A stretch of 64,000 bases of DNA from IMG/VR virus record IMGVR_UViG_3300020576_002722, positions 1 to 64,000 of that record. One strand, given 5' to 3'. The position numbers and the translations under genes were made by a program. This stretch comes from a virus. Its lineage: Duplodnaviria; Heunggongvirae; Uroviricota; Caudoviricetes. Numbering within the stretch: the stretch's first letter is position 1; each line of letters opens with the position of its first letter. Shown in pieces: positions 1 to 64,000 of the stretch. The notes under the pieces are model-generated. The model was not told the origin of the DNA. It did no database searches and saw nothing but the letters and a program-made list of their open reading frames with translations.

Positions 1-3000
1 ACGGCCTTCACCAAGAAGATCGTCAAGAACATCGATGGTAATGAGGTGCCTGACGGGTACTTCAATCCGAAGGTGTCGGCGACCATGATGAAGTACATGA
101 GCGGAGAGAAGTATGGGTTCGGCATCTTGCCGTGGACCGGGTCTCTCGGACGAGCCCCGGTGGTCGAGCTTGCCCAGTCGTTCCAGTTCCCGAACAGGCG
201 CGACGTAAAGGGTGCCGCAGGTCAGTACGGACAAGAGAGTCTCGACTACTCCGATGACGCGTGCTATGCCGCAGACGTGAACAACGTTGTCGGGGAGACG
301 TTCGAGTGCATGACACAGGGATCCGTGGCAAAGGACCCTGATGGTGGCCCGATCAACTTCATTCCCAACTACGGATCGTACTCGCCGTGGCGTCCGAACG
401 ATGTACCCGGTTCGGCAGCCGATAGCTACGGCATCTCGCCAGTATTCACACGACTTCTGAGTGAGTCGGGAATTGCTCCTGCAAACATCCAGACGAATAC
501 GGGTGCCGCATTCGCTCCAACGTATCATTCGCTCGGCGTGCTCGTTGGGCCTGTGACGAACATACCCGAGTGGGTGAAGGCTATTACGGTTGTTCGTACC
601 GCTCCCGCTGAGACGGTAATCTGTGAGGGCGTAGGCGTGTACAACATTCGGAGCTTTGGGTTTGGAGGAGTAGCCGGAAAGGATAAGAACTCCCTGGTGT
701 GCAACTTCCCAGACATGGACAAGGGTATCGTTCCGCTGGCTACGCAGAACGACATCATACAGAATCCAGGACTGTACAAGGTAAGGTTCGTGTCGCCGCA
801 AGGGATATACACGGAGCCGTACGCGTTCTCCGGCGAACAGATCACCATCAATGAGCTTGGAGGGCACTCGGACGCACCGAGCAACACGACCGTTCCCTGG
901 CTCCAGCTCAACCTTGTATCGAGTGGGCTGACCGGAACGTCGGCCGCCTGGTGTCTCGACATGATCTCTTACGCCAGGGTAATGCACGACTCTGGTGATG
1001 TGAATGTTGGGGATACCGGTGTTCACGGGTTCCAGCCAGCATTCGGAGTTCCAGCGGCAGCGAACCAGACAGGGTATGCCGCATGGAGGAACAACGGAGC
1101 TACGTTGAATGGCATACCAACAGATGGGGATGACTACTCATTCTGGCTTCAGGGTGGAAACAACGGTAACACGTTGCTCGACATCGATTCATTCACACCG
1201 AGGACGAGCGAACAGCGCGGTCAGTCGTGGGTGCTGAAGACGGCGCAGGATATCTACTACAATAACGGTCAGATCACGGCCAACAGGACAGCGTTCACGG
1301 ATCCACTGGTAAAGAAGTTCCACCAGCCCGTGTACATGATCCAGCTGATCAAGACGGGTGCCGTAATTCATGACAGCAACACTCAGCCGTACATCAATAC
1401 CGGCGCAACGGTTCTGATGGATTCGTGCATCGGCATCTATAACGGTGTCGACACGCAGTTCGAGTTGATCGATGAAAGGTGGGAGGACTGCTCCAATTAT
1501 CTTCCATCCGACTTCAGGTACATCTACATTGTCGAGCCAGGTGGTGCGAAGAAGATCTACGTGGCACTCAACGGGAACGTGTACTTCACCTTCCCAGCCA
1601 ACCTGACGAACGCGCTGAACAACATAGCCGCCAACGGATTCTGGGTGGCCCCAGACGGAACACAGGTGAACGGATTCTATCAGACGTCGACGACTGGAGA
1701 CAGCCACTTCGTGAACATTGGAGTGTTCGGATTCCTTCCGGCTGTCGGATCCAGGATCAGTGTCCGGTACGATCCAGATGCCCCGATCCGTGCGTTCGGC
1801 GGCGACACCACGATCGCGCCATCGACGTTCGCGCCTATCGACAGGTATACGTCCAGGGATCTCGTGAACATCCTGGACGACGGAAATAAGGGGCTCGCGA
1901 TCGGTGGACTACCTCTGCCGTACGCTGGGTTCGGCATGAACCCAAACTACTTCATGCCAGAGAACGGATCACAGATCGAGGCGATACCTGTGGCCGACTG
2001 GGTGCCGGCGATCCGCCAGTGGGTGATCATGTCTGACTGCGAGACCAGACAGAACCAGGCGTTCGCTGTAACAGAGAACTCGACGACAGAGGCGCTTGAC
2101 AACGCGCAGACGTTCCCGGCCATCCACTACATCAACAGGTCGTTCCATGTAGACTCGACGTACACGACCGCCGTGCAGTACGGGTGGTACAACAACTACG
2201 ACAACGACTACCCCGGAGAGGTGGCGATATGGAGGCTCGGCGGACTCAGGTTCATACCGGAGATCAACTACGACTACCCTAAGAAGCAGGACCCGAACTA
2301 TGTTGGCATCCCGCAGAGCGGATACGTCGAGAGGACCGACTGGTGTACATCGATCGCCGCATCCAACAAGTTCGATCCGTCGCAGCAGGATGTCCCGAAC
2401 CTGAGGACGTTCACCTTCATCAATGTGAAGGATCTGTCTGAGGAGACCGGAGAGATCAAGGTGATCAAGAGTGGTCGTGGACCAGATGCGAACTACATCT
2501 ACGCGTGGACGCAGGATGGAGTGTGCAAGATCCCGACCGACAGGTCCGTGATCAGCAACGTGGACGGAACCGTTCTCGGGACACAGGTCGTTGACGGGTA
2601 CTGGGGCCAGGAGCAGTGGCTCACAAGGAACATCGGGCTTCCTGACGAGATGTGGAGGCTGTGGACGTTCGGGCCCACGCCACCTACATACCAGGACAGC
2701 TTCCTGTGGCCCAACCGGGAGGGATTCTTCATCATGACCGGAGACCAGATCAGGGACATAACCAGGAATCGCATCCTGTCGAGGGTGCGCCCGATCCTTT
2801 CGGTGTCGTCCATTGGCACCGGATACGATGAAAGGCTGGCGTCGGTGTACGATCCCAAGTACAACGAGGTGCTGTTCTCGATCAACCCCAAGGGTGACTC
2901 CGGGCAGTCTAGGACGGTCCTGGTGTACAACGCCCTGAATGGGGAGTGGACGGCCGAGTATACGTACCAGTTCGATGAGTATCTTTGCCACGATAGCAGT

Positions 3001-3396
3001 CTGCTGGGAATGAGGAACTTGACTACATACACGCTGGACGCCGGAACCACCATAGGTGGTAACCTGGTCACCGGGTACGTGGAGGTTCCGATGACCGACG
3101 GATCCGGCGACTACCAGGAGTTCTGTCGCTTCAAGGTGTACGGAGACAAGCCGCACGCCGTGGACATCCTGGACCAGAACGGCATCGTCATGTGCCACAT
3201 GGACCAGACCAACTACGGGATCAACTGGGTCAAGGACTACAACGGCTGGGAGAACTGGGTGGCCAGGTGTGACTTCAATTACGACGTGAACAACCGACTC
3301 GTCCAGGACAACCTGTTCTTCATGAGGATCTACTTCCGTGGAGGAAACAGGACCACGTTCAAGTTCGCTGCCGGTCAACTCAAAAAGATCAAGTGA
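1..3396 (+). CDS. Large virion structural protein, 5'-partial (frame open from base 1; first ATG at 46; >1116 aa)
   Basis: Uninterrupted ORF running off the window start. First gene of a co-directional structural block with ATGA-coupled neighbours. Confidence 0.5.
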   Translation, partial: TAFTKKIVKNIDGNEVPDGYFNPKVSATMMKYMSGEKYGFGILPWTGSLGRAPVVELAQSFQFPNRRDVKGAAGQYGQESLDYSDDACYAADVNNVVGETFECMTQGSVAKDPDGGPINFIPNYGSYSPWRPNDVPGSAADSYGISPVFTRLLSESGIAPANIQTNTGAAFAPTYHSLGVLVGPVTNIPEWVKAITVVRTAPAETVICEGVGVYNIRSFGFGGVAGKDKNSLVCNFPDMDKGIVPLATQNDIIQNPGLYKVRFVSPQGIYTEPYAFSGEQITINELGGHSDAPSNTTVPWLQLNLVSSGLTGTSAAWCLDMISYARVMHDSGDVNVGDTGVHGFQPAFGVPAAANQTGYAAWRNNGATLNGIPTDGDDYSFWLQGGNNGNTLLDIDSFTPRTSEQRGQSWVLKTAQDIYYNNGQITANRTAFTDPLVKKFHQPVYMIQLIKTGAVIHDSNTQPYINTGATVLMDSCIGIYNGVDTQFELIDERWEDCSNYLPSDFRYIYIVEPGGAKKIYVALNGNVYFTFPANLTNALNNIAANGFWVAPDGTQVNGFYQTSTTGDSHFVNIGVFGFLPAVGSRISVRYDPDAPIRAFGGDTTIAPSTFAPIDRYTSRDLVNILDDGNKGLAIGGLPLPYAGFGMNPNYFMPENGSQIEAIPVADWVPAIRQWVIMSDCETRQNQAFAVTENSTTEALDNAQTFPAIHYINRSFHVDSTYTTAVQYGWYNNYDNDYPGEVAIWRLGGLRFIPEINYDYPKKQDPNYVGIPQSGYVERTDWCTSIAASNKFDPSQQDVPNLRTFTFINVKDLSEETGEIKVIKSGRGPDANYIYAWTQDGVCKIPTDRSVISNVDGTVLGTQVVDGYWGQEQWLTRNIGLPDEMWRLWTFGPTPPTYQDSFLWPNREGFFIMTGDQIRDITRNRILSRVRPILSVSSIGTGYDERLASVYDPKYNEVLFSINPKGDSGQSRTVLVYNALNGEWTAEYTYQFDEYLCHDSSLLGMRNLTTYTLDAGTTIGGNLVTGYVEVPMTDGSGDYQEFCRFKVYGDKPHAVDILDQNGIVMCHMDQTNYGINWVKDYNGWENWVARCDFNYDVNNRLVQDNLFFMRIYFRGGNRTTFKFAAGQLKKIK

Positions 3397-3397
3397 T

Positions 3398-4159
3398 ATG
3401 GCATTCTCAGACCTTCTGATGCACTCGCTGCCGGCCGTAGGGCAGATCGCCGGCGGACCTGTTGGTGGTGCCGTCGGTACACTGGCCGCAGGAGTACTCG
3501 GGCAGTTCGCGGCTGACGGTCAGCAAAAGGCGGCCGACGCCGCTGTGAACGCCATCCCGATGTACGACCCGAAGCAGCTGTCGTACATGAACGACGTGCA
3601 GCGTACCGAGCGTGCGTTCCGTGCAGGCACCGATCCCAATACCACTAACGCTATCAGGCAGGCGGTTCAGGCTGGCGGCCAGGTAGGTGCCAACCTTGTT
3701 CGTGCCGGTGGTACGGACGTGTTCAGCAACCTCCTTCGTGGCCAGGCAGCTACGCAGCAGGCGATCGGAAGGTACTCTGCTGCCGCAGGCGCGGAGGCCA
3801 ACAACGTCATGAACATGCGTGGTCGTCTGGTGGACAACATGGCCGGGAGGGTCTACTCCCAGCAAAGGATGAGGGCCGACGATCTGATGGCTAAGGTTGC
3901 CAGGACGCGCCAAGACGCGAACAACAACATGCTCGCAGCGGTCCCACTTCTTCCGCAGGTTGGACTCAAGAAGAGCACTACTCCGTTTCAGGACATCTTC
4001 GGGCAGCCGGATGGTGCTCTTGGTGGGTCGTGGCGTTCTGAGGGAACCAATGGAGCGATCCCTTCTTCTCCGACAGAAGCAATACAATACCCAATGATCG
4101 ACGGATCGGTGCAATCACCCACATCCGGCTACGACATGGGGCAACAAGTGATAATCTGA
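3398..4159 (+). CDS. Gly/Ala-rich hypothetical virion protein (253 aa)
   Basis: ATG 2 nt after the upstream stop. Low-complexity G/A-rich protein. The 3338 start in the ORF track would overlap gene 1. Confidence 0.5.
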   Translation: MAFSDLLMHSLPAVGQIAGGPVGGAVGTLAAGVLGQFAADGQQKAADAAVNAIPMYDPKQLSYMNDVQRTERAFRAGTDPNTTNAIRQAVQAGGQVGANLVRAGGTDVFSNLLRGQAATQQAIGRYSAAAGAEANNVMNMRGRLVDNMAGRVYSQQRMRADDLMAKVARTRQDANNNMLAAVPLLPQVGLKKSTTPFQDIFGQPDGALGGSWRSEGTNGAIPSSPTEAIQYPMIDGSVQSPTSGYDMGQQVII

Positions 4160-5823
4160 TGGCAACTGGAGGACCAGAGACACCGCTGGCTACTGGCCAG
4201 CCTGACATTGAGTCGGCCATCTCTGGTGCGGCGGCAACGTCAGTTGCGCCAACCCCAGAGGTTCCGGCGGCCGTAGATCCGTCCGCTGTTGATGCTGCCA
4301 ATGCGCAGGCGCAACAGGGTAGTGGCATCAGGCCGACACTCAAGGAGCCCACGATGCCGAACGCCCGTCTCGGCCCTCTGCGTCTCACCCAGGCGGACTT
4401 CTACGGGCAGCCGAACCCGGATACGATCCAGACCAGGACTGGCCCAACCACTGTGGCCAGCTTCGGTCAGGTGCCGCTCGCTATCTCCGGTATGCAGCTG
4501 GCCGAGATCCAGAAGCAGAGGGCCGAGACGCAGAAGGCCATCAAGGACTTCGACATCAACTCCGGAATCGGTAACGCCCCGAGCCCGTATCAGCGGAACT
4601 TCAAGAACCTGGCCATGACCGACATGGATACCTTCCTTCAGAAGGCGATCCAGCTGCACGGTGGCAACAAGGCAGAGGCCGTGAAGGAGCTGATGGACCC
4701 GACCAGCGAACTGAACGCTGCATGGCGGAAGAGGTCTACCCAATGGGAGGCCATCGGCCAGCAGGCGCAGTTCAAGTTCAAGCAGGCCAGCGACCTGTTG
4801 GATGCGGCCAAGACCGGAAAGATCCAGGTATCCCCGGATGCGATGAAGGTGGCCCAGGAGGCGCTCAATGGTATCGGTGAGTTCGGCGGCCCCAAAGGAG
4901 GCGACGTCATGGAGCTGACAGATACGCTGAAGCGCTTCGATCAGATCATGTCCCGCGAGGCGTACATCCAGGACTTCGCAATTCCCGGAATTGAAGCCCA
5001 CATGGCCGAGAAAGGAATCGCGCCCAAGACCACGCGCAACAAGTACGGCCAGCTGATCACTACCTACGGAAAGGAGAAAGACCTGTCTTTGTTCAGGGAG
5101 CAGGCAGCGAAAGACATGGCGTGGCGCGGCATCGGAGAGGGGAACACGATGGAGGAGCGCATCAAGAACAACAAGAAGGCTCTCGATGCTGCTCTTCCGA
5201 GCGACCAAGAGGTTCAGATCGCGATCACCAACCCTCACGCACCGTCCAGTTCCTCTTCGTCCGCAGACGTAAGGCCGAAGCCGGCCATCAGCACAGGCAT
5301 GTCTCCTGCGTCCAGGTACGACCTTGGCAATACAGGATCGGCTGGACAGGGTGTTCCGTCGACGATGGTTCCAACGCTATCCTTCTCAGAGAAGGTCGGC
5401 GACAAGATGGTCCCTATGGCCCCTCGTGAGTTTGACGGACCAAGTGGCCAGGTCAAGATACAGGCACCCGAGTTCAAGTACATCAGTGGCCACTGGCGGA
5501 TCGTTGGACGCGGTACCGGTACCACCAACGAGGCCAGGGACGTTGTTGGCGCAGCACCGACAAGGGGTTCCATCAGTAGCGCTAAGGGCCGGTCGAACGG
5601 CTCGACCGAGTACGAGGTTACCAAGCAGCGCGAGGGACGAATGGAGTTCCTCGACTACGAAAAGAACATACCCAGGGTAAAGAGTTACTTTGGCGAGGAT
5701 TTCGATATCTGGAATGTCGTCAAGGAGAAGGCGCAACAGAAGGGCCAGGCATGGGATCAGGCCGCATTCGATGCGCTTCCTAACGGTACCCGCCAGAAGG
5801 TAATGGACTACCTGTTCCAATGA
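4159..5823 (+). CDS. Hypothetical structural protein (554 aa)
   Basis: TGATG overlap with the upstream gene. Ser-rich linker (PSSSSSSADVRPKP). Sits in the structural block. Confidence 0.55.
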   Translation: MATGGPETPLATGQPDIESAISGAAATSVAPTPEVPAAVDPSAVDAANAQAQQGSGIRPTLKEPTMPNARLGPLRLTQADFYGQPNPDTIQTRTGPTTVASFGQVPLAISGMQLAEIQKQRAETQKAIKDFDINSGIGNAPSPYQRNFKNLAMTDMDTFLQKAIQLHGGNKAEAVKELMDPTSELNAAWRKRSTQWEAIGQQAQFKFKQASDLLDAAKTGKIQVSPDAMKVAQEALNGIGEFGGPKGGDVMELTDTLKRFDQIMSREAYIQDFAIPGIEAHMAEKGIAPKTTRNKYGQLITTYGKEKDLSLFREQAAKDMAWRGIGEGNTMEERIKNNKKALDAALPSDQEVQIAITNPHAPSSSSSSADVRPKPAISTGMSPASRYDLGNTGSAGQGVPSTMVPTLSFSEKVGDKMVPMAPREFDGPSGQVKIQAPEFKYISGHWRIVGRGTGTTNEARDVVGAAPTRGSISSAKGRSNGSTEYEVTKQREGRMEFLDYEKNIPRVKSYFGEDFDIWNVVKEKAQQKGQAWDQAAFDALPNGTRQKVMDYLFQ

Positions 5824-8800
5824 GCACACAGACACCTCCAACATTCGCCGACCTGGTAAAGGCGGCGACATCTTCCGATGCGCCACAGGTTCCGCCTGCC
5901 GGCAACCCTGCGTCGTCCGGATCTTTCGATGACCTGGTAAAGGCTGCCACCTCCCCAAAGGAGTCGACCCAGTCTCCCGAGAAAGCTCCGGTAGTCGGGG
6001 CGGAGGCTGGGCTTACTGGATCGGGTACGCGGTCGGATCTGCCAGCGCAGCGGCCGCCAGGTATGCCCGAACTTGTGCGGCCGGATATGCCGCAGGCAAG
6101 CACGCCCGAGCAAGACGCGGCGCTTGATAACATCGGAGGTCCGCCGCAGGAAGGCCAGCAGATCGGAGGTGTATCGCTTATCCAGCAGCCAAAACGCGGG
6201 ATGCGAATGACGCTCCCTACGTACACGATAGGCCAAGACCTGAAGGTGCGAGAAGTGCGTAAGCCATCAATGGCCGAGGACTCATTTGTCCGCACACAGC
6301 AGCGGGAGAGTGAGCGCGCAAAGGAGGCGATGGCCAAAGAACAGGCGGCGAGTGAATGGCGCAGGCAGCTTGATCCGACCAAGGAGGATGACCCGCAGGT
6401 GCGCGATCGCATCATGGGCGAGAAGCAGGCCCTTGATGAGCAGCTATCGCTTGCCAACCAGTATGATCCGGTCGCCCCTGATCAGCGGGGAGTCTTTGCC
6501 GGGTATTTTGAGCAGCCACAGCCGCACGATATGGGGGGCTATGTCTTTGACCAGCGGGACGACAAGATCCTGAAGGATTACGTGCAGCACTTGCAAATGC
6601 ACGGAGATGGCCAATACAAGACCTCGACGACACTCGGTGCATTGCAGGCCGGAAGAGAATCGGCCATCGACCGCTTTGCGGATTACTACAAAGACGCACT
6701 TCAGACCCAGACGGATGCGCTCAACGGCCGCGTGACGCGATTGTACCAGATGCGCGAGCGGGGTGCCGACCCACAAATGCTTCAGCAGGAGGCTGCCGAC
6801 ATTGAGGCCGGATACGAGTTCGTGCAGGCGCGCATGGACGACTGGGTGAAGAATGCGCCGAAGAGCGAAGTGCGCAAGGCTATTGAGCAGCGGCAGAAGG
6901 AGACGAATGAGGAGTATGACCGCATCAAGGATGACTGGTTCACGCCATTGTATGCCACAAAGAAGGGATTGCATGCGGCGCAGCTTGGATGGAATGAGAT
7001 GCTCTTCGGGTCGGCGGCAGGCATAGCTCGCGCCTTCGGAGACAAGGAGAACTACGATTGGTCGGATGACGTGTCCGACTACGTGGATCGCGCCACCAAG
7101 ATGAACGAATCGGCGCTGCCTACCGAATGGCAACAACCGTTTTCGCGAACGGTGAAGAGCCCGATCAGCGGTAAGGAGACGACCAAATACAACATCTTGC
7201 CGAGCCTGATTCGTGGCGGCGGCGGCATGGCCGCACTGATGGCTACGGGCAATCTTGCGGCGGCTGGTGGTCGTGCGCTCGGTATGGCACTGGGACGCGG
7301 AGTAGTCGGGGCTGCCGGAGGTGGCGCGAACGTAGCGCTATCCGAAGCCACCATGACGGGAGTGGGCCGAGCGTCCGCCCTGGCAGGAGAGCTTCCTGGA
7401 TATGGACAGAATGCAGGCTTCACCGCAGGCATGTTCTTTCCGGAATACGAGAGCTATGTGCGACAGGCAATGGATGGTGGCGTACCCGAGAAACTCGCCT
7501 CGGATGCTGGCCTGTTCTATGCCCTTGGATCCGCGTACATCGAACGCCTGAACCCACAGTTGTATGTAGGCGGAAAAAAGGCATTCCGCACCGCATTTAC
7601 GCAGGCTATCAGGGATGGGAAAGGTCCGAAGGCCGCGCTCGGTGATGGGCTGCGGCAAATCGGGATACAGGGCGGGAAGGAGGGAACTGAGGAGTTGATG
7701 CAAGGTGAGTTGATGCGCAAGACGAACCTTGCCGTGAATATGCTGACGGGGGCGGACCTCGAATCAGCGACCACACTTCGCGAGAAGATGAACGAGTTCG
7801 GTACCGGTGCCATCCTCGGCAGCATCGCCGCACTACCCAGCAATGGCGTTGCGCGACAGAAGCGCACGTTGGCGGAGAAGGAATCGCTCGCCTTTGCTGC
7901 GGAGTATCCCGAGTTCGCCGCTGAAGTCATCCGCAGGGACGTTCCTGAGGCGCAGCAGAAGGAGTTCCTCGACAAGCTGGAGAAGCTGAATAAGCTGTAC
8001 GTTGGCAATGGACTGACGGACCTTCCTGTCGATAATGCCGATCGCGTTGCTCAGGCGCTTGCCAAGAAGAAGGATCTACAGGAGCAGATCAAGAAGGCTC
8101 CTATCGCTGATGCGCTGCGTTCAGCCAAGGGTGACCCAAGGGAGGTTGAGGTCAACAAGTTGAATGTTGATGTGCTCCGTGAAATGAATGTTCCAGAGGA
8201 TGACATCGCACTGGTCTTGGCGAGCGAAGGTGTGATAAACCTTCCTGACGGAGCCAAGGTCACAAAGGGTGCTGACGGCAAGCTGACCCTTGACATAAAG
8301 GAGCCCAAGGAGGGAGAGCCGGCCGTCAGTAAGGAGGACGTTCTGTCGGGCCTGGTGAAGCAGGTTCATGGTATCGCTGGAGAGAGGACGACTGCTGCCG
8401 CCAAAGAAGCCAAGAAAGCTCCTGACAAAGATCCTGACGAAGAGGTAGAGATCGCACCGGTTGGTGACGCCACTGATCTGGATGCCGCGCTAGCATCGGT
8501 TACCCCAGGAATGAACAAGGCCCTTGACTCCGAAGTGGAGGCCGCAGCCAAGTCGCTATCCGGGGTTGGCGTCAAGGTTGTTGTGCATGATGACATCAAG
8601 TCATTCGCTTCTGCATTCGAGCAGGCCGGCGGATCGAAGTCGGTCGACCACCTGAACCACGAGGGATTCTACGATCGAGGTGGCCGTACTATCCACATCA
8701 ATCGCACCAATAACAGGTCTGGACTTGCCGCTCACGAGGGTGTTCACGCCCTGTTCATGGGCGCACTGTCGGATGTTGCTAACGGCAGGCAGATCATTGC

Positions 8801-11800
8801 GGAGGCCGCCAGGCAGGTAATGAACGAGTCGCCAGAAACGAGGTCATCTATTGCCAGGTTCCTTGAGTCGTACGGTGGGGCCATTCGTAAAGAGGATGGA
8901 TCGATCGATATCGAGGCTACCGTAGCGGACCCGAAACTGGCGCACGAGATATACGCAGAGTTCGTTTCCAGCGTGGCCAATGGTACCATCAAGCTGAACG
9001 GTGGACTTCGCACCTGGCTCAAGGACATGTACAACAAGATCATGGCCACGCTCGGTGTGTCCATGAAGTTCGACCCGAAGAGCGACGACGACTACATCAA
9101 GCTGGCTGCTGATCTTGCGAGCGCCATGAAGACCGGTCGCGTGATCAGGGCTGCGGAGAATGTTGCGGAGAATACAGCACCGGCACTCAGCGTACGTCGT
9201 GCATCAGACCTCGCCCAGCAACTAAACATCGCATCCACCGGGGCCGAGAAGGAGTTCTTCGGGAAGACGTGGCCTGGCTTGCTCAGGCAAGTAGGCAATG
9301 TATTCAAGCCTACCAAGGCTGGGTTTGAGGCTGCTGCCGATCTGGCCGTGAAGGACGTTGAAGAGTTCACCAGGGAGAATCCGAAGTACCAGGACTTCTA
9401 CAACAAGGATTGGGCACTTGCTGTGGCTATGCTCAATGATGCGTTCCCGATAACCAAGGAGCAGCCTGATCTGGTTCTTGCGTTCAGGGCTATGTCCGGA
9501 CTTACGAGTCCACAGACGTCACTTGGCCAGAATATGGTTGAAGCTGTATCTGCATTCGATCACTGGCTGAATAACGGAAGCTTCGATGCTGTAAAAGTAG
9601 TACCAACAGAGAAGGGTAATTTCTCACTCAAGAAATCACCGTTCAGTCTTGGTGGAAAGACAGCAACGAACAAGGCCAGGTCCCTCAAGGGTCTCGGCAA
9701 GCTGATAGATGAGAACGGAGTTGGAAAGGCTATTGAGATACTGAAGGAGCCTGTGTCCGCAAAGGAACTCAATGAGTTCAACGGGAGCCTTGGGTACAAG
9801 AGCGCTGTCGGAGGCATGAAGGCCGTGAAGAACGTGGTCTTGTCTGCTACTGGGCAGAGCGATAAGGTGCCAAGGATGTTCGTGTTCGGACCAAAGCTCG
9901 GTGCCTACACACTGAACTCGCTTGGTGATGGAAGGTTTACGACTATCGACATCTGGGAGAGCAGGTTTATTCGTTCATACTTCCCGAGGATGTTCGCGAG
10001 CGCCGGAGGAAAGATCCTTAACAACAGCACTGATAGCGATATCTTTACCGAGTTCATAGAACAATTCGCAAAGGCTTTCAGGGAAAGGAACGGATTTGAC
10101 CTTGACCCGTCGGCGTATCAAGCGATGCGCTGGTACACTATGATCGACGCTGCCCAGAAGGCAGGGTACACAAAAGCACTCACAGATGGAACAGTCTCAG
10201 ACTACACAGCAGAGGCCCTCGGAAGGGTTAAAGGACACGTTGTTCCTGGATATGCTGGCCGAGGTGGCTTCGACAGCTATCAAAGCAATGATCCAGAAGC
10301 AGAAAACTATGTACCATTCAGTATCCGCCGAGGATCTCCCGGTGGCGACACAGGAGGGAGGGCCGAGCCAGGAAAGAACCTGATACCTAAGGATATCAGG
10401 AAAAACCTCACCAGCGATGGCGACGGTAGCTACTTGTTCTACCATTACGGTGAAGACCTGAATGGCGGACGCATCAATCCAAAGTATGCTGGAACCGGGG
10501 CTGATAAAGGTACCAGGAACGAAGGAAGGAACAACAATGTATCCATGTACTACACGAAGCCTGACGAGCGGGAGTCGATGGTATCTGGAGATGTTCACGT
10601 TGTCAAGGTTCCCGAATACAAGGTGTATCCGTTCAATACCGATCCACTTGGCCTGTACGACAAGGCAGAGAGGATGTTCAGGAAGGACTACGGAGACTAC
10701 ATCGACTTCAGCCCCGTGAAGCAGGCTGACTACATGGGCCCGCTGGCTGCGAAGGCCGGATTCGACATGATGGTGGCCCAGTGGTCAAAGTTCCCGTTGC
10801 GCGGTGAGACGACCAAGGCGCTCAAGTGGGATCGCGAAGCTACCGACAAGGCGCGTGATCCAGCGTTGTCCACCGGATCACAGAAGTTCAACGACATCGC
10901 CCGCGCACTGATCGCTGCCGGCCACAACACCAAGGCCAAGGCCAAGGCGTATCTGAAATCGAAGGGGCAGGACGGGATCATTGATGCTGTCATCGAAGAG
11001 ATGGGGCGCATCCTTGAGGCGCAGCGCGAGATCCGCAAACGCAATGCGGCCGACAATAAACTGTCTGGAGAAACGACCACTCCGTTGCAGAAGCAGATCA
11101 TCGACGACTCTGGACCCGGACAGAACAGGTCTATGATCACTGTCGATGAGCGTATGCTGCTGAAGGACCGCATCAAGCGTGAGGCGCAGCTCGCTGCACA
11201 GTCAGCCCGCAAGGCAGCGACGGCCGCTCGCAATGCAGCCGACCTGGCGCAGACGCACACCGATCAAGGGTACAGGCAGGGCCTCGCCGAGGGTCAGCTT
11301 GCCGGCGAGATATCGGGCAAGGCTCAGGGTCGCAAGGAGGGTGCCCGTGAGGGAGCGGCAGAGGCCGCCCGTCAGCGTGACCTGTTCGTGAAGAGCGTAC
11401 GCGCCCATCTATCGGAGCTTGGCACCAAGTTTACGGAGGCCAAGACGAAGGCCATCATGACCAGGGCCGTGTCGGTGAACCCGACAAACAGGAACCAGGT
11501 CGAAAGATTCTTGGCCTATCTGGATGCGAAGATCGACGAGGCCAACGAGGCGGCACTCGGCAGCGCCGTGGACAGGATCATCGAGCTGACCAACCCGTCA
11601 CGGTACAAGCAGACCAACGAGTCTGGCATCCTGAAGGGGAAGATCGATGACCGCGTTCGCAAGCTGCTCGGGGTGATCCACTCGGCAGTCAAGGGAATGA
11701 CGCTCGAAGAGGTGTCCGACAAGATCGACGCCATCGACGCAGCGCTTTTCTCTCCAGACGCTGATGTGGCCCTTCTGGAGGACCAGCTGGAGGCGTATCG

Positions 11801-14081
11801 GATCGCCCACGGTGCCCTGTCCGGTGATCCGGAAGGCGTGGCCGGTGCGGAGGAGGCAGTGAAGCAGATCATCGCAGAGGGTCGCAGCAAGTTCCGCGAG
11901 GTGCTGGCCGCCAAGCACGAGCGTTACGTGGCCATGAGGCAGGATGCCATCTCGGCCATCACTGGCGACAAGGGTATCAAGTCAGGGTTCGAGGAAGTGA
12001 AGCTGGAGGAGAAGAAGCGCAACTTCCTAAATCACATGCTCGACGGGATCGGATCGTACCTCGACATGAACGAGGGACTCCGTACGCTGCTCGACAAGAT
12101 CGACAAGTCAGCTAGGGGCGGAGATCCTTGGAGCGGCAAGCTGGACCAGTTCTATCGCAAGGTGGCCAACAGCCGCAACACGATGAACACCAGGGCCATC
12201 TCCACGCTCGACGAGATGCGTGCGAAGCTGGAGGACATCTACGGCGGGAAGAAGGAGGTTGCTCGCGCCGTGAACGAGAACTCAAAAGTGAAGTCTCTCG
12301 GGAACTTCACCGACCTGAATGGCAACAACGTGGAGATGCTGCTGTCACAGAACAGGGCATACTACCTGTACAACCTGATGAAGAGCCCGGAGAACGAGGC
12401 TACATTCAGGGAGATGGGATTCACGGACGAGATGAAGAACGCCGTCGTTGACTTCATGACACCGGAAGTGAAAGAGTGGGCCGACTGGCAGACCGACGTG
12501 TTCTACAAGAACATGTACAATGATGTCAATGAGGTGTACAAGGGACTCAACTACATTGATCTACCGAAGAACAAGTACTTCACGCCTATCAGGCGCGTTG
12601 GCGTTGATGACTCTGCACCTGTTGAGGTGGGAAAGTTCCAGCGCAGCGCTGCCGGTGTAGTGAACGGATCACTGAAAGAGAGGACCGGATCCACGAAGCC
12701 GTTCGATCTGACGACGGATGGAGACAGCGTACTGTACCAGTACGTCGCTGCGATGAATCACTACATCGCATTCGCTGAGACTGTGCGCGATCTTAACGCA
12801 ACGTTCGGATCATCTGATGTGCGCAAGGCTATCTCGCAGAACGCCAACTCCAAGGATAACGATATAATCTCAGGGTTCATTGACGCGCTTGCGAATGACG
12901 GAAGGAATAGGGCGCTGTCGATAGGATTCTGGCAGAAGATACGCGGACTGCACGCAACAGCAAAGCTGTCACTGAACATGGTGGTCGCACTGAAGCAGCT
13001 GTCAGCGATGCCGGCGTACATGACCGATCTGTCGCCGAAGGACTTCGCTGTCGGCCTGATGGACTTCATGCGCCACCCGATCGAGGCGTCCAATATCCTG
13101 ATGGAGAGTTCGTACATCCAGGAGCGATACAAGAGCGGGTTCGATCGCGACATGGCCATAGCTATGGCTCGCGACTACCAGAAGGCGTTCTCTGGAAAGA
13201 GCACCCTGATGGACAAGCTGATGTTCAACGTGCGCTGGGGCGACAAGGCCGCAGTGTTCTCCGGCGGATGGGCGGTGTACAAGTACCATCACGATAAGGA
13301 GATCAAGGCTGGAAAGAGTGAGGCAGAGGCCAAGCGCATAGGTCTGTCCGAAATGGACGAGGCCACCAAGATGTCGCAGCAGTCTACCGGCACCGAGGAC
13401 TTGAGCGCATTTCAGAGGGCTGGAGAGGCATTCAAGTGGTTCACGATGTACAAGACGAACCCTATGGCTTTCTTCCGCCAAGAGCGCAAGGGCGTCAGGG
13501 ATATGGTTCGCGGTCTCAAGTCCGGTGACAAGACGCTGGCCGGAGATGGGTTCCGAAGGTTTATCGTGTACCACTTCGTACTCCCGGCCGTATTCCAGTT
13601 CGTGGTCAATGCACTTCCAGGCGTACTTACGTCTTCGGACGATGACGACGACAAGGATATGCTCAGGGCCCTAGCTCTTGGATCCATGAATGGATTGTTC
13701 ATAATGGGAGACTTCATGGAATGGATAGGCGATCGACTAACTGGTAAGCCGTGGGCTACCCACAAGGGGTCGCAGGCGGTGGAGGTTCCTATCTTCAAGT
13801 CCATGTCAGACATGATAGCGTCCATAGGCGATGTCATTGAGAGTTGGAAGAATGACGACGATGAATTGACCAAGAACATCATGGAGACGCTTCTTGAGGC
13901 TGGCGATGCGTCAGGCATACCAGCCAAGAGGGCGGCCAAGATGATGGAGAATGGAAGGTTCACGATGGAGTACTGGGACCAGTTGACGCCTGGCGAGCGT
14001 GCGGCCCTGATTTCGGGGTACGATCCACGGGAGATGGGCGACGGATACGGAGGACACCTGCAAAACCCTGAGAATCAGTAA
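5820..14081 (+). CDS. Giant 2753-aa virion protein with zincin-like HExxH motif (possible tape-measure, ejection or polyvalent protein)
   Basis: Single 8.3 kb ORF with ATGA start overlap. Has LAAHEGVHAL (HExxH), long coiled-coil A/Q/K-rich stretches and a DDDDDKD acidic patch. Directly upstream of the tail fibres. Confidence 0.7.
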   Translation: MSTQTPPTFADLVKAATSSDAPQVPPAGNPASSGSFDDLVKAATSPKESTQSPEKAPVVGAEAGLTGSGTRSDLPAQRPPGMPELVRPDMPQASTPEQDAALDNIGGPPQEGQQIGGVSLIQQPKRGMRMTLPTYTIGQDLKVREVRKPSMAEDSFVRTQQRESERAKEAMAKEQAASEWRRQLDPTKEDDPQVRDRIMGEKQALDEQLSLANQYDPVAPDQRGVFAGYFEQPQPHDMGGYVFDQRDDKILKDYVQHLQMHGDGQYKTSTTLGALQAGRESAIDRFADYYKDALQTQTDALNGRVTRLYQMRERGADPQMLQQEAADIEAGYEFVQARMDDWVKNAPKSEVRKAIEQRQKETNEEYDRIKDDWFTPLYATKKGLHAAQLGWNEMLFGSAAGIARAFGDKENYDWSDDVSDYVDRATKMNESALPTEWQQPFSRTVKSPISGKETTKYNILPSLIRGGGGMAALMATGNLAAAGGRALGMALGRGVVGAAGGGANVALSEATMTGVGRASALAGELPGYGQNAGFTAGMFFPEYESYVRQAMDGGVPEKLASDAGLFYALGSAYIERLNPQLYVGGKKAFRTAFTQAIRDGKGPKAALGDGLRQIGIQGGKEGTEELMQGELMRKTNLAVNMLTGADLESATTLREKMNEFGTGAILGSIAALPSNGVARQKRTLAEKESLAFAAEYPEFAAEVIRRDVPEAQQKEFLDKLEKLNKLYVGNGLTDLPVDNADRVAQALAKKKDLQEQIKKAPIADALRSAKGDPREVEVNKLNVDVLREMNVPEDDIALVLASEGVINLPDGAKVTKGADGKLTLDIKEPKEGEPAVSKEDVLSGLVKQVHGIAGERTTAAAKEAKKAPDKDPDEEVEIAPVGDATDLDAALASVTPGMNKALDSEVEAAAKSLSGVGVKVVVHDDIKSFASAFEQAGGSKSVDHLNHEGFYDRGGRTIHINRTNNRSGLAAHEGVHALFMGALSDVANGRQIIAEAARQVMNESPETRSSIARFLESYGGAIRKEDGSIDIEATVADPKLAHEIYAEFVSSVANGTIKLNGGLRTWLKDMYNKIMATLGVSMKFDPKSDDDYIKLAADLASAMKTGRVIRAAENVAENTAPALSVRRASDLAQQLNIASTGAEKEFFGKTWPGLLRQVGNVFKPTKAGFEAAADLAVKDVEEFTRENPKYQDFYNKDWALAVAMLNDAFPITKEQPDLVLAFRAMSGLTSPQTSLGQNMVEAVSAFDHWLNNGSFDAVKVVPTEKGNFSLKKSPFSLGGKTATNKARSLKGLGKLIDENGVGKAIEILKEPVSAKELNEFNGSLGYKSAVGGMKAVKNVVLSATGQSDKVPRMFVFGPKLGAYTLNSLGDGRFTTIDIWESRFIRSYFPRMFASAGGKILNNSTDSDIFTEFIEQFAKAFRERNGFDLDPSAYQAMRWYTMIDAAQKAGYTKALTDGTVSDYTAEALGRVKGHVVPGYAGRGGFDSYQSNDPEAENYVPFSIRRGSPGGDTGGRAEPGKNLIPKDIRKNLTSDGDGSYLFYHYGEDLNGGRINPKYAGTGADKGTRNEGRNNNVSMYYTKPDERESMVSGDVHVVKVPEYKVYPFNTDPLGLYDKAERMFRKDYGDYIDFSPVKQADYMGPLAAKAGFDMMVAQWSKFPLRGETTKALKWDREATDKARDPALSTGSQKFNDIARALIAAGHNTKAKAKAYLKSKGQDGIIDAVIEEMGRILEAQREIRKRNAADNKLSGETTTPLQKQIIDDSGPGQNRSMITVDERMLLKDRIKREAQLAAQSARKAATAARNAADLAQTHTDQGYRQGLAEGQLAGEISGKAQGRKEGAREGAAEAARQRDLFVKSVRAHLSELGTKFTEAKTKAIMTRAVSVNPTNRNQVERFLAYLDAKIDEANEAALGSAVDRIIELTNPSRYKQTNESGILKGKIDDRVRKLLGVIHSAVKGMTLEEVSDKIDAIDAALFSPDADVALLEDQLEAYRIAHGALSGDPEGVAGAEEAVKQIIAEGRSKFREVLAAKHERYVAMRQDAISAITGDKGIKSGFEEVKLEEKKRNFLNHMLDGIGSYLDMNEGLRTLLDKIDKSARGGDPWSGKLDQFYRKVANSRNTMNTRAISTLDEMRAKLEDIYGGKKEVARAVNENSKVKSLGNFTDLNGNNVEMLLSQNRAYYLYNLMKSPENEATFREMGFTDEMKNAVVDFMTPEVKEWADWQTDVFYKNMYNDVNEVYKGLNYIDLPKNKYFTPIRRVGVDDSAPVEVGKFQRSAAGVVNGSLKERTGSTKPFDLTTDGDSVLYQYVAAMNHYIAFAETVRDLNATFGSSDVRKAISQNANSKDNDIISGFIDALANDGRNRALSIGFWQKIRGLHATAKLSLNMVVALKQLSAMPAYMTDLSPKDFAVGLMDFMRHPIEASNILMESSYIQERYKSGFDRDMAIAMARDYQKAFSGKSTLMDKLMFNVRWGDKAAVFSGGWAVYKYHHDKEIKAGKSEAEAKRIGLSEMDEATKMSQQSTGTEDLSAFQRAGEAFKWFTMYKTNPMAFFRQERKGVRDMVRGLKSGDKTLAGDGFRRFIVYHFVLPAVFQFVVNALPGVLTSSDDDDDKDMLRALALGSMNGLFIMGDFMEWIGDRLTGKPWATHKGSQAVEVPIFKSMSDMIASIGDVIESWKNDDDELTKNIMETLLEAGDASGIPAKRAAKMMENGRFTMEYWDQLTPGERAALISGYDPREMGDGYGGHLQNPENQ

Positions 14082-14093
14082 CTTCGCACCCAC

Positions 14094-17000
14094 ATGTTCG
14101 CCCTCAACGTATCCCTCTGCGGATCCTGTAACCAGCTATCGTTCGAGGATTCGACCGGGCTCTTCTCCATTGACAACTCTGGAGGCTACAACTCCGGGGA
14201 CGCCGACACCCCGCAGTCGCCCAGCGACTTCGACACGTATGTGCTGACCATCTGGAAGCCTGGTGCCGACCTGGATGGGCCACCGACATACACTCTGGAC
14301 CTACTGGCCAACGTGCCGAACCCGGACTCTGACTACCACTTCACCTGGACCATTACGGCGTCTGCCCTGGGGATCGATCCGATCGTGTCCGGCATCTGGA
14401 ACGCCCACGTTGAGGCGGCCTACGATCAGGTGACCTATACGGCCGACTACGCCGGCTTGATCGACAGCGATATCCTGGACAAGCTGGACGTGGAGATCAT
14501 GCGTGCCGGTCCCGTTCGTGGCCACCTGACCAAGTGCCAGATCAAGCTCATGAACCTCAAGTCCCTCCTGTGCGCAGCGCACTCCGCTGCTGGCTGCAAC
14601 AAAGCCGACATCGCTCAGGAGATCATCAATTACCTGTATCAAAACTTCCGTCGCTGCTGCGGCTGGCCGAGGGCCGGTAACAACTGTGCATCTGCGCCGT
14701 GTGGATGCGGTAGTCGCGCGCTCCCCGCTGGCCGTCCCCGTCGCAACGGATCGGTGTGGTATTCTGGTATCGGAGCACCGTCTGCTTCCCTCGGCTCTAC
14801 CAGCGACTGGTACGTCGACACCGAGCACAACGCCGACACGCCCGTTGGGTTCGACACCTTCTACCAGAAGGTGGCCGGCGTGTGGACGCTCAAGTTCGTC
14901 ATCGAAGACGGTGCCCCAGGTAATGATGGACCTGCCGGGGCTGATGGCGCTCCTGGGTTCACTACTCTCCTGGCCAGCTCACTAAATCCGGCTATCGGGT
15001 TTACGCAGCCAGCAGCTGATGGATTCAGCTATACACTCGCCAACGTAGCTGACAATAGCTGGATCGCCATCGGTGCCCCGCTATTCATTGGTAACGGCGG
15101 CCAGTACATCGTGGTCGGGAAGGCCGGTGCCAACCAGATCTCGATCGTCAACCTCCAGAACACCGCCATCATCGGATCGTATCCAGGAAACGTTCCTCCC
15201 GGAAGTACGGTCCCTATCGGAGCTATCGTGGCCGCAAGTGGATTCCAGGGCCCAGCTGGTCCAGGATCTTCCTTCAGCGGAGCCTACTCCGATCTGACCG
15301 GAATCCCGTCCAGCTTCAACCCGTCCGCTCACGCTCCAACGCACACCGCAGGAGGCAGCGATCAGATCACCGTTGTCGAGTCGATGATGTCCCTGTCGGA
15401 CAACACGCTCAACAACGCAAGCACGACCAAGCATGGCTTCCTTCCGAAGCTGTCCGGCAATGCAGCGCAGGCGCTTCTCGGTAACGGAACCTGGGGCGCG
15501 AGCGCAGGGTATACGGACGAGCAGGCGCAGGACGCTGTCGGAAACAACATGTTGGACACCAGCACGGTGGATGCTGTGTATACCGACGGTGCTCCATCGA
15601 ACCAGTTCAGCTGGAACGTGAAGCCTGCCGGGATCGCGCTCGACACCCTGGGCAGTCCGACCGACAACACGAACCTGAACGCGACCACCACGTACCACGG
15701 CCTCCTGCCCAAGCTGAATGGATCCACCGGTCAGTATCTGCGCGGCGACGGTACATGGGGTACCCCGGCCGGCAGCGGGTCGGTGACCAACTACCCGGAC
15801 CTGGCTGACGTGGAGGCGATCGCCACTGCGTACAATGAGACGATCCAGGTGAACGGAGATGGCACCGGACTGGTGAACCGCTTGGTCAGCAACCCGACGA
15901 TCGATCTCGGTGCGATGTTCAACATCCGCCCGAAGACGTACGCCAACATGAACAACATCGATCAGTGTGGCCCGGACCTGGGCATGGTGATCGCCGACTT
16001 CATCGACCTGTTCCCGAACTACTACGACGTGCTCAGTGTTGAGCTTGGGTGGTCCGATGCGGACATCCTCAGGCTGACCTACTTCACGGCCGCCTTCAAT
16101 GAGATCGGATTCCTCGCATGGAACGGCGGATCCGGCTACGCGTACACGCGCTACAAGATCGCCCTCCCCGCTGGCAAGCTCTGGTACAACTCCGAGCTTC
16201 GCATGGGGCAGAACATCGTAGAGGGACAGGGTTCCTTCTACTACGGCGGATACGGCAACACGGAGGTGGCCTGCACGCACACCGACTGGAAGAGCCTGTA
16301 CGGATCACAGAACGACGGCACATACCTCGGATTCTGCCCGTGGACCTACGCCGGTGAAGAGGGCGCATCGATCGATCCGGTGGCCACACTCGGTGGATCC
16401 AGCTGGTGCCACAGCACCATGATCAAGGATCTCTGCATGTCTGGCACATGCACCGACTTCAACGACTACCGCTATCGCGAGGCCGGGTTCAACTATTGGG
16501 GTCCTGGTGAGAACTCCGGTGCGGAGAACTGCCTGTTCGTACACTTCAATGACTCGGGCATCGTAGTCAGGGCCCAGTGCGCCTATGCGTACGCCAACCA
16601 CTGCTCCTTCTTCTCGAACGGGGTCAGCGGCTACGGCATCGGTGGTATCTCTCGCGCTACGTTGAGTCTTAGCGCTTCGGGTGACCTGAACCCGTTCATG
16701 TACTACACCTATCGTTGCGGAGAGACGAACACGGCACCCAACGCAAGGGCTGCCGTCACTGCGACGACAGCGAACTTCATTCAGCCGGCCGTATCCGGAA
16801 CGGTGGCAGTTGCCGTAGCGGATACTGGAACCCTGCGTATCGGGCAGCCGTTCTATGTGACCGGTGGAGGATACTATGAGATCACCAACATCGTTGGACT
16901 CACGCTGACGCTGGAGAACACTGGTGACTACCAGAACGCAGCTCCTGGTGCATCGATCCTGTCCGGAGCAGTGTGCAACTTCCCATACTGGCCCAACACG

Positions 17001-17573
17001 TTGTCCGGAAACCCTGGTGGGAACATCACGGTCCCATACCTGAAGCTGGAGTCGTTCGCCTGCGGCACCCTGATCGGAACGTACAGCCCATGCCCGAATG
17101 GCGCAGAGGGCAAGGGTCAGATGCTGGCCCGCCTGACCGGTCGATTCCACTTCGCTGTACTTGGCGGAACAGCCACGTCGGAGGGCGGAAAGTGCGACAG
17201 CCTGATCCGCGTGGAGAACGATGGCGATACCGGCGGAACGATCCCACTGTCGAACTCGTCCGTGTACGTGGCCAACCTCGGCTCCATCAGCTGGGCCCAC
17301 TGGCTGCACGACGTGAAGAACGACACCAAGTACGTGGCCAACGTGGTCGACGACGACACCCACGGAAGCGGGATCATGTGGACCTATGGGTATCCGTCAG
17401 CTCCTGCTGACGCGTTCGACCCACTGAAGGTTGGCGTTACGCTATCGACCATCACCGCCACCTACAAGGGCATCCAGCCGTTCATCAACGACGCCGATCC
17501 TATCGTGTGGAACCAGTCTACTGGTCCATCTGCCGGAGATGGATGGGACGCTGTAACCGGAATCCTGAACTGA
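14094..17573 (+). CDS. Tail fibre protein with collagen-like Gly-X-Y tract (1159 aa)
   Basis: GAPGNDGPAGADGAPGF collagen-like run. Repeated TTKHGFLPKL...LLGNGTWGA and TTYHGLLPKL...LRGDGTWGTPAG motifs typical of phage fibres. Cys-rich C-terminal region. Confidence 0.7.
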   Translation: MFALNVSLCGSCNQLSFEDSTGLFSIDNSGGYNSGDADTPQSPSDFDTYVLTIWKPGADLDGPPTYTLDLLANVPNPDSDYHFTWTITASALGIDPIVSGIWNAHVEAAYDQVTYTADYAGLIDSDILDKLDVEIMRAGPVRGHLTKCQIKLMNLKSLLCAAHSAAGCNKADIAQEIINYLYQNFRRCCGWPRAGNNCASAPCGCGSRALPAGRPRRNGSVWYSGIGAPSASLGSTSDWYVDTEHNADTPVGFDTFYQKVAGVWTLKFVIEDGAPGNDGPAGADGAPGFTTLLASSLNPAIGFTQPAADGFSYTLANVADNSWIAIGAPLFIGNGGQYIVVGKAGANQISIVNLQNTAIIGSYPGNVPPGSTVPIGAIVAASGFQGPAGPGSSFSGAYSDLTGIPSSFNPSAHAPTHTAGGSDQITVVESMMSLSDNTLNNASTTKHGFLPKLSGNAAQALLGNGTWGASAGYTDEQAQDAVGNNMLDTSTVDAVYTDGAPSNQFSWNVKPAGIALDTLGSPTDNTNLNATTTYHGLLPKLNGSTGQYLRGDGTWGTPAGSGSVTNYPDLADVEAIATAYNETIQVNGDGTGLVNRLVSNPTIDLGAMFNIRPKTYANMNNIDQCGPDLGMVIADFIDLFPNYYDVLSVELGWSDADILRLTYFTAAFNEIGFLAWNGGSGYAYTRYKIALPAGKLWYNSELRMGQNIVEGQGSFYYGGYGNTEVACTHTDWKSLYGSQNDGTYLGFCPWTYAGEEGASIDPVATLGGSSWCHSTMIKDLCMSGTCTDFNDYRYREAGFNYWGPGENSGAENCLFVHFNDSGIVVRAQCAYAYANHCSFFSNGVSGYGIGGISRATLSLSASGDLNPFMYYTYRCGETNTAPNARAAVTATTANFIQPAVSGTVAVAVADTGTLRIGQPFYVTGGGYYEITNIVGLTLTLENTGDYQNAAPGASILSGAVCNFPYWPNTLSGNPGGNITVPYLKLESFACGTLIGTYSPCPNGAEGKGQMLARLTGRFHFAVLGGTATSEGGKCDSLIRVENDGDTGGTIPLSNSSVYVANLGSISWAHWLHDVKNDTKYVANVVDDDTHGSGIMWTYGYPSAPADAFDPLKVGVTLSTITATYKGIQPFINDADPIVWNQSTGPSAGDGWDAVTGILN

Positions 17574-17575
17574 CC

Positions 17576-17794
17576 ATGAGCATCAACAACAAGATCCCAG
17601 GAAAGCAAGACTTCATCCGTGCCGGCATCAGCTGGGACCGGGTGGAGCTTGCACGTAAGGCGGTAGCCGAGTCCGAGGCGAAGCTCGCCGAAGTGAGGGC
17701 CGACGACAAGCTGTCCAAGGAAGAGAAGACGGCCAAGATCAAGGCCATCAAAGACGCCCACACCGAGTACATCCTTTCGATCCGGAACAAGTGA
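17576..17794 (+). CDS. Small hypothetical protein (72 aa, coiled-coil)
   Basis: ATG 2 nt after the fibre-gene stop. Charged helical K/E-rich sequence. The 17507 start in the track would overlap. Confidence 0.4.
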   Translation: MSINNKIPGKQDFIRAGISWDRVELARKAVAESEAKLAEVRADDKLSKEEKTAKIKAIKDAHTEYILSIRNK

Positions 17795-19095
17795 GCATCG
17801 TTATCCCCGACAACGCGATCCTTTCCCGCAGGATCAACTACTCCTGCTGTGTAGCCGACCTGGCGCACCAGTTCATCGTGGCCGACCGCTACGGTGAGGC
17901 GTGCGCAGAGGAGCTTCTTTACAAGATGGAGTGGATGCAGAACGCGCTCGGGGTAATGAACCGCACGCCAACGTCCACGGAGGAAGGGTGCGTGACGCAC
18001 GCATACGCGTGCAAGATCATGCAGTGGGCCGACCCAATGTGCGGACACTGCGAATGCTGCCCTCCGTTCTACCAGCAGGACCCGTGCGCCACACTGCCGT
18101 TCATGCAGGTAGCCTCGGCCGAGGACGCCGGACAGCAGAACGCGCTGGTCGGCAACACCGGTATGCAGTACCTGATCGTGAGCAACAGCCCTCCCGCCGG
18201 AAACGAATGGGCCTCTCATGTTGGCGACATCGCAACGACCAACGGTACCACCTGGTCCTATGTGACGCCTCCGGCCGGATCATTGATCCTGTCGATCAAC
18301 GGTTCAAGCTACTGGATCACCTACTCCGGCGGTGCAGGTACCCAGTACCCTGTCGTTGATGGACAGCTCGCCGGTGCATCCATCTTCCTGTCGTCCGTAT
18401 TCCCGCAAGTGAACGCTATCGCTGCCAGGAACGTAGTCGTACAGGTCAGCAATAACAGCACTGACTGGGTCACCGTATTCGTAGGATCCGAGTCTGCCCT
18501 ATCTACGATCCTGATCGTGGACGCCATCGTACTGGATGCCACGTACATCAGGTCGTACTACTACGTCAACGAGTGCCAGTATGGCCCATCGAACGGAACC
18601 GTTCAGCCTGACGCGTGCGCCGTTGCCCGCACCATCGCCTACGGGGCCGACGCGTCCGAACAGGGAACACTGCCGAACACGCTGGGCATCGAATACCTGA
18701 TCATCTCGGATGAGACAGGTGCCGGAAACGCCTGGGCTTCACAGGTGGGTGACATCGCTACCGGTGACGGCGTCGGCGGGTGGACATACACTACGCCGGC
18801 CGATCTGTCCACCAGCCGTACTACCACGGACTTCTTCGGAGGATCGAACGTCATCTGGATCACATCTGGTGGCGGAACCATCACCCCGTACTTCCCGCCA
18901 TTGTTGGCCAATGTTCTCTGGAACACGGCCACGATCACGACGGACTGGACCCCGAGCGGACACGACATCATCACTCGTCCGGTAACGATCGAGCAGAGCA
19001 ATGACGGCGGAACAACGTGGACGACCGCGTTGGACCAGAGTCGGACCTTGGGGACTCGCTCGACATCACGATCATCCCAGGCGTGGATCCGCTGA
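17791..19095 (+). CDS. Tail fibre-like protein with internal duplication (434 aa)
   Basis: GTG start overlapping the upstream stop. Two ~40-aa repeats: GMQYLIVSNSPPAGNEWASHVGDIATTNGTTWSYVTPPAG and GIEYLIISDETGAGNAWASQVGDIATGDGVGGWTYTTPAD. Cys-rich N-terminus. Confidence 0.6.
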   Translation: MSIVIPDNAILSRRINYSCCVADLAHQFIVADRYGEACAEELLYKMEWMQNALGVMNRTPTSTEEGCVTHAYACKIMQWADPMCGHCECCPPFYQQDPCATLPFMQVASAEDAGQQNALVGNTGMQYLIVSNSPPAGNEWASHVGDIATTNGTTWSYVTPPAGSLILSINGSSYWITYSGGAGTQYPVVDGQLAGASIFLSSVFPQVNAIAARNVVVQVSNNSTDWVTVFVGSESALSTILIVDAIVLDATYIRSYYYVNECQYGPSNGTVQPDACAVARTIAYGADASEQGTLPNTLGIEYLIISDETGAGNAWASQVGDIATGDGVGGWTYTTPADLSTSRTTTDFFGGSNVIWITSGGGTITPYFPPLLANVLWNTATITTDWTPSGHDIITRPVTIEQSNDGGTTWTTALDQSRTLGTRSTSRSSQAWIR

Positions 19096-20075
19096 TGCGT
19101 GTATTGTACGGTGGCCTCTGCCCAGGACAGTCCACTGTGATGGTGTCCGTGGTACCGGCAAGGTCGCTCAGGATATCGTCAGGTGCCCAGATGTCGTACG
19201 GTTCCCCTACCGTCGGGTTGATAGTCCCGGTGCGTCAGCAGACATTCACGTTCGGAACGTACATGAAGGCAGCTGGCGCTCTTGATGTGAACGCGTTCTA
19301 CTTCGACTACACCGTGAGCCGAAGCAATGGATACGTATCCGTTCGTGCCGCCCCCGGCCCCCCGGCATCCCCTCCGGCGCTTCCCGAAAACTATCAGCCG
19401 ATCATCATTTCACTGATCAAGGATAGTACCGATCCTCGCTGGCTTGGTAACCACAACATCATACTGAGCTGTTCTTGCCGTAGCAATGTGCAGCCACTTG
19501 ACTACGACGTATACAGCAGGGCGTACGAGATACCTGGATTGCGTGCGCTTTTGGAGGATGGAAACTGGCACAGCATTGATATCGTCAGGTCCACGGTCAC
19601 TGTGAACAGCTTCGACTTCGCCGACTGGAAGGTTTACGTTGACGGGTCTCCAGTCGTGTTGAACGAGATCTACACGGTAGGGTCTGTCGACCTTCTGGTA
19701 GGATATACTAATGTTGCCGGAAACTTCGCCCCTAAACTCACGGCAGATGGACTCACCGGTGGACGCGATCTCCTATGGAAGAACACCTATTGGTGTACCG
19801 GTGCCTTGACACAGTCGCAGATCACCAACGTGGCCAGGACCGGATCTTGGAGCGGAGCGATAGTTGGCCTTCAGGCCATGTTCGGGTACGATCTTCCGGC
19901 AACATGCAGCTGGCCGCCCACGCTGCCGTACATGGGAGAGCGGTACAACCCGGCCATACCGAACGATCCGGCCGGAGGCGGCCTGATTCCAGGAGGAATG
20001 ACCCTGGTTCGATCTGGCCCGACCGGTAACGGGGAGTTCGTGAACGATGTTCCGTCAACCCTCCTGTTCCCGTAG
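19095..20075 (+). CDS. Hypothetical tail-associated protein (326 aa)
   Basis: TGATG overlap with the upstream gene. Start refined from 19017 to the in-frame ATG at 19095. Confidence 0.5.
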   Translation: MRVLYGGLCPGQSTVMVSVVPARSLRISSGAQMSYGSPTVGLIVPVRQQTFTFGTYMKAAGALDVNAFYFDYTVSRSNGYVSVRAAPGPPASPPALPENYQPIIISLIKDSTDPRWLGNHNIILSCSCRSNVQPLDYDVYSRAYEIPGLRALLEDGNWHSIDIVRSTVTVNSFDFADWKVYVDGSPVVLNEIYTVGSVDLLVGYTNVAGNFAPKLTADGLTGGRDLLWKNTYWCTGALTQSQITNVARTGSWSGAIVGLQAMFGYDLPATCSWPPTLPYMGERYNPAIPNDPAGGGLIPGGMTLVRSGPTGNGEFVNDVPSTLLFP

Positions 20076-20113
20076 AACATGTACAACCGGATGACAATCA
20101 GTACCTTCGCATA

Positions 20114-20407
20114 ATGGAAGTCACCGTAAGCACAGGCTACCTGACCGTCGATCAGAACCCAGGGGTGACAGCTCCTGTCGTGCTGAACGGGGGCACCATC
20201 ATAAGGTTCACTCCGGTCAACAGCAAGAAGTTCGGGGTCAGCCTTTCCGGGTACACATCAGTTGACGACTGGGAGATCGTGATATCCCCCAACGATCTGG
20301 CCATCGACAAGATCCGCCTCGGGGACGTGACGAACCAGGCTGGATGGACCAATGACCTTGCCGGCGCACAGCAGGCTGCCGCAGACCTTTCAGTAGCACT
20401 TCAATGA
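20114..20407 (+). CDS. Small structural protein, paralogue of the N-terminus of the next gene (97 aa)
   Basis: MEVTVSTGYL...WTNDLAGAQQAAADLSVALQ parallels MEVVVTTGQV...WTNDLAGTIQAATDLSVAFQ of the adjacent gene. Confidence 0.5.
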   Translation: MEVTVSTGYLTVDQNPGVTAPVVLNGGTIIRFTPVNSKKFGVSLSGYTSVDDWEIVISPNDLAIDKIRLGDVTNQAGWTNDLAGAQQAAADLSVALQ

Positions 20408-20408
20408 C

Positions 20409-21521
20409 ATGGAAGTAGTAGTAACGACAGGCCAGGTAGCCATCTACGAGGACACGGTAGCGACCAGCGCACCGGTGATCCTGAACGGGAAGTGCATCAT
20501 CCGCATCGAGTCGATCGACGGGAACAAGTACCAGAACGGTGCGTCCGTTTCCGATCCAGCGCTTCCGTACGACGGAGCGCCGTATACCAGCAACCCGCAA
20601 TGGGTCATCGTGCTCGTGCAGAACGATCGCGCCATCGAGAAGCTGGAGATGGGCAAGATTACCAACCACCTGGGCGACTGGACCAACGACCTGGCTGGCA
20701 CCATTCAGGCAGCCACTGATCTCTCTGTCGCGTTCCAGTCCCCTGGAGGAGGTGGTGGCGGCATCGATACAATAGACGGTGGAACCACTGGATACTCATT
20801 CTCGGCTGGTCCAAACAGCGTTATGACCGGGTCTCCGGTCGTACCAATACCGTACGGACGAACGATATTCGTTGACAACGAATTAGGGTCTGATACCACT
20901 GGGACGCCATACCGATTCGACCTGCCTTATGCTACATTCGCAGCCGCCATCGAGGACGCCTCAAATGGTGACACTGTCGTTCTGCGCCCATCATGCTCGG
21001 ACACGATAGCTGACTCTGTTTCGTCTCCAGGAAGCCTCCATATCGTTATAGAACCAGGGATACATAACAGCTCCATCATCGTGGCTATCACAGAGAGTGC
21101 TACCACGTGGAGCATATACGGTCCAGGTTGTACGATAAACACTGTGACCATCAATGGAGGTTCGAGACTGATAATGACCGTCAGGGGCACGAGCAATGTT
21201 ACTATCCTGGGCTCGTCTATACTTGATCTATACGGAAACGTGGATGGGTACGTTGTCGTATCTGGAACGGTAACCCTGAACAATGGAGTAGCCGGTTCGG
21301 CTATCCAAATAAATGACGGGTCTACCACTACTTTGACCAACTACCACGCAGCGGGTGGCATCGACTGCCCCGGCATAGGCGTTAACGTAGATGCTCGTTC
21401 ATCCAGTACCACAGCCATCACTGGACCTGTCTCTATCAATGGCGACATGTTCACCATAGCATCAGGTGGGGCTGGCTCTGTGGCCACGCAGTCGGCTGAC
21501 GGAAGTTGGACTTGGGTATAA
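20409..21521 (+). CDS. Tailspike-like protein with predicted right-handed beta-helix (370 aa)
   Basis: N-terminal domain shared with the 20114 gene. Gly linker GGGGGG. Repetitive G/T/V/N-rich segments (NVTILGSSILDLYGNVDGYVVVSGTVTLNNG) typical of pectate-lyase-fold depolymerases. Confidence 0.55.
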   Translation: MEVVVTTGQVAIYEDTVATSAPVILNGKCIIRIESIDGNKYQNGASVSDPALPYDGAPYTSNPQWVIVLVQNDRAIEKLEMGKITNHLGDWTNDLAGTIQAATDLSVAFQSPGGGGGGIDTIDGGTTGYSFSAGPNSVMTGSPVVPIPYGRTIFVDNELGSDTTGTPYRFDLPYATFAAAIEDASNGDTVVLRPSCSDTIADSVSSPGSLHIVIEPGIHNSSIIVAITESATTWSIYGPGCTINTVTINGGSRLIMTVRGTSNVTILGSSILDLYGNVDGYVVVSGTVTLNNGVAGSAIQINDGSTTTLTNYHAAGGIDCPGIGVNVDARSSSTTAITGPVSINGDMFTIASGGAGSVATQSADGSWTWV

Positions 21522-21543
21522 TTACAGCACCATCTATCGCAAC

Positions 21544-22017
21544 ATGAGCGTACGACGCATTGAACAGGTCATGATGCAGGTGTTTTCCTTTGGGGACAAC
21601 ACTGTATCCAAGGTGATCACTGTGATCCTGTCGGCGGCAGCTGGATTCATCGCCCCCATCTGGCCTTTCCTGGCCCTGTCGTTCGTGCTTTCCGGATTCG
21701 ACCTGTACACTGGTTGGCGCAAGAGTAAGAAGCTGACCGGATCATCAGTAACATCCAAGGGGCTCGGAGGAACAGTAGAGAAGATTGTCCTGTACAGTCT
21801 GGCCATCCTGCTGGCCGAGGGCGTGCGAGTGGTGTTCGGCCTGGATGACATTTGGGGTCTCAATAAGATGACCTACGTGGTGGCTGGACTGATCGCGTGG
21901 CGTGAGCTTCTGAGTTGTTTTGAGAACATCTCCATAGTGATAGGTTGGGACCTTGTCGGTGAGTTCAAGGAGGCTATAAGGAATGGCGTGGCATCCATCT
22001 TCAGGAGCAAGTCTTAG
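21544..22017 (+). CDS. Holin (toxin-secretion/phage-lysis holin family-like, 157 aa)
   Basis: Two TM helices followed by FDLYTGWRKSKKLTGSSVTSKGLGGTVEKIV, resembling the conserved core of TIGR01593-type holins. Start refined to the first ATG after the upstream stop. Confidence 0.55.
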   Translation: MSVRRIEQVMMQVFSFGDNTVSKVITVILSAAAGFIAPIWPFLALSFVLSGFDLYTGWRKSKKLTGSSVTSKGLGGTVEKIVLYSLAILLAEGVRVVFGLDDIWGLNKMTYVVAGLIAWRELLSCFENISIVIGWDLVGEFKEAIRNGVASIFRSKS

Positions 22018-22543
22018 CGAACTCTTTGTGTAGCCTTTTGGCTGCATCAACGTATGCCTCATGAGCCTTTTGTGGATCGTCAAACACGCCCAGGTAGTAG
22101 TGCTTTTTGTTGGCTCCTATCTGGGCGACCCATTTGTTGCACTCCTTACTCCACGACACCCCTTTGAATCCGCTCTTGTTCCTGGAGTCCATGCTTCGAT
22201 TCATGTTGTTTTGACTCCTAGTAGCGAGCCTGAGATTGGACAGGGAGTTATTCCAGGGGTTATTGTCGATGTGATCAATGACCATTCCTTTGGGGATCAC
22301 CCTCCCCAGCATGGACCAGATGACATGATGCGCCGCCATCCTTTTGTAGTCAACACATACGGTTACCTGAAGGGCGGATCCATCTGGTTTTGTGCTTTTG
22401 CTTCCGGCCACCTTTCCGAGGTCGCGAACAAGGAACGTGTTGTAAGCCTGATTGCTTCCAAAGGACTCTCTTGGGCGCATCTTGAACGTAAGGTCCCCAG
22501 AGATGGGATCATAGTTGAATCGGTCAGAAAGGTTGGTGGTCAT
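22001..22543 (-). CDS. HNH homing endonuclease (HNH_3/AP2-like, 180 aa)
   Basis: Real frame starts MTTNLSDRFNY. HIDNNPWNNSLSNLRLATRSQNNMN HNH_3 motif plus FKGVSWSKECNKWVAQI...YLGVFDDPQKAHEAY AP2-like domain. The longer ORF-track frame is GC-rich read-through. Confidence 0.75.
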   Translation of the reverse strand: MTTNLSDRFNYDPISGDLTFKMRPRESFGSNQAYNTFLVRDLGKVAGSKSTKPDGSALQVTVCVDYKRMAAHHVIWSMLGRVIPKGMVIDHIDNNPWNNSLSNLRLATRSQNNMNRSMDSRNKSGFKGVSWSKECNKWVAQIGANKKHYYLGVFDDPQKAHEAYVDAAKRLHKEFAKTCS

Positions 22544-22765
22544 GCTTGTTTGTAATTGCAATATGCAAACATACGACAAAGTCTTGACGCCACCCCAGCA
22601 AGAAGGCTTGATTTGCATGTTCCGGAAATCGTTGTACATTCGCCGCCGTGGAGCGTAGGTCTGTCTACCATCCCGAGGGGAGAAAGTCTTCGTCAGCCCT
22701 GTCGGTAGGTCTTCGGCAGTACCACCACATCGAGCCCGCTCCCATTCCAACGAAACCACCCACAC

Positions 22766-23770
22766 ATGGCAGGAAAGCAAAGCGTTGCAGGGCAGATCGT
22801 AGAGCAGTATTGCAAGGACTTCCCGAAGATCAACAACGGAAGGCTGGCAAGAAAGATCGCAGAGGAACACCCACAGCTGGGGACCAGTGAGAAGATCCGA
22901 TGGCAGGTAAGGTTCTACCGTCTCCAGGCCGGGAAGACGCACCGCGACACCAGGAAGAAGAACGGTCACGCTCACATGGAGAAGGAGTCCGCTTCGAGCA
23001 ATGTGTACGAGCTTCCTGAGCCACGCATCATTGAGCGGGTCCCGTTCAAGATGCCAAGCTCGATCCGCAAGCTGCTTGTGTTCTCGGACATCCACGTACC
23101 GTACCACGACATGGACGTGGTCAAGCGTGGCATCGAGTTCGGCAAGAGCGAGGGGTGCGATGGGATTCTGCTGAACGGCGACACAATGGATATGTGTGGG
23201 CCATCGTCGCATGATCCGGATCCACGCAGCCTGGACCTTCCGTCCGAGCTGGAGGATGGACGCCAGTTCCTCAGGCACCTGAGGAATAAGTTCCCTAACA
23301 TCCCCATCTACTTCAAGGACGGGAATCACGAGAATAGGCTGGAGCGATATCTGATCAAGCAGGCACCCGTCCTGCTTGGCGTGGATGATTTCGAGCTGCG
23401 CAGCCTGCTCCGCATGGGCGAAGTGGGCATCCAGTGGATCGGCGACAAGCGCCTGTTCCTGGCCGGCAAGCTGGTCATCATACATGGCCACGAGTACAAG
23501 GGCGCGGGTGGTGTCAATCCGGCCAGGTGGCTCTCGCTGCGCACGTCCGGATCGATCATGTGTGGTCACTTCCACCGAAGCTCCTCGCACTTCTCCAAGT
23601 CCATCATGGACGAGATCTCTGGTGCCTGGTCTACCGGATGCATGTGCCACATGAGTCCCGACTACTCACCGTACAACCAGTGGAACCACGGGTTCGCGAT
23701 GGTCCACGTCAACAAGGACAAGACCTTCGAGGTTGAGAACAAGATGATGATCGGTGGCAAGGTACGATGA
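22766..23770 (+). CDS. Calcineurin-like metallophosphoesterase (334 aa)
   Basis: Canonical motifs in order: FSDIHVPYHD, NGDTMD, DGNHENR, IIHGHEY, CGHFH. Confidence 0.8.
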   Translation: MAGKQSVAGQIVEQYCKDFPKINNGRLARKIAEEHPQLGTSEKIRWQVRFYRLQAGKTHRDTRKKNGHAHMEKESASSNVYELPEPRIIERVPFKMPSSIRKLLVFSDIHVPYHDMDVVKRGIEFGKSEGCDGILLNGDTMDMCGPSSHDPDPRSLDLPSELEDGRQFLRHLRNKFPNIPIYFKDGNHENRLERYLIKQAPVLLGVDDFELRSLLRMGEVGIQWIGDKRLFLAGKLVIIHGHEYKGAGGVNPARWLSLRTSGSIMCGHFHRSSSHFSKSIMDEISGAWSTGCMCHMSPDYSPYNQWNHGFAMVHVNKDKTFEVENKMMIGGKVR

Positions 23771-24294
23771 TCGAGAAGCTGCTGGAGATGGCCGTCGAGT
23801 TCGCCGAGAGGCTGACGCCTGTGTACTTCGTCAAGGAGTACCAGCGAGGGGTCATGTTCCGTGGCGGCAGGTTTAAGGGAGAGATCACGCCAGGCACCCA
23901 CTTCAAGTGGCCGATATTCGATGACATCGAAGTGTTCCTGGTGGCCACTACAACGATGGCTCTTCCAGCGCAGAGCGTCACCACCCGTGACGGCCGCAAT
24001 GTAGTGATCAAGTCCAGGATCAAGTACAGGGTAAGCAACGTCAAGGTGTTCGGTGTCGAGGTGGCCGACGCGCTCGATGCACTCAGCGACATGGTGTGCG
24101 GGATCCAGTTCGACCTGATCCGATCGATGACATGGGAGGAGTCGTGCCTGGCCAACCTGGACGAGGTGATCACAGCCGACGCCAAGAAGGAGGCCAAGAA
24201 GTGGGGCATCACCATCGAGAAGGTGACCGTGACCGACTACTCCGAGATGCGATCGATACGCCTGTTCAACGAGGGCGGCAAGGTGACCGACTAA
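23767..24294 (+). CDS. SPFH/band-7 (stomatin/prohibitin-like) domain protein (175 aa)
   Basis: ATGA-coupled to the phosphoesterase. YFVKEYQRGVMFRGGRF...GTHFKWPIFD matches the SPFH fold signature. Confidence 0.7.
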   Translation: MIEKLLEMAVEFAERLTPVYFVKEYQRGVMFRGGRFKGEITPGTHFKWPIFDDIEVFLVATTTMALPAQSVTTRDGRNVVIKSRIKYRVSNVKVFGVEVADALDALSDMVCGIQFDLIRSMTWEESCLANLDEVITADAKKEAKKWGITIEKVTVTDYSEMRSIRLFNEGGKVTD

Positions 24295-24378
24295 CGATTC
24301 GTCACAAAGTACTTGACGTATCAGGAATCTCTCTTACATTTGGGGCGTCATTGTCAATGGGGGTTGGGTTTTGATGGA

Positions 24379-24448
24379 GGCCGTGTAGCTCAGTTGGTAG
24401 AGCAGCCCCGACCGGGGTTGGTCGCAGGTTCGAGTCCTGCCACGGGTT
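24379..24448 (+). tRNA. Aberrant tRNA-like gene (possible pseudo-tRNA)
   Basis: Canonical D-arm (TAGCTCAGTTGGTAGAGC) and T-arm (GCAGGTTCGAGTCCTGC). The anticodon arm is 3 nt short (GCCCC-GACC-GGGGT, a 4-nt loop) and the acceptor has a G-G clash. Confidence 0.3.
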
Positions 24449-24570
24449 CAGGGAGTTCTTTTCTTCATGGTAGCAAAGGCGGGGTGATCACCGCCGAACT
24501 GGTAGTCGGAAGGCCGCAAGCCGGAGACGTTGTACCACATACGGCCTGTTATAGGACTTGGGGCCGTGCC

Positions 24571-24642
24571 GGACGGGTAGCTCAGATGGTAGAGCAGCCG
24601 CCTGAAAAGCGGTGGCCGGTCGTTCGAGTCGACCCCTGTCCA
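24571..24642 (+). tRNA. tRNA-Phe (anticodon GAA)
   Basis: Manual cloverleaf: acceptor GGACGGG/CCTGTCC, D-arm GCTC-AGATGGTA-GAGC, anticodon stem GCCGC/GCGGT with loop CTGAAAA, T-arm GGTCG-TTCGAGT-CGACC. No encoded CCA. Confidence 0.8.
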
Positions 24643-24757
24643 CTATATGGCGGCGTAGCTAACCGCAAAGCTGGCAGATGTTGGGATGAACGCATATACT
24701 CCCGGCCCACGTTCAGAGATGCCACACAGCGCTGCTTTATTGACTCGGGCGCGAAAT

Positions 24758-24829
24758 TGGACAGTAGCACAGCGGTAGTGCAGCTCCCTGTTAAGGAGCA
24801 GGTCGGTGGTTCGATCCCATCCTGTTCAG
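24758..24829 (+). tRNA. tRNA-Asn (anticodon GTT)
   Basis: Acceptor TGGACAG/CTGTTCA, D-arm GCAC-AGCGGTA-GTGC, anticodon stem GCTCC/GGAGC with loop CTGTTAA, T-arm GGTGG-TTCGATC-CCATC. Confidence 0.8.
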
Positions 24830-25069
24830 CAAACAAGCGTGTGCCCTGGCAAGGGTTTTGCTCCACGCCCGAAGTCACACACCCTTCAAGTGTGGCCTAT
24901 GTTTATGGGTGACGCGCCGGAGAGACGGCACCATTAGTAGCCAATGGTCCTGACGGGTAAAGCCGTGGGTAAAGCTACCATCCCGTGGGTGGAAACACGT
25001 GCAATGTGAACCGGCACATGACAGTGTATAAAACAACGGTGACTTGGTGCTTCAGAGAAAGTACCGCCT

Positions 25070-25141
25070 GCGCGGATGGTGTAATTGGTAGCATGTCAGC
25101 CTTCCAAGCTGAGGGTGCGGGTTCAAGTCCCGCTCTGCGCT
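25070..25141 (+). tRNA. tRNA-Gly (anticodon TCC)
   Basis: Acceptor GCGCGGA/TCTGCGC, anticodon stem TCAGC/GCTGA with loop CTTCCAA, T-arm GCGGG-TTCAAGT-CCCGC. Confidence 0.8.
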
Positions 25142-25142
25142 C

Positions 25143-25535
25143 ATGGTGCGAATCGTATCCCATACCAGGATCAAGAAGCTCAGTGGCAAGGGCTACTGGA
25201 TATCGAAGATCTGTGTGCTCGATGAGCGCGGAAACACCGTGTTCGATTGCTACGCCCTGGAGGATGCGGCTGAGTGCCCTCCGGTAGGTACATGGGAGCT
25301 TGTCCTGGAGTACTCGCCCAAGTTCGGCAGGAAGCTGTACGAGATGAAGGGGATACCTGGCAGGGCCGAGATCAAGTACCACGTCGGAAACACCTTGGCC
25401 GACACCGACGGGTGCCCGCTACTCGGAGCCAACTACATCGGCAACACTGTCAATGGATCACGCCTAGCGCTTGATCGATTCATGAGGGCCATGCGTGGCG
25501 TCGACTGCACGACGGTCACCATATCGATCCAATAG
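25143..25535 (+). CDS. Hypothetical protein with H-x-G-N...D-x-G-C motif (130 aa; possible L,D-transpeptidase-fold or cell-wall hydrolase)
   Basis: Starts 2 nt after tRNA-Gly. Has KYHVGNTLADTDGCPLLGANY. Followed by a terminator hairpin. Confidence 0.45.
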   Translation: MVRIVSHTRIKKLSGKGYWISKICVLDERGNTVFDCYALEDAAECPPVGTWELVLEYSPKFGRKLYEMKGIPGRAEIKYHVGNTLADTDGCPLLGANYIGNTVNGSRLALDRFMRAMRGVDCTTVTISIQ

Positions 25536-25571
25536 TCGTACCTTCGCACTCGTGTTCATGTGTGGTCAAGG

Positions 25572-25604
25572 CTCCAGGTCTGAAAGGATCTGGAGTTCTT
25601 GTTT
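25572..25604 (+). terminator. Rho-independent terminator-like hairpin
   Basis: CTCCAG-(12 nt)-CTGGAG followed by TTCTTGTTT. Confidence 0.5.
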
Positions 25605-25637
25605 ATGTGGGCACCAATGCCTATGTTTGACACCCCT

Positions 25638-26354
25638 ATGAGGATCCTGTTCGCTGCCCTGATGCTCGTATCCTTGTTGGTACGCGGGCAATCCACATGC
25701 TCGACGGCAGCTCAGTTCTCGTACGGATGCGAGAACTTCCCACCACTGTATCCGGTTCAGGTGACCAGGTGCTACACCTTCCAGACGGGAGGATCGTCGG
25801 CCTACTACAACTTCTTGGTCACGGCCAACTGCTCCAACGACGTCATCTATTCCTTGTACAACCAAGAGTGCGATGTGCTGATCGACCAGAACATCTCCGG
25901 CGTCTTCAGCCTGATTCCGAATCAGGTGTACGTCGTGTGTGTGGACGTGGCCTGTACCAGCTCGGGCGGTATCAGGGCCATCTGTCCGTACGAGGAGTTC
26001 ACTCTTCCGATCGAGCTGCTCCGCTTCGATGCGCGTGCTGCGCAGGACGGTGTATCGGTGTCGTGGTCCACGGCCACCGAGCAGAACTCCTGGTACTTCA
26101 CCCTGTCCAGGTCCAATGACACGGAGCATTGGAGCCAAGAGGCCCAGATCCAGGCGGCCGGCAACAGCCAGAACACCATCAGGTACCAGTTCGTTGACCA
26201 TGAGCCCGCACTCGGCATCAGCTACTACAAGCTGGAGAGCGTTGACATCGACGGCAGCGCCCGCTTCATCGGCGTGGCCTCGGCCATCATGGTGTCGGGT
26301 GGAATTACATCATCCATTGATCCATACGACCTGATCGGTCGCCAAGTGAAATGA
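25638..26354 (+). CDS. Secreted protein with N-terminal signal peptide and C-terminal beta-rich domain (239 aa from MRILFAAL)
   Basis: Signal peptide MRILFAALMLVSLLVRGQS. Cys-rich mature region. C-terminal ~80 aa (YQFVDHEPALGISYYKLESVDIDGSARFIG...) loosely resembles a Bacteroidota type-IX secretion C-terminal sorting domain. Start set after the terminator. Confidence 0.5.
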   Translation: MRILFAALMLVSLLVRGQSTCSTAAQFSYGCENFPPLYPVQVTRCYTFQTGGSSAYYNFLVTANCSNDVIYSLYNQECDVLIDQNISGVFSLIPNQVYVVCVDVACTSSGGIRAICPYEEFTLPIELLRFDARAAQDGVSVSWSTATEQNSWYFTLSRSNDTEHWSQEAQIQAAGNSQNTIRYQFVDHEPALGISYYKLESVDIDGSARFIGVASAIMVSGGITSSIDPYDLIGRQVK

Positions 26355-26824
26355 AGAACGACCTATTCCCAATGCCCAAGTGGTTCTTTCCGATACTCGT
26401 CACTGCGCTCATTGTGGTGCTGTCCGGGCTTCTCACTTCCTGCTCCCCAGAGAAGAAGCTGAACAGGCTTCTGATGAAGTACCCCGAGCTGCGCACCACC
26501 GACACGATCCATGACACCGTCGAGGCGATCGTGTCGTACGTACACACGGACACCGTATTCAAGCCGACCACGGGTGACACCGTTCGCCTGAGCGATGGCC
26601 GCCTGCGCGTGAAGTACGTGCGGATGCCGGGTGACACCGTATACCTGGCCGGAGAGTGCCTGGCTGACACCGTGCGCGTTCCGGTGGAGACCATCGTCGA
26701 ACGCGTGGCCCCCAAGGAGTTCGTAGACCGGACCCCCTGGTGGATCTGGCTGATCATCGCTGTGCTCGCCGCATTGGTAGCGCTGCCAAGGGTAACACAA
26801 TCGATCGCTATCCTGAGGAAGTGA
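26351..26824 (+). CDS. Lipoprotein with DTV repeats and C-terminal TM helix (157 aa)
   Basis: ATGA overlap with the upstream gene. Lipobox LLTSCS. DTV recurs every 8-10 residues (HDTVEAIV..HTDTVFKP..GDTVRLSD..GDTVYLAG..ADTVRVPV). C-terminal hydrophobic helix. Confidence 0.55.
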   Translation: MKNDLFPMPKWFFPILVTALIVVLSGLLTSCSPEKKLNRLLMKYPELRTTDTIHDTVEAIVSYVHTDTVFKPTTGDTVRLSDGRLRVKYVRMPGDTVYLAGECLADTVRVPVETIVERVAPKEFVDRTPWWIWLIIAVLAALVALPRVTQSIAILRK

Positions 26825-26965
26825 GAGGATACGTAGCGCGGATACAGTACACGGTATCCGAACGGATGGGCGAGTTCCCTCCACTGGACAAACAAGAACC
26901 ATACACATACGAACATGGCAAGACCAAGGCAGGAGGCATCGACATCACAGTCGAGCCGGGAGAAG

Positions 26966-27133
26966 ATGGACAGGAGCATGACGCTCGTGTTCAGGAACGG
27001 AGCGAGGCATGTAGTCCACCCGACCAAGGCGTTCGAGGGTGACTGGAGGGGCCTGGCCGACTACATCGCCGGTGGCGAGCCGTACCAGATCGAGCGCCAA
27101 GTGAAACACGAAACACCTGAACCGAAGCAATGA
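26966..27133 (+). CDS. Small hypothetical protein (55 aa)
   Basis: ATG preceded by GGGAGAAG. Ends 3 nt before the next gene. Confidence 0.35.
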   Translation: MDRSMTLVFRNGARHVVHPTKAFEGDWRGLADYIAGGEPYQIERQVKHETPEPKQ

Positions 27134-27474
27134 GCACACAGATGGAGTTCCCTGGAGAGGGGCAATTCAAGGCCGAAATTCCCAAGGACTTCGACCCCAA
27201 GCAGATGATCGCTGACGCGGTCGATAAGCTGGAGGAGGAGATCCAACTCCCAAGGTCATTCCCAGGGATCCTGATGGTGGACCACAAGTTCACCGATGAC
27301 CCGGCCGTCAAGTACGAGCGTGCTCACGAGAAGAGGCGACTGAAGGCGTACCTCAAGGGACACCAGCGGTTCCAGCACGGGTGGCAGCCGGCCTATCCGA
27401 TCGGCCGCAGGCCCATCATGTTCCCCATGTACGAGGGACCCAAGAACGACAAACCAACACAAGCAAAAGCATGA
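27130..27474 (+). CDS. Hypothetical protein (114 aa)
   Basis: ATGA-coupled on both sides. Confidence 0.5.
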   Translation: MSTQMEFPGEGQFKAEIPKDFDPKQMIADAVDKLEEEIQLPRSFPGILMVDHKFTDDPAVKYERAHEKRRLKAYLKGHQRFQHGWQPAYPIGRRPIMFPMYEGPKNDKPTQAKA

Positions 27475-27692
27475 GAGAGCTGACCATTGGAGAGAAGCGG
27501 GTTCGCATTGAGTTCAACCCGAGCAACCAGGATAATGTCTTCCGGGTGAAGACCAAGATCGCAGAGCTGATCAATGAAGCAGAGGCCATCAAGGCTACGG
27601 TAACTGATCCTGAGGCAAAGCGTCTCGCAGCTCTCGCCTCCACTGATCTTGAGAACGCGGCCATGTGGCTGGTGAAAGCACTTACGGCATGA
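27471..27692 (+). CDS. Small hypothetical protein (73 aa)
   Basis: ATGA overlap at both ends. Start refined from 27381. Confidence 0.45.
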   Translation: MRELTIGEKRVRIEFNPSNQDNVFRVKTKIAELINEAEAIKATVTDPEAKRLAALASTDLENAAMWLVKALTA

Positions 27693-28117
27693 GCAACGGA
27701 AGGATCATCGCCATCGATTTCGATGGCACATGCGTAACGCATGAGTACCCGAAGGTCGGAAAGGACATCGGCGCTGTGCCCGTCCTGAAGGCGCTGGTAG
27801 AGGCTGGACATGCCCTGATCCTGTACACGATGCGATCAGGTCAGACGCTCAATGATGCAGCCGACTGGTTCCGAAGGAACGGGATAGGGCTGACGGCCGT
27901 AAACGTGAACCCGTTCCAGTCTACCTGGTCCAGCTCGCCCAAGGTGTACGCTCAGTTGTACATCGATGACGCAGGGTTCGGGGCACCACTGGTGCTTCCG
28001 GATGGAGAACAGCGTCCGCACATTGATTGGGCGTTGGCTGAGAACTGGCTACGCCTGGCCGGGTACCTTCCCCAAGTCAAGGAAGCCAAGCAAGAAGAAC
28101 AAACCACCGAAGTATGA
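27689..28117 (+). CDS. HAD-superfamily phosphatase-like protein (142 aa)
   Basis: IIAIDFDGTCV carries the DxDGT HAD motif I, as in polynucleotide kinase 3'-phosphatase and deoxynucleotidase domains. Start refined to the ATGA overlap. Confidence 0.5.
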   Translation: MSNGRIIAIDFDGTCVTHEYPKVGKDIGAVPVLKALVEAGHALILYTMRSGQTLNDAADWFRRNGIGLTAVNVNPFQSTWSSSPKVYAQLYIDDAGFGAPLVLPDGEQRPHIDWALAENWLRLAGYLPQVKEAKQEEQTTEV

Positions 28118-30618
28118 TGAAGAAACTGTTACTGATCCTGTCACTGCTGGTCACCTCACTGTGCCCCGCCCAATACCCGGCGCAGACCGCGTCGGTACCC
28201 ATCTCTGCGGTGGCCAACGTGAGTCCCGCCAAGATCACGTTGACGTGGACCGCGTTCTCCGGGACGACCGGGTTCACCCTGTACCGCAAGACCAAGGCGC
28301 AGACCACCTGGACCCAGATCGCTACCCCGGCCAGCAATGCCACTACGTATGAGGACGCCACCGCAGTGGTCGGCACCTATTACGAGTACAAGCTGGTACG
28401 AACGGCGTCGGCCGGTACGGGTTACGGTTACATCGCCGCCGGGATCACGCTTCCTGTGGTCGACAGCCGTGGCAAGATGGTTCTCCTGGTGGCCGACAAC
28501 ATGACCACGCCGTTGGCAACTCCGCTATCGCAGCTTGTCGCTGACCTTCGCGGTGACGGATGGGTGGTACTGAGGCACGACGTCAGCACGAGCGCGTCAC
28601 CAACCACGATCAAGGCCGTGATCCAGTCCGACTACAACGCGGATCCAACGAACGTGAAGGCGGTGTTCATCTTCGGGCACGTCCCGGTACCCTACTCCGG
28701 CAACATCAACCCGGACGGGCACGGCAACCACCAGGGCGCTTGGCCCTGCGACGGCTACTACGGTGACATGGATGGAGTGTGGACCGACAGCACGGTCAAC
28801 AACACGTCGTCCAGCGCTGACGGAACCAGGAACGACAATGTACCGGGTGACGGCAAGTTCGATCAGAGCAGCTACCCGAGCGCACTTGAACTCCAGGTGG
28901 GTCGCGTTGACCTGTACAACATGGAGTCGTTCTCGTTCTACGCTGGACTCAGCGAGACGCAGCTGCTGACCAACTACCTGACCAAGCTGCACAACTTCAA
29001 GATCAAGCAGTTCACTCCGACGTTCAGGGGTGGCGTGTTCGACAACTTCGAGGACGTGTCGCAGCCATTGCTAGCTGGCGGATACCGCAGTGTGTTCTCC
29101 AATGTGGGCCCATCCAATACCACCGACTGGAACGGTAACGGTTCACCGTACAGCTCCTACATCAACGGGCAGAGCTACCTGTGGACGGCGACCGCCGGCG
29201 GTGGACAGTTCACCAGCTCGCAGAACGTGACCAGCACAGGTGAGCTGGCTCAGTCGGTGGTCAACGGTGCCATCTTCAACCAGATGATCGGCAGCTACTT
29301 CGGCGACTGGGACTGCATGAACAACTTCCTCAGGGCACCCTTGTGCAGCGGCAACGGTCTCACCAACTGCTACAACGGGCTCCCGGCCTTCTTCTGGTTA
29401 CACCACATGGGCATGGGCGACAATATCGGGTACGGTACCCTGGTCTCCATGAACAACGTGGCCACTACTGGGACCTATCAGCCACAGGGACCAGCCTACC
29501 AGGGGGTGAGCGCCGGCAATAACCGGGTGAACATGGGCCTCATGGGGGACCCCAGCCTCCGCCAGATCTCCGTGGCACCACCTTCCAACCTGGCCATCAC
29601 CAACTCAGGAGGGTTCGCCTCGTGGTCTTGGACGGCGGCAAGCGGATCACCGCTCGGCTACCACGTATACGACCTGGGTACCGGATCTACTGCACCGGTG
29701 AGGCTTACGACGGATCCAGTGAATGCCACCAGCTGGAGCCCTGGCACCGTCCCTTTCGTCGCGGCCCGTCAGTACATGGTACGAGCGGTCGTCCTCACGA
29801 CCGGGGCCACCGGCACTTACTACAACATGTCCCTGGGGGCACTGGGGACATCGGCATCTACTCCGACCATCCTTGTCAGCCCGCGTGCATTCCTGGAGGG
29901 ACCATACGTCAGCGGCGTAGGCACAATGTCCGACGGGCTCCGCACCCTGTCCACGTTTCCCCTCAGCGATCCATATCCAGCGCTCGGCTACGTACACGTT
30001 GGGACCGGCGCTACTGGAACCATCAACGCTTCGGCTCTCACTGTTACCGGCAACAACGCCATCGTTGACTGGGTTGTCGTTGAGATACGATCCAACGCTT
30101 CCCCGTATGCTGTCGTTGCAAGCAAGAGTGTCCTCGTCCAGCGCGACGGTGACGTTGTGGATCGGGATGGTACCTCGGCGGTATCGTTCCAGGTCGCGGC
30201 GGCTACATATCGGGTTGCGGTGAGGCATCGGAACCACCTGGGTATCATGTCTGGTGCCGGTATCGCGCTCACCACGACGACCACTGCCGTCAACTTCACG
30301 TCGACCAACACATCGATGTATGGAACCAGCCCGCGCAAGCAGATCATTGGATCATTCACCACCTGGGTCATGTACGCCGGCGATGTGAACTTCAACCGCC
30401 AGATCAAGTACGTGGGATCGGCCAACGACAACGACCCGATCCTCGTGGCCGTGGGTGGAACCACACCGAACAACACGATCACCAACACGTACAGCGGTGC
30501 CGACACGAACATGGACGGCCTGATCAAGTACACGGGCAGCCTGAACGATCGCGACATCGTCCTGGTGAACGTTGGCGGAACGACACCGAACGCAGTGCGT
30601 AACGCGCAGTTACCGTAA
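28114..30618 (+). CDS. Large secreted multidomain protein: signal peptide, FN3-like domain, His/Cys-containing central domain, two C-terminal dockerin-like repeats (834 aa)
   Basis: MMKKLLLILSLLVTSLCPAQ signal. FN3-like PAKITLTWTAFSGTTGFTLYRKTK...YEYKLV. GHVPVPYSGNINPDGHGNHQGAWPCDGYYGD. Paired ~40-aa repeats GDVNFNRQIKYVGSANDNDPILVAVGGTTPN and GADTNMDGLIKYTGSLNDRDIVLVNVGGTTPN. Confidence 0.65.
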   Translation: MMKKLLLILSLLVTSLCPAQYPAQTASVPISAVANVSPAKITLTWTAFSGTTGFTLYRKTKAQTTWTQIATPASNATTYEDATAVVGTYYEYKLVRTASAGTGYGYIAAGITLPVVDSRGKMVLLVADNMTTPLATPLSQLVADLRGDGWVVLRHDVSTSASPTTIKAVIQSDYNADPTNVKAVFIFGHVPVPYSGNINPDGHGNHQGAWPCDGYYGDMDGVWTDSTVNNTSSSADGTRNDNVPGDGKFDQSSYPSALELQVGRVDLYNMESFSFYAGLSETQLLTNYLTKLHNFKIKQFTPTFRGGVFDNFEDVSQPLLAGGYRSVFSNVGPSNTTDWNGNGSPYSSYINGQSYLWTATAGGGQFTSSQNVTSTGELAQSVVNGAIFNQMIGSYFGDWDCMNNFLRAPLCSGNGLTNCYNGLPAFFWLHHMGMGDNIGYGTLVSMNNVATTGTYQPQGPAYQGVSAGNNRVNMGLMGDPSLRQISVAPPSNLAITNSGGFASWSWTAASGSPLGYHVYDLGTGSTAPVRLTTDPVNATSWSPGTVPFVAARQYMVRAVVLTTGATGTYYNMSLGALGTSASTPTILVSPRAFLEGPYVSGVGTMSDGLRTLSTFPLSDPYPALGYVHVGTGATGTINASALTVTGNNAIVDWVVVEIRSNASPYAVVASKSVLVQRDGDVVDRDGTSAVSFQVAAATYRVAVRHRNHLGIMSGAGIALTTTTTAVNFTSTNTSMYGTSPRKQIIGSFTTWVMYAGDVNFNRQIKYVGSANDNDPILVAVGGTTPNNTITNTYSGADTNMDGLIKYTGSLNDRDIVLVNVGGTTPNAVRNAQLP

Positions 30619-30643
30619 CCAGATAGGAGGCCGGTCAATGAAA

Positions 30644-30682
30644 GGGGCTAAGGAGGTTGCACTCCGAGGCCCCTTTCGATTT
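30644..30682 (+). terminator. Rho-independent terminator
   Basis: GGGGC-(20 nt)-GCCCC followed by TTTCGATTT, directly after the 834-aa gene. Confidence 0.6.
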
Positions 30683-30709
30683 ACCTGGAATACGTATCTT
30701 TGATTCCAA

Positions 30710-31105
30710 ATGGATATCAACTGTACTAAGTGTGGTTCCCTGATCAGGGCCGACAACAGAAGGTCAAAGAGTCGCTGGTGCAAGGAGTGTCACAAGGAGT
30801 ACGACAGAGCCAGGTATGCGCAGAACGCAGACTCAAGAAAGGCAGCGATCAAGGCACAACGCATATCTGTTCAAGAGTTTGTAGACGAGATCAAGAGAAC
30901 GTCTCCATGCACTGACTGCGGGGGATATTTTCATCCGGCCGTAATGGAATACGATCATCTGCCAGGAAGCAAGAAGACGGAGACTCCGTCAAACCTTGCC
31001 AGGACAGGAAGGAAGAACAGGTTCATTGAAGAGATCAAGGGGTGCGAACTGGTGTGCGCAAACTGCCACAGGATGAGGACCGTTCTACGCAGGAGGAAGC
31101 GCTAG
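30710..31105 (+). CDS. HNH endonuclease (131 aa)
   Basis: CxxC...CxxC zinc knuckles (CTKCG, CKEC, CTDCG). HNH core EYDHLPGSKK...CANCHRMRT. Sits in a low-GC island. Confidence 0.7.
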   Translation: MDINCTKCGSLIRADNRRSKSRWCKECHKEYDRARYAQNADSRKAAIKAQRISVQEFVDEIKRTSPCTDCGGYFHPAVMEYDHLPGSKKTETPSNLARTGRKNRFIEEIKGCELVCANCHRMRTVLRRRKR

Positions 31106-31581
31106 AGCTTCAGTCCGGCCAGGTCGAAGATACCGATGCACTCCAGTAGCATCTGGTGCCCTCTGGTAGTGAGCGAGCAGTCGGACACGTCGCCGTTGTG
31201 CTCGATGAATCCTTCGCGATCGAGCATGGCCAGGATCGTATCCAGGTGGCCGGATGGGAACATCCTTCGGAGCACGCCGTCCCACTTGATCCAGTGACAG
31301 AACCCCTGCTGGGGGTCGTCGCGCTCGTCGATGATGTAGAGGGCTGACGCGATGTGCGACAGGACTACCATAGAGGAGTCGCCGGCCGCCATACCCATCA
31401 GCCTGATCATGGCCAGCGGCTCATTGATGAACTGGTCAGACTCGTTGCCGTACAGCTCGATCTGTTCAGACAAGGTCCACAGGTCCGGATAGAGCGGATG
31501 CGGGATGATCAGCGGCTGCGACTCGATCTCTATGATGTTGAGCTGGTCCTCAAGCAGGGATACGGTATCTGACATGGCCAT
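31102..31581 (-). CDS. Hypothetical protein (159 aa)
   Basis: First gene of the long minus-strand block. ORF only. Confidence 0.45.
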   Translation of the reverse strand: MAMSDTVSLLEDQLNIIEIESQPLIIPHPLYPDLWTLSEQIELYGNESDQFINEPLAMIRLMGMAAGDSSMVVLSHIASALYIIDERDDPQQGFCHWIKWDGVLRRMFPSGHLDTILAMLDREGFIEHNGDVSDCSLTTRGHQMLLECIGIFDLAGLKL

Positions 31582-31606
31582 CTATTCGATACAGCTAAGG
31601 TACGGA

Positions 31607-31990
31607 TCAGCGCCCGGATCGAGGGTAGAAGACCCCTTTCATGTAGTCGTTCACGTCTGTCATGAACTCCTCTAGGGAGCGGCATTCATAGACTATCCAT
31701 CCAGCCTCTGAGAACCTGATCTGCATCTCTTTCTGTGACTCGGATAGCTTGCCTTTGTCAGACTTCATCTCGATGGCCATGCCGCAGACGTGCGTATCTC
31801 CATACGTCCTGGGATGGCACACCAGGATATCAGGGACTCCGGCCAGTACCCCCATGTCCTTCCACAATTTCCCCATGTGTGGACTCCCGGCATCTCTGCC
31901 ATTGGGAGGGTGGAACGCCAGGACGTTAGGGTACTGTAACCGGAGCCACTTGATACACGCCTTCTGGAGCGCTTGTTCTGGACGCTTCAT
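31607..31990 (-). CDS. VRR-NUC domain nuclease (127 aa)
   Basis: Start refined to MKRPEQALQK (ATGA overlap with the RNA ligase stop). AIEMKSDKGKLSESQKEM and VLAGVPDILVCHP fit the PD-(D/E)xK VRR-NUC fold. Confidence 0.6.
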   Translation of the reverse strand: MKRPEQALQKACIKWLRLQYPNVLAFHPPNGRDAGSPHMGKLWKDMGVLAGVPDILVCHPRTYGDTHVCGMAIEMKSDKGKLSESQKEMQIRFSEAGWIVYECRSLEEFMTDVNDYMKGVFYPRSGR

Positions 31991-33063
31991 TCCTCGTACT
32001 TGAGAAGGAACTGAGGATTGATCGCCTTGAACGATATGCGTCCACGGGTCACCGTCTTGCCGGTGATGAAGGTCTCGGTCATCTCTTCCAGGCTGCGCAC
32101 CACGATCCCCTCGGCCCATACGTCGGGGTTGATGGCGCTCTTGCGGGTGGCGAAACCAACCAGCTCGTCAACACTGAGGGCACCAAGGGTGAGGCAGTCG
32201 ATGTACGGGACCATCTTCAGGTCCATCGATCCGAATGCGACTGCGGCATCGCTAGGCAGGTACGGCTTGCCGGCATCGATGTCGAACACGTTGAAGAAGA
32301 GAACCTTGCGGCCGGTCAGCTTGTACTTGTTGCCCTGGATCCCTTCGCCGATCAGCTCGCCCTGGATGGCGATGTTCTTGCCGTAGTCGCGGAGCTTCTG
32401 CTCGACGTTCATCTCTCGGGCGTACTGCCAGAACGCATTCCTTTCGTCCTCCTTCAGCTCCAGGTTGCGCGAGCAGACCCCGAACTCCCCGTTGTACAGG
32501 TAGAAGGTAGCGCTGCTGCCGTCCATCTTCTCGCGGATCTCCACCTGCGCTGCGGCGTACTTGTCCAGGATGCCTGGCATGTTCTGGATCCGCTCCTCGT
32601 CCGTCTTGTGGATGAAGGATGGGAAGTAGCCGCGCACGGTACCGCCCAGGCAGGCCGGGATGGCGGGCTCGTACTTGATGATGCCGAGCAGCTCTGTCAC
32701 ATCGTACCCTTCTGCTGACAAGCCCAAGGCTGCGAACAGCTCGTGCTCGGCCGTGATAACATCGGCAAGGATCGACACCGGCATCATCAGGCCCTGGGAT
32801 ACCTGTCCCTTGAGTTTGATGGTGCGCACACGCATGTGGCGTGGCTTCATGAACTCGAACTCTGGTCGGTCAGGAAGGATGCTGTCCGGCTCTATGAATA
32901 CGATCGAATCGCCAATTCTGTGTCCGGCATCGTTCCTGATCACGCACTTCCACCCCAATACGCTGGCTACGGACACTTCGTCGGCTCCGGGTATTGGCTG
33001 GATGTCAGAGATCGTCTGTATGCTTGCAAGTTTTCTGCTCATGATTTTGTGTTTGAGAGCCAT
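31987..33063 (-). CDS. ATP-dependent RNA ligase, DraRnl/Rnl5-like (358 aa)
   Basis: N-terminal MSRKLASIQTISDIQPIPGADEVSVASVLGWKCVI OB-like module and KMDGSSATFY nucleotidyltransferase motif I (KxDG). Confidence 0.65.
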   Translation of the reverse strand: MALKHKIMSRKLASIQTISDIQPIPGADEVSVASVLGWKCVIRNDAGHRIGDSIVFIEPDSILPDRPEFEFMKPRHMRVRTIKLKGQVSQGLMMPVSILADVITAEHELFAALGLSAEGYDVTELLGIIKYEPAIPACLGGTVRGYFPSFIHKTDEERIQNMPGILDKYAAAQVEIREKMDGSSATFYLYNGEFGVCSRNLELKEDERNAFWQYAREMNVEQKLRDYGKNIAIQGELIGEGIQGNKYKLTGRKVLFFNVFDIDAGKPYLPSDAAVAFGSMDLKMVPYIDCLTLGALSVDELVGFATRKSAINPDVWAEGIVVRSLEEMTETFITGKTVTRGRISFKAINPQFLLKYEE

Positions 33064-33458
33064 TCGATCGCTGATCGTAGGCGGTTAACGTCATCTTTCA
33101 AGTGGCCTATTCCCTTATTACAGGCAGAGCACAGGAGTCCCCTGACCCTACCGGTCTTGTGGTCGTGATCTACTGTCACTGTATCCATTGCTTGACCCTT
33201 GGTCTTTGTGGGCATCTTCATCTTGCACTTGCATATACCACACTCTCCGCGAAACGCCATCCACATGGCGTCAAACTCGCCCGGATCAAGCCCATACTTC
33301 TTGCTCAGGTGCCAGTTCCTGCGATATATGGATATGTCTGCATGTATGCGTCTATGCGATCCATTGCATTTGTAACAACGGACTGACTTATTTCCAGCCG
33401 TACCGGTTCCGCAGTCAATGCAGTGGCCTCTGATCCTACGCGTCTTGACTAACTCCAT
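33039..33458 (-). CDS. Endonuclease VII-like Holliday-junction resolvase (139 aa)
   Basis: GECGICKCKM...VTVDHDHKTGRVRGLLCSACNKGIGH matches the T4 endonuclease VII family signature. Low-GC island. Confidence 0.75.
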   Translation of the reverse strand: MELVKTRRIRGHCIDCGTGTAGNKSVRCYKCNGSHRRIHADISIYRRNWHLSKKYGLDPGEFDAMWMAFRGECGICKCKMKMPTKTKGQAMDTVTVDHDHKTGRVRGLLCSACNKGIGHLKDDVNRLRSAIEWLSNTKS

Positions 33459-33906
33459 TTGCTTCGTTGCGTAATGTATCCCTTCTCATGAACATGATGA
33501 TCCACGACTCCTGATCACCGTGCTTGCCAGATTCAAGATCCTCCCGGTTATTGTCATGCCAAGACTGGTGACAATGGCCGCAAACGATGCGGATATTCCG
33601 AGGATCCGTCTTGTAGTTCCTATACGTTCCCCTCTCAAGGAGGTGGGAGAAGTTGATCGGCTGCGGTGGATCGGATATTGGAATGCCGCATACCTCACAG
33701 CAGTGTTCCCGTAGGCCAAGATCATCACCGGTCTCCCAGATCTCCAGGGCTGCTTTCCACCAGCCCTTGTTTGATGGTGCCCTCTTCCGAAGTGGCTTCC
33801 TCTTGCTCTCCAGCTTCGACGCCTTCGTCACCAGGCCCCTCTTCATCATCTCCGTCAACGATGGCTTGGTGAACGGCTTCCTTGCGAGCTGCTTTTTCCT
33901 GAGCAT
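33436..33906 (-). CDS. HNH endonuclease (up to 156 aa; true start uncertain)
   Basis: CCEVCG...IVCGHCHQSWH HNH core. The N-terminal ~60 aa overlap the upstream gene out of frame. Confidence 0.55.
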   Translation of the reverse strand: MLRKKQLARKPFTKPSLTEMMKRGLVTKASKLESKRKPLRKRAPSNKGWWKAALEIWETGDDLGLREHCCEVCGIPISDPPQPINFSHLLERGTYRNYKTDPRNIRIVCGHCHQSWHDNNREDLESGKHGDQESWIIMFMRRDTLRNEANGVSQDA

Positions 33907-34183
33907 TGGTGGTGAGTTCGTTGAACAGTGTGTCGGCGGACTCCTGGTCCATGCGGATCCAGGCGATCTGGCCGACCATCTCGTTGGACCAGAGCCGTTC
34001 GCCGGCCGGGATCACGTTGCCTGCGATTGTTCCGCCTTTGTCGCGGTGGATGTAGCCAACCTCGAAGGCTACCTGCCTTCCCTTGTCGCGCTGGATGAAC
34101 ATGGCGACATGCTCGTTGCGCTTGACCAGGTCGTAGTCGTACCCGTTCTTGCGGTAGTGTTCCTTGAGTGGGTTCATGATCAT
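33725..34183 (-). CDS. Hypothetical protein (152 aa) with acidic low-complexity C-terminus
   Basis: Protein-like N-terminal 90 aa. The C-terminal EEGPGDEGVEAGEQEEATSEE tail overlaps the HNH gene by 180 nt in another frame. Confidence 0.45.
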   Translation of the reverse strand: MIMNPLKEHYRKNGYDYDLVKRNEHVAMFIQRDKGRQVAFEVGYIHRDKGGTIAGNVIPAGERLWSNEMVGQIAWIRMDQESADTLFNELTTNAQEKAARKEAVHQAIVDGDDEEGPGDEGVEAGEQEEATSEEGTIKQGLVESSPGDLGDR

Positions 34184-34488
34184 GCGTCTACGAGTTGAAG
34201 TTCATCTTCGTTCACTGTGTCCTTGTCGAGTACCTTGTCGGTGGGCGCGAACAGCTGCTCCAGGATCCAGGTCTGCGGATCATTGTGCCGCTCCATGCCG
34301 CAGATACATCGGCCGGCCGGCCTCATTCCTGGTGGCACCTGTTGTGTCACGCCGACATCAACGGACATCGTGCCGCAGTTGAGGCATCTGGTCTGGTCGA
34401 TCACATGGTAGTGTTTGCCTACCTGTACCAGGTTCTGGGAGTGCCGCTTGATGCAGACCACCTCCGATCCGATGTGTATCCCGCTCAT
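34180..34488 (-). CDS. Zinc-ribbon hypothetical protein (102 aa)
   Basis: ATGA overlap with the next gene. CLNCG...CICG cysteine pairs. Confidence 0.45.
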   Translation of the reverse strand: MSGIHIGSEVVCIKRHSQNLVQVGKHYHVIDQTRCLNCGTMSVDVGVTQQVPPGMRPAGRCICGMERHNDPQTWILEQLFAPTDKVLDKDTVNEDELQLVDA

Positions 34489-34661
34489 AGCACAGACAGT
34501 ACTGGTGACAGTATTGCGGCGATGATCGCGATCATGATCACCCTGGCTACAAGCGACACGACGACGGGCTTATCGGCGTGCGATCTCCTTGCCCTCCTGG
34601 CATCCGATGCACCATGATGTACCTTGATGGATGCGTGCCTGGTAACGTTGTTCGTCTTCAT
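34485..34661 (-). CDS. Small predicted membrane protein (58 aa), not in the ORF track
   Basis: Found through an ATGA overlap with the 34488 start. Hydrophobic VVVSLVARVIMIAIIAAILSPVLSVL. Confidence 0.3.
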   Translation of the reverse strand: MKTNNVTRHASIKVHHGASDARRARRSHADKPVVVSLVARVIMIAIIAAILSPVLSVL

Positions 34662-34673
34662 GAGGCTGCAATG

Positions 34674-35057
34674 TTACTCACCGTTAGGGTTCCATCCAAG
34701 TCCTTGTGACGGAACGTTGGGCTTAGGCTCCTCGTCCGGGAACAAGCCTGGGATCTCGGGTGGCTTCTGCATGGTCGGCTGCCTCTTGATAGACTTCTTC
34801 CGGTCGATCATGTCGCACGCCTCTTGGATGGTGATCGGGTCTCCGCTGGCCGACCTGCACACGATGCGCTTGATTCCGCTCTCTGTGCCGACGACCTGCT
34901 TCCTGCCGGCCTTCTTGTCGTTCTCGTCACGGGGTACCTCGTCCCGGCCCGTGGTCCTCCACGCCTCGAACGACCCGTCAGGGTGCCGGTACACCGCGTA
35001 CCCGTTCCAGTGCATCACGTACTCAGGCTGACTTGGTGGGATCGATAATTGGTTCAT
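34674..35057 (-). CDS. Hypothetical protein (127 aa)
   Basis: ORF only. Confidence 0.45.
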   Translation of the reverse strand: MNQLSIPPSQPEYVMHWNGYAVYRHPDGSFEAWRTTGRDEVPRDENDKKAGRKQVVGTESGIKRIVCRSASGDPITIQEACDMIDRKKSIKRQPTMQKPPEIPGLFPDEEPKPNVPSQGLGWNPNGE

Positions 35058-35244
35058 TGATGAAGTGGTCTTTTGCTGTGTTGACTGCGCTTACGAACAG
35101 GGTGGCCTCGTGCAGTGATCGGCCAGGCATCACCTTGACGTTGAACTTCTTCTTGGCCAGGATGTACTGCTCGATCAGCCAGATGCCTTCCGGGATGGAT
35201 GTCTCGGCCTTGTGCGCCATCTCCTTGGCCATGAAGTTGGTCAT
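35023..35244 (-). CDS. Small hypothetical protein (73 aa)
   Basis: Start refined to MTNFMAKE, giving an ATGA overlap with the primase-like gene stop. Confidence 0.35.
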   Translation of the reverse strand: MTNFMAKEMAHKAETSIPEGIWLIEQYILAKKKFNVKVMPGRSLHEATLFVSAVNTAKDHFINEPIIDPTKSA

Positions 35245-36410
35245 GATATGGTGATGTTGTTGACGTCCAGGTCCAGTTCCTTGATCATGTGATCGATGGC
35301 TGGATTGATCTCGATCAGCTTGTCGATGGCCGGTATCCCGCAATTATCCCCCACATTCTGCGGGATGAGCGTGGGCTTGATCATCTCCTTGGCCTCTGGC
35401 GTCACCTCGATCCCTTCCATCTCACCCTTGAGGATGAGCGTCGGAGTGCCACTATTTGGCTTCGGGTCCTCGAACTCGTCATCGATGGCGTGGCCCTCGA
35501 TCAGAAGGTCAGCAATGTCGATCCCGATCTCGCGCTCGGCGTCACTGGCCACCGTCTCCACGTAGGAGCTGACGTGCATCGACAGGAACAGTGGCTCATA
35601 CTGGTCGGCCAGCTTGTTCCACTCGACGAACCCCTTGCCGGCGTCCGGGAAGATGTACACCCTGCGCCCGTTGAGCGGAAGCATCTTGCGTCCCGACATG
35701 TTTCCGCTGCCGCCCGTGGCTACCCATACGATGTCCGGGTAGAAGAAGCGACCGACCAGTGCGGTCTTCTCGCTCTCTACCAGGGCCACCTTGGCGTCGG
35801 GGTACGCGGCCAACAGGTGCTCACCGAAGAGGCATTGGATAGCCCCGATCTCGCTCCCCTTCTTGCCAGTGATGATGCGGCTGATCCAGGTAGGGGTCAC
35901 ATCCTTGTCCCGGCGGAACCCCTTGTACTGCATCAGCTTGCCGTTGAGCAGTTCGCCTTTGGCATTGAACTGCCAGAACACGGTGGCGTTCTCCCACTTC
36001 TCGCTGCCCTTGATCTTGGGGAAGGTGCCGACACAGTACTCGGACCAGATGGGCTCGATCGCCTCTCCGAACTTCGCCCGCAGATCCCTCCACAGGGGGT
36101 TCATCCCGTGGCTGCGGGTCTTCTCGTACTTACCAGCCGGCACCCTCCAGTCGTCGCGCACCGGCTCCGGTGGCGGCAGAGGCTTCCGTTCAACCTGGCC
36201 GAAGCCACCCTTCGATCTTATGTAGTCCATCGCTGTGTACAGGTATCCGCAACTGTTCTCCCGATCGCACACACCCACCTCTTCGGGAAGAAGCTCTCCA
36301 GACACCGTGTCCATGTACCGGCGGAACCTCTTTCGACCACACTGTGGACACTGGGTCTTCTCTGTTCCGTGGGCCAGTCGGTAGCGTGCGGCCGGGTTCT
36401 TCAGACTCAT
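35241..36410 (-). CDS. Primase-like protein with N-terminal zinc finger and TOPRIM-like core (389 aa)
   Basis: Start refined to MSLKNPAARYR (ATGA overlap with the dnaB stop). CPQCGRKRF zinc ribbon. ALVESEKTALVGRF...VWVATGGSGNMSG...IFPDAGKG acidic motifs. Adjacent to the helicase. Confidence 0.55.
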   Translation of the reverse strand: MSLKNPAARYRLAHGTEKTQCPQCGRKRFRRYMDTVSGELLPEEVGVCDRENSCGYLYTAMDYIRSKGGFGQVERKPLPPPEPVRDDWRVPAGKYEKTRSHGMNPLWRDLRAKFGEAIEPIWSEYCVGTFPKIKGSEKWENATVFWQFNAKGELLNGKLMQYKGFRRDKDVTPTWISRIITGKKGSEIGAIQCLFGEHLLAAYPDAKVALVESEKTALVGRFFYPDIVWVATGGSGNMSGRKMLPLNGRRVYIFPDAGKGFVEWNKLADQYEPLFLSMHVSSYVETVASDAEREIGIDIADLLIEGHAIDDEFEDPKPNSGTPTLILKGEMEGIEVTPEAKEMIKPTLIPQNVGDNCGIPAIDKLIEINPAIDHMIKELDLDVNNITIS

Positions 36411-37642
36411 TCCTGCCAGATGATTCGTTGGGTAGGGAGATCGTAGTGGAGCTGTCCCTCGTACCGGTCCCCGTACCTGTTCTTCCACATGGTGAAGTCG
36501 ATCAAGTACTTGTTATCAGGGTTGGTCAGGATGGATAGTCCGGAGGTGGCGTCGTTGGCCGGCACAGAGGACCCGTATACGTCGTCAGCCTCTGGCATGG
36601 ACGTCGGGGTCTCCAGCTTGCGCGGCTGCGCCAGTGCCATGATGGCCACGTCGCAAGCCAAAGAGATCCTGGTTATCTCATTGGAGACAGCCTCGATCCG
36701 ATCCACGGTAGACATCTGAGTGGCCGTCCGGACCCGTTGCAGATAGTCGATCACGATGAACTGTACGCCGTGCTCCTGTACCATCTCGCGGATGATCGGG
36801 TGCAGCATCTCCAGGTACAGGGAGTGGCCAGGTTGCCAGTGGATCTTGCCCCAGTGATCAGGCTTCGGTGTCCTCTTGTGCTTGTCCACGGTCTCCCGTT
36901 CCAGGTGGGACATGCGGCCGCTCTTGATGTGATTCCCGTTCACGCCGGTGTCCATCGAGATCAGCCTGTTCATGAGATCCTCTACCCGCATCTCGAACGA
37001 GAGGAACCCGCTCGATATGCCCTGCATTCGTAGGTTCCTCACGGCGTTCAGGGCGATGGCCGTCTTGCCCTGGCCCCTCTTGCCCATGACGATGTTCATG
37101 GTGCCCGGATAGTGCTCCCACACGTCGTCAAGGGGGCCGAACCCGAGCCTCAGTCCAGGCTTGTCGACCTTCCCGATCGATGCGGCCATGTCGAAGTCGT
37201 AGTCGGTCATCAGGTGACCGGACAGGTTGCTGTGCTTGGCGGCGAACGAGGTGATCGCCAGGATGGCAGGAGAGATATCGCCCGGCCTGGACGAGAGGAT
37301 CAATGTCTCCTCCAGCTTCTTCTGGAAGTCCTTCCGCAGCTTGATCCTGGCCACTACCGATACGGTGTGCTCCAGGTTCAATGCATCGGGAACCTCCATG
37401 ATAGCGGCAACAATCCTGTCGGCGTGCTCGTCGCTCCAAGCCTGTGCCCGGAACTCCTCACGCAGGGTGTCGACCGTGACATCGAACGACTCCCGATAGA
37501 TGCAGTCGCCCATGTCGAAGGCAAGCCGCATGTATGGATCCTCGAAGTGATCAGAGGTGACCGACCTGACGACGTATCCTGCCCTGCCGGTGACCATCGC
37601 CTTGATGATCTGTGCCTCGGCAACTACTGGTTCGTAGCTCAA
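36407..37642 (-). CDS. dnaB: DnaB-family replicative helicase (411 aa)
   Basis: Walker A GKRGQGKTAIALN, Walker B FIVIDYLQ, RecA-fold C-terminal domain, N-terminal DnaB-like helical domain. Confidence 0.8.
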   Translation of the reverse strand: MSYEPVVAEAQIIKAMVTGRAGYVVRSVTSDHFEDPYMRLAFDMGDCIYRESFDVTVDTLREEFRAQAWSDEHADRIVAAIMEVPDALNLEHTVSVVARIKLRKDFQKKLEETLILSSRPGDISPAILAITSFAAKHSNLSGHLMTDYDFDMAASIGKVDKPGLRLGFGPLDDVWEHYPGTMNIVMGKRGQGKTAIALNAVRNLRMQGISSGFLSFEMRVEDLMNRLISMDTGVNGNHIKSGRMSHLERETVDKHKRTPKPDHWGKIHWQPGHSLYLEMLHPIIREMVQEHGVQFIVIDYLQRVRTATQMSTVDRIEAVSNEITRISLACDVAIMALAQPRKLETPTSMPEADDVYGSSVPANDATSGLSILTNPDNKYLIDFTMWKNRYGDRYEGQLHYDLPTQRIIWQE

Positions 37643-37941
37643 AGTTTTCTGAGCCCAGGGCTCGTGTTGTTCGGGTCAAACATACCCTTTTTAGGCTCCG
37701 GTACAAAGAACTTTTTCTCCTGGAAGATGCCGTTCCAGTTCTGCGACATCGAGTACTCGATCGCGGCGATCACGTCAGCCTCGCTGGTGAAGTCCCTGAA
37801 CAGGCGCTTGATCAGCATGTGTTCTCCGATCGGCTTGTATGCCTGCTTCTTCTCCTTCTTGTAGGCGATCCACAGGTCGAATGCGTCCCAGAATGCATTC
37901 GTCACCCACAGTGGATTAGGTACTGGCTTCAGCTCTTTCAT
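37639..37941 (-). CDS. Hypothetical protein (100 aa)
   Basis: ATGA-coupled to dnaB. Confidence 0.45.
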   Translation of the reverse strand: MKELKPVPNPLWVTNAFWDAFDLWIAYKKEKKQAYKPIGEHMLIKRLFRDFTSEADVIAAIEYSMSQNWNGIFQEKKFFVPEPKKGMFDPNNTSPGLRKL

Positions 37942-37946
37942 GGCGG

Positions 37947-38687
37947 CTATCCGTTGTATGATCGACCGACATCTTGCGATGAGTCGTCTGACCTTGTGGG
38001 TATGTATTGGCCTCCGTCCGACTTGATGGACCCCTTCACGGTTCCATTGGTCTTCATGAAGTGCCTGAATCGTTCCCTATCTTCGGGCTTCCAGTCCATC
38101 TCCGGCTTGACCGGCCCCAGGTCATCCTCCATCTTCAGATCCTCCACATACTCCTCCAGTTGCTTGGGTTTCGCTGCAACGAAGGAGAACCAGTCGGGCT
38201 TCTCGTACTTGTTGGAGCCCTTCATGCCGGCGTTGATAGAGCTGGCTGCCATGAGCCACTTGATGTCGTCGTATACCTCGGAGGATGTCTGTATCCTGCG
38301 CACGCCATAGATGATCGTAGCGTGGTCCCTGCTGTACGCTGCGGCGATCGATACATAGGTCAGCCCCATCTTGCGCAGCAGCCACCAGGCCACCATGCGT
38401 GCATTGGCCGCCGTGGCATTGTACCTGAGACCGGATCGCATGATCTCGTCGGTCAGCCCGTGGCACAGTACCTCGCTCATGGCCGACAGTACAGCCTCGT
38501 TCGCCTTGGTAACGAACTCGGGCGAAGACATCGATTGCGACATCTTCTGTGAGGCACGCAGCTGCTTGTCCCGAAGGATGCAACCTGCCACGACTCCATC
38601 GATGTCCTTTGTCCCGAGGGACGCCCTCTGTCTGATGTACTTGGCCAGGTGGCCAGGTACCGTGATCGTCATCATCTCTGCTTCCAT
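37947..38687 (-). CDS. DnaA C-terminal domain (domain IV)-like HTH DNA-binding protein (246 aa)
   Basis: ARMVAWWLLRKMGLTYVSIAAAYSRDHATIIYGVRRIQ resembles the DnaA domain IV helix-turn-helix. Start codon abuts tRNA-Arg. Confidence 0.55.
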   Translation of the reverse strand: MEAEMMTITVPGHLAKYIRQRASLGTKDIDGVVAGCILRDKQLRASQKMSQSMSSPEFVTKANEAVLSAMSEVLCHGLTDEIMRSGLRYNATAANARMVAWWLLRKMGLTYVSIAAAYSRDHATIIYGVRRIQTSSEVYDDIKWLMAASSINAGMKGSNKYEKPDWFSFVAAKPKQLEEYVEDLKMEDDLGPVKPEMDWKPEDRERFRHFMKTNGTVKGSIKSDGGQYIPTRSDDSSQDVGRSYNG

Positions 38688-38688
38688 G

Positions 38689-38760
38689 AGGCCCCGCCAG
38701 GAGTCGAACCTGGATCTAGCGTTTAGGAAACGCTCGTTCTGTCCATTGAACTATGAGGCC
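38689..38760 (-). tRNA. tRNA-Arg (anticodon CCT)
   Basis: Reverse complement folds as a cloverleaf: acceptor GGCCTCA/CGGGGCC (one A-C mismatch at the stem base), D-arm GTTC-AATGGACA-GAAC, anticodon stem AGCGT/ACGCT with loop TTCCTAA, T-arm CCAGG-TTCGACT-CCTGG. Confidence 0.7.
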
Positions 38761-38845
38761 AAGTGGTGTCGGGTGTGAAACAGGATACCTGTCGTCGAAC
38801 CAGGTAAACGCCCCTGCGTTGCCTTCGGGGCACCCGACACCGGGA

Positions 38846-39238
38846 CTACTTCTCTTTCTTGTCCAGGTCGTCCAGATCCTGGAGCTTGTCCTTGAGCTGC
38901 TTGTTCAGCATGTCCATACGCCACGCGTAGTAGTCCTTGAAGCTCTGGAATCCACTGGGCTGCTTCTCCCAGGTGCGGTACAGGATGTTCTTCATCCGCT
39001 TGCTCTTGCTTACCGGGTTGTCGTTCAGATCCGTGTCGAGGGCATCCAGCTCACTCTTCTCGGCCTGGGTCAATTCGGTCTCGGCCTTGAAGTACATGTA
39101 GCCGAAGGTGTCGATCATCCCGTGGATCTTGGCGATGTCCTCGGGAGTCATCTCCTGGGTCACGAACTTCAGCATCACGGTCCTGTCCTTCCGGTTGCTG
39201 TAACCGTCGAACTGTGCTGGTAGAAGGATCTTGCCCAT
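38846..39238 (-). CDS. Hypothetical protein (130 aa)
   Basis: Charged, coiled-coil C-terminus. Confidence 0.45.
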   Translation of the reverse strand: MGKILLPAQFDGYSNRKDRTVMLKFVTQEMTPEDIAKIHGMIDTFGYMYFKAETELTQAEKSELDALDTDLNDNPVSKSKRMKNILYRTWEKQPSGFQSFKDYYAWRMDMLNKQLKDKLQDLDDLDKKEK

Positions 39239-39241
39239 CGA

Positions 39242-39967
39242 TCAGAAGGCTTCATCTTCTTCACCGATCCCTGATCCCGGCACATTGCGTACGCCTTCAG
39301 CCACCTCCGCTGTTACGGGAGCCGTTCCGCCTGCCGCGATCAGCCGCTCCTTGGCCTGGGCCAGCACCACGTCACGCAGGAACTCGTTGCGCTCCAGGAA
39401 GGTCCACTCCATCTTCCCGGTCTTCGGGTTCTTGGCCTGGGTCGCCTCTGGCAGCCCATCGATATTCCCGGCCATCACCTTCTCGTCGTCCTGGTAGATG
39501 GCGATACCCTGCTTCAACGACGTCTTCCCTGTCTCCTTGTTGGTGGCCTCGAAGGAGTATGGGCTCAACTTGACGTCCTTTGTGAAGTCGATACCAGGTG
39601 AACGCATCAGGAAGTTCTCCCAGTGGCGCTTGAACTCAGGCAGGTCGACCCGGTACTTGGTACCATCAGCAGCCGTCAGGTGTACCGACAGGAACACGGT
39701 CTCCTCTCCATCGTACAGCTGTGCCTTGCGCTCGCTGAACGAGGTGATCCGTCCTTCCAGATTCTCGTGCTCGGTTCGGTACTTGTGGTTGCCATCCTTG
39801 TCGGTGGCCGGTTCGTCATGGTTCTTGCCCTTCATGACCTGCACCGCTCCTGGCGCTCCCTTCTCTGCCGGCAGCGTGAATACTCCGCCGCTGACCCCTA
39901 CCCACGTCTCGTTTCCCTTGCGACCTTCGTCGCCTCCTGTGCCTTTCGGCTTGCTCAATCCGCTCAT
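39242..39967 (-). CDS. Putative single-stranded DNA-binding protein (241 aa)
   Basis: Acidic C-terminal tail ...GSGIGEEDEAF ending in Phe, like SSB partner-binding tails. Located in the replication module. Inference only. Confidence 0.4.
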   Translation of the reverse strand: MSGLSKPKGTGGDEGRKGNETWVGVSGGVFTLPAEKGAPGAVQVMKGKNHDEPATDKDGNHKYRTEHENLEGRITSFSERKAQLYDGEETVFLSVHLTAADGTKYRVDLPEFKRHWENFLMRSPGIDFTKDVKLSPYSFEATNKETGKTSLKQGIAIYQDDEKVMAGNIDGLPEATQAKNPKTGKMEWTFLERNEFLRDVVLAQAKERLIAAGGTAPVTAEVAEGVRNVPGSGIGEEDEAF

Positions 39968-39982
39968 GTTGTTGGTTGTTGT

Positions 39983-40357
39983 TTACTTGGTTCGTGTGAC
40001 CCACTCGTAGATCGAGTCGGCGTAGTCCTTGAAGTTGTCGAAGCTGGCTCCCAGAGCTGCCGCCGAGTTGACGCAGGCCATCCTGGTGATCCGCTCCTCG
40101 CGATCGAACTCGGCCACATCGAAGGGGCGGATCTTGGTCTCTTTGCCCTCGGCCTCGATCACAATGAAAGCGCAGTGCTTTCCGACCGTGAACGGTGGCG
40201 GGAACTGGCTTCCTTTTTCGTCCTGGTCCGGGGTCCAAGTGAGCCCCTGTGAACCGTCCGTGAATCGGACGAACCACTTGTGCCAGATAGCGCCCCCGCT
40301 CATACGGGTCGTGCCACGGTCCTCTACCGTGAGAGGTGTCGACTTGTGGACTTGCAT
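39983..40357 (-). CDS. Hypothetical protein (124 aa)
   Basis: ORF only. Confidence 0.4.
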   Translation of the reverse strand: MQVHKSTPLTVEDRGTTRMSGGAIWHKWFVRFTDGSQGLTWTPDQDEKGSQFPPPFTVGKHCAFIVIEAEGKETKIRPFDVAEFDREERITRMACVNSAAALGASFDNFKDYADSIYEWVTRTK

Positions 40358-41010
40358 CAGCAGTCGAATTTGATGGTGGCCTCCTCTTCGAGCGTGTTCA
40401 TCTCGGCCTGCGCCTCCTTGATGCGCTTGCCCAGGTCTGCGCCCTTCTCGCGGATGTGGCGAGCCTTCGCTTTGGCCGCCAGGTTCTCCAGCGTGTCACG
40501 TTCGGCACCCCAGCGTGCGATCAGGAACCGGTCCTTCGGCTGGAATCCGATCGTGTGGCCGGCTGCGCGAACCTCTTCGATCTTCTCCGGGCTTTCGATC
40601 TCCTGCCAGTCGACCACGCCGGGGATCTTTCCACCGGTACCGTACGTGTACCGGTGCCCAACCTCTCCGATAGCCACCGGATTGGGTGCCTTGTCATCGT
40701 AGCGGATCATGATCCGGCTGAAATGGCCCCCACGAAGCGCCAGCTTGATGTGTTCCAGTGCCTCCAGCGGGATAGCTCCGGACCTGTACTCCTTCAGCTC
40801 CATCTCGCGGGGGCACAGTGTCTCGAATGTGGCCACCATCGACGGGGTCATGTGCAGGTATGGGACAGGCGACTTTTCCGGCTTGGCGATGGATCCCTGT
40901 CCGGTGAGACCCAGCTCAGCCACCGTGGAGTGCCACTTGTCGAGAGCTTCCGGGTCGGTCACCAGATCGACCAGCTCTTCCTGGAGGTACGATTCAACTT
41001 GTGTGCTCAT
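40357..41010 (-). CDS. Hypothetical protein (217 aa)
   Basis: ORF only. Start preceded by the CTCAAACCAA leader motif. Confidence 0.45.
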   Translation of the reverse strand: MSTQVESYLQEELVDLVTDPEALDKWHSTVAELGLTGQGSIAKPEKSPVPYLHMTPSMVATFETLCPREMELKEYRSGAIPLEALEHIKLALRGGHFSRIMIRYDDKAPNPVAIGEVGHRYTYGTGGKIPGVVDWQEIESPEKIEEVRAAGHTIGFQPKDRFLIARWGAERDTLENLAAKAKARHIREKGADLGKRIKEAQAEMNTLEEEATIKFDC

Positions 41011-41077
41011 GTTTGTTGGTTTGAGGTTGCGAATCTAGTGTGCGTTGTCGACTTGTCAACATTCGTGTGACGAATAG

Positions 41078-41275
41078 TTAGCCCACGATCTCGGTAGACA
41101 CGATCGTTGCCCCCGTGGCCGACTCGATGAATTTCTGTGCCGTATGCTCGGCCATCTCTTCGGTCTGGTATACCGGGTAGTCGATCACCAGGCGAACGGT
41201 CCTGTACTTGGCGAAGTCTGTTGCGTTGGCCGGGTTGCGCGGATCTGTGTCGGCCCCTTCTGGTATGTTGTTCAT
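41078..41275 (-). CDS. Small hypothetical protein (65 aa)
   Basis: Stop codon embedded in a 16-nt repeat. Confidence 0.3.
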   Translation of the reverse strand: MNNIPEGADTDPRNPANATDFAKYRTVRLVIDYPVYQTEEMAEHTAQKFIESATGATIVSTEIVG

Positions 41276-41865
41276 GATCTTGGTTGCTGTTTTAGTTCAC
41301 CTCTAAGGGCTGACAGCGCGGCCACAAGCGCCTCAATAGCCAAGTCCCGTGCTTCGGAGGACAGGGGGGAAGGACCGTAGACCGGGAACATTCTCACAAA
41401 GTCGCGTACTTCGGAGTAGGGGAACATCGCATCGTATGGGTAGCCTTCGGGAAGTGTGTCCTCGTAGATCCACGCCACCGGGGTCTGCTCACCTATCGCC
41501 TGCGACGGACGGAGGTAGCCGTGGTCGCGGGCGTAGCGCAAACCGGCACGGAAAGAAGCCCTACCTCGCGATCCCAATCCAAGGGCATCGGTCACTCGAT
41601 CTATCTCATCATCCGTGAGCATCTTCGGAGCACTCGCTTTGGTTTTTTCGCCGCGCCATTCCATCAGGGAAGCATTGTTACGCGCCAGCGCAATGGATAC
41701 GGGATCGCGCCCGACTTCATACTCCCCTGCCTGCGCCTCCTGTGCTTCGGCTTGGGCGATGCACTGGTCGAGCATCTTGGTAATGGGGTCGTGTTCGTCG
41801 CACGCCTTTGGCACGACAGCTTCGCGCAACTCGCGCAGTCTCTGGGATAGGGTCTTGTCGCTCAT
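41272..41865 (-). CDS. Hypothetical protein (197 aa)
   Basis: Start refined to MSDKTLSQRL (ATGA overlap with the upstream stop). Confidence 0.45.
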   Translation of the reverse strand: MSDKTLSQRLRELREAVVPKACDEHDPITKMLDQCIAQAEAQEAQAGEYEVGRDPVSIALARNNASLMEWRGEKTKASAPKMLTDDEIDRVTDALGLGSRGRASFRAGLRYARDHGYLRPSQAIGEQTPVAWIYEDTLPEGYPYDAMFPYSEVRDFVRMFPVYGPSPLSSEARDLAIEALVAALSALRGELKQQPRS

Positions 41866-42185
41866 GGGAAAAGGGTTTTGAGGCGGGCGCGGAGGTCGTC
41901 CATCGTTGCGTTCCAATTTGGATGGCCGCGATCGTATTGCCATCCGTGATCGCTGCTATGGTCGTGCATCTCTTCAATGCCTTCCTCGATGTAATCTTCG
42001 AGAAACTCCATCAACTCATCAACCGTTTCCTCCACCGTAGGGGCCACCTCCTTGGGATGGGCGTCCTGCTGGCCACGGGTGTAGCCATTGATGAATCCTT
42101 CGGCACGGAACACGTCCGGGTGGATACGGTTGTCGCCCTTGCTCTTCGGGTACTCCTCCATCGCTATCTGTTCTGCTGTGGTCAT
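41862..42185 (-). CDS. Hypothetical acidic protein (107 aa)
   Basis: Start refined to MTTAEQIAMEE by ATGA coupling. Confidence 0.35.
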   Translation of the reverse strand: MTTAEQIAMEEYPKSKGDNRIHPDVFRAEGFINGYTRGQQDAHPKEVAPTVEETVDELMEFLEDYIEEGIEEMHDHSSDHGWQYDRGHPNWNATMDDLRARLKTLFP

Positions 42186-42400
42186 GGCTTGGTGAAGAAT
42201 TTGGGTTCCTTCTTTCGCAGCTCGTCTGTTGCCGGGAATACGGTACCACGGAAACGATTGGACAACGGGTCGCGCCTTCCTTGCGTAATCTGAACTTTTC
42301 GCGCCTGACACTTGGCCTTGCTCGTGAACCTGCCTTCGCTAGTGAGTTCGCGCTGGTTAACGCAGTCCCAGAGATACCACTTGTCCTTGGTCTGTTCCAT
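42182..42400 (-). CDS. Small hypothetical protein (72 aa)
   Basis: Start refined to MEQTKDKWYLWD. The upstream part of the ORF-track frame is Arg/Ser junk. Confidence 0.3.
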   Translation of the reverse strand: MEQTKDKWYLWDCVNQRELTSEGRFTSKAKCQARKVQITQGRRDPLSNRFRGTVFPATDELRKKEPKFFTKP

Positions 42401-42425
42401 GTGTTCAGGGGAGTTTGATTCCGCC

Positions 42426-42944
42426 TTACCGGGGCTTCTCGAACTTGATCGAGTCCTTCTTGTAGGTCTTGATGGCCGGGATGATCTCTTCCCCATCAGC
42501 CGTCCCGGTCACCATCCCCTTGTCGGCGAGCTGGGACGCTGTCTTGGCCTTGTCCTCGATCTCCTTCATCCTGGCCTTCAGATCTGCCCACTCAGGGATG
42601 TGGTCGTACTTGTACTCGGCCGCACCCTGCTGCGCCGACACCTTCCACCCCTGCATCTCTGCTACCCTTTTCGGATACGCTTCGAGTGCGGACTCCAGTG
42701 TCGGTGTCAGCCGCTTCAGCAGATCCTCAGCATGGTCCTTCACGCTCCTGATGGCGATGGCCACCGATATGACATCAGCTTCTCCCTGCATTGCGGCGTC
42801 GAACGCCTCGTTGATGTCTCCGATATTCGTGTCTGCCATCTCTTGTGGTTTGTTGAAGTGCTTGTCTTCGAGATACCGTTGGCGTGTGGTGTCGCCGCGC
42901 AGGTCATCCTGCTGTTGTTCCCACAGTTGCTTGCTTGCTCCCAT
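42426..42944 (-). CDS. Hypothetical protein (172 aa)
   Basis: Start refined to MGASKQLWEQ (ATGA overlap with the small membrane gene stop). Confidence 0.45.
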   Translation of the reverse strand: MGASKQLWEQQQDDLRGDTTRQRYLEDKHFNKPQEMADTNIGDINEAFDAAMQGEADVISVAIAIRSVKDHAEDLLKRLTPTLESALEAYPKRVAEMQGWKVSAQQGAAEYKYDHIPEWADLKARMKEIEDKAKTASQLADKGMVTGTADGEEIIPAIKTYKKDSIKFEKPR

Positions 42945-43144
42945 CACCTCTTCGGTGTCAACAGTTGAAGGGCGAAAGATAGGGCCACGATGCCACCGGC
43001 GATCCACAGGATGCTGACCAGCTTGTCGGGCGTACGCACGGACGTGAAGAACGACCACGCGCTCATGAGGGCCAACAGGACTCCGATGATGGCGGGTCCG
43101 CCGCCCTGTTGCGACGGACCCCTGGCCACAGGTACCTGGATCAT
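42944..43144 (-). CDS. Small two-TM membrane protein (66 aa), embedded in a longer ORF-track entry
   Basis: ATGA overlaps at both ends (parB-like stop 43141, next start 42944). AIIGVLLALMSAWSFF and LVSILWIAGGIVALSFALQLL helices. Confidence 0.35.
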   Translation of the reverse strand: MIQVPVARGPSQQGGGPAIIGVLLALMSAWSFFTSVRTPDKLVSILWIAGGIVALSFALQLLTPKR

Positions 43145-43941
43145 TGGGCGACCGGGAATTTCTCGCCGTCCACAGAACGCATCCTCTGGATGTTCTTCTT
43201 CCCACGGAACGCGTTCCACGTCTTGATAGTGAGACCCAGCAGCTCCCCTCGGTACATCTTCTTGCTGGAAGAGGCGTTCTGGATCAGCACCGCTTGCAGC
43301 TTCTGGAGGGCACTTCCACGGGTGATACCGGTCCCTGTCAGCAGGGACGTCATGAAGGCGTCTGCATCGCTTCGGCTGTGCCGTGAGAAGATGAAGTGGC
43401 ACGCCGCTGCGATGGATGGCTGAAGTACGGCCGTCTTGTGATTGATGGCCACGGCCACGCTCTCACGGATCTTCGGATACTTCTCCAGCCACTTTTCGTA
43501 ATCCTGGTTGGTGGCACCTTCTGCGGTCAGGCGCGACCCGTAGGAAACGTTCCCGTCATCGTACAGCTTGACGATGACCAATGCCGCCGCAAGGGCCGCG
43601 TAGTTCTTCTCTTCGCGTACGGCGAAGGTGTCGGCCGCACCACGGCGGCGTCCGCAGTCGATCGTATCGAACGCCTCGGCATCGAGACCCGTGGACACGA
43701 GCGTGTCGAACGGAACATTGGCAGCCACGCAGGCGGCCAATCGGTGCTGTCCATCGATCAGCCGGTCCTGTCCAGCGAACTTGATGGACTCACCGTTCAT
43801 CTTCCAGCGCTCTTCGGTCATATCCTTGGCGTAGAGCCCTACCTGTTTGGGGCTCAGTGGCCTGTTGCGCTTGTTCATCAGCAGCCACCTCTGTGCCATT
43901 GCGGGAGTGACCCGCATCTTCTCTGTCCTTACCTGTGCCAT
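43141..43941 (-). CDS. ParB-like nuclease domain protein (266 aa)
   Basis: ParB/sulfiredoxin-fold signature QDRLIDGQHRLAA. (CA)7 tract immediately 5' of the start. Confidence 0.7.
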   Translation of the reverse strand: MAQVRTEKMRVTPAMAQRWLLMNKRNRPLSPKQVGLYAKDMTEERWKMNGESIKFAGQDRLIDGQHRLAACVAANVPFDTLVSTGLDAEAFDTIDCGRRRGAADTFAVREEKNYAALAAALVIVKLYDDGNVSYGSRLTAEGATNQDYEKWLEKYPKIRESVAVAINHKTAVLQPSIAAACHFIFSRHSRSDADAFMTSLLTGTGITRGSALQKLQAVLIQNASSSKKMYRGELLGLTIKTWNAFRGKKNIQRMRSVDGEKFPVAQ

Positions 43942-43970
43942 GTGTGTGTGTGTGTTGAGGATTGTACCTC

Positions 43971-44014
43971 GCGGGCCTCCCGGTCTCGAACCGGGAAGAC
44001 TGCCTGTGGCCCCG
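43971..44014 (-). ncRNA. tRNA-like minihelix element TL1
   Basis: T-arm CCCGG-UUCGAGA-CCGGG flanked by acceptor-like complementary ends. Sits between the 44019 stop and the parB-like start. Confidence 0.4.
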
Positions 44015-44018
44015 TTGA

Positions 44019-44288
44019 TCAGCTGAACAGCTCGTTCTTCAGCTCTTTGAGCATGGTCAGCCCCTTCTCCAAGCTGGCCACCTCGTCGAGCGCATCAATG
44101 ATGGCCGCCCCGGACAACGGCACGGCGGACTTCAGCGTGTTCACTTTGCGCTTCGCCGATGTGAGCGCCTTTTGGGTGGCCAGGATATCGCTGTCCAGTT
44201 GCAACGCTTGCTCGGCGTCCGTCTGAGCGAACTGCTCTGCCTCCACCACCGCCTTGTCCTTTGTCAGACTTTCCAGATACTTGCCCAT
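44019..44288 (-). CDS. Coiled-coil hypothetical protein (89 aa from MGKYLESL)
   Basis: Protein-like K/E-rich helical sequence. The frame opens exactly where the upstream gene's protein-like sequence degrades (see findings). Confidence 0.4.
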   Translation of the reverse strand: MGKYLESLTKDKAVVEAEQFAQTDAEQALQLDSDILATQKALTSAKRKVNTLKSAVPLSGAAIIDALDEVASLEKGLTMLKELKNELFS

Positions 44289-44751
44289 GTTGGGTTGTTG
44301 TTTGTTTGGTGGATGCAGGTCCACCGGCCTTTATCTTCTTGAAGCGTTCGGCAAACATACGCACACCGTTGCTTATCTCTATCAGAGACGGATCTCCGTT
44401 CACTCCGACACGAATGACGATGTCCATGTGTCCGACCACAGCCCTGCTATCCCCTGACTTATCAATGACTTCCACGGTATCGCCCACCCGTATCACGTCG
44501 TCCGTCTGATGGACGCCGATGCAGAAATGGGCCAACATCTGCTCCTTGGTCACCATAGGTCTGCTGTTCTTGGCGCAGTTCTCGATGGAGTCACCAGAAA
44601 GGCCGGCTGCCCACAGCATGAATATCGGATACGTTCCATCGGCGGTAATCGAGGTCATCGATGCCCCGGCGGCCTTGATCTGTCGGATGAACTCCATCCG
44701 CTCGGCCATATCGTCGATGCGTACGGCGCATCCATCGGGTAGCTTGCTCAT
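44095..44751 (-). CDS. Hypothetical protein (218 aa from MSKLPDGCAV); C-terminal ~60 aa look like out-of-frame junk
   Basis: N-terminal 150 aa are protein-like (..DDVIRVGDTVEVIDKSGDSRAVVGHMDIVIRVGVNGDPSLIEI..). Overlaps the 44019 gene by ~190 nt. Confidence 0.4.
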   Translation of the reverse strand: MSKLPDGCAVRIDDMAERMEFIRQIKAAGASMTSITADGTYPIFMLWAAGLSGDSIENCAKNSRPMVTKEQMLAHFCIGVHQTDDVIRVGDTVEVIDKSGDSRAVVGHMDIVIRVGVNGDPSLIEISNGVRMFAERFKKIKAGGPASTKQTTTQHGQVSGKSDKGQGGGGGRAVRSDGRRASVATGQRYPGHPKGAHIGEAQSEHAEVRRAVVRGGHH

Positions 44752-45096
44752 GTTCCTTGTGTGTGGGCACAAAAATGGGGAACCGTTTCCGATTCCCCAA
44801 ATCTGTGTGACGAATAGTTAAGGGCGGCCGCTCACTTCGCCCTCAGAAGGACATGCGCTTTCCGTACAGGACCAGATCGCCATTGTTGCGGATCAGGTTG
44901 CGCATGATCTCCTTCATGCGACCGGTGGGTGACTTTTTGCCATGCGTGCCAGTCCATTGTTCTACATGCCGCGCCCCGAACAGGTGCTATGACCTGTTCG
45001 CGAGCGAATGGATCCCTGACGGGGCGCGGGCTTATTGTAAGTTACGGCATTCACGAAGTACGGTCATAGCTCGGCAAATGTATGAACTATTCCGAA

Positions 45097-45432
45097 TCAG
45101 TCGTTGGGGTGTTTGAACGCGTTAGGGTCCTGTCCGGGACGTGTGATCGTATTGGTGCGCAGCACGAAGGCGTACACCGCACAGCCACCCACCGGAGTAA
45201 TGATGCCGTGCGACGTTATGGTGTACCCGTGGTCGAATGCCCACCGATAGATCACATCCAGTGAGTTCTCGTCCTCCGGGGTGAACGGAACCACCTCGCT
45301 GTACTCGAACCGGGCTACCTTGATGCGGACGCGCATCCCACGGCGTTCGGTCGGCTGCATGTACGTGCCGGTGGCCACCAGTGCGTTATTCTGGTGGTTG
45401 GCCCCTCGTTGTGTCATCCTGTTCTTTCTCAT
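45097..45432 (-). CDS. Hypothetical protein (111 aa from MRKNRMTQ)
   Basis: Start placed 10 nt downstream of the ATGTGA-loop hairpin, as for other genes in this cluster. Confidence 0.45.
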   Translation of the reverse strand: MRKNRMTQRGANHQNNALVATGTYMQPTERRGMRVRIKVARFEYSEVVPFTPEDENSLDVIYRWAFDHGYTITSHGIITPVGGCAVYAFVLRTNTITRPGQDPNAFKHPND

Positions 45433-45442
45433 TGTCGTTGAT

Positions 45443-45456
45443 GGCGATGTGACGCC
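45443..45456 (-). promoter_or_regulatory. Conserved-loop hairpin H1 (GGCG-AUGUGA-CGCC on + strand)
   Basis: 10 nt upstream of the 45432 start. Confidence 0.5.
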
Positions 45457-45459
45457 ATG

Positions 45460-45500
45460 TGCGCGTCCCGGAATCGAACCGGGACGTGAACCGTTCGCGC
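45460..45500 (-). ncRNA. tRNA-like minihelix element TL2
   Basis: GCGCG-AACGGUUCACGU-CCCGG-UUCGAUU-CCGGG-ACGCGC. No D or anticodon arm. Abuts the 45504 stop. Confidence 0.45.
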
Positions 45501-45503
45501 TTA

Positions 45504-45752
45504 CTATTCTTCGCCCTGAGCGATGACAGGGAGTCCGTGGAACGCTATGTCGTTCCGGTATGTTTCGAGCGCCTCTGCTATCGACCTGCATTCAGCGACG
45601 ACCCCCTCGGGGGTGTGCATGATAACGCGTCGGAAGCCCCTGGTGATGGCGATGCCTCGTAGCTGGCAGGCCAGCGACAGGGTGTCCCATTTGGTCCGGC
45701 GCGGGTCCTGCTGGGACTGGTGCCGGGTCATCGAGTGGTGCGCTGTGTACAT
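45504..45752 (-). CDS. Hypothetical protein (82 aa)
   Basis: TGATG coupling to the upstream gene. Stop abuts a tRNA-like element. Confidence 0.35.
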   Translation of the reverse strand: MYTAHHSMTRHQSQQDPRRTKWDTLSLACQLRGIAITRGFRRVIMHTPEGVVAECRSIAEALETYRNDIAFHGLPVIAQGEE

Positions 45753-45961
45753 CACTTTTCCTCGTTGTAGTGTGACTGTGCCCGTCGCAGCGCATCAGCG
45801 AAGTCCGTCTGAGCCTCATTGGTATCGCAGTAGTGCATCAGGTCGGCCAAGATGTCGCAAACCGTGTTGGCGTTGTCGTCGGCACCAAGTTCGGCCACAT
45901 ACGCATCGACCAGCTTGGCACCCATTGCCGCCCGGTCCTTGTTCGTTCTTTCGATGTCCAT
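45752..45961 (-). CDS. Small acidic hypothetical protein (69 aa from MDIERTNKD)
   Basis: Start preceded by the AACCAAUACCCAAAACAAC leader. Confidence 0.4.
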   Translation of the reverse strand: MDIERTNKDRAAMGAKLVDAYVAELGADDNANTVCDILADLMHYCDTNEAQTDFADALRRAQSHYNEEK

Positions 45962-45980
45962 GTTGTTTTGGGTATTGGTT

Positions 45981-46027
45981 TGAGCCTGCGGGCGGAATCG
46001 AACCGCCCTGAGTACTCCATTGCAGGC
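45981..46027 (-). ncRNA. tRNA-like minihelix element TL3
   Basis: GCCUGC-AAUGGAGUACUCA-GGGCGG-UUCGAUU-CCGCCC-GCAGGC-UCA. Confidence 0.45.
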
Positions 46028-46035
46028 TGCCGGGT

Positions 46036-46461
46036 CTACGACCACTCGGTGATCAGCGCCACTTTGTCGGCGTTCAGTCCCCACGTATTCGCCCGGTCGC
46101 GGAGCCTCGACTGGACCCCTTCTACCGTGCGCGACTGTTCGTATTCCTCGCCGGGTCCATCGTGCGCCGTTTGCATGTCCACGAAGAAATTCTGCGGCAA
46201 CACCGGCAGATAGTCCTTCGCAGCTTCATACACATCATCGTTGCGTATGAATGATGTGCCGCCGGAGTTCAACATCGAATCCAGCTTGACGGCCACATTA
46301 TCCGGCAACATGCAGCCGACGGCGCAGCTTGTTCCGCCCGGTCCACGATAGGCGCACCCTGTTGCTGGTGCCATTGCCCGACGCCTCTGCTTGGCCATGT
46401 GTTCGACGATGAAGTCGAACGTTTGCTGCATGTCCATCTTCTTGATATCCTCCGTGTTCAT
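46036..46461 (-). CDS. Hypothetical protein (141 aa)
   Basis: Start 11 nt after the hairpin (GCACAUGAACA-AUG). Confidence 0.5.
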   Translation of the reverse strand: MNTEDIKKMDMQQTFDFIVEHMAKQRRRAMAPATGCAYRGPGGTSCAVGCMLPDNVAVKLDSMLNSGGTSFIRNDDVYEAAKDYLPVLPQNFFVDMQTAHDGPGEEYEQSRTVEGVQSRLRDRANTWGLNADKVALITEWS

Positions 46462-46472
46462 TGTTCATGTGC

Positions 46473-46488
46473 GGGCAATGTGATGCCC
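46473..46488 (-). promoter_or_regulatory. Conserved-loop hairpin H2 (GGGCA-AUGUGA-UGCCC)
   Basis: 11 nt upstream of the 46461 start. Confidence 0.5.
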
Positions 46489-46491
46489 TGT

Positions 46492-46530
46492 GCTGCCCCC
46501 GGAATCGAACCGGGGGAGAACCATTGCAGC
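46492..46530 (-). ncRNA. tRNA-like minihelix element TL4
   Basis: GCUGC-AAUGGUUCU-CCCCCGG-UUCGAUU-CCGGGGG-CAGC. Abuts the 46531 stop with a 0-nt gap. Confidence 0.45.
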
Positions 46531-47022
46531 TTACAGGTCGAGTGCGTCGATGCGCCCCACCATCTTGCGGGCCTTGGCGATGTCGCCCACCGTGGCCGTG
46601 CAGTGTACCAGATGCTCGGTGAGCACCTCGATCATGTCGCGGGCCTCGCGCAGCACACCGGACACCGTCTCGAAGTCCACGGGGACATCTTCGGACTCTT
46701 CCATCCATGCCGTCTCCACATACTGCTGCTGGCCGTACGTGATCACGCCCAAGCTCACCAAGAGCTTCAGCGCGTCGTGGATGTTGTTGAAGCCCCTGAT
46801 GGCCTGCACTCGTCCATCCACGCTGCCGTACACGGTCCAGAACACGCTGTTTGCTGGCGCATCCTCTGGAGGCTCGACGCCGTTGAGCGGTTGCGTATCG
46901 GTGCCGTCATCCATGCACAGGGAAAGCTCGTACGAGTTGAATGTACCGACATTGGAGGTGTCCTTCGTGAACAGCCACCGGTCGGGGCGCTTCTCGTCGT
47001 GCATCCGTTCTACTTTGGTCAT
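46531..47022 (-). CDS. Hypothetical protein (163 aa from MTKVERMHDE)
   Basis: Start refined using the hairpin-spacer rule. Stop directly abuts a tRNA-like element. Confidence 0.5.
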   Translation of the reverse strand: MTKVERMHDEKRPDRWLFTKDTSNVGTFNSYELSLCMDDGTDTQPLNGVEPPEDAPANSVFWTVYGSVDGRVQAIRGFNNIHDALKLLVSLGVITYGQQQYVETAWMEESEDVPVDFETVSGVLREARDMIEVLTEHLVHCTATVGDIAKARKMVGRIDALDL

Positions 47023-47034
47023 TGGTTCATGGTA

Positions 47035-47052
47035 GCGCAATGTGATGCGCTG
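47035..47052 (-). promoter_or_regulatory. Conserved-loop hairpin H3 (AGCGCA-AUGUGA-UGCGCU)
   Basis: 12 nt upstream of the 47022 start. Confidence 0.5.
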
Positions 47053-47121
47053 GTGGAGCCGGGGGAATCGAACCGCCCGCGAATGCGCTCTACTTGCTGC
47101 GCAAGGGTACCATAGCTCCAC
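47053..47121 (-). ncRNA. tRNA-like element TL5 (near full length, non-canonical)
   Basis: Perfect 7-8 bp acceptor GUGGAGC/GCUCCAC, 3' CCAG, T-loop GGUUCGAUUCC. The 35-nt insert does not fold into canonical D and anticodon arms. Confidence 0.4.
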
Positions 47122-47128
47122 GCCTTCT

Positions 47129-47884
47129 TCACGATAGCCTGTTGGCGCTCGATGTTGCACCGGACACCGGCCTATTGAAATTCACATTGTCTCCAGCAGA
47201 ACGACCGGAGTTGTAGGCATCCCTGCTTCCTGCGTGTCTGCGGCTTGTCGTGGTCCGCAGCTTCACCCCAAGGTCGCCCAGATACTTCTTGTACTTCTGG
47301 ACGGTCACATTGCTCTTCACGACCATAATGGCCGTGCATGAGTTGCCCTCTGCCGCCTTTCGCTCTGCCACCATGCGACGTAGTCGTTCGGCGATACGTG
47401 ATCCCATGCCGAGCATGAACGAGGCACGCAGAGTACGACCGTGCATACTGGTACCGCCATCTCGTTTGAGGCGCTTCAATTCAGCCTGCTTCAGCTTCCA
47501 CGCCTGCTCCATAGCTCCCTGTATCATGTCGCACAGGTAGAAGGCCATCTCGGTGTCTTTGGCGGTTCCGAAGTATAGCATTTCGCCGTTGTACCACTTC
47601 GTCACCTTGGTATCGGTGAACTCGGAAATGGCAACGGAGCACGAGTTTACCACCTCAGGCCACCTGTTCATATTCACGCCCGTGGCGTACGGACGCTTTC
47701 GGGCACCGTACTGGTCACCCATGATGGACGCCTCGTCCATAGTGATGTTGTATTCGCGGATAAGGGAGTCCAACTTCTGTGCTGCCGCGATGGCCTCTGC
47801 CTCAGTGCAACCGTTGCTAACGGTACGCGCCTGAAGCTCCCGGATGATGCGGGCTATCCGCTCCCGATTAACGTTCTGTTCCAT
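47129..47884 (-). CDS. DUF2786-like phage protein (251 aa)
   Basis: N-terminal IARIIRELQARTVSNGCTEAEAIAAAQKLDSLIREYNI pattern typical of the DUF2786 family. Inference from memory. Confidence 0.45.
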   Translation of the reverse strand: MEQNVNRERIARIIRELQARTVSNGCTEAEAIAAAQKLDSLIREYNITMDEASIMGDQYGARKRPYATGVNMNRWPEVVNSCSVAISEFTDTKVTKWYNGEMLYFGTAKDTEMAFYLCDMIQGAMEQAWKLKQAELKRLKRDGGTSMHGRTLRASFMLGMGSRIAERLRRMVAERKAAEGNSCTAIMVVKSNVTVQKYKKYLGDLGVKLRTTTSRRHAGSRDAYNSGRSAGDNVNFNRPVSGATSSANRLS

Positions 47885-47895
47885 TGTTCATGTGT

Positions 47896-47913
47896 ATACC
47901 CATGTGAGGGTAT
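47896..47913 (-). promoter_or_regulatory. Conserved-loop hairpin H4 (AUACCC-AUGUGA-GGGUAU)
   Basis: 11 nt upstream of the 47884 start (ACACAUGAACA-AUG). Confidence 0.5.
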
Positions 47914-47916
47914 TGG

Positions 47917-47971
47917 AACGGTGGATGGTGTCGATCCATCAGCACGCGTGCTCACCGGCCGGGGCACCGTT
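47917..47971 (-). ncRNA. tRNA-like element TL6 (variant T-loop AUCGACA)
   Basis: 7-bp acceptor AACGGUG/CACCGUU followed by CCA. T-arm GAUGG-AUCGACA-CCAUC. 23-nt insert with palindromes. Confidence 0.35.
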
Positions 47972-47977
47972 CAGGTA

Positions 47978-48370
47978 TTACATTAGGCCCAGACCACGCA
48001 GGGCGCTCATATCCTTGTCGAAGCTCGCCGGCCACTTCACCGTGGACAGGTCGCGCACGAACGTCGACGCCTCCGCGTCAAGGAACAGGCACCCACCGAT
48101 GGACACCTTGAATGGGTTCGGTTGCAGCCCGTTCCACGCTGCGAACGCCAGAGGGTCACTCATGGCGCTCGGAGCCTTCTTCAGTAGCCGCATGTGCTTC
48201 TGTGGCCCGACCTTGTAGAAGGCCCTCTGGATGGCGTCCAGATGCGTCTGCGGGATGTCGCACCCGTGCTGCGCCTTGTGGATGTCCTTGGCCACGTTCT
48301 GGGCCAGTTGCAGTGCGGTCATACGTTGGACCTTGTCGGCGTGCTCTGCGTACGCCTTCGCTGTGCTCAT
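47978..48370 (-). CDS. Hypothetical protein (130 aa)
   Basis: Start preceded by the ACAAACCAAUACAACCACAGAACA leader. Confidence 0.5.
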   Translation of the reverse strand: MSTAKAYAEHADKVQRMTALQLAQNVAKDIHKAQHGCDIPQTHLDAIQRAFYKVGPQKHMRLLKKAPSAMSDPLAFAAWNGLQPNPFKVSIGGCLFLDAEASTFVRDLSTVKWPASFDKDMSALRGLGLM

Positions 48371-48394
48371 TGTTCTGTGGTTGTATTGGTTTGT

Positions 48395-48434
48395 GCCCGC
48401 CGTGGAATCGAACCACGGCGTGAACCGTTCGGGC
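48395..48434 (-). ncRNA. tRNA-like minihelix element TL7
   Basis: GCCCG-AACGGUUCAC-GCCGUGG-UUCGAUU-CCACGGC-GGGC. Overlaps the 48434 stop by 1 nt. Confidence 0.45.
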
Positions 48435-48538
48435 TACTGGTCGGCCAGTGTCTGGTCGTCGGGCCGCTGTTGCGACCGCTTCTGTTCAGCCTTGCGGCGT
48501 TCGTGCTCTTCGCGGAGCACCTGTGTGTAGTGCGTCAT
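48434..48538 (-). CDS. Possible micro-ORF (34 aa, MTHYTQVLREEHERRKAEQKRSQQRPDDQTLADQ)
   Basis: ATG 2 nt after the upstream stop. The longer ORF-track frame is GC junk. Weak. Confidence 0.2.
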   Translation of the reverse strand: MTHYTQVLREEHERRKAEQKRSQQRPDDQTLADQ

Positions 48539-48540
48539 AG

Positions 48541-48765
48541 TCAGTTCAGGGTGAGTCGTGGTACTACAACGAAGGCCCCCAGTTCCCGGTGGAACACGTA
48601 GCGTGCCCCGATAGTGGAGCACAGGCATACACGGCCCTCGGCCATCAGTACCCGTGCATAGGTGGGCACCTTGTCGATGGGGTCGAGTCGTAGGCACCCG
48701 TCTATCAGGTGCCCGTCAAGGTCGTGGGCCAGCGCTGCGGCCCGCTCTTGGTCCTTGGTATTCAT
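48541..48765 (-). CDS. Small hypothetical protein (74 aa)
   Basis: Start 10 nt after hairpin H5. Confidence 0.4.
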   Translation of the reverse strand: MNTKDQERAAALAHDLDGHLIDGCLRLDPIDKVPTYARVLMAEGRVCLCSTIGARYVFHRELGAFVVVPRLTLN

Positions 48766-48775
48766 TCGTCAGTGG

Positions 48776-48793
48776 ACGGCAATGTGATGCCGT
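48776..48793 (-). promoter_or_regulatory. Conserved-loop hairpin H5 (ACGGCA-AUGUGA-UGCCGU)
   Basis: 10 nt upstream of the 48765 start. Confidence 0.5.
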
Positions 48794-48796
48794 TGT

Positions 48797-48838
48797 GCGC
48801 GGGCAGGGAGTCGAACCCCGCCCTCGGACCATCCGCGC
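48797..48838 (-). ncRNA. tRNA-like minihelix element TL8
   Basis: GCGCGG-AUGGUCCGA-GGGCGGGG-UUCGACU-CCCUGCCC-GCGCA. Confidence 0.4.
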
Positions 48839-48840
48839 TG

Positions 48841-49122
48841 TTACTTCCACACTTCCGCCACCACCTCAGGTGGCGCATCCTCGGTCGCCCTGCACATTTC
48901 CCAACCAGTGGTGCTCAGGATGGCTTGGCCGTACTTCTCGTCGCACTTGACACTGACCACTTGCCCTTGGTGTACCGGGTTGGACCCATAGGCCGACGGA
49001 TACGCCTCAAAAGCCTCGCCATCGCGAGCTATCAGGATGGCGTGCCTCAGGCCGAACGAATTGGTGTTGGTGGACAAGATGGCCACCTTGAACTCCTTAC
49101 GGAGCATGGATGTCTGGTTCAT
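48841..49122 (-). CDS. Hypothetical protein (93 aa from MNQTSMLRKE)
   Basis: ATGA overlap with the upstream zinc-ribbon gene. The N-terminal part of the ORF-track entry is out-of-frame junk. Confidence 0.45.
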   Translation of the reverse strand: MNQTSMLRKEFKVAILSTNTNSFGLRHAILIARDGEAFEAYPSAYGSNPVHQGQVVSVKCDEKYGQAILSTTGWEMCRATEDAPPEVVAEVWK

Positions 49123-49268
49123 CGCTTTGCTGGTGTTGGTTTCTTCTCGGTGTAGAACATCATCCCGCACTGGTAGCAGCGGAAATGGATGATGGTGCCC
49201 ATGAGTCCCATAGGCGCGTTGGTCGTGCTGCACATGGGGCAGCTACGGCGTACTCGTTGCCATGCCAT
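49119..49268 (-). CDS. Zinc-ribbon micro-protein (49 aa, MAWQRVRRSCPMCSTTNAPMGLMGTIIHFRCYQCGMMFYTEKKPTPAKR), not in the ORF track
   Basis: CPMC...CYQC. Start exactly 10 nt after hairpin H6. ATGA overlap with the next gene. Confidence 0.4.
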   Translation of the reverse strand: MAWQRVRRSCPMCSTTNAPMGLMGTIIHFRCYQCGMMFYTEKKPTPAKR

Positions 49269-49278
49269 TGTCTGTTGG

Positions 49279-49294
49279 TCGCAATGTGATGCGA
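49279..49294 (-). promoter_or_regulatory. Conserved-loop hairpin H6 (UCGCA-AUGUGA-UGCGA)
   Basis: 10 nt upstream of the 49268 micro-ORF start. Confidence 0.5.
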
Positions 49295-49296
49295 TG

Positions 49297-49342
49297 ATCG
49301 CTGTCTGGACTCGAACCAGATGTCCCGCCTATCGGGCAGCGA
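49297..49342 (-). ncRNA. tRNA-like element TL9 (acceptor + mini-hairpin + T-arm)
   Basis: UCGCUG-CCCG-AUAGG-CGGG-ACA-UCUGG-UUCGAGU-CCAGA-CAGCGA. Confidence 0.4.
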
Positions 49343-49376
49343 AGGGTGCGCTACGTCCTTGGTGGCGCGGTATTGG

Positions 49377-49763
49377 TCAGCCTTGGTTCACCGGCTGAAG
49401 GTGTGCGTTCAGTGTGCGGCCATCGGGCATCAGGAAGAATTGCGGGTTGAACTCGCCCCACTTCTCAGCTTGCGGGCCAACGAGGTAGCCCTTGCCGCCC
49501 CGGTTCCAGTACACGGCGATGGCCTCTTGTCCGAGGGTTTCAGACAACCGGTGGACAAGTGTCTCTTCAACGGCATTCCACCCGGCAGCGCCAACCTCCA
49601 CTACCATCGTCGGTTCGGTGTTGCTGTTTATCGGGCCGTGAAAGGTGAGCGGAGCGTGGATGCCTGTGTCGGTCGGATACGTCCTTCGCACCGCATCCAT
49701 TACCTGTTCTACGGTATTGGTTCCGCCGTCCGGCCTGTTGAGGCCGATGTTGAGTGTGAACAT
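49377..49763 (-). CDS. Hypothetical protein (128 aa from MFTLNIGLNR)
   Basis: Start set by the hairpin H7 + 11-nt spacer rule. The longer frame would run through the hairpin and tRNA-like element. Confidence 0.45.
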   Translation of the reverse strand: MFTLNIGLNRPDGGTNTVEQVMDAVRRTYPTDTGIHAPLTFHGPINSNTEPTMVVEVGAAGWNAVEETLVHRLSETLGQEAIAVYWNRGGKGYLVGPQAEKWGEFNPQFFLMPDGRTLNAHLQPVNQG

Positions 49764-49774
49764 TGCTTGGGGAT

Positions 49775-49788
49775 GTCCATGTGAGGAC
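49775..49788 (-). promoter_or_regulatory. Conserved-loop hairpin H7 (GUCC-AUGUGA-GGAC)
   Basis: 11 nt upstream of the 49763 start. Confidence 0.5.
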
Positions 49789-49794
49789 ATTGTG

Positions 49795-49868
49795 GACCGT
49801 ACGGGAGTCGAACCCGCCGTCAAACCCCACCCGGGGCGGCCCTGTATTGCTCCACGGCTCAGTACGTC
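49795..49868 (-). ncRNA. tRNA-like element TL10 (near full length, non-canonical)
   Basis: Acceptor GACGUAC/GUACgGUC, T-arm GCGGG-UUCGACU-CCCGU. The 42-nt insert has irregular arms. Confidence 0.35.
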
Positions 49869-49877
49869 TTTTGAGGG

Positions 49878-50114
49878 TCAAGCTGCGTCGGGCCCTGAAG
49901 GCATTTCTACCACTTCCTCGTCCCATGTTTCTACCTCGGCCTCGGTGTCTTGGGTGAACTTACCCACGTCTGCAAGGTATTCCGCGCCTGCGGCAAGATT
50001 CTCCTTCAGTTCTTGGATGGATGCCCCGTTCATGGTGTATTCCACCTCGATAGTCAGTCTCAGTTTAGCGGTCTTCATGTTCGTGCTATGCTTAGCGCTT
50101 GTCTTGATATCCAT
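49878..50114 (-). CDS. Acidic hypothetical protein (78 aa)
   Basis: Start 9-10 nt after hairpin H8. Confidence 0.45.
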   Translation of the reverse strand: MDIKTSAKHSTNMKTAKLRLTIEVEYTMNGASIQELKENLAAGAEYLADVGKFTQDTEAEVETWDEEVVEMPSGPDAA

Positions 50115-50123
50115 GGCCTTGAT

Positions 50124-50141
50124 AGCGCAATGTGATGCGCT
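50124..50141 (-). promoter_or_regulatory. Conserved-loop hairpin H8 (AGCGCA-AUGUGA-UGCGCU)
   Basis: 9-10 nt upstream of the 50114 start. Same stem sequence as H3. Confidence 0.5.
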
Positions 50142-50659
50142 GCCTGTCCACCGGGCATCGCTCCCGGACCTCGTTGGCGGTTAATTACTCCGCCACGTTG
50201 CGCTTCATTAGCTGAACAGGTTGTGCGATGTTTCCGTTATCGTGCATCGCCTCACTGGCCCTTTCATGAGGTGGAGCCATACCCGGTGGCGCATTACGGT
50301 GCGCTCTACCTGCGCCCCCTATCCCGCATCGAAGCGGGTGGCCACGTAGTGACGGTGGTCGCGTCCTGCTAGGGGGTATAGTTCCAAGATGTCAAAGAAC
50401 GCGCTCTAGGTCACACCGCACCGTGTTTCTCGGTACAGTCCCGTTCCCAGCGGCCTTCCTACGGGCCATCGCGGCTAGTAGTTTCGGCACCACATCATGT
50501 GGCTGCTGGTCAGTGCGTTACGTGTGAAAGAACGACGCCTAGCTTGGTGGCCCTCACGGGTGACTGTTGCCGAACGCGATGCAAGTGTAGGCTGCCGCAT
50601 GGCCACCGACCTAATTTCCAGTGACGAACGGTTGGGAACGGGACGAACGGTTGGCCAGA

Positions 50660-50890
50660 CTAGGTGGCTTGATCGCCTGGAGGCCGCGATACTGTAGGCC
50701 AGAACGACATCTTGTAGCCAAGTAGCTGCAAATAGGCTTGGAGCGTAGACATGGACGTGGTAAGCACGTTGGCTTCGAGCCTGGCCACGGTCACTGGCTT
50801 CACCCCGATGCGTTCGGCCACGTCCGCTTGTGACCACCCGAGCCGCCTGCGTTTGGCGATCACAAAGTTGTCCATCTTGCGCCTGGCCAT
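50660..50890 (-). CDS. XRE/Cro-CI-family helix-turn-helix transcriptional regulator (76 aa from MARRKMDNF)
   Basis: LGWSQADVAERIGVKPVTVARLEANV is a classic HTH_3 motif. The upstream part of the ORF-track entry is junk. Confidence 0.6.
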   Translation of the reverse strand: MARRKMDNFVIAKRRRLGWSQADVAERIGVKPVTVARLEANVLTTSMSTLQAYLQLLGYKMSFWPTVSRPPGDQAT

Positions 50891-51159
50891 GCCCCAAAGG
50901 TAAGCGGCCACGCGGATACGGTGATCACGCTGCCCATGCGATAGCGATAGGAGCGGATAGCCCGCAGCCCGAAGGGCGAGGACTATGAGCGGATAGCGCG
51001 GGCCGAAGGCATCGCCCAAAGGATGGAAGCACTCTACTACAAGAGAGAGAACATGCTGGTGATCAGGCTGTTGGACCGGTAACACGTAGACACATAGCCA
51101 TATCACTATGTGTAAGCCCTTTCTCGGGGACAATAGGTGAACGCGTGCGCGTGGTGATC

Positions 51160-51390
51160 TGGTGGCTGATCTTGGGTAGTGGTGGCCATGTTGGGGACTA
51201 TCCCCACGCCCACGACATTAAAAGGCCCACCAGTCAAGGCTTTCCACTCAAACGCGTGCCCATACACGTACACCCCTCAAAGGGCTCACCCCTCACACAC
51301 TGGTGGCCAGAGACAAGGTGGCCAGTGATCAGGTTTGACCTGTTATTGGTGGCCCAGACTAGGATCCCTTTTCACTTTGTGGCCCCGATC
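51160..51390. repeat. Cluster of (T)GGTGGCC(A) direct repeats plus CACCCCTCA x2 in the large intergenic control region
   Basis: GGTGGC at 51161, 51181, 51302, 51317 and 51349, and GTGGCC at 51379. CACCCCTCA at 51271 and 51288. G8 tract near 51411-51443. Confidence 0.5.
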
Positions 51391-51592
51391 GAGGCGACCC
51401 GTTTCCCTTTTTGGGAGGCCAGGGGGGAGGGCAAGGGGGGGGAGTCCCCCAAATTCAGATATACCGGGCACCCCTTTTCAGGCAAGCCAGGGGGTATCCG
51501 CCCCATACCGGTACCTGCTTGTATCGAATTTCATGATCAAAGCGAAACACATCCCAGGAGTTGTATTACATTTGCGGGCATAAACGATACAC

Positions 51593-51820
51593 ATGACTAT
51601 AGACACACTGATCATCGCAGCCTGGGCCACCGCCTCCCTTGGTGTGTTCGCCTATGGCGTGCAGGAGATCCTCTTGGATGGGGGCGAGGATGACTTCGGG
51701 AACAAGATGAGGCACCGGATCGACATCCCTCTGCTCATGGCTACCACCTGGCCACTATGGTGCCTTGTCGTGTGGCCGGCTGAGGCTATCACATGGATCT
51801 GGAAAAAGCTGGTACGATGA
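51593..51820 (+). CDS. Small membrane protein (75 aa)
   Basis: Two hydrophobic helices. First plus-strand gene after the control region. Confidence 0.4.
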   Translation: MTIDTLIIAAWATASLGVFAYGVQEILLDGGEDDFGNKMRHRIDIPLLMATTWPLWCLVVWPAEAITWIWKKLVR

Positions 51821-52035
51821 GCCCAGTATCACGAGCAGCCTACCAGAGGTACCTCAGGTGGGACAAGAACCCGATCGCCAAGAGAACGGTCGGCCGCCTG
51901 TCGGTCTGCTTCATCCGTGGCCTGGATGACGAGGCCAAGAAGTTCGTGCCAGCCACCCGGTACCGGAACCTGGAGAACGAGGTGGCCACACTGAACGGAT
52001 GGAACCTCGGCCCGGTCCAACCATCCATCACTTAG
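51817..52035 (+). CDS. Small hypothetical protein (72 aa)
   Basis: ATGA-coupled refinement of the 51793 start. Confidence 0.35.
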   Translation: MSPVSRAAYQRYLRWDKNPIAKRTVGRLSVCFIRGLDDEAKKFVPATRYRNLENEVATLNGWNLGPVQPSIT

Positions 52036-52052
52036 CACTTGCACTATCAGAA

Positions 52053-53063
52053 ATGGCGCTTACATTTGCGGGCATGAGTCTGAACGAGTACCTGCGACAG
52101 AAGGTCCATTACATCCGCAAACAACGGAAACAGCTTCCGAACGACGCCTGGCACATGGACGATAGCACTCGTCAACAGATGCGCGACATCATCAGTGACC
52201 TTGGGGCACTGCAAGATATTCAGGCCGGCAGGCGCAAGGTGCTTCCTGGTGTCGTCGACAGGACCAAGAGTGGACCTATTGCGCACCCGGATGAATACGG
52301 ACCCGTGATCTATCGGTACGACGGGGTCGTCTATCGCCGGAAGAACGGAGTCACCACCGCCCTTGTTGAGCTGGATGAGACGATCAAGTGCGACGGATGC
52401 AACGTCTACCCAAACCAAGAAACCAACAACACACACATGGTAAGCCAAAGCAAGATCGATGAGGCCAAGTCCAGGGGTATTGTACCTGGAGCAACGATCA
52501 AGTGCGCATCGGTTCCCGACAGGTACGGCGTGGTCATGCCCACCTCGTACTGGAGGACAACGAGTGGCGGGGCTATCGATGTCGGCCTCGACAACAAGGG
52601 CACACAACTGTTCGCCTACTCCGGAGTGTTCAACAAGTGGTCCGAAGTGATCACCCTGGCACCGCCACCCATCGGGCTCCAGCCACAGGACGCCGTGAAG
52701 GCATCAGGGGCAATGCTCGCCGCCATCGCCGACAGGGCCGCCGAACTCGGGCTTCTCGACAGGAAGTTCGCGGGTGAGAACGGATCCGACTACCTGAATA
52801 GCGTGTCGGTACACTGGGACCCGACATGCTATTGCCCACTCCAGGTCGGCCACACACACGTCAAGCATAACCTTCTGACGCCGGACGAGTTCCTCCGTCG
52901 CCTGGAGAGCACGGTGTTGCAGCCTGTCACCAAGATCACAGAGCCGCGCATTGGCCGCGATCTTGAGCACACGGTCAAGTTCAACAAGGGCTCCATCACC
53001 GTTGGACGCACGACCGTTCCCAATGAAACCGTCCGCAAGATCGCGGCAAACCTCAAGGACTGA
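52053..53063 (+). CDS. Hypothetical protein (336 aa from MALTFAGMSL)
   Basis: ORF. Start set after the upstream stop. Confidence 0.5.
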   Translation: MALTFAGMSLNEYLRQKVHYIRKQRKQLPNDAWHMDDSTRQQMRDIISDLGALQDIQAGRRKVLPGVVDRTKSGPIAHPDEYGPVIYRYDGVVYRRKNGVTTALVELDETIKCDGCNVYPNQETNNTHMVSQSKIDEAKSRGIVPGATIKCASVPDRYGVVMPTSYWRTTSGGAIDVGLDNKGTQLFAYSGVFNKWSEVITLAPPPIGLQPQDAVKASGAMLAAIADRAAELGLLDRKFAGENGSDYLNSVSVHWDPTCYCPLQVGHTHVKHNLLTPDEFLRRLESTVLQPVTKITEPRIGRDLEHTVKFNKGSITVGRTTVPNETVRKIAANLKD

Positions 53064-53248
53064 TGACCTACCACATCGTTCAAGCGCTTGCCCTGGCCGT
53101 GGCCCTGTGGCTATCCGGTAACTACGTCGGCAACCTGGCTGTGGCTATCAAGGAGCACAGCAATGTTGCTGTGTCAAAGGCCAATATCAGCCTGCGGCTA
53201 TCAGCCATAGCGTGGGCCATATTCTGGTACATGTCATGGGGACACTGA
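53063..53248 (+). CDS. Small membrane protein (61 aa)
   Basis: Hydrophobic helix. Overlap-coupled. Confidence 0.35.
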   Translation: MTYHIVQALALAVALWLSGNYVGNLAVAIKEHSNVAVSKANISLRLSAIAWAIFWYMSWGH

Positions 53249-53439
53249 GACTGTTCCTCCTGTGCGTGGCCGGGTTCTCGCTCATCCTGTGGCTGGCAGA
53301 GTCTATCGATCAGCGGGCCACTATGGGCAGGAATCGCGTATACGTAGACCGAAGTACGTACGAGCCTGCCATAATGAGACCCATCTGGTGGGCAGCGGTA
53401 GCCATTGTGTCGACCTGCGCAGCCTATGCGCTTTCATGA
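53236..53439 (+). CDS. Small membrane protein (67 aa)
   Basis: Two TM helices. Start refined. Confidence 0.3.
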   Translation: MGTLRLFLLCVAGFSLILWLAESIDQRATMGRNRVYVDRSTYEPAIMRPIWWAAVAIVSTCAAYALS

Positions 53440-53645
53440 GCTGATCCTCGTGGCCCTGGCGGCTGCATCGATCGGATACCAGCTGACGGATTTCGGGATC
53501 ATGTGGGAGGACGAGTTCCACATGATCCCGCCCGCTCGTCTATTGATACACGAGCCCCGTCGAACTTCATTGCCGTTCTACCATCCAGAGGCTACCTTTG
53601 TGAGGAGGAGATCTATCAGAAGGTCTTCTGTCCGAAAAAACGAGG

Positions 53646-54026
53646 ATGAAATACTGGATCGCGTTCATCGTTGCTCTCTTCTGCCTGGACTCGTGCGCCC
53701 AGAGGTTGATGAGGAGCCACCTGGTTGGTGACTCTACCTCCAAGTGCATCCTGGTGATCAGGGACATGGACTCCTATGGCGATCCGAAGGCGTACGAGTT
53801 CCGCAAGTACAACGCCTTCAACCTGAAGCCCGGTGACTACCTGATCGGGTACTTCATCGACACCGGCTTCGTACACACCGAGATCATGCACGTCTCCCAC
53901 GAGAAGAGCGTGCAGGACCAGTTCATCCTGATCCGTCCGGTTCCACTCCACAAGGTGCGCTTCGCGCCTGCTGACAACGGGGACTCCACATCGTTCTTCT
54001 TTGATCTCGATTACCTGGACCCATGA
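53646..54026 (+). CDS. Lipoprotein (126 aa)
   Basis: Lipobox ALFCLDSCAQ. A-rich leader (CGAAAAAACGAGGATGAAAT). Confidence 0.55.
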   Translation: MKYWIAFIVALFCLDSCAQRLMRSHLVGDSTSKCILVIRDMDSYGDPKAYEFRKYNAFNLKPGDYLIGYFIDTGFVHTEIMHVSHEKSVQDQFILIRPVPLHKVRFAPADNGDSTSFFFDLDYLDP

Positions 54027-54119
54027 AACGAATGACCCTCTTCATCAACGAGGGGTTCGCCACTGCGGTAGCGATCCTTCTGATGGTTCTGTTCTGCTGA
54101 CAGTGGGTACCTTTGCGGT

Positions 54120-56063
54120 ATGGCAACCCGCACCGGTACGATCTTCGTCCTGAACTTCGACCCAAGGCCAGTGCCATCGGGTGACATCTGGATCGAGGTT
54201 CCGGGTGAGTACGACCAGGCCACCAACACCCGCAGGTTCAAGTTCAAGGTCGGCACCGGGCAGACCGCTTACAAGTATCTCCCGTACGGGCTGATCGGAG
54301 AGGAGACCGCCGCGCCGGCATCGACCGGCGGCAACATGGTCGGTCCCGCGTCGAGCACCGACAACGCACTGGTCCGATGGGACGGCACCACCGGTAAGCT
54401 GACCCAGAACTCGGTCATCGTCGTCTCTGACCTGGGAGCCATCACCGGGATCCTGTCGCTGAACGGGAACACGTTCGGGCCTACCCCAGGGGTACTGATC
54501 GTCCAGGGCAACGCGCTCACCCTCCTGTCGTCCGGGGCAGCCGCCGCAGGCCAGGTGGCTACCGCCGATGGGGCCGGCAACATCACATGGGTAACACCGA
54601 CAGCTGGGACAGGAGACGTCGTTGGACCGGCATCCGCCGTAGATGGCCACATCGTACAGTTCGACGGGGTAACCGGTAAGCTGATCAAGGACGGCCTGGC
54701 GACGTCCGCCGGCGGGAACGGTACGGCCGACTCCGGGAAGGTCCCTGTGTTCGGCGCTGACGGAAGCCTGTCAGTGGCCAATACAGGAGGCTCCGGATCA
54801 GCTCTGCTGGCCACGTCCGACGTTGCCTTCTTGCCCGCCGTGAACGCACTCAGCAATGGGAGCGGGCCGGCCGGCGCATTCTACAACAGCTCCACCGGCG
54901 ACGGGGTCAACGCATCGGTGAACGACGGGTACGCCGTATTCGGACTGAACGACTCGATAACGGCACCCGCTGGCCACTTCCAGAACGTGGACCCCACGAA
55001 GACTGGGGACCTTGGGCAGTTCCACAATGCCGATGACGACGGGCTCATCATCGAGAACGACGGTGGCCTCGACTGGACGACCCCTACTGGAGCGCAGTCA
55101 ACGGCCACCAATCTGCCCGTGTTCAGTGCTCTCAAGAAGGGAGTCGTGCCGGCGGCCGGCGCAGTACCATCGGCCACCAAGTTCCTGGACGAGACCGGGG
55201 CCTGGGCAGTTCCTCCGGACACCGATACCGGGATCACCCAGCTCACTGGAGATGTCACGGCTGGGCCTGGAAGTGGATCGCAGGCAGCTACGCTCGCCTC
55301 CGTCATCACGGCTGGTGGGCCGACGGGTAGCGCTTCGGTCGTCCCGGTCATCACCTATGACGCCAAGGGGAGGTTGACCGCCGTGTCCACGGCAACCATT
55401 ACACCTGCCGCTATCGGCGCTCCGGCCGGGTCAGGTACAAGTACAGGAACGAATACCGGGGACCAGACCAACATCTCCGGGAACGCGGCAACCGTTACCA
55501 CCAACGCCAACCTCACCGGCCCGGTCACGTCGGTAGGTAACGCCACCACGATCGCGGACCCAGAGCTGGCGGCTATCGCAGCCCTGACAAGCGCAGCGGA
55601 CAAGACCATCCAGTTCACTGGATCCGGAACGGCGGCACTGGTGAACTTGAAGGAGGGTCCGGAAGCGGCCTACACTGGAACGATCACATGGACAGCCGGA
55701 GCGGCCCCGTCTGGAGCGTCGTCACTCAGGCAGTTCTATACACAGGTCGGCAACCAGGTGTCGTGGCAGATCAGCTTGACGTACGCCAACACCGGAACTA
55801 CCGTAACGAACGTAGTGTTGACCTTCCCCACTGAATTCCCGACACCCGCGATACCATCAGGCTTCACGGGTGCCAGCGTTCGCCTGTACAGTTGCGACAA
55901 CGTACGCTTGTTGAGTACGCCCACCGGCTCGCTCGCTAATGCAACGGGCTTCTTCGTGATGCGGAACGCGGCTGATACCGGGTTCGATATCAAGAGCACT
56001 GGTACGTTCGCATCCGGATCCTATCGCACGTTCATCTTCGGTGGAACATATTTCACCTCCTGA
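54120..56063 (+). CDS. Second tail fibre-like protein (647 aa)
   Basis: Repeats STDNALVRWDGTTGKLTQNS and SAVDGHIVQFDGVTGKLIKDG, and KFLDETGAWAVPP, all common in phage fibre and host-specificity proteins. G/T/A-rich beta-sheet repeats. Confidence 0.65.
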   Translation: MATRTGTIFVLNFDPRPVPSGDIWIEVPGEYDQATNTRRFKFKVGTGQTAYKYLPYGLIGEETAAPASTGGNMVGPASSTDNALVRWDGTTGKLTQNSVIVVSDLGAITGILSLNGNTFGPTPGVLIVQGNALTLLSSGAAAAGQVATADGAGNITWVTPTAGTGDVVGPASAVDGHIVQFDGVTGKLIKDGLATSAGGNGTADSGKVPVFGADGSLSVANTGGSGSALLATSDVAFLPAVNALSNGSGPAGAFYNSSTGDGVNASVNDGYAVFGLNDSITAPAGHFQNVDPTKTGDLGQFHNADDDGLIIENDGGLDWTTPTGAQSTATNLPVFSALKKGVVPAAGAVPSATKFLDETGAWAVPPDTDTGITQLTGDVTAGPGSGSQAATLASVITAGGPTGSASVVPVITYDAKGRLTAVSTATITPAAIGAPAGSGTSTGTNTGDQTNISGNAATVTTNANLTGPVTSVGNATTIADPELAAIAALTSAADKTIQFTGSGTAALVNLKEGPEAAYTGTITWTAGAAPSGASSLRQFYTQVGNQVSWQISLTYANTGTTVTNVVLTFPTEFPTPAIPSGFTGASVRLYSCDNVRLLSTPTGSLANATGFFVMRNAADTGFDIKSTGTFASGSYRTFIFGGTYFTS

Positions 56064-56375
56064 TCACTGGTCCTCCCAGCTGATCACCTGGCCGATCGGA
56101 AGGCCGTCAGCGTACGACCTGAACTCCCAGCTTGAGTCCAGGTAGGCCACGTAGGTCTGGTCGTGCGTATAGGCAACGACGATCTGATCGGGCTCCGGAA
56201 GCTCCATGACGTGGCTGGATCGAAACGACAGCAGGTACCCGATCGCTACGCCGGCTGCCAGCGCTACGGATGCCCACACCTTCACATTGGAGATGTACTC
56301 GTCCTTGGCCTGCTTCAACTCCAGGCGATGGCGCTCAAGCGCTGCGTTCCTGGCCTCCCTTGCTGTGCTGTTCAT
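56064..56375 (-). CDS. Hypothetical single-TM protein (103 aa)
   Basis: Central hydrophobic helix VWASVALAAGVAIGYLL. Confidence 0.45.
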   Translation of the reverse strand: MNSTAREARNAALERHRLELKQAKDEYISNVKVWASVALAAGVAIGYLLSFRSSHVMELPEPDQIVVAYTHDQTYVAYLDSSWEFRSYADGLPIGQVISWEDQ

Positions 56376-56950
56376 ATTTTGGTCCTTGTTGATGGCATGT
56401 ACATGTTGACCGGGTATCCGTAGTCGTACTTGCGTCCATTGACATCAACCAGGTACCTGTATTCATCCTTTGCGACGATCTCCAGGTGCCTGTCGCTGTA
56501 TCCATTAGGAGCCGGCTTGATCTCCCATCCATGGTACATGATCTTTCCGCCAACGTTTCCATGATTCTTTCGCACGATACCGCGACGATCAAGCTCACTG
56601 GCGAGTTCATGGATATTCCTTGCACCCATCATGAGGTAGAAAGACTGCGGATCCAGGGCCAACGCATAGATCTTCATATCGATCGCGCTGATGATGTCGA
56701 ATGGCTTCGACTCGGCAACTCTGATCGGAAGTGGATTCCTGCTGACCAGGTCATCCACGTCACGATGTGTGCAGCTCCCGAACATCTCAGAGTACTTGTC
56801 GGCAGAGATCTTCTCCTCTGCGAACAGCTTCTTGAGCCTCTGGTCAGGTGACTCCTCTTTTTTCATTTCGCTCCAGAATGTCCGGTAATCAATATACTGT
56901 TCACTGAAAATCATCACCATCTCATCGACGGCCCTAATATGCTTTTCCAT
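56372..56950 (-). CDS. Hypothetical protein (192 aa) in a low-GC island
   Basis: ORF. AT-richer than its neighbours. Confidence 0.5.
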   Translation of the reverse strand: MEKHIRAVDEMVMIFSEQYIDYRTFWSEMKKEESPDQRLKKLFAEEKISADKYSEMFGSCTHRDVDDLVSRNPLPIRVAESKPFDIISAIDMKIYALALDPQSFYLMMGARNIHELASELDRRGIVRKNHGNVGGKIMYHGWEIKPAPNGYSDRHLEIVAKDEYRYLVDVNGRKYDYGYPVNMYMPSTRTKI

Positions 56951-57347
56951 GCTTGTGCGGCCTCGTTTCGTTGTAGGCCATCTTCAGCTCGATGTGGCGC
57001 TCCAGGTCGATACCCATCGCTCCGCACATGTCGGCGATCCTGATCACTGCATCGGCCAGCTCATCCTCGAAGGTGTCCTTGATGTGCTCAGTGAACGCCT
57101 CTTTGAAGATAGGGCTCTCAATGCGCTGCACGATCTCTCCGCGCTCATCCACCTTGAGCATGGTTGGACGTACCTCTATGTCGAAGGCACCAATAGATGC
57201 CCTCCTGTTATTCCTGTCAGCCTCCAGCGCCTCGCTCAGTTCACTGACCACGAGCATCAGGCGCTCGCCTACGTTCTGCTCGCGCTCGTAGAAGCCCTTG
57301 GCCACTGCGTTCGCGTGAGCCATCTTGATCAGATCCTTGATGTTCAT
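56934..57347 (-). CDS. MazG-like nucleoside triphosphate pyrophosphohydrolase (137 aa from MNIKDLIKMA)
   Basis: LMLVVSELSEALEADR and EDELADAVIRIADMCGAMGIDLE match the MazG/NTP-PPase EExxE/D helices. Confidence 0.6.
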   Translation of the reverse strand: MNIKDLIKMAHANAVAKGFYEREQNVGERLMLVVSELSEALEADRNNRRASIGAFDIEVRPTMLKVDERGEIVQRIESPIFKEAFTEHIKDTFEDELADAVIRIADMCGAMGIDLERHIELKMAYNETRPHKHGKAY

Positions 57348-57640
57348 AGCGAAAGCGTAAGCGTGTCTCCGCACATTCTGGTATTGAATGTTGCGCTATC
57401 TACGCGCACGCATCGAACACCGGAACGATTGGCGATGAACCAGTTCCATTCCGGATACTTCCATACGTGATGATGTACGACCACGACCGGTACGTATGCG
57501 TACGAATAAGTCCTTGTGCCATCGTGACACATGTGCCCAGGTGTATACTCCTTGGCCACCAGGTATCCGTGGAACGGCTCAGGGTCACACCCCGACAGGA
57601 GCGCTGTCAGGAACAGCAGCGCCATCATCTTTCGTTTCAT
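57344..57640 (-). CDS. Lipoprotein (98 aa)
   Basis: MKRKMMALLFLTALLSGCD signal and lipobox. ATGA overlap with the mazG-like start. Confidence 0.5.
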   Translation of the reverse strand: MKRKMMALLFLTALLSGCDPEPFHGYLVAKEYTPGHMCHDGTRTYSYAYVPVVVVHHHVWKYPEWNWFIANRSGVRCVRVDSATFNTRMCGDTLTLSL

Positions 57641-57899
57641 TTGTCATGACCTGTTTTACGTACTCTTCGATCGGTACTCCTTCCGGTTTCTCCTTCATGA
57701 TGCGCTCGTTCACGGCGAGCAACTGCTTCCATTGTGCCCCGGTCATCGACTTGCCGGCGATCGGGCCGTCCTCGAATGTGTAGACGACCTTGTCGTTCAT
57801 GGCCGCTACCACCTCGCCGAACGTGTGCTTCTTCTCGATGACCCGTTTGCTCTTGCGACGGGCCGCCCTTCCTGGGCTGCGTGGGTTACTCTTGCTCAT
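57585..57899 (-). CDS. Hypothetical basic protein (104 aa)
   Basis: ORF. Overlaps its neighbour by 56 nt. Confidence 0.4.
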   Translation of the reverse strand: MSKSNPRSPGRAARRKSKRVIEKKHTFGEVVAAMNDKVVYTFEDGPIAGKSMTGAQWKQLLAVNERIMKEKPEGVPIEEYVKQVMTNETKDDGAAVPDSAPVGV

Positions 57900-58036
57900 C
57901 GTGACAGGTCTTTCAGGTGCTTGATCCGCTTGTGGCCTACCTCATACCTGCGATTGTGCGGGGCATCCATCAGGTAGCACAGGATCCCGTACGAGATCAC
58001 TGCAACGACCAGATGCGCTATCAGGTACGTGATCAT
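57896..58036 (-). CDS. Small membrane protein (46 aa), not in the ORF track
   Basis: ATGA overlaps on both sides. MITYLIAHLVVAVISYGILCYLM. Confidence 0.3.
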   Translation of the reverse strand: MITYLIAHLVVAVISYGILCYLMDAPHNRRYEVGHKRIKHLKDLSR

Positions 58037-58326
58037 TGGTCGATCTTCGTCAATGCGTTCGGCTTCACGAACTGGGCGATGTCGATCCGCTCGTTCAGCT
58101 TCTTCACCTCGTCGGCCAGCGTGTCGTGCAGCGCTACGATGGCACCATCGACGGTTCCGGCCGTATTCGACAGGGTTGTGATCTGCTTCTTGATCGACCT
58201 CGACAACTCTTGCTGGGAGCCTCCCCAGTACTCGAACGCAGATTCAACGTCCTTTGCGGTCTTCTTGTCCTTGCGCAACTTCCACAGGAATGCCGCAGTG
58301 AGCAGTGTTAGCCAGATGGTGTTCAT
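58033..58326 (-). CDS. Membrane-anchored coiled-coil protein (97 aa from MNTIWLTLLT)
   Basis: N-terminal TM helix then a coiled coil. Upstream part of the ORF-track entry is junk. Confidence 0.4.
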   Translation of the reverse strand: MNTIWLTLLTAAFLWKLRKDKKTAKDVESAFEYWGGSQQELSRSIKKQITTLSNTAGTVDGAIVALHDTLADEVKKLNERIDIAQFVKPNALTKIDQ

Positions 58327-58487
58327 GAGTTGTTGGGTTTGTACTTGCGGGTGAGGAGGACGTGGTACGTTCCATTGGGTCCAGGAAGTACGGCAATGGC
58401 GATAGTCGCCTTGCCGTGACTGGTCACAAGGCTCTCGATCAGGTCCGGTAGGCCCTGGAGGTCGGTGTCGAATTGGACTGTTTCCAT
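58323..58487 (-). CDS. Small hypothetical protein (54 aa, METVQFDTDLQGLPDLIESLVTSHGKATIAIAVLPGPNGTYHVLLTRKYKPNNS), not in the ORF track
   Basis: ATGA overlap with the 58326 start. Confidence 0.3.
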   Translation of the reverse strand: METVQFDTDLQGLPDLIESLVTSHGKATIAIAVLPGPNGTYHVLLTRKYKPNNS

Positions 58488-58615
58488 GATTGGAGGAGGC
58501 AAGGGTAAGAGGTATCACTGAGTAATGCAAGAGGAATTTTCGCCTCACAGGTCAACTCGCTGATACTCAGGTGGAAAATTTCCTACCTTCGCATGTTCAA
58601 ACGAGAGAACGTTAC

Positions 58616-58969
58616 ATGGAAATCACTTTCGCACCCACCGGCCAGGTCGTTGATACGGCTTTCGCCACGCCCCAGAAAGGCACCGTCATCGCCCCGGTAG
58701 GTATCCCCTATCTGAATGTCCCCGACACCGATCCTCCGACCACCCCGTACGACGGAGTGATCGTGGACGGTGGAAGCTCCCTGTACCCGATCATGGGTGG
58801 ACCGGTGTACAACCTGTCCTTCTATGGCCCCGGTGGGACCCTGAAGGTGGCCGACTTCGCTATGGAAAGCGAGGCCGCTATCGCCACCGCTCAGGCTACC
58901 ATCGCTACCGCCCTGAACGCGACTACCGCTGCCATCACGCTGAACGCGGACGGAACGCTCGGTTCCTAA
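58616..58969 (+). CDS. Hypothetical protein (117 aa from MEITFAPTGQ)
   Basis: Lone plus-strand gene between two minus blocks. Start after an A-rich leader. Confidence 0.45.
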   Translation: MEITFAPTGQVVDTAFATPQKGTVIAPVGIPYLNVPDTDPPTTPYDGVIVDGGSSLYPIMGGPVYNLSFYGPGGTLKVADFAMESEAAIATAQATIATALNATTAAITLNADGTLGS

Positions 58970-58993
58970 GGATCCTGCCCGACAAGGCCGAGA

Positions 58994-60508
58994 TCAGCCC
59001 TGAGAGGGGCTTTTCTTGTTTGCCATCCTCTCTGCCACTTCTGCCCTGATCCGGTCGAACTTGGCCTTGTCCTCCTCGGCCTTCCTGTTTATGTAGGCGG
59101 CCGTACCTCTCTCCGGAGGGGACTTCATGATGATCGTATTGACCCTGTCGACCCAGTTGATATCGAGCATCTTGGCCAGATCCCTGATCACGCGGTAGTC
59201 CCCCCTGCGCCAGGGCTCCCACTCGACCGACCCAAGGTGCTGCGAATGGAAGGCGAACGAGATCCCGCTGATATCGCCGGCCACGATCTTGCCCCAATTC
59301 TCGTTTGACGGTATCAGCTTCTGTCCGGACATGGTCCTCCAGATCGTCGTCTGGTCAGGATGCAGCTCGCTGGCGATGTTGGCCAGGCCATTCGGCGCAA
59401 TGATATCGTCGTCGTCCAGGTACATGACATACCCGGATCGCACATGTCTGGCCAGCTCATTCAGGTACCTGTTGGCAGCCAGTGGTGCCGCGTAGTCTGG
59501 CCCACCTGGTGGTGCACCGACTGCGTACGGATGCACGCGCACCTTGTAGAACGGGTATTTGCAGATGAACCTGAATGTGTCGTCATCATGGTACGACGCG
59601 ATGACGTTCCAGTTGCGGTACAGCTGACCCTTCAAGCTGCTGTACAGCCTCTCGATCCCCTGCTCCCTGCGGTGGCATCGGACCAGGATGTTGATCAGCG
59701 GATCCTTGGCCACCCACTTGGAGAACACGATGGCGCACAGGTCGTCGTATGTATGTACAACCTTTATGATCGATCCACCCAGGTCCGGGTACCAGTTGTT
59801 GAAGCTGTTGATGTTGGGCCACAGCTCTCGGCACTCCTTGGAGTAGATGATGTTCTCGCCCCCGAAGTAGCTGCACAGGATCGAGTGGCCACCGTTCATG
59901 GTGATAAATCGCTCGCAGCCGGCGAACACTCGGCACTGTACCTCATTGAAGTCGCCCCCATGCGAGTCGACCAGGTCGTTCATGAACACGACCTCAGGGT
60001 ACTCCCTGGCGATCATGTCGTAGTCTCCAAGGTCCATCGAGTGGGCCGTATCCTCAAGTTCCTCGTTCCCGCGCACGTTCACGTACACGACCGTGTGGTC
60101 CGGGATCAGCATGTCGAACAACCTGCGCAGCGTCGGCAGGTCGAAGTAGTTGATCGGGCCACGACCCCACTCGCTATTGTAGCGGTTGCAGATGCATACG
60201 GTAGGCTTCTCGAACGTGATCGCGTCGGCCGAGAAGTGCTCCTTCAGCGGAGGTGGACGCCACTTGTCCTTGTCGAGGATTGGCTTATGGATCCTCATGT
60301 TGGGGATCTCCTTCACCGCCTCATTCGTGGCCTCGAAGCTGCGCTGCTTCGGATTGATCTGGTGGTCCGGCGAGAACCAGTATAGTGGCTCGCTACCTGG
60401 GCCACTGATGGTCCCCTCCAGGGTCCCGTTCAGGAAGTGGTAGTACGCGTACGGGAGCGTAGCGATCAGCTCGTACCCGAACTCAGTGTTGTGGCTGTTG
60501 ACTCTCAT
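58994..60508 (-). CDS. Two-domain protein with C-terminal GT-A-type (DxD) glycosyltransferase-like domain (504 aa)
   Basis: YVMYLDDDDIIAPNGL DxD motif in the C-terminal ~200 aa. N-terminal ~290 aa are of unknown function. Lower GC. Confidence 0.5.
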   Translation of the reverse strand: MRVNSHNTEFGYELIATLPYAYYHFLNGTLEGTISGPGSEPLYWFSPDHQINPKQRSFEATNEAVKEIPNMRIHKPILDKDKWRPPPLKEHFSADAITFEKPTVCICNRYNSEWGRGPINYFDLPTLRRLFDMLIPDHTVVYVNVRGNEELEDTAHSMDLGDYDMIAREYPEVVFMNDLVDSHGGDFNEVQCRVFAGCERFITMNGGHSILCSYFGGENIIYSKECRELWPNINSFNNWYPDLGGSIIKVVHTYDDLCAIVFSKWVAKDPLINILVRCHRREQGIERLYSSLKGQLYRNWNVIASYHDDDTFRFICKYPFYKVRVHPYAVGAPPGGPDYAAPLAANRYLNELARHVRSGYVMYLDDDDIIAPNGLANIASELHPDQTTIWRTMSGQKLIPSNENWGKIVAGDISGISFAFHSQHLGSVEWEPWRRGDYRVIRDLAKMLDINWVDRVNTIIMKSPPERGTAAYINRKAEEDKAKFDRIRAEVAERMANKKSPSQG

Positions 60509-60749
60509 TCTCGCAAGCTATGACCTGCGTATTGTCCAGGGTCTCGCAGTGCCGGCATCCGGATGTCGTGGACTCGATCCACTCGTGGCCGTTGGTACAC
60601 TGGAACACCTTGATCGATACGGTTCGATCGTGGAAGTGATAGCCGTCGTCATCGTTGATCCTGAGGAGGGGCCCCTCTTGCTCGGTCTCCTCCATCAACT
60701 GTGGCCTGCTTCTCAGACCATCCCTCTTGCACACCGGACATTCGCTCAT
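60483..60749 (-). CDS. Zinc-ribbon protein (88 aa)
   Basis: CPVC...CTNGHEW...CRHC. Confidence 0.45.
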   Translation of the reverse strand: MSECPVCKRDGLRSRPQLMEETEQEGPLLRINDDDGYHFHDRTVSIKVFQCTNGHEWIESTTSGCRHCETLDNTQVIACENESQQPQH

Positions 60750-61204
60750 AGTTTCCAGAGATTCTTCTCAAAGGTATCAGGAATCCTGAAGTCGATGATC
60801 TCTCGGACCACGTTCCAGTTGAGGCCACCCAGGTGGCATCCGATCAATGGGAAGTTGATCGCAAGTGTTCCGTCGATCGCAGCCAAGACGGCTACCTGTT
60901 GCATACACGCATCCATCGCATCGTAACTCGCATACTTCCTCCCGTCCTTTCCGTAGAACTCCTGCGTGAAGCAGTTCATGACGATCGTGTTGTCGCTGCC
61001 GAACAGATGTACCTCTTGAACGTCACCAAGCAAGTGGCCTCCAGGTCTCTTGGACGCAACATGCTTCAAGTACTCAGTGAACACTTTGGGCCACTTGTTC
61101 CGGATGGCGAGCGCCACACCAGATCCCATCACGCCTTGGGTATTAACCCCGTGCAGGATGATGCCTTTCGCGGTGAGAAGGTCACCCTTGATCTCGTTGA
61201 TCAT
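60746..61204 (-). CDS. Macro domain protein (ADP-ribose-binding or ADP-ribosylhydrolase-like, 152 aa)
   Basis: GDLLTAKGIILHGVNTQGVMGSGVALAI matches the macro-domain G-rich phosphate-binding motif. Confidence 0.7.
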   Translation of the reverse strand: MINEIKGDLLTAKGIILHGVNTQGVMGSGVALAIRNKWPKVFTEYLKHVASKRPGGHLLGDVQEVHLFGSDNTIVMNCFTQEFYGKDGRKYASYDAMDACMQQVAVLAAIDGTLAINFPLIGCHLGGLNWNVVREIIDFRIPDTFEKNLWKL

Positions 61205-61986
61205 TTGAAGTAGGAGTCGATGCGTTCGCGGATCTCCCTCATGCTTCCAGCCCTAGTGATCACCCCGTCAGCGAACACCACATCGAAGGCGCAGTCGTGA
61301 ACATCTTCCCATGATGCCTGCTCCTGCAATAGGAACCCGTGATCGTGGTCGTGGTGTACAGCCAGGAGCCCCTTGGCGCTGTTCTTTCCACCATTGTCGG
61401 TCTTCGGCTTCTTGAAGATCTCGCGAGGCTTGTAGTTCACCACTCCGTAGGTGGCCTTGATCGCCATGCCGTAGGTGTCACGGGTCACATACTGGTACGT
61501 GTAGCTGCCGATGCCGAACACGACATTGGTGCTGGCGAACCCTTTCGCGATCAGCCTGTCGACGATCTTCTGGGCACGCTCCGGGGTGATGCTGTCTCCG
61601 TAGATGGCACCGATATGCGGGTCGAGAACCTTGAATCCCTTCTCGTTCACGGTACCTCCGAAGGTGTTCCATAGGCACTCAATGAGCCCTTTGCCCTCTG
61701 GGGTCATCTTGGTAAAGGTTCTAGTACCAGGAAGATGGTATCCGCACAGGATGTCCACCGGATCCCCGCTGTCTGGCCTGATCACCACCTTGCCTTCACG
61801 ATTCATGATCTCTGATTTCAGGGCCGGCAGATACTCGGTGACCACCTTCCAGAAGTCCCATGTGTCGCTGACGATGCTGATGATCCCGGACGGATGTACC
61901 TCAGTGATCAGGCGCTTGAAGTGGAGAAATTCCCCTCTTGTAAGTCTCTCTTCTTCAGAGAGTTTCCTTGTCCGTGTTTTCTTCAT
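61201..61986 (-). CDS. nadV: Nicotinamide phosphoribosyltransferase, C-terminal half (separate ORF, 261 aa)
   Basis: IVSDTWDFW, VIRPDSGDP, IYGDSIT and VVFGIGSYTYQYVTRDTYGMAIKATYGVVN align with the C-terminal catalytic half of NAMPT. Confidence 0.8.
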   Translation of the reverse strand: MKKTRTRKLSEEERLTRGEFLHFKRLITEVHPSGIISIVSDTWDFWKVVTEYLPALKSEIMNREGKVVIRPDSGDPVDILCGYHLPGTRTFTKMTPEGKGLIECLWNTFGGTVNEKGFKVLDPHIGAIYGDSITPERAQKIVDRLIAKGFASTNVVFGIGSYTYQYVTRDTYGMAIKATYGVVNYKPREIFKKPKTDNGGKNSAKGLLAVHHDHDHGFLLQEQASWEDVHDCAFDVVFADGVITRAGSMREIRERIDSYFK

Positions 61987-62012
61987 ACTTTTGCTGTCGT
62001 TAACATGACCCT

Positions 62013-62675
62013 ATGATCGGGACAAAGATATGCTCCAGATGCAAGGATCGAAAGGTTCTTGACGAATTTCCAGTGAACTCCAGGTTCCCGGACGGAAGGA
62101 ACTCCAAATGCAAGCTCTGTACGAACGCACTGAACAAGGCTTACAGGGACTCCAATAAGGAGGCATTCTGCGCATCCAGGAGAAGGCACTACATAGCAAA
62201 CCTGGAGAAGATGCGATCTGGAAGGCGAAAGTACGCCGCATCCAACAAGGACAAAAAGAGCCAGTATGATGTATCGTACAGGGCTCAAAACAAATCCAAA
62301 ATAGCGGCCTACAAGAAACAGTGGGAAAGGAACCTCATGAGTGACCCTGTGTTCAGGATCAAGAGAAACCTTCGCCGCAGGATTAGTCACGTCCTTAACG
62401 GAAGACTGAAGACGGCAGATACGTTCAGCCTCGTTGGATGTACGCCGTCCGAGTTCAGGGACCACATTCAGTCCCAATGGACCGAAGGGATGTCCTGGGA
62501 TAACTACGGATACCGTGGATGGCATGTTGATCATGTGATACCGTGCTGCTCATTTGATCTGTCTACCGAGGATGGCCAGAGAAGGTGTTTTCACTTCAGC
62601 AACCAAAGGCCGCTATGGGCATTAGACAACCTTCGGAAGGGCAGGAAGATCCCTGACCCACTTCCATTGTCCTGA
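62013..62675 (+). mobile_element. HNH homing endonuclease gene (220 aa) on the strand opposite to the nadV gene it splits
   Basis: CSRCKDRK and CKLC zinc knuckles. GYRGWHVDHVIPCCSF...NQRPLWALDNLRKG HNH core. AT-rich relative to flanks. Its 3' end overlaps the nadV N-half tail by 54 nt. Confidence 0.75.
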
Positions 62676-63452
62676 CGCCTCGTCGTACTCCTCTTCAACC
62701 TCCAGCACCTCTTCTGCATAATCTGTTGATGCAAGGCAGCAGACAGCATGTTCTGTGGCCGGCACCGAGTATCCGTCTGCACCTCCGTAGTACTCGTCAC
62801 AGAAGTCGAGCGCAGCGAACGTATCGGTCCCAAGGAACGATGTCAGGTGCGCGGCACCGCTCATGATAGCGGCCTCCACTCCGAACATCCCGCGCATCGA
62901 GAAGTCGTGGCCCTGGAACTTGACGAAGAACTTGTCGCCGCCACTCATTTCTGCGGCCCCCTCCAGGATCTGCCGGTACCGGAACGCCGTAGTTGCTGAC
63001 GTGATCATCGGCCACAGGGTGACAGACATCAGGGTCTCCAGGTAGTTCGGCAGCCAGTAGGCGCTCGGGTGCGTGTTGTAGGTCACCAGGAACGGGACCT
63101 TTGTCCGGACCTTTGATCCTTCAGGCAGCGCCATGATCGTGATCGGCAGGTATCCTAGATCATGCAGCTCTTCGATATGCTTCATCGATACCTTGTCGGG
63201 CCCAAGGTACGCGTCGATGCGCTTCTTGTAGGCAGCGACCGCGTCAGCCTTCGGAACCCCGAAGAAGGATTCATTCCACTCCTTTATCAGGTAGCGCTTG
63301 ATGTAGTACTTGAGGCCAAAGAAGATGTTGTAGTCGACACCAGGAATGCGGCTGCTCCTTGATGTCATGTTGTTGAACACGAGCGACGTTCCTTCCGGGA
63401 ACATGGGCGCATGTCCCACCTTGTATCCGTCTGTCAGGTTGAGCGCTTTCAT
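62622..63452 (-). CDS. nadV: Nicotinamide phosphoribosyltransferase, N-terminal half (276 aa from MKALNLTDGYK)
   Basis: LNLTDGYKVGHAPMFPEG, FQGHDFSMRGMFGVEAAIMSGAAHLTSFLGTDT and GYSVPATEH align with the NAMPT N-terminal half. The last ~40 aa do not align and read into the spacer. Confidence 0.8.
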   Translation of the reverse strand: MKALNLTDGYKVGHAPMFPEGTSLVFNNMTSRSSRIPGVDYNIFFGLKYYIKRYLIKEWNESFFGVPKADAVAAYKKRIDAYLGPDKVSMKHIEELHDLGYLPITIMALPEGSKVRTKVPFLVTYNTHPSAYWLPNYLETLMSVTLWPMITSATTAFRYRQILEGAAEMSGGDKFFVKFQGHDFSMRGMFGVEAAIMSGAAHLTSFLGTDTFAALDFCDEYYGGADGYSVPATEHAVCCLASTDYAEEVLEVEEEYDEASGQWKWVRDLPALPKVV

Positions 63453-64000
63453 ATCTCTGTGCGGTTGATGCGTGATTCGTCGATACTGTCGAGCATGAAC
63501 GAGTTGGTCGTGTAGATGGCGTCGATTCCGTCGTTCAGCAATACGTCTAGGCCGTGCGTGAAGAGGCCGTGCGTGGCGCATAGGATGACCTTCTGGGCTC
63601 CGGCGTACTTCAGCTTCTTGGACAGCTCGATGAACGTCCTTCCTCCGTCGCAGATGTCGTCGACGATGATGACATCCTTATTGAGTAGGTCTGCTCCCAT
63701 GATCGCACCTGGGATCACTTTTCCGTCCTCCCTCCTCTTCGTCGTGAAGCAGATGCCATTGGTGTTGCCAACTGCGGCCGACATCAGGTCCACGCGCTTC
63801 ATGGCACCCAAGTCTGGTGCGCAGAACACAGCGTCAGGATACGCGGCCTTCGCAGCCATGACGTGGCCGACGAACCGCATGGTCGTGTAGTTGTCGATCA
63901 GCGCCGGCATCACATCGCTGTGCGGATCCAATGACATCACGCTCGTGTACCCCTGCGCATTGATCAACTTAGCCATGACCGACGCCGACAGGGCCTCCCC
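63449..64000 (-). CDS. prs: Ribose-phosphate pyrophosphokinase (PRPP synthetase), 5'-partial at the window edge
   Basis: VIIVDDICDGGRT PRPP-binding loop. Aligns with the C-terminal two-thirds of Prs. Frame stays open to the window end. ATGA-coupled to nadV. Confidence 0.8.
   Translation of the reverse strand, partial: GEALSASVMAKLINAQGYTSVMSLDPHSDVMPALIDNYTTMRFVGHVMAAKAAYPDAVFCAPDLGAMKRVDLMSAAVGNTNGICFTTKRREDGKVIPGAIMGADLLNKDVIIVDDICDGGRTFIELSKKLKYAGAQKVILCATHGLFTHGLDVLLNDGIDAIYTTNSFMLDSIDESRINRTEI

Follow-up and report, generated by a model that had tools for sequence, protein, structure and literature searches.

In plant mitochondria, tRNA-like t-elements carrying GGTTCRANYCC direct the RNase P and RNase Z cuts that form mRNA ends (PMC1920247), and bacterial RNase P cleaves the phage M3 and C4 RNAs as well as polycistronic mRNAs (PMC11143913). 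Here we present an array of ten tRNA-like elements (TL1–TL10) from the window, the whole 64,000-nt stretch of phage DNA analysed. The array occupies the minus strand at 43.97–49.87 kb, where an initial annotation had placed it (44.0–49.9 kb), each element being located 3′ of the stop codon of a small ORFan gene. The elements are ~40–70 nt long and resemble the acceptor/T-arm "top half" of tRNA. Their structure is under selection, their position and strand are regular and their distribution is wide. Searches of Rfam and the accessible literature found no description of the element or its arrangement, in agreement with the initial annotation, which knew of no such phage cluster; the arrangement itself, however, is widespread and not peculiar to the window phage.

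The minihelix array and its operon

The elements share the coding strand of a long early operon that begins with a cro-like gene, continues with small accessory genes and reaches the replication genes. A Cro/CI-like HTH_3 gene (50660–50908, minus strand) heads this leftward operon. Since no internal promoter-like sites were found in the operon and the minus strand has a single strong intrinsic terminator between 43.0 and 51.8 kb (44771–44799; a 10-bp stem followed by UUUUU), the array appears to form one transcription unit, probably ending at that terminator. TL1 lies in the transcription unit downstream of it, between g14 and the ParB-like g15.

The motif GGTTCGAWTCC (at most one mismatch) matches 11 times in the window, compared with 2.66 ± 1.65 times in shuffled sequences, none of 100 of which reached 11. 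Three of the matches are real tRNAs; the other eight are on the minus strand at 45.47–49.81 kb. The T loops of TL1 (TTCGAGA) and TL6 (ATCGACA) are more degenerate. In each element the 3′ strand of an acceptor-like stem adjoins the T stem without a gap. The T stems, as annotated, differ in sequence between copies while keeping their complementarity over 5–8 bp. Six elements have a compact form of ~40 nt with an acceptor stem of 5–7 bp, a spacer of 10–13 nt (AAYGGUU...), a T stem of 6 bp (not 5 bp, as had been described) and the loop UUCGAUU. The remaining four (TL5, TL6, TL9 and TL10) have a spacer lengthened by an insert; TL5 and TL10, taken earlier to be nearly full-length, are thus better described, with TL6 and TL9, as the same minihelix with a spacer insert or small hairpin. 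As we fold them, eight of the ten begin 0–9 nt after a stop codon, the range originally given for all; the exceptions are TL9 (34 nt) and TL10 (10 or 35 nt, depending on the fold).

Covariance models built from the window elements and applied to the entire window without filters recover TL1, TL2, TL3, TL4, TL7 and TL8 (E 1e-6 to 1e-13). Outside the array the only match is weak (25.5 bits, E 2e-4) and falls inside an odd tRNA at 24379–24449 on the plus strand; nothing comparable was found elsewhere in the window. Neither ARAGORN nor Rfam at gathering score finds a tRNA or tmRNA in 43.9–49.9 kb, and relaxed Rfam searches yield sub-threshold matches only, to mascRNA (18.6 bits against a gathering score of 42.5) and tmRNA (13 bits). 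The elements are therefore not misread full-length tRNAs, and we count these sole Rfam near-matches towards their tRNA likeness. Single-sequence folding energies are unexceptional (z +0.6 to −1.5).

A second, covarying hairpin (HP), missed in the initial annotation, lies 1–4 nt 3′ of eight of the ten elements; its loop is UCACAU in seven and UACAAU in that of TL1. All features that follow, given in the order of transcription, are on the minus strand. An eighth UCACAU hairpin, identical to HP5, is found at 50124–50141, 9 nt 5′ of the g0 ATG (50114), and is preceded by a possible degenerate T arm (CCGGGagcgaugCCCGG). TL10 (49792–49868) is extended, with the T arm GCGGG-UUCGACU-CCCGU at 49801–49817, and its fold is ambiguous: the acceptor may be GACGUAC/GUAC(G)GUC starting at 49868 (the minimum-free-energy fold), GUGGA/UCCAC (the fold first annotated) or GGGCCG/CGGUCC (49842–49794) with the spacer hairpin CCCCggguGGGG. 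HP10 (49773–49790; AUGUCC-UCACAU-GGACAU) is 1 nt 3′ of TL10 and 9 nt 5′ of the g1 start codon (49763). The extended TL9 (49298–49342) comprises the acceptor UCGCUG/CAGCGA, the spacer hairpin CCCGauagGCGGG and the T arm UCUGG-UUCGAGU-CCAGA, with HP9 at 49279–49294 (UCGCA-UCACAU-UGCGA). TL8 (48797–48838; GCGCGG / AUGGUCCGAGG / GCGGGG-UUCGACU-CCCUGC / CCGCGC, with one G.U pair) is compact and was recovered although outside the seed of covariance model R1 (29.4 bits with R1, 41 bits with R2); HP8 spans 48776–48793 (ACGGCA-UCACAU-UGCCGU). The compact TL7 (48395–48434; GCCCG / AACGGUUCACG / CCGUGG-UUCGAUU-CCACGG / CGGGC), whose first G is the G of the g5 UAG stop codon, is followed by a leader (ACAAACCAAUAC...AUG) without a second hairpin.

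TL6 (47916–47972) is extended, with an 8-bp acceptor (GAACGGUG/CACCGUUC), a 24-nt spacer containing a small hairpin and a T arm, GAUGG-AUCGACA-CCAUC, in which the loop is degenerate; HP6 is at 47896–47913 (AUACCC-UCACAU-GGGUAU). TL5 (47053–47121), also extended, has a 7-bp acceptor (GUGGAGC/GCUCCAC), a singly mismatched T arm and an insert of 26 nt, and HP5 follows at 47034–47051 (AGCGCA-UCACAU-UGCGCU). The last four elements are compact. TL4 (46492–46530; GCUGC / AAUGGUUCUC / CCCCGG-UUCGAUU-CCGGGG / GCAGC) starts immediately after the g8 UAA stop and precedes HP4 (46473–46488; GGGCA-UCACAU-UGCCC). TL3 (45983–46028; AGCCUGC / AAUGGAGUACUCA / GGGCGG-UUCGAUU-CCGCCC / GCAGGCU) is followed by the leader CAAACCAAUAC...AUG. 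TL2 (45461–45500; GCGCG / AACGGUUCACG / UCCCGG-UUCGAUU-CCGGGA / CGCGC) starts immediately after the UAG UAA stops of g11, with HP2 at 45441–45458 (AUGGCG-UCACAU-CGCCAU). TL1 (43973–44012; GGGCC / ACAGGCAGUCU / UCCCGG-UUCGAGA-CCGGGA / GGCCC) has HP1 (43957–43970; GAGG-UACAAU-CCUC) 2 nt downstream.

Covariation and distribution across phages

With the covariance model from the window, the minihelix is detected again, in each case on the coding strand, in Mycobacterium phages Cuke and Fowlmouth, in many IMG/VR contigs (38–65% GC), in marine contigs, in Glycomyces prophage-like regions and in Mu-like Bacteroidota prophages; this occurrence in other phages had escaped the initial annotation. The module is thus common to phages with unrelated gene sets and hosts of different phyla, and many unrelated phages and prophages carry unannotated arrays of it.

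We assembled 68 distinct copies into a cross-phage set. In an alignment fitted to the model, 99.1% of stem cells are paired and 325 are changed on both sides (double-compensated). The covariation score is 1.045, compared with 0.18 for shuffled controls and no more than 0.2 when the pairing partners are slid, and RNAalifold independently gives the same structure. The T loop and its closing G-C pair are near-invariant, a conservation partly ascertained in that most IMG/VR loci were retrieved by a pattern containing the T loop and GGTTC. The spacer GG is present in 67 copies, and 58 have A or C as discriminator. In 47 of the 68 the end of a same-strand ORF falls between −2 and +13 nt of the element, compared with 10.7% of random positions, and wherever a locus holds at least two copies they are all on one strand (17/17). 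A hairpin follows 0–6 nt 3′ of the discriminator in 53 copies; in a few contigs it is an ordinary terminator (hairpin and U run).

Because both helices covary strongly in paralogous copies, in orthologous copies of variant phages and in unrelated phages, the comparison supports the initial view that the elements are an RNA structure under selection rather than a DNA sequence site. Absence or lack of covariation in homologous phages, or folding as ordinary full-length tRNAs, had been named as evidence against that view; the elements are present and covary there, and they are no such tRNAs. The covariation and conservation also contradict decayed tRNA genes, offered earlier as an alternative, since independent decay would not yield a constant shared design (acceptor 5–7 bp, AAYGG spacer 10–11 nt, T stem 6 bp) across phyla. 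The window phage does have genuine tRNA genes as well as one odd tRNA-like gene, and prophage regions often contain tRNA fragments (PMC9897764), but functionless tRNA remnants, or attP-like tRNA 3′ fragments left by integration, would hardly show compensated substitutions in a compact design in many unrelated phages, a constant spacer length and motif or regular, strand-specific placement. The elements also retain the 5′ acceptor strand that attP fragments lack. We give this explanation almost no credence.

Copy number bears on another alternative. Up to 10–14 copies occur in one early operon, and several genes of the window phage are of a counter-defence type (RNA ligase, Acb2/Tad1-like, Macro, MazG-like and NAMPT/NAPRTase). 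Defence toxins that target tRNA exist, and released minihelices, possibly CCA-tailed, might soak up host immune toxins or enzymes acting on the tRNA acceptor end or elbow. However, with free stem variation and no anticodon arm they could be decoys only for toxins of any acceptor end or elbow, many prophages have just one or two copies, and the strict intergenic placement and the paired hairpin or leader downstream point to a role in cis. We regard decoys as improbable.

Cassette shuffling at the modules

Close variant contigs of the window phage (92–99.9% identical) differ by whole cassettes, the same genes being reshuffled, with breakpoints at the TL 5′ edge, the TL 3′ edge or the conserved leader before the ATG. 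This shuffling, too, was an addition to the initial annotation. In contig L121, g0 is relocated to the opposite side of g1–TL9, TL5 (5577–5617) is a compact copy without the 26-nt insert, and the TL3 ortholog has the same acceptor and a different but fully paired T stem. The TL9 ortholog in contig L120 has fully compensated changes in the T stem and spacer hairpin. Between Cuke and Fowlmouth, too, the modules are conserved and the intervening cassettes differ, and stem changes in their orthologous copies are fully compensated.

Such breakpoints could suggest a DNA-level function, either as recombination sites at cassette boundaries in the manner of integron attC or as repeats promoting cassette exchange. 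No integrase or recombinase gene was found in the window, no common recombinase is evident across the diverse carriers, and the conserved positions match the tRNA T-loop/D-loop tertiary fold rather than the attC core. Repeats that are 75–82% identical would promote exchange passively, so that shuffling is more likely a consequence than a function; as the explanation of the elements, a DNA-level role seems to us quite improbable.

Proposed punctuation of the early mRNA

With moderate confidence, we favour the view that the element mimics the tRNA elbow and so directs host RNase Z, RNase P or both to punctuate the polycistronic early mRNA. A host factor is implied, because the module spans unrelated phages and phyla and because genes for RNase P, RNase Z, a CCA-adding enzyme and an integrase are all absent from the window. 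We infer cleavage from the tRNA mimicry: the element would present the acceptor/T-arm half of tRNA, elbow included, as a continuous coaxial helix of 11–13 bp, the near-invariant spacer GG could substitute for D-loop G18–G19, and host tRNA-maturation endonucleases would recognize the elements in the long early transcript. The elements encode no CCA, so RNase Z would cleave immediately 3′ of the discriminator base; RNase P may additionally cleave where the acceptor stem starts on its 5′ side. Every module would in this way become a break in the transcript. The message on the downstream side would start 1–4 nt before the stable hairpin, which would shield the new 5′-monophosphate end, or, for TL3, TL7 and the Bacteroidota prophages, with a short leader that is A/C-rich and unstructured. 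The message on the upstream side would have its 3′ end either in the G+C-rich minihelix or shortly beyond its own stop codon. If so, each one- or two-gene cassette would be expressed autonomously, whatever its context.

In 8 of the 68 copies, TL7 included, the acceptor stem shares 1–2 nt with the stop codon. Cleavage by RNase P in such copies would truncate the stop codon, which argues against a 5′ cut or the need for one; such a cut would also leave the upstream mRNA without 3′ structure. This overlap also suits a tentative, rather unlikely alternative in which the elements stay uncleaved, as RNA insulators or stabilizers or as binders of another elbow-binding host factor (CCA-adding enzyme, TruB/TrmA, EF-Tu, the ribosomal L1 stalk or E site). 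The tRNA-like fold and hairpin would block exonucleases and make translation of adjacent cassettes independent, or would bring a factor to gene starts, and the helices are indeed G+C-rich, stable and placed immediately before start codons. In Bacteroidota prophages the element lies 14–25 nt upstream of the ATG of genes without a Shine–Dalgarno sequence. However, the same module occurs in hosts with and without Shine–Dalgarno use, and a plain stabilizer needs no invariant T loop, spacer GG or tRNA-length helix. Moreover, the factors that read acceptor end and elbow together are mainly processing and CCA enzymes.

Compared with tRNA, the element has a T stem of 6 bp and many helices of 11 bp instead of 7 + 5, so recognition by RNase P or RNase Z cannot be assumed, and it has no anticodon arm. 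The total coaxial helix measures 11 bp in 23 copies, 12 bp in 27, 13 bp in 15 and 14 bp in 3, so that 65 of 68 fall within 11–13 bp. These lengths centre on 12 bp, the tRNA value, and the canonical T loop UUCGAUU is closed by G53–C61.

Form, class and transcription context of the array elements

The window is about 58% G+C and has the character of a phage genome segment; by megablast, the array region has no close relative in INPHARED. On the minus strand between 43.9 and 49.9 kb, a series of small genes (g0 to g15) is separated by spacers of ~70–120 nt. A Pfam scan of these array genes returned no family except DUF7168/DUF2786 in g7, the product of which has no relative found in IMG/VR. Real tRNA genes occupy 24379–25142 (+) and 38688–38760 (−). 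The T-arm motif GGTTCGAWTCC, with at most one mismatch, occurs 11 times in the window, compared with 2.7 expected; three occurrences are real tRNAs and eight lie in array spacers, on the minus strand. A descriptor scan for a T arm and an acceptor stem, the 3′ strand of the acceptor continuing the T stem, recovered nine of the ten elements (TL1–TL10, 43.97–49.87 kb), TL5 being missed solely through one T-stem mismatch. Motif count, descriptor scan and reading of the minus-strand spacers thus confirm the ten elements put forward in the initial annotation.

TL1, TL2, TL3, TL4, TL7 and TL8 are compact (39–46 nt in total), with an acceptor stem of 5–7 bp, a spacer of 10–13 nt that mostly reads AAYGGUUCNNN, a T stem of 6 bp and the loop UUCGAUU or a near variant. 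The extended elements (TL5, TL6, TL9 and TL10) keep this frame and add a spacer insert or small hairpin; on a variant contig TL5 is compact, the 26-nt insert being missing, so the added middle part is dispensable. All ten have a complementary 5′ acceptor strand, and the positions invariant in the family are the spacer GG and GGTTCGATTCC. A MAFFT alignment of all ten was discarded, as the four extended elements were misaligned, and the thermodynamics of single-sequence folding gave no signal for the elements. Each element, which with its downstream hairpin or leader makes up a module, starts −2 to +13 nt from a stop codon and lies 20–45 nt ahead of the next start.

In eight of the ten elements, a second hairpin follows 1–4 nt past the discriminator (the base after the acceptor stem), with a covarying stem of 4–6 bp and the loop UCACAU in seven elements or UACAAU at TL1. 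An eighth UCACAU hairpin lies upstream of g0 (50124–50141). All eight UCACAU hairpins with stems of at least 5 bp are on the minus strand between 45.4 and 50.2 kb; the one further example in the window has a 4-bp stem and is on the plus strand. The start codon lies 8–12 nt beyond the second hairpin, in the context acaAUG. In TL3 and TL7, the hairpin is replaced by an unstructured leader, (A)CAAACCAAUAC.... No Shine–Dalgarno sequences are visible at the array genes or elsewhere in the window; start codons (for example at 4159, 5820, 14094, 22766, 43941 and 44288) are preceded by C/A-rich tracts such as cacacacacacATG and caaacaacaacccaacATG, often with A at −3.

The array seems to form one transcription unit. 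At its head is a cro-like HTH gene (~50.7–50.9 kb), and no promoter-like sites were seen between cassettes (the one- or two-gene units between modules); a sigma-70 scan showed no enrichment, although the promoter type of the host may differ. The sole strong intrinsic terminator-like site on the array strand (44771–44799) is not one of the elements, and TL1 belongs to the next unit past it, just ahead of the ParB-like gene (g15). The 330 nt between g12 and this terminator (44770–45100, minus strand) hold no convincing open reading frame and fold at −125.7 kcal/mol (z = −4.3) into a structure with a long hairpin, CCGCGCCCCG...CGGGGCGCGG; this stretch may be a structured non-coding RNA that ends the array operon. 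At the other end, an apparently non-coding leader of ~520 nt (50142–50660, minus strand) runs from the stop codon of the cro-like gene to the first UCACAU hairpin and g0, and contains a possible degenerate T arm, CCGGGagcgaugCCCGG, at ~50150–50170.

We took a canonical tRNA to be a cloverleaf with a D arm and a 7-nt anticodon loop, called by ARAGORN or by RF00005 at gathering score. Neither ARAGORN nor Rfam at gathering score calls a tRNA in 43.9–49.9 kb, and RF00005 has no match in the array even at E values up to 10 (relaxed mode); the elements are thus not full-length tRNAs misread by hand, an error that the initial annotation had allowed for. For tmRNA, taken as an acceptor and T arm enclosing an mRNA-like tag reading frame and pseudoknots with an RF00023 or ARAGORN call, there is no ARAGORN call, and the best Rfam match reaches 13.2 bits against a gathering score of 47 (RF00023). 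The mascRNA–menRNA model (RF01684) matches TL8 only, at 18.6 bits against a gathering score of 42.5, and the elements are not members of that family. These sub-threshold mascRNA and tmRNA (~13 bits) matches are all that the relaxed Rfam search returns. The Rfam C4 family has no match at the elements. Rfam 15 as a whole has no family for them: seven loci with ~40 copies gave zero matches. Across 24 related loci, ARAGORN called no element a tRNA, bar one tRNA-Leu, which is a false covariance-model match, and one doubtful tRNA-Phe (in L082). The sequence following the elements is ACA or CAA, not the U run of an intrinsic terminator. The elements do have the T-arm consensus GGTTCRANYCC and the tRNA-like fold with an acceptor-like stem by which t-elements are recognized. 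An attP-type fragment would be the 3′ part of a host tRNA beside an integrase gene, with no complementary 5′ acceptor strand; the presence of that strand in all ten elements and the lack of an integrase in the window contradict this.

Several other features of this phage were recorded. The tRNA at 24379–24449 (+), called 'tRNA-???' by ARAGORN and scoring 45.8 bits with the Rfam tRNA model, has normal acceptor, D and T arms and an anticodon arm, CCCC-gacc-GGGG, with a 4-nt loop, so that it probably cannot decode; the minihelix covariance model R2 also gives it 25.5 bits. Directly 3′ of tRNA-Gly, at 25145–25219 (+), is a weak tRNA-like fold. Several genes of the phage are of counter-defence or RNA-repair type. 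Located examples are a predicted RNA ligase (31987–33063, minus strand; domain match to PF09414 with a PHA02142 OB fold), NAMPT/NAPRTase genes (61201–63581, minus strand), an Endonuclease VII domain (33039–33458) and an HNH domain (33436–33906); Acb2/Tad1-hairpin, Macro, MazG-like and Metallophos domains also occur among the scanned window ORFs, without mapped positions. In the structural region, a 2,753-aa ORF (5820–14081, plus strand) has no Pfam family above threshold.

Variation and distribution of the family

The ParB-like protein is 100% identical on 21 metagenomic contigs. Three of these (L120–L122) share 92–99.9% DNA identity with the window, and their small-gene arrays differ from it by whole cassettes. 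In L120, g7–TL5–g8–TL4 is missing and three other genes lie between TL9 and TL7; L121 places g0 after g1–TL9, has a new gene of 231 aa and, at 6941–7148, carries two modules back to back without an intervening gene. The breakpoints lie at either edge of an element, 5′ or 3′, or within the conserved leader that immediately precedes the ATG. Insertion, deletion and permutation of cassettes are seen in L120 6193–6905 and L121 4835–7888 relative to window 46031–50079, in different metagenomes. L120 and L121 also diverge from the window within the 50142–50660 leader, with a break near 50300.

Sequence changes between orthologous elements are compensated. In TL9, the T stem changes from UCUGG/CCAGA to CCCGG/CCGGG and the spacer hairpin from CCCG/CGGG to GCCG/CGGC; the TL3 orthologue keeps its acceptor stem and changes its T stem from GGGCGG/CCGCCC to GCGGUG/CACCGC. 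Orthologues in the mycobacteriophages Cuke and Fowlmouth likewise show compensated stem changes, together with cassette differences. The covariation that the initial annotation had read within the array is therefore borne out in related phages.

For family statistics, 84 matches representing 68 distinct sequences were aligned by fitting to the model. Standard pairs fill 99.1% of stem cells in the 68 distinct copies, and two-sided changes occur at ten of the 11 pairs, in 325 cells. The covariation score is 1.045, compared with 0.18 ± 0.016 after shuffling and at most 0.20 with partners slid, and RNAalifold predicts the same two helices. Of the 68 copies, 67 have the spacer GG, and the T loop and the G53–C61 pair that closes it are near-invariant. 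These frequencies come from a collection whose first IMG/VR set was ascertained by a pattern that includes both GGTTC and the T loop; no such selection on the spacer applies to the remaining copies of those arrays or to the sets obtained from ParB homologues and from genome records. With the acceptor extended outward, the coaxial helix measures 11 bp (n = 23), 12 bp (n = 27), 13 bp (n = 15) or 14 bp (n = 3). At the discriminator, 35 copies have A and 23 have C, and in 53 a hairpin follows 0–6 nt past it. For 47 of the 68, the end of a same-strand ORF (35 codons or more) lies −2 to +13 nt upstream, which is true of 10.7% of random positions. Strand is uniform within each of the 17 loci that hold two or more copies. 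Stem cells with G·U outnumber those with A·C by 8 to 3, numbers too small for a strand test.

We regard the structure of the elements and their tRNA mimicry as near certain. The initial annotation had offered a second reading, in which the elements are decayed tRNA genes; we give almost no credence to this or to an origin as attP fragments, since both the uniform design of the elements and their compensated stem changes contradict decay.

A covariance model seeded with five compact window copies and one variant copy from L121 matched only the array within the window, including TL8, which was absent from the seed. We gathered 119 IMG/VR loci with the pattern GGTTCW-N(4–7)-GGTTCGAWTCC and searched them in two batches, obtaining more than 70 model matches in single-strand arrays: 10–14 copies in L091, 7–8 in L020 (58% GC), 4–5 in L025 (42% GC), five in L094 and four in L082 (both marine, 38% GC), and several in L073, L116 and others. 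Neither L020 nor L025 has a cultured relative. L091 is 100% identical to Mycobacterium phage Cuke, and parts of its region are common to Fowlmouth, MrMiyagi, Indlulamithi and the Papyrus/Send513 group. In the GenBank records of Cuke and Fowlmouth, the region is annotated solely as small hypothetical CDSs. In the annotation of Cuke (NC_048696) and Fowlmouth (NC_048734), several CDS starts overlap minihelices, examples being Cuke gp43 (6188), gp44 (6420) and gp52 (9823), against elements at 6195–6234, 6478–6517 and 9804–9848 (coordinates within NC_048696 26242–40224); these starts have probably been called too far upstream.

Bacterial genome records also contain the element. Glycomyces records have arrays of two or three, and in the Bacteroidota copies were found in Tannerella, Dysgonomonas, Parabacteroides, Bacteroides, Paludibacteraceae, Prolixibacteraceae, Epilithonimonas and Moheibacter, with 'ACAAA...' immediately 3′ and an ATG 14–25 nt further on. 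In five prophage-like loci of Bacteroidota and Bdellovibrionales (L261, L269, L294, L254 and L224), a single minihelix lies 14–25 nt before a gene for a protein of 660–730 aa that looks, by eye, like a Mu-type DDE transposase; the gene downstream of Bacteroidota copies often encodes such a protein. An IMG/VR scan for 'ACAA'-type copies gave 49 loci, and nearly all of the 47 searched with the model were confirmed. In L033 (7901–7940), L056 (5751–5789), L087 (797–837) and L072 (942–981), the hairpin downstream of the minihelix leads into a U run and resembles an ordinary intrinsic terminator, which would place the minihelix at the transcript 3′ end. The leaders of TL3 and TL7 match the Bacteroidota 'ACAAA' style and Shine–Dalgarno sequences are lacking, which suggests a Bacteroidota host for the window phage despite its 58% G+C.

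Homologues of the ParB-like protein led to 80 IMG/VR loci, only three of which (L190, L191 and L184) have isolated minihelices; the locus of a 47%-identical homologue (L130) has no elements. The DnaB-like protein of the window gave only weak tblastn matches (23–28% identity). Two model matches were rejected, one being part of a real tRNA-Leu (L154) and the other not a T-loop hairpin (L208). Pattern matches in the genome collection were mostly genuine Dyadobacter or Runella tRNA, from which real elements were separated by the covariance model only.

A candidate role in transcript processing

The conserved features are those of the 'top half' of a tRNA: a T stem with an acceptor stacked on it, the T loop, and a spacer GG able to make the G18/G19–T-loop contacts. 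The enzymes that recognize the acceptor end jointly with the elbow are mainly RNase P, RNase Z and the CCA-adding enzyme. On balance, we favour the reading that the element directs host tRNA-maturation nucleases to cut the operon transcript, an enzymology that we infer by analogy. The element could instead be an uncleaved insulator, or a site for another tRNA-binding factor, which we consider unlikely. The elements might also act as decoys for tRNA-targeting defences, a role that we find very doubtful.

A universal host factor is implied, as the same module occurs in phages whose gene contents are unrelated and whose hosts belong to different phyla, and Pfam scans of the window ORFs found no RNase P, RNase Z or CCA-adding enzyme. 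CCA is not encoded after the elements, nor after tRNA-Phe, the sole phage tRNA whose 3′ flank was read, and this fits an RNase Z-type 3′ cut. Such a cut past the discriminator would leave the downstream mRNA with a 5′-monophosphate end 1–4 nt from the hairpin. A 5′ end near a hairpin protects a message from 5′-end-dependent decay by RNase E and RNase J. The minihelix would stay on the upstream mRNA and cap its 3′ end. If RNase P cut as well, a ~40-nt minihelix would be freed and the upstream mRNA would end just beyond the stop codon; that the acceptor stem occasionally overlaps the stop codon argues against a need for this second cut. The net outcome would be self-contained expression cassettes, which fits the observed cassette shuffling.

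A broader version would make the bipartite module, minihelix plus hairpin or leader, a general invention of phages with two roles. In cis, it would be an RNase P/Z-based insulator that drives shuffling, any small gene between two modules being independently expressed; in trans, dozens of excised ~40-nt minihelices, with CCA added, would build up early and decoy host defence toxins and enzymes that act on the acceptor end or elbow. We consider this combination distinctly unlikely.

A further reading is a DNA-level site for cassette recombination. The shuffling of cassettes is real, but exchange between repeats of 75–82% identity explains it, and no recombinase is present, which leaves recombination very improbable indeed as the primary function. 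The integron site attC is a fold of single-stranded DNA with conserved core sites and extrahelical bases, and requires the IntI integrase. As with attC, each promoterless cassette is followed, directly past its stop codon, by a structured repeat whose sequence varies, all in a single orientation, and cassettes are shuffled between relatives. However, the hallmarks of attC were not seen: Pfam scans of essentially all window ORFs showed no IntI-type integrase or recombinase, no R/L core sites (RYYYAAC/GTTRRRY) were visible by eye in the element alignment, and the conserved positions are those of the tRNA T loop.

Comparison with known systems

In function, the nearest counterparts are plant-mitochondrial t-elements, the tRNA punctuation of mitochondrial transcripts, mascRNA-type formation of 3′ ends and the RNase III sites of T7. 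The t-elements are tRNA-like and guide RNase P and RNase Z to the cuts that produce the 5′ and 3′ ends of mRNAs (PMC1920247). Both groups are non-decoding, carry the GGTTCRANYCC T-arm motif and an acceptor-like stem, adjoin coding regions and in some cases begin inside the end of a reading frame (PMC1920247). The ends of t-elements are proposed, and partly shown, to define mRNA ends, whereas cleavage of the phage elements is proposed by analogy. Moreover, t-elements are few, mixed in form, cloverleaf-like and organellar, whereas the phage elements are uniform minihelices of ~40 nt with a 6-bp T stem, an AAYGG spacer and a paired hairpin, in arrays of up to 10–14. In animal mitochondria, the genes of a polycistronic transcript are separated by tRNAs, which RNase P and RNase Z excise. 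The likeness extends to tRNA-shaped units between genes and to stop codons that can abut them; however, the mitochondrial units are functional tRNAs, whereas the phage elements, without D and anticodon arms, cannot decode. The mascRNA/MALAT1 and MEN-beta RNAs (RF01684) share a non-decoding tRNA-like fold at which RNase P makes the upstream 3′ end and RNase Z frees a small RNA, but are eukaryotic, nuclear, single-copy and cloverleaf-shaped.

Among phages, intergenic RNase III sites in the T7 early genes yield stable monocistronic mRNAs that end in hairpins. These sites share with the proposed role intergenic RNA structures, a phage early operon and a host endonuclease, and differ in being long irregular hairpins, cut by another enzyme and without tRNA likeness. 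The nearest phage RNAs are the C4 antisense RNA of P1/P7 and the M3 RNA of phi80, non-tRNA substrates of bacterial RNase P (PMC11143913). They too are phage transcripts with acceptor- or T-arm-like features, but are single regulatory RNAs and not repeated intergenic modules. The TMERs of murine gammaherpesvirus 68, which are eukaryotic Pol III transcripts, consist of a tRNA-like unit followed by a hairpin or cargo that RNase Z releases, and synthetic polycistronic tRNA–gRNA arrays are engineered with tRNA units as built-in cutting signals. Both place a tRNA-like unit directly before a hairpin or cargo, as here, but use full cloverleaf tRNAs or tRNA-like genes.

Searches of Rfam 15 and of the openly accessible full-text literature found no account of this family in phages; a large survey of viral structured-RNA candidates mentions tRNA-like candidates in general terms only (PMC10690425). 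Thus the earlier view that the arrangement is undescribed stands within that scope, whereas the family is widespread and not peculiar to the window. What would be new, with processing argued from analogy, is tRNA-like processing signals as a compact, arrayed, phage-borne family spanning several bacterial phyla. Many phages of Actinobacteria, Bacteroidota and marine bacteria would then process early operons with borrowed host tRNA-maturation enzymes, a mode of transcript processing so far documented for organelles and a few eukaryotic RNAs. A large, easily recognized RNA family, missing from Rfam 15 and unannotated in GenBank (for example, in Cuke), would be added, gene-start calls that cross elements would be corrected, and the regular ~90-nt gaps in small-ORFan arrays and their evolution by cassette exchange would be explained. 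The proposal is directly testable in the cultured members Cuke and Fowlmouth, which grow on M. smegmatis. If it holds, these arrays would be a natural counterpart to engineered tRNA-based multiplexing.

Follow-up and report, generated by a model that had tools for sequence, protein, structure and literature searches.

What do the short hairpins do that precede start codons in a cluster of small phage genes? A preliminary description of this locus reported eight hairpins with an invariant loop on covarying stems and proposed a binding site for an RNA-binding translational regulator, a structure standing in for the ribosome-binding site or a regulator site on DNA. The minus strand of the window (the whole 64,000-nt stretch of phage DNA analyzed) contains exactly eight such hairpins of 16 to 18 nt, with perfect 5- to 6-bp stems, an invariant UCACAU loop and the same orientation as the genes (Table 1). 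At maximal pairing, there are seven different stem sequences; these are the stems listed originally, except that two extend by 2 bp. The hexamer TCACAT has 35 copies in the window, in line with expectation, and on its own shows no enrichment. All eight copies within 45.4 to 50.2 kb are flanked by perfect 5- to 6-bp stems, while a stem of at least 5 bp was found at none of the remaining 27 sites in the window (one has 4 bp, including a G-T pair). Mononucleotide shuffles yielded on average 0.5 hairpins with stems of at least 4 bp, and never more than 3. TCACAT was also the most recurrent hairpin loop of the window, followed by the T-loop TTCGATT.

Table 1. Features of the array and its upstream region
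Feature	Positions	Strand	Sequence or structure	First loop base	Context
Gene array	45097..50114	-	13 small ORFs (gA-gM), no known function		Only gH with Pfam matches (DUF7168, DUF2786)
TACCTTTG box	50895..50902	-			4 nt upstream of ATG of HTH_3 (cro-like) gene
H8	50124..50141	-	AGCGCA-UCACAU-UGCGCU (30.2 bits)	50135	9-nt spacer to gA ATG (50114)
H7	49773..49790	-	AUGUCC-UCACAU-GGACAU	49784	9-nt spacer to gB ATG (49763)
H6	49279..49294	-	UCGCA-UCACAU-UGCGA	49289	10-nt spacer to gC ATG (49268)
H5	48776..48793	-	ACGGCA-UCACAU-UGCCGU	48787	10-nt spacer to gE ATG (48765)
H4	47896..47913	-	AUACCC-UCACAU-GGGUAU	47907	11-nt spacer ACACAUGAACA to gH ATG (47884)
H3	47034..47051	-	AGCGCA-UCACAU-UGCGCU	47045	11-nt spacer to gI ATG (47022)
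H2	46473..46488	-	GGGCA-UCACAU-UGCCC	46483	11-nt spacer GCACAUGAACA to gJ ATG (46461)
H1	45441..45458	-	AUGGCG-UCACAU-CGCCAU	45452	8-nt spacer to gM ATG (45432)
U8	50146..50170	-	Minihelix-like hairpin GGUCCGGG-AGCGAUG-CCCGGUGGAC, read by eye from sequence		Upstream of H8
U7	49795..49868	-	tRNA-like element		Upstream of H7
U6	49298..49342	-	tRNA-like element		Upstream of H6
U5	48797..48838	-	tRNA-like minihelix; G-U pair in T-stem		Upstream of H5
U4	47916..47972	-	tRNA-like element; 8-bp acceptor, extra arm, degenerate T-loop		Upstream of H4
U3	47053..47121	-	tRNA-like element; extra arm, 3′ end ...GGCUCCACCA		Upstream of H3
U2	46492..46530	-	tRNA-like minihelix		Upstream of H2
U1	45461..45500	-	tRNA-like minihelix; acceptor GCGCG/CGCGC, linker AACGGUUCAC, T-arm loop UUCGAUU, then A-C		Upstream of H1; begins directly after stop codons UAG UAA
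Hairpin-less minihelix	48395..48434	-	T-loop 48414; then ACA		21-nt A/C-rich leader (AACCAAUAC...) to gG ATG (48370)
Hairpin-less minihelix	45983..46028	-	T-loop 46004; then UCA		Leader AACCAAUACCC... to gK ATG (45961)

In an alignment of the eight copies, 94% of cells were paired and four of the six pairs were changed on both sides (14 cells), giving a covariation score reached by none of 500 shuffles. All copies agree at the six loop positions and at the second C-G pair counted from the loop. When the window was searched with a covariance model of the hairpins, the eight were recovered at 30 to 35 bits and the next match reached 13.6 bits (E, 0.27). These data confirmed the family as originally described. 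The near-copies that had been listed with it, at 24990, 41065 and 44805, are not members (E > 10 with the covariance model), and at 24990 AUGUG pairs with CACAU within its own stem. Folding in native context predicted hairpin formation with P > 0.9 and an unpaired loop with P ≥ 0.92. No match to the hairpins was found in Rfam or in the published literature searched. Since stem positions have drifted and all six loop positions are untouched, selection appears to act on loop identity. All stems are Watson-Crick paired, with no G-U pair, and the hairpin alone therefore does not discriminate between an RNA and a DNA structure.

Each hairpin lies 1 to 4 nt downstream of the 3′ end of a tRNA-like element, which itself follows the upstream stop codon. 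The location between a tRNA-like element and a start codon had been recognized before and was borne out, although the T-loops upstream of H4 and H8 are degenerate (AUCGACA and AGCGAUG, respectively). The close juxtaposition of hairpin and element had been missed. For U8, the minihelix was absent from the minimum-free-energy fold and the T-loop scan gave no match. The tRNA-like elements show covariation in 9 of 11 pairs, an invariant GG in the D-loop-like linker and G-U pairs; the one in the U5 T-stem indicates that the structure belongs to the minus-strand RNA. U6 differs from its orthologue in the variant contig L120 by three compensatory base-pair changes within flanks that are ~96.6% identical, and in L121 the T-stem of the minihelix upstream of gK is completely exchanged with complementarity retained. 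The sole Rfam similarity of U3 was a weak, below-threshold match (13.2 bits) to the tmRNA tRNA-like domain, and a short form of U3 lacking the extra arm is present in L121.

The eight stems end 8 to 11 nt before the ATG, and the intervening spacer is A/C rich with no Shine-Dalgarno sequence. The short fixed spacing noted previously was retained, while the earlier figure of 9 to 12 nt reflected shorter stems for H1 and H7. Total leader length is 27 to 32 nt with a hairpin versus 21 to 30 nt without one; given this similarity, a limit on leader length may account for part of the constancy in distance to the AUG. A Shine-Dalgarno sequence was absent from every gene start examined across the window, and TAnnTTTG promoters of the phage often lie 4 to 7 nt ahead of the ATG. 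The absence of the former together with the presence of the latter points to a host of Bacteroidota type for this uncultured phage. In such a host, the hairpin would not be a general substitute for the ribosome-binding site, and the proposal of a structured replacement lacks support on further grounds: the two hairpin-less tRNA-like units and nearly all other genes do without a hairpin, and disrupting the stem in silico barely altered start-site accessibility (0.65 to 0.60). The two units likewise indicate that the hairpin is dispensable for expression. Terminator function on the plus strand was ruled out, as there is no T-run and none of the hairpins is among the predicted terminators. The hairpins are also unlikely to be operators on double-stranded DNA, since it is the symmetric arms that vary and the asymmetric center that is conserved.

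Comparison of near-identical metagenomic contigs identifies the entire region as an array of recombining cassettes, a property overlooked in the preliminary description. Contigs with an identical ParB-like protein and ~96 to 99% identity in flanking DNA carry 3, 7 or 8 hairpin copies with the loop unchanged throughout, and the gene content of the array differs among L120, L121 and L122. The H4 hairpin with its spacer, AUACCC-UCACAU-GGGUAU-ACACAUGAACA-AUG, precedes three ORFs (gH, gJ in L120 and a third ORF in L121) and is associated with two different tRNA-like elements, the third ORF lying behind the different one. The AGCGCA hairpin precedes at least four ORFs, its H3 version occurring in two further L121 contexts, and H7 and gB together have another tRNA-like element upstream of them in both L120 and L121. 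In L120, U6 precedes a leader that has no hairpin and a gene other than gC. L121 also carries a chimeric H6-type hairpin (uCGCA-UCACAU-UGCGcu) and a recombinant hairpin whose 11-nt spacer is preserved ahead of a Met codon internal to gA. Crossovers map within the loop (the L121 chimera), to the shared spacer ACAUGAACAAUG (L120), to the T-loop and to both edges of the tRNA-like elements. The presence of a hairpin nevertheless follows the gene in several cases: gB, gE and gM retain it in all variant contigs that include them, gJ has it in both of its contigs, H1 is conserved in L120, L121 and L125 to L128, and gG and gK are hairpin-less wherever they occur. Relatives with 38 to 47% protein identity in the neighboring replication gene all lack the motif, which among the contigs searched is restricted to strain-level variants of one phage lineage.

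We tentatively favor, at somewhat less than even probability, an RNA element that acts in cis from the 5′ end of mRNAs processed in the manner of tRNAs; a trans-acting factor would recognize its loop and co-regulate the cassettes at the level of translation or stability. The earlier proposal of an RNA site for a trans-acting factor agrees with the signature observed, namely, a strand-specific conserved structure with a constrained loop, covarying stems and a link to start codons. The TACCTTTG box is the sole recognizable host-type promoter upstream of the array, and the minus strand has no TAnnTTTG box from 50902 to 45082; from this lack of an internal box we infer a single transcription unit. 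The promoter of the cro-like gene would drive a single long minus-strand transcript of the array, which host tRNA-processing enzymes would cleave at the minihelix after each stop codon, RNase P on its 5′ side and an RNase Z-type enzyme or another 3′ activity after the discriminator. Each released mRNA would begin 1 to 4 nt before a stable 6-bp hairpin capping the processed end, followed by 8 to 11 nt of unstructured A/C-rich sequence and the AUG. The UCACAU loop on its fixed-length helix may serve as a handle for the factor, most likely a phage or host protein, which would set translation or stability of the hairpin-bearing cassettes jointly, in either direction. Pfam searches of the array proteins gave no candidate RNA-binding protein. 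Recombination carries the hairpin and spacer, a portable module with a proposed role in initiation and regulation, to new ORFs, and the hairpins look like portable control tags of early-gene cassettes.

The same placement would suit a passive role. In E. coli mRNAs, 5′-terminal base pairing protects against RNase E, and a 5′-terminal stem-loop could shield the monophosphorylated end of a processed mRNA from 5′-end-dependent RNases with no loop-specific factor; a second effect may be to keep the G+C-rich tRNA-like fold from interfering with the start region. Such protection fits hairpins that are very stable in context and leave almost no single-stranded 5′ tail past the tRNA-like 3′ end. It is unlikely, however, since it does not explain why six loop bases and a C-G pair are invariant while other stem positions vary, and disrupting the stem in silico had only a small effect on start accessibility. 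Nascent hairpins might instead be bound by a phage protein that rides with RNA polymerase, as in nut/boxB-type antitermination. The 5- to 6-bp stem and small conserved loop resemble boxB in size, at the head of the early operon the first hairpin follows the cro-like gene by ~520 nt, and a hairpin immediately past each presumed cleavage site would make sense because RNA cutting severs the tether. Antitermination is nonetheless very improbable: no boxA-like motif was seen adjoining the hairpins, no N-like protein was identified, no terminators were predicted on the minus strand within the array, two cleavage units lack a hairpin, and neither the fixed distance to the AUG nor the co-transfer of hairpin and spacer up to the ATG is needed for it.

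Two further explanations were weighed. Extruded DNA hairpins with their conserved loop could act as promoters of the kind used by the phage N4 virion polymerase, recognized by an RNA polymerase of the present phage, with transcription starting a few nucleotides past the stem; each cassette would then yield a leaderless or short-leader mRNA, and the sole task of the tRNA-like element would be 3′-end formation on the transcript before it. Variable Watson-Crick stems, a conserved loop and a short fixed distance to the ATG are compatible with this, as is the proximity of host-type promoters to start codons in this phage. We consider it improbable. The loop measures 6 nt instead of 3; the large ORFs tested had no Pfam or PHROG polymerase match (~14 kb of the ~78-kb genome lies outside the window), a D-x-D-x-D motif occurred in none of eight large proteins, and a 2,753-aa protein had no PDB match. 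The juxtaposition to a covarying RNA structure would also go unexplained. Alternatively, the repeated hairpin, spacer and T-loop sequences could primarily be recombination sites for cassette shuffling, with adjacency to start codons secondary. The variation in hairpin number and gene sets and the positions of the crossovers speak for this, with PeSL elements of T4-type phages and attC sites of integrons as parallels; PeSL motifs behave similarly (PMC2839356, PMC4122927). The heterogeneous breakpoints, however, fit homologous or microhomology recombination between repeated motifs and not a single cleavage site, and neither a recombinase nor an HUH nuclease gene is annotated next to the array. 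Homology-driven exchange would favor identical stems, not covarying ones, and an invariant loop on differing stems is left unaccounted for; a primary role in recombination is improbable.

In support of a link to tRNA processing, the pairing of tRNA-type 3′ ends with start codons extends beyond the array. The ATG of a real ORF (25143) lies 1 nt past the discriminator of the phage tRNA-Gly, and an in-frame ATG (38687) occupies the equivalent position at tRNA-Arg, where the start chosen by gene callers is 15 nt further downstream. These adjoining starts indicate that tRNA 3′ ends are used beside starts elsewhere in the genome.

Direct reading of the minus strand between 45.2 and 50.4 kb gave eight hairpins with the loop UCACAU (H1 to H8). 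They lie in an array of 13 small ORFs (gA to gM) of no known function, one DUF7168/DUF2786 protein excepted. The window has 35 TCACAT sites, all of which were scanned. The 8 inside the hairpin region were each flanked by a perfect stem of 5 to 6 bp. None of the 27 sites outside it had a stem of at least 5 bp, and one of these reached 4 bp if a G-T pair was counted; in shuffled sequence, stems of 4 bp or more flanked 0.5 TCACAT sites on average. When recurrent hairpin loops of the window were ranked without bias, the 8 copies of TCACAT put it at the top, with the T-loop TTCGATT next. Aligning nine copies showed that 94% of the cells were paired and that four of six pairs were altered on both sides (14 cells), a covariation score reached by 0 of 500 shuffles. 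The six loop bases and the C-G pair second from the loop were invariant in this alignment. A covariance model made from the hairpins recovered exactly these eight in the window, at 30 to 35 bits, with the next match at 13.6 bits.

The hairpins are 16- to 18-nt perfect palindromes, free of bulges and of a GTTRRRY core, with a 6-nt loop in all copies and an ATG 8 to 11 nt beyond the stem end. Folding in native context gave P > 0.9 for stem formation and P ≥ 0.92 for an unpaired loop. On the minus strand the flanks are rich in A and C, and on the plus strand they are a G/T mixture; no conserved linear motif was seen when they were aligned. No Rfam family matched the hairpins, either at gathering thresholds over the whole window or in a permissive search of 40-56 kb. 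A terminator scan scored 0 of 8 as intrinsic terminators on either strand, and there is no U or T run. The preliminary description had likened sites at 24990, 41065, and 44805 to the loop motif; none belongs to the family (E > 10 in the covariance model). The latter two sites share a 16-mer, TAACTATTCGTCACAC, that differs from the UCACAU hairpins. At the first copy of this 16-mer a hairpin, AUUCG-UCACA-CGAAU, lies beside TTGACA-N16-TAGATT, and the second copy is followed by a strong terminator-like hairpin.

A tRNA-like element, starting at the upstream stop codon or just past it, lies 1 to 4 nt before every hairpin. Each element is built of an acceptor-like stem (mostly G-initial), a short linker with an invariant GG at the D-loop position, and a T-arm, mostly GGUUCGAnUCC; one unpaired base, often then CA, follows on the 3′ side. 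Among seven paralogues, 9 of 11 pairs covary, with one G-U pair. Orthologous copies on near-identical contigs carry three compensatory pair changes or have the T-stem wholly exchanged. Because the pairs covary and orthologues change in compensatory fashion, the tRNA-like structure is under selection. The elements were not called as tRNAs by ARAGORN or Rfam: at gathering thresholds Rfam returned 5 true tRNAs and nothing else from the whole window, and the permissive search of 40-56 kb added two sub-threshold matches only, to the tmRNA tRNA-like domain, both on tRNA-like elements. At least 12 such minihelices were found (see the table), and they probably serve as putative RNase P/Z-type punctuation of the phage operon.

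The UCACAU hairpin is absent after the tRNA-like element in two array units and in one unit before a ParB-like gene; these hairpin-less units have A/C-rich leaders of 21 to 30 nt. A structured replacement for the ribosome-binding site, as had been suggested, is therefore not what the hairpin provides in general, since most genes and two array units do without it. The ParB unit has a small hairpin of its own, GAGG-UACAAU-CCUC, just past the tRNA-like element, which resembles the UCACAU family in its 6-nt loop and its position but not in loop sequence. Directly before the ParB-like ATG, the leader contains a (CA)n run whose length varies by about 1 to 3 CA repeats among otherwise identical contigs (L121, L123, L124, L125, and L128), so the length of this leader is hypervariable.

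An identical ParB-like protein was found on 21 metagenomic contigs, and three array types, with 8, 7, and 3 hairpins, were recovered. The common flanking DNA is 96 to 99% identical between array types, and gene content differs. Comparison of three such contigs (L120, L121, and L122) placed the junctions between differing cassettes in or beside repeated elements: immediately 5′ of the hairpin stem, at the 5′ edge of the tRNA-like element, inside the T-loop, inside the common spacer ACAUGAACAAUG (a crossover that deleted two genes), and inside the UCACAU loop, where the resulting chimeric hairpin has one outer pair mismatched. One hairpin with its spacer, up to the ATG, heads three different ORFs and is preceded by either of two tRNA-like elements, and a second hairpin type occurs before at least four ORFs. 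For each gene, presence or absence of the hairpin is stable over the variants carrying that gene. Units common to the variants have no substitutions in hairpin or spacer, while some downstream codons do differ. Because hairpin, spacer, and ATG move as one module, this is best seen as the leader, or an initiation module, belonging to the downstream gene; the same ground disfavours a 3′ element of the gene before it. Three spacers hold an extra out-of-frame AUG, which in the spacer of gJ is a 7-nt tandem duplication (ATGAACA|ATGAACA), and these AUGs resemble traces left by recombination at start codons. Upstream AUGs occur in the units of H1, H7, and H2 to H4, but their frames and lengths are inconsistent among units, so a common upstream ORF was rejected.

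No Shine-Dalgarno sequence was present at any gene start examined across the window, where leaders are A/C-rich. TAnnTTTG boxes stand just before gene starts, several of them only 4 to 7 nt from the ATG, and one box also precedes the tRNA operon. The primase is a DUF6371 protein, and a homologue search returned named homologues from Flavobacteriales and Prevotellaceae. Together, the missing Shine-Dalgarno sequences, the TAnnTTTG boxes, and the primase homologues point to a host in the Bacteroidota and to mRNAs that often have a short leader or none. At tRNA-Gly and tRNA-Arg, tRNA 3′ processing would yield leaderless or near-leaderless mRNAs, and from these two arrangements a tRNA 3′ end set against a start codon appears to be a habit of this phage genome. 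The ORF after tRNA-Gly is presumably a DUF5675-type protein, as judged by eye; for the gene after tRNA-Arg, gene callers place the start 15 nt downstream of the in-frame ATG.

On one side of the array is a cro-like HTH gene, preceded by a TACCTTTG box, and on the other are the ParB and replication genes. No recognisable minus-strand promoter was found inside the array, and no recombinase domain was recorded among the genes around it. A highly structured non-coding stretch of about 500 nt separates the cro-like gene from the first cassette and contains further T-arm-like hairpins (CCCGC-UUCGAUG-CGGG) and a third AGCGCA copy that could compete with the H8 stem; its downstream part is replaced in variant contigs.

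Coordinates of features in the window, and of the structured non-coding stretch in two variant contigs
Feature	Position	Strand	Remark
tRNA-like minihelices, at least 12	45461-50170, 43972-44014, about 38780-38840	-	directly after stop codons, early operon
TAnnTTTG boxes (Bacteroidota -7 promoter type)	+30695, +51567, +52061, +54108, -50902, -45082, -62030, -22573, +24335	as signed	just before gene starts
tRNA-Gly (true tRNA)	25070-25143	+	ATG of a 130-aa ORF one base past the discriminator
tRNA-Arg	38687-38760	-	in-frame ATG at the equivalent position, before a DnaA_C-domain gene
Spacers with extra out-of-frame AUG	46459-46472, 47882-47895, 47020-47033	-	
ParB-unit hairpin	43957-43970	-	
(CA)n run	43942-43957	-	
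Structured non-coding stretch	50146-50660	-	
Same stretch in variant contigs	L120 5278-5725; L121 4419-4867		
Copies of TAACTATTCGTCACAC	41065-41080, 44805-44820	-	each starts at a stop codon
Terminator-like hairpin	44776-44799		after the second TAACTATTCGTCACAC copy
tRNA gene heading the tRNA operon	24379-24449	+	
RNA ligase gene	31987-33063	-	phrog_968, E 4e-70
Nicotinamide phosphoribosyltransferase, N- and C-terminal ORFs	61201-61986, 62622-63581	-	
ORF between these halves	62013-62675	+	divergent TAnnTTTG boxes
Giant-ORF block	46-17573	+	1116, 554, 2753, and 1159 aa; homologues and domains essentially undetectable

Searches for relatives carrying the motif were negative beyond the near-identical contigs. 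No nucleotide match was obtained in the phage database, and pattern scans of IMG/VR, JGI metagenomes, and GTDB genomes gave only chance matches beside real tRNAs. Scans of IMG/VR anchored on the array proteins gH and gJ returned nothing. Neither tRNA-like punctuation nor the hairpin was present in relatives of the ParB-like protein (38-47% identity), in tail-fibre relatives, or in a primase relative (38% identity, syntenic DnaA_C-DnaB-primase).

The hairpin appears to act as RNA, on the minus strand, rather than as a double-stranded DNA element. Structure-specific recognition produces arms that covary around an asymmetric centre that is kept, and a dimeric DNA-binding protein produces the opposite pattern. 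The minus strand is indicated because orientation is fixed and a demonstrably RNA-level structure lies 1 to 4 nt away. Divergence has touched the stem positions but none of the six in the loop, so selection acts on the loop sequence, most simply through a trans-acting reader. Most likely, tRNA-type processing would yield an mRNA 5′ end that the hairpin caps, and a factor reading the hairpin would jointly regulate the cassettes that bear it, at the level of translation or stability. In a fuller form, which we put forward tentatively, host tRNA-processing enzymes would cut the polycistronic early transcript at the tRNA mimics into single mRNAs, and the UCACAU hairpin would be a portable initiation or regulation tag read by a specific protein or by the ribosome itself. 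If true, this would be an operon grammar not described before (stop codon, tRNA mimic, tag, short leader, AUG), one that lets recombination plug in new genes that are regulated at once.

The hairpin might instead be a purely structural cap or insulator, which we consider doubtful: a cap leaves the invariance of the loop unexplained, and in silico disruption of the stem hardly alters start accessibility (a small modelled effect), contrary to an insulator. Promoters of the N4 virion RNA polymerase have a 3-nt loop and require a phage polymerase. They are likewise small hairpins with variable stems and conserved bases upstream of early genes, recognized in a structure-specific manner, and a DNA-hairpin promoter of this kind would account neatly for the spacing to the ATG, given this genome's preference for leaderless starts. 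Such a promoter is nevertheless improbable here. The stem of 5 to 6 bp falls within the 5 to 7 bp of such promoters, but the loop is 6 nt against 3 nt, the coupling to a tRNA-like element is not accounted for, and the large ORFs tested gave no polymerase domain, motif, or PDB match, although about 14 kb of the genome of about 78 kb lies outside the window. The 2753-aa protein had no PDB, Pfam, or PHROG match. A nut-like antitermination site is conceivable, in that its tether would need renewal after every RNA cut, but such a site does not require a link to the ATG.

A recombination site would fit the shuffling seen and would be PeSL-like (PMC2839356, PMC4122927), yet we judge it unlikely, as the breakpoints do not fall at one site and no recombinase lies close by; for these reasons recombination looks like a consequence of the repetition. 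The hairpins also do not have the form of integron attC sites, being 16- to 18-nt perfect palindromes and not imperfect palindromes of about 57 to 141 nt with R/L boxes and extrahelical bases, and neither an adjacent integrase nor one fixed crossover point was found, the crossover points being heterogeneous.

Two further candidates were rejected. A kissing-loop antisense RNA was sought in the plus-strand hairpin near 24990, in the tRNA operon, where AUGUGA is the loop complement. AUGUG pairs with CACAU 6 nt downstream in the predicted fold, so the complement is not displayed, and the fold of the region is not more stable than those of shuffles (z = -1.2). CAC and CAU are His codons and CAU is the Met anticodon, but an anticodon-arm mimic or codon display was rejected by reasoning, as a loop of 6 rather than 7 nt is unlike anticodon-loop geometry.

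Translational operators read through their loops include the MS2 and PP7 coat-protein operators and the IRE of the IRE-IRP system, and T4 RegA, acting on many early mRNAs, exemplifies the regulon logic. As in these operator hairpins, a short helix of fixed length, free to vary in sequence, carries an invariant loop beside the initiation region, and several mRNAs of one expression class bear it. The MS2/PP7 arrangement itself was not found, as there is no bulged purine and the start codon lies outside the hairpin, 8 to 11 nt downstream. The loop sequence is also unrelated, the host does not use Shine-Dalgarno pairing, the hairpin is coupled physically to a tRNA-like structure, and any binding protein is putative. 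Nor is the hairpin a lambda boxB (5-bp stem with a GNRA-like pentaloop), the loop being a hexamer. A lambda-type nut site would also have a linear boxA beside the hairpin and an Arg-rich N-like protein; the aligned flanks show no such shared linear motif, and the array includes a 34-aa Arg/Lys-rich peptide, gF, that is absent from L120, which retains 3 hairpins. The hairpin is best described as a variant within the class of loop-read leader hairpins, of unusual architecture and with no Rfam family.

The upstream elements have close counterparts outside phages. In mitochondrial tRNA punctuation, t-elements, and MALAT1-mascRNA, RNase P and RNase Z process acceptor and T-arm mimics. The phage elements likewise have an acceptor-like stem stacked on a T-arm, maintained by covariation, between coding units, where RNase P and RNase Z would cut and define mRNA ends. 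They differ in belonging to a bacteriophage operon, with tRNA-like cleavage predicted from sequence; no example of tRNA-like punctuation of phage operons was found in the phage literature searched. In the TMER genes of murine gammaherpesvirus 68, which are eukaryotic and Pol III-transcribed, a tRNA-like element is followed by hairpins that are released by tRNase Z and are microRNA precursors. Both viral genomes have eight tandem units of a tRNA-like element and an immediate hairpin, and in both tRNA 3′-end processing (putative here) sets the 5′ end of the hairpin RNA, but the phage hairpin stands at the head of an mRNA leader.

Among described phage phenomena the nearest is the start-associated sequence (SAS) of Cluster K mycobacteriophages, a conserved linear 13-mer, GGGATAGGAGCCC, with a Shine-Dalgarno core 3 to 7 nt before the start, and the ESAS, in which conserved 17-bp inverted repeats flank a variable spacer (PMC3203893). 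For their unknown function, a part in initiating translation or in binding a factor of the host or the phage was proposed (PMC3203893). Both systems are phage-specific repeats in one orientation, a few nucleotides before the starts of non-structural genes of diverse families. Here, in contrast, the arms vary and the centre is conserved, and the host is of another phylum. Neither GGGATAGGAGCCC nor a Shine-Dalgarno sequence is present at the hairpin units, so the likeness to SAS lies in start-codon association alone (PMC3203893). The PeSL elements of T4-type phages consist of an early promoter and a sequence-conserved, terminator-like stem-loop (PMC2839356, PMC4122927). Like them, the hairpins are repeated intergenic stem-loop motifs flanking small function-unknown ORFs in hyperplastic regions (PMC2839356, PMC4122927), and they bound insertions, deletions, and replacements between close relatives. 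Unlike PeSL, they have no TAnnTTTG or sigma-70-like box in or beside them and no U-tract, and their partner is a tRNA-like fold.

Because Shine-Dalgarno pairing is not used, start-site choice and its regulation are poorly understood in Bacteroidota and their very abundant phages. The motif is compact and directly testable (18 nt, an invariant loop, and a fixed distance from eight starts), and the hairpin-less units of the same operon are natural controls. Punctuation of transcripts by tRNA-type structures is known from organelles and one herpesvirus, and the covarying tRNA mimics suggest that phages can punctuate operons with tRNA-processing machinery taken over from the host. The array shows live modular evolution of accessory genes, and hairpin and leader together could be used as a portable part for gene expression in Bacteroidota.

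Some observations concern other parts of the genome. The early operon that holds the tRNA-like elements also includes an RNA ligase gene, and a syntenic relative, L151, has an RNA ligase too. The four-tRNA operon behind a TACATTTG box is headed by a tRNA gene to which ARAGORN assigned no anticodon and whose anticodon region looks unusual. The nicotinamide phosphoribosyltransferase is apparently split into N- and C-terminal ORFs with a plus-strand ORF between them, and may represent an inserted element or a two-part NAD-salvage gene.
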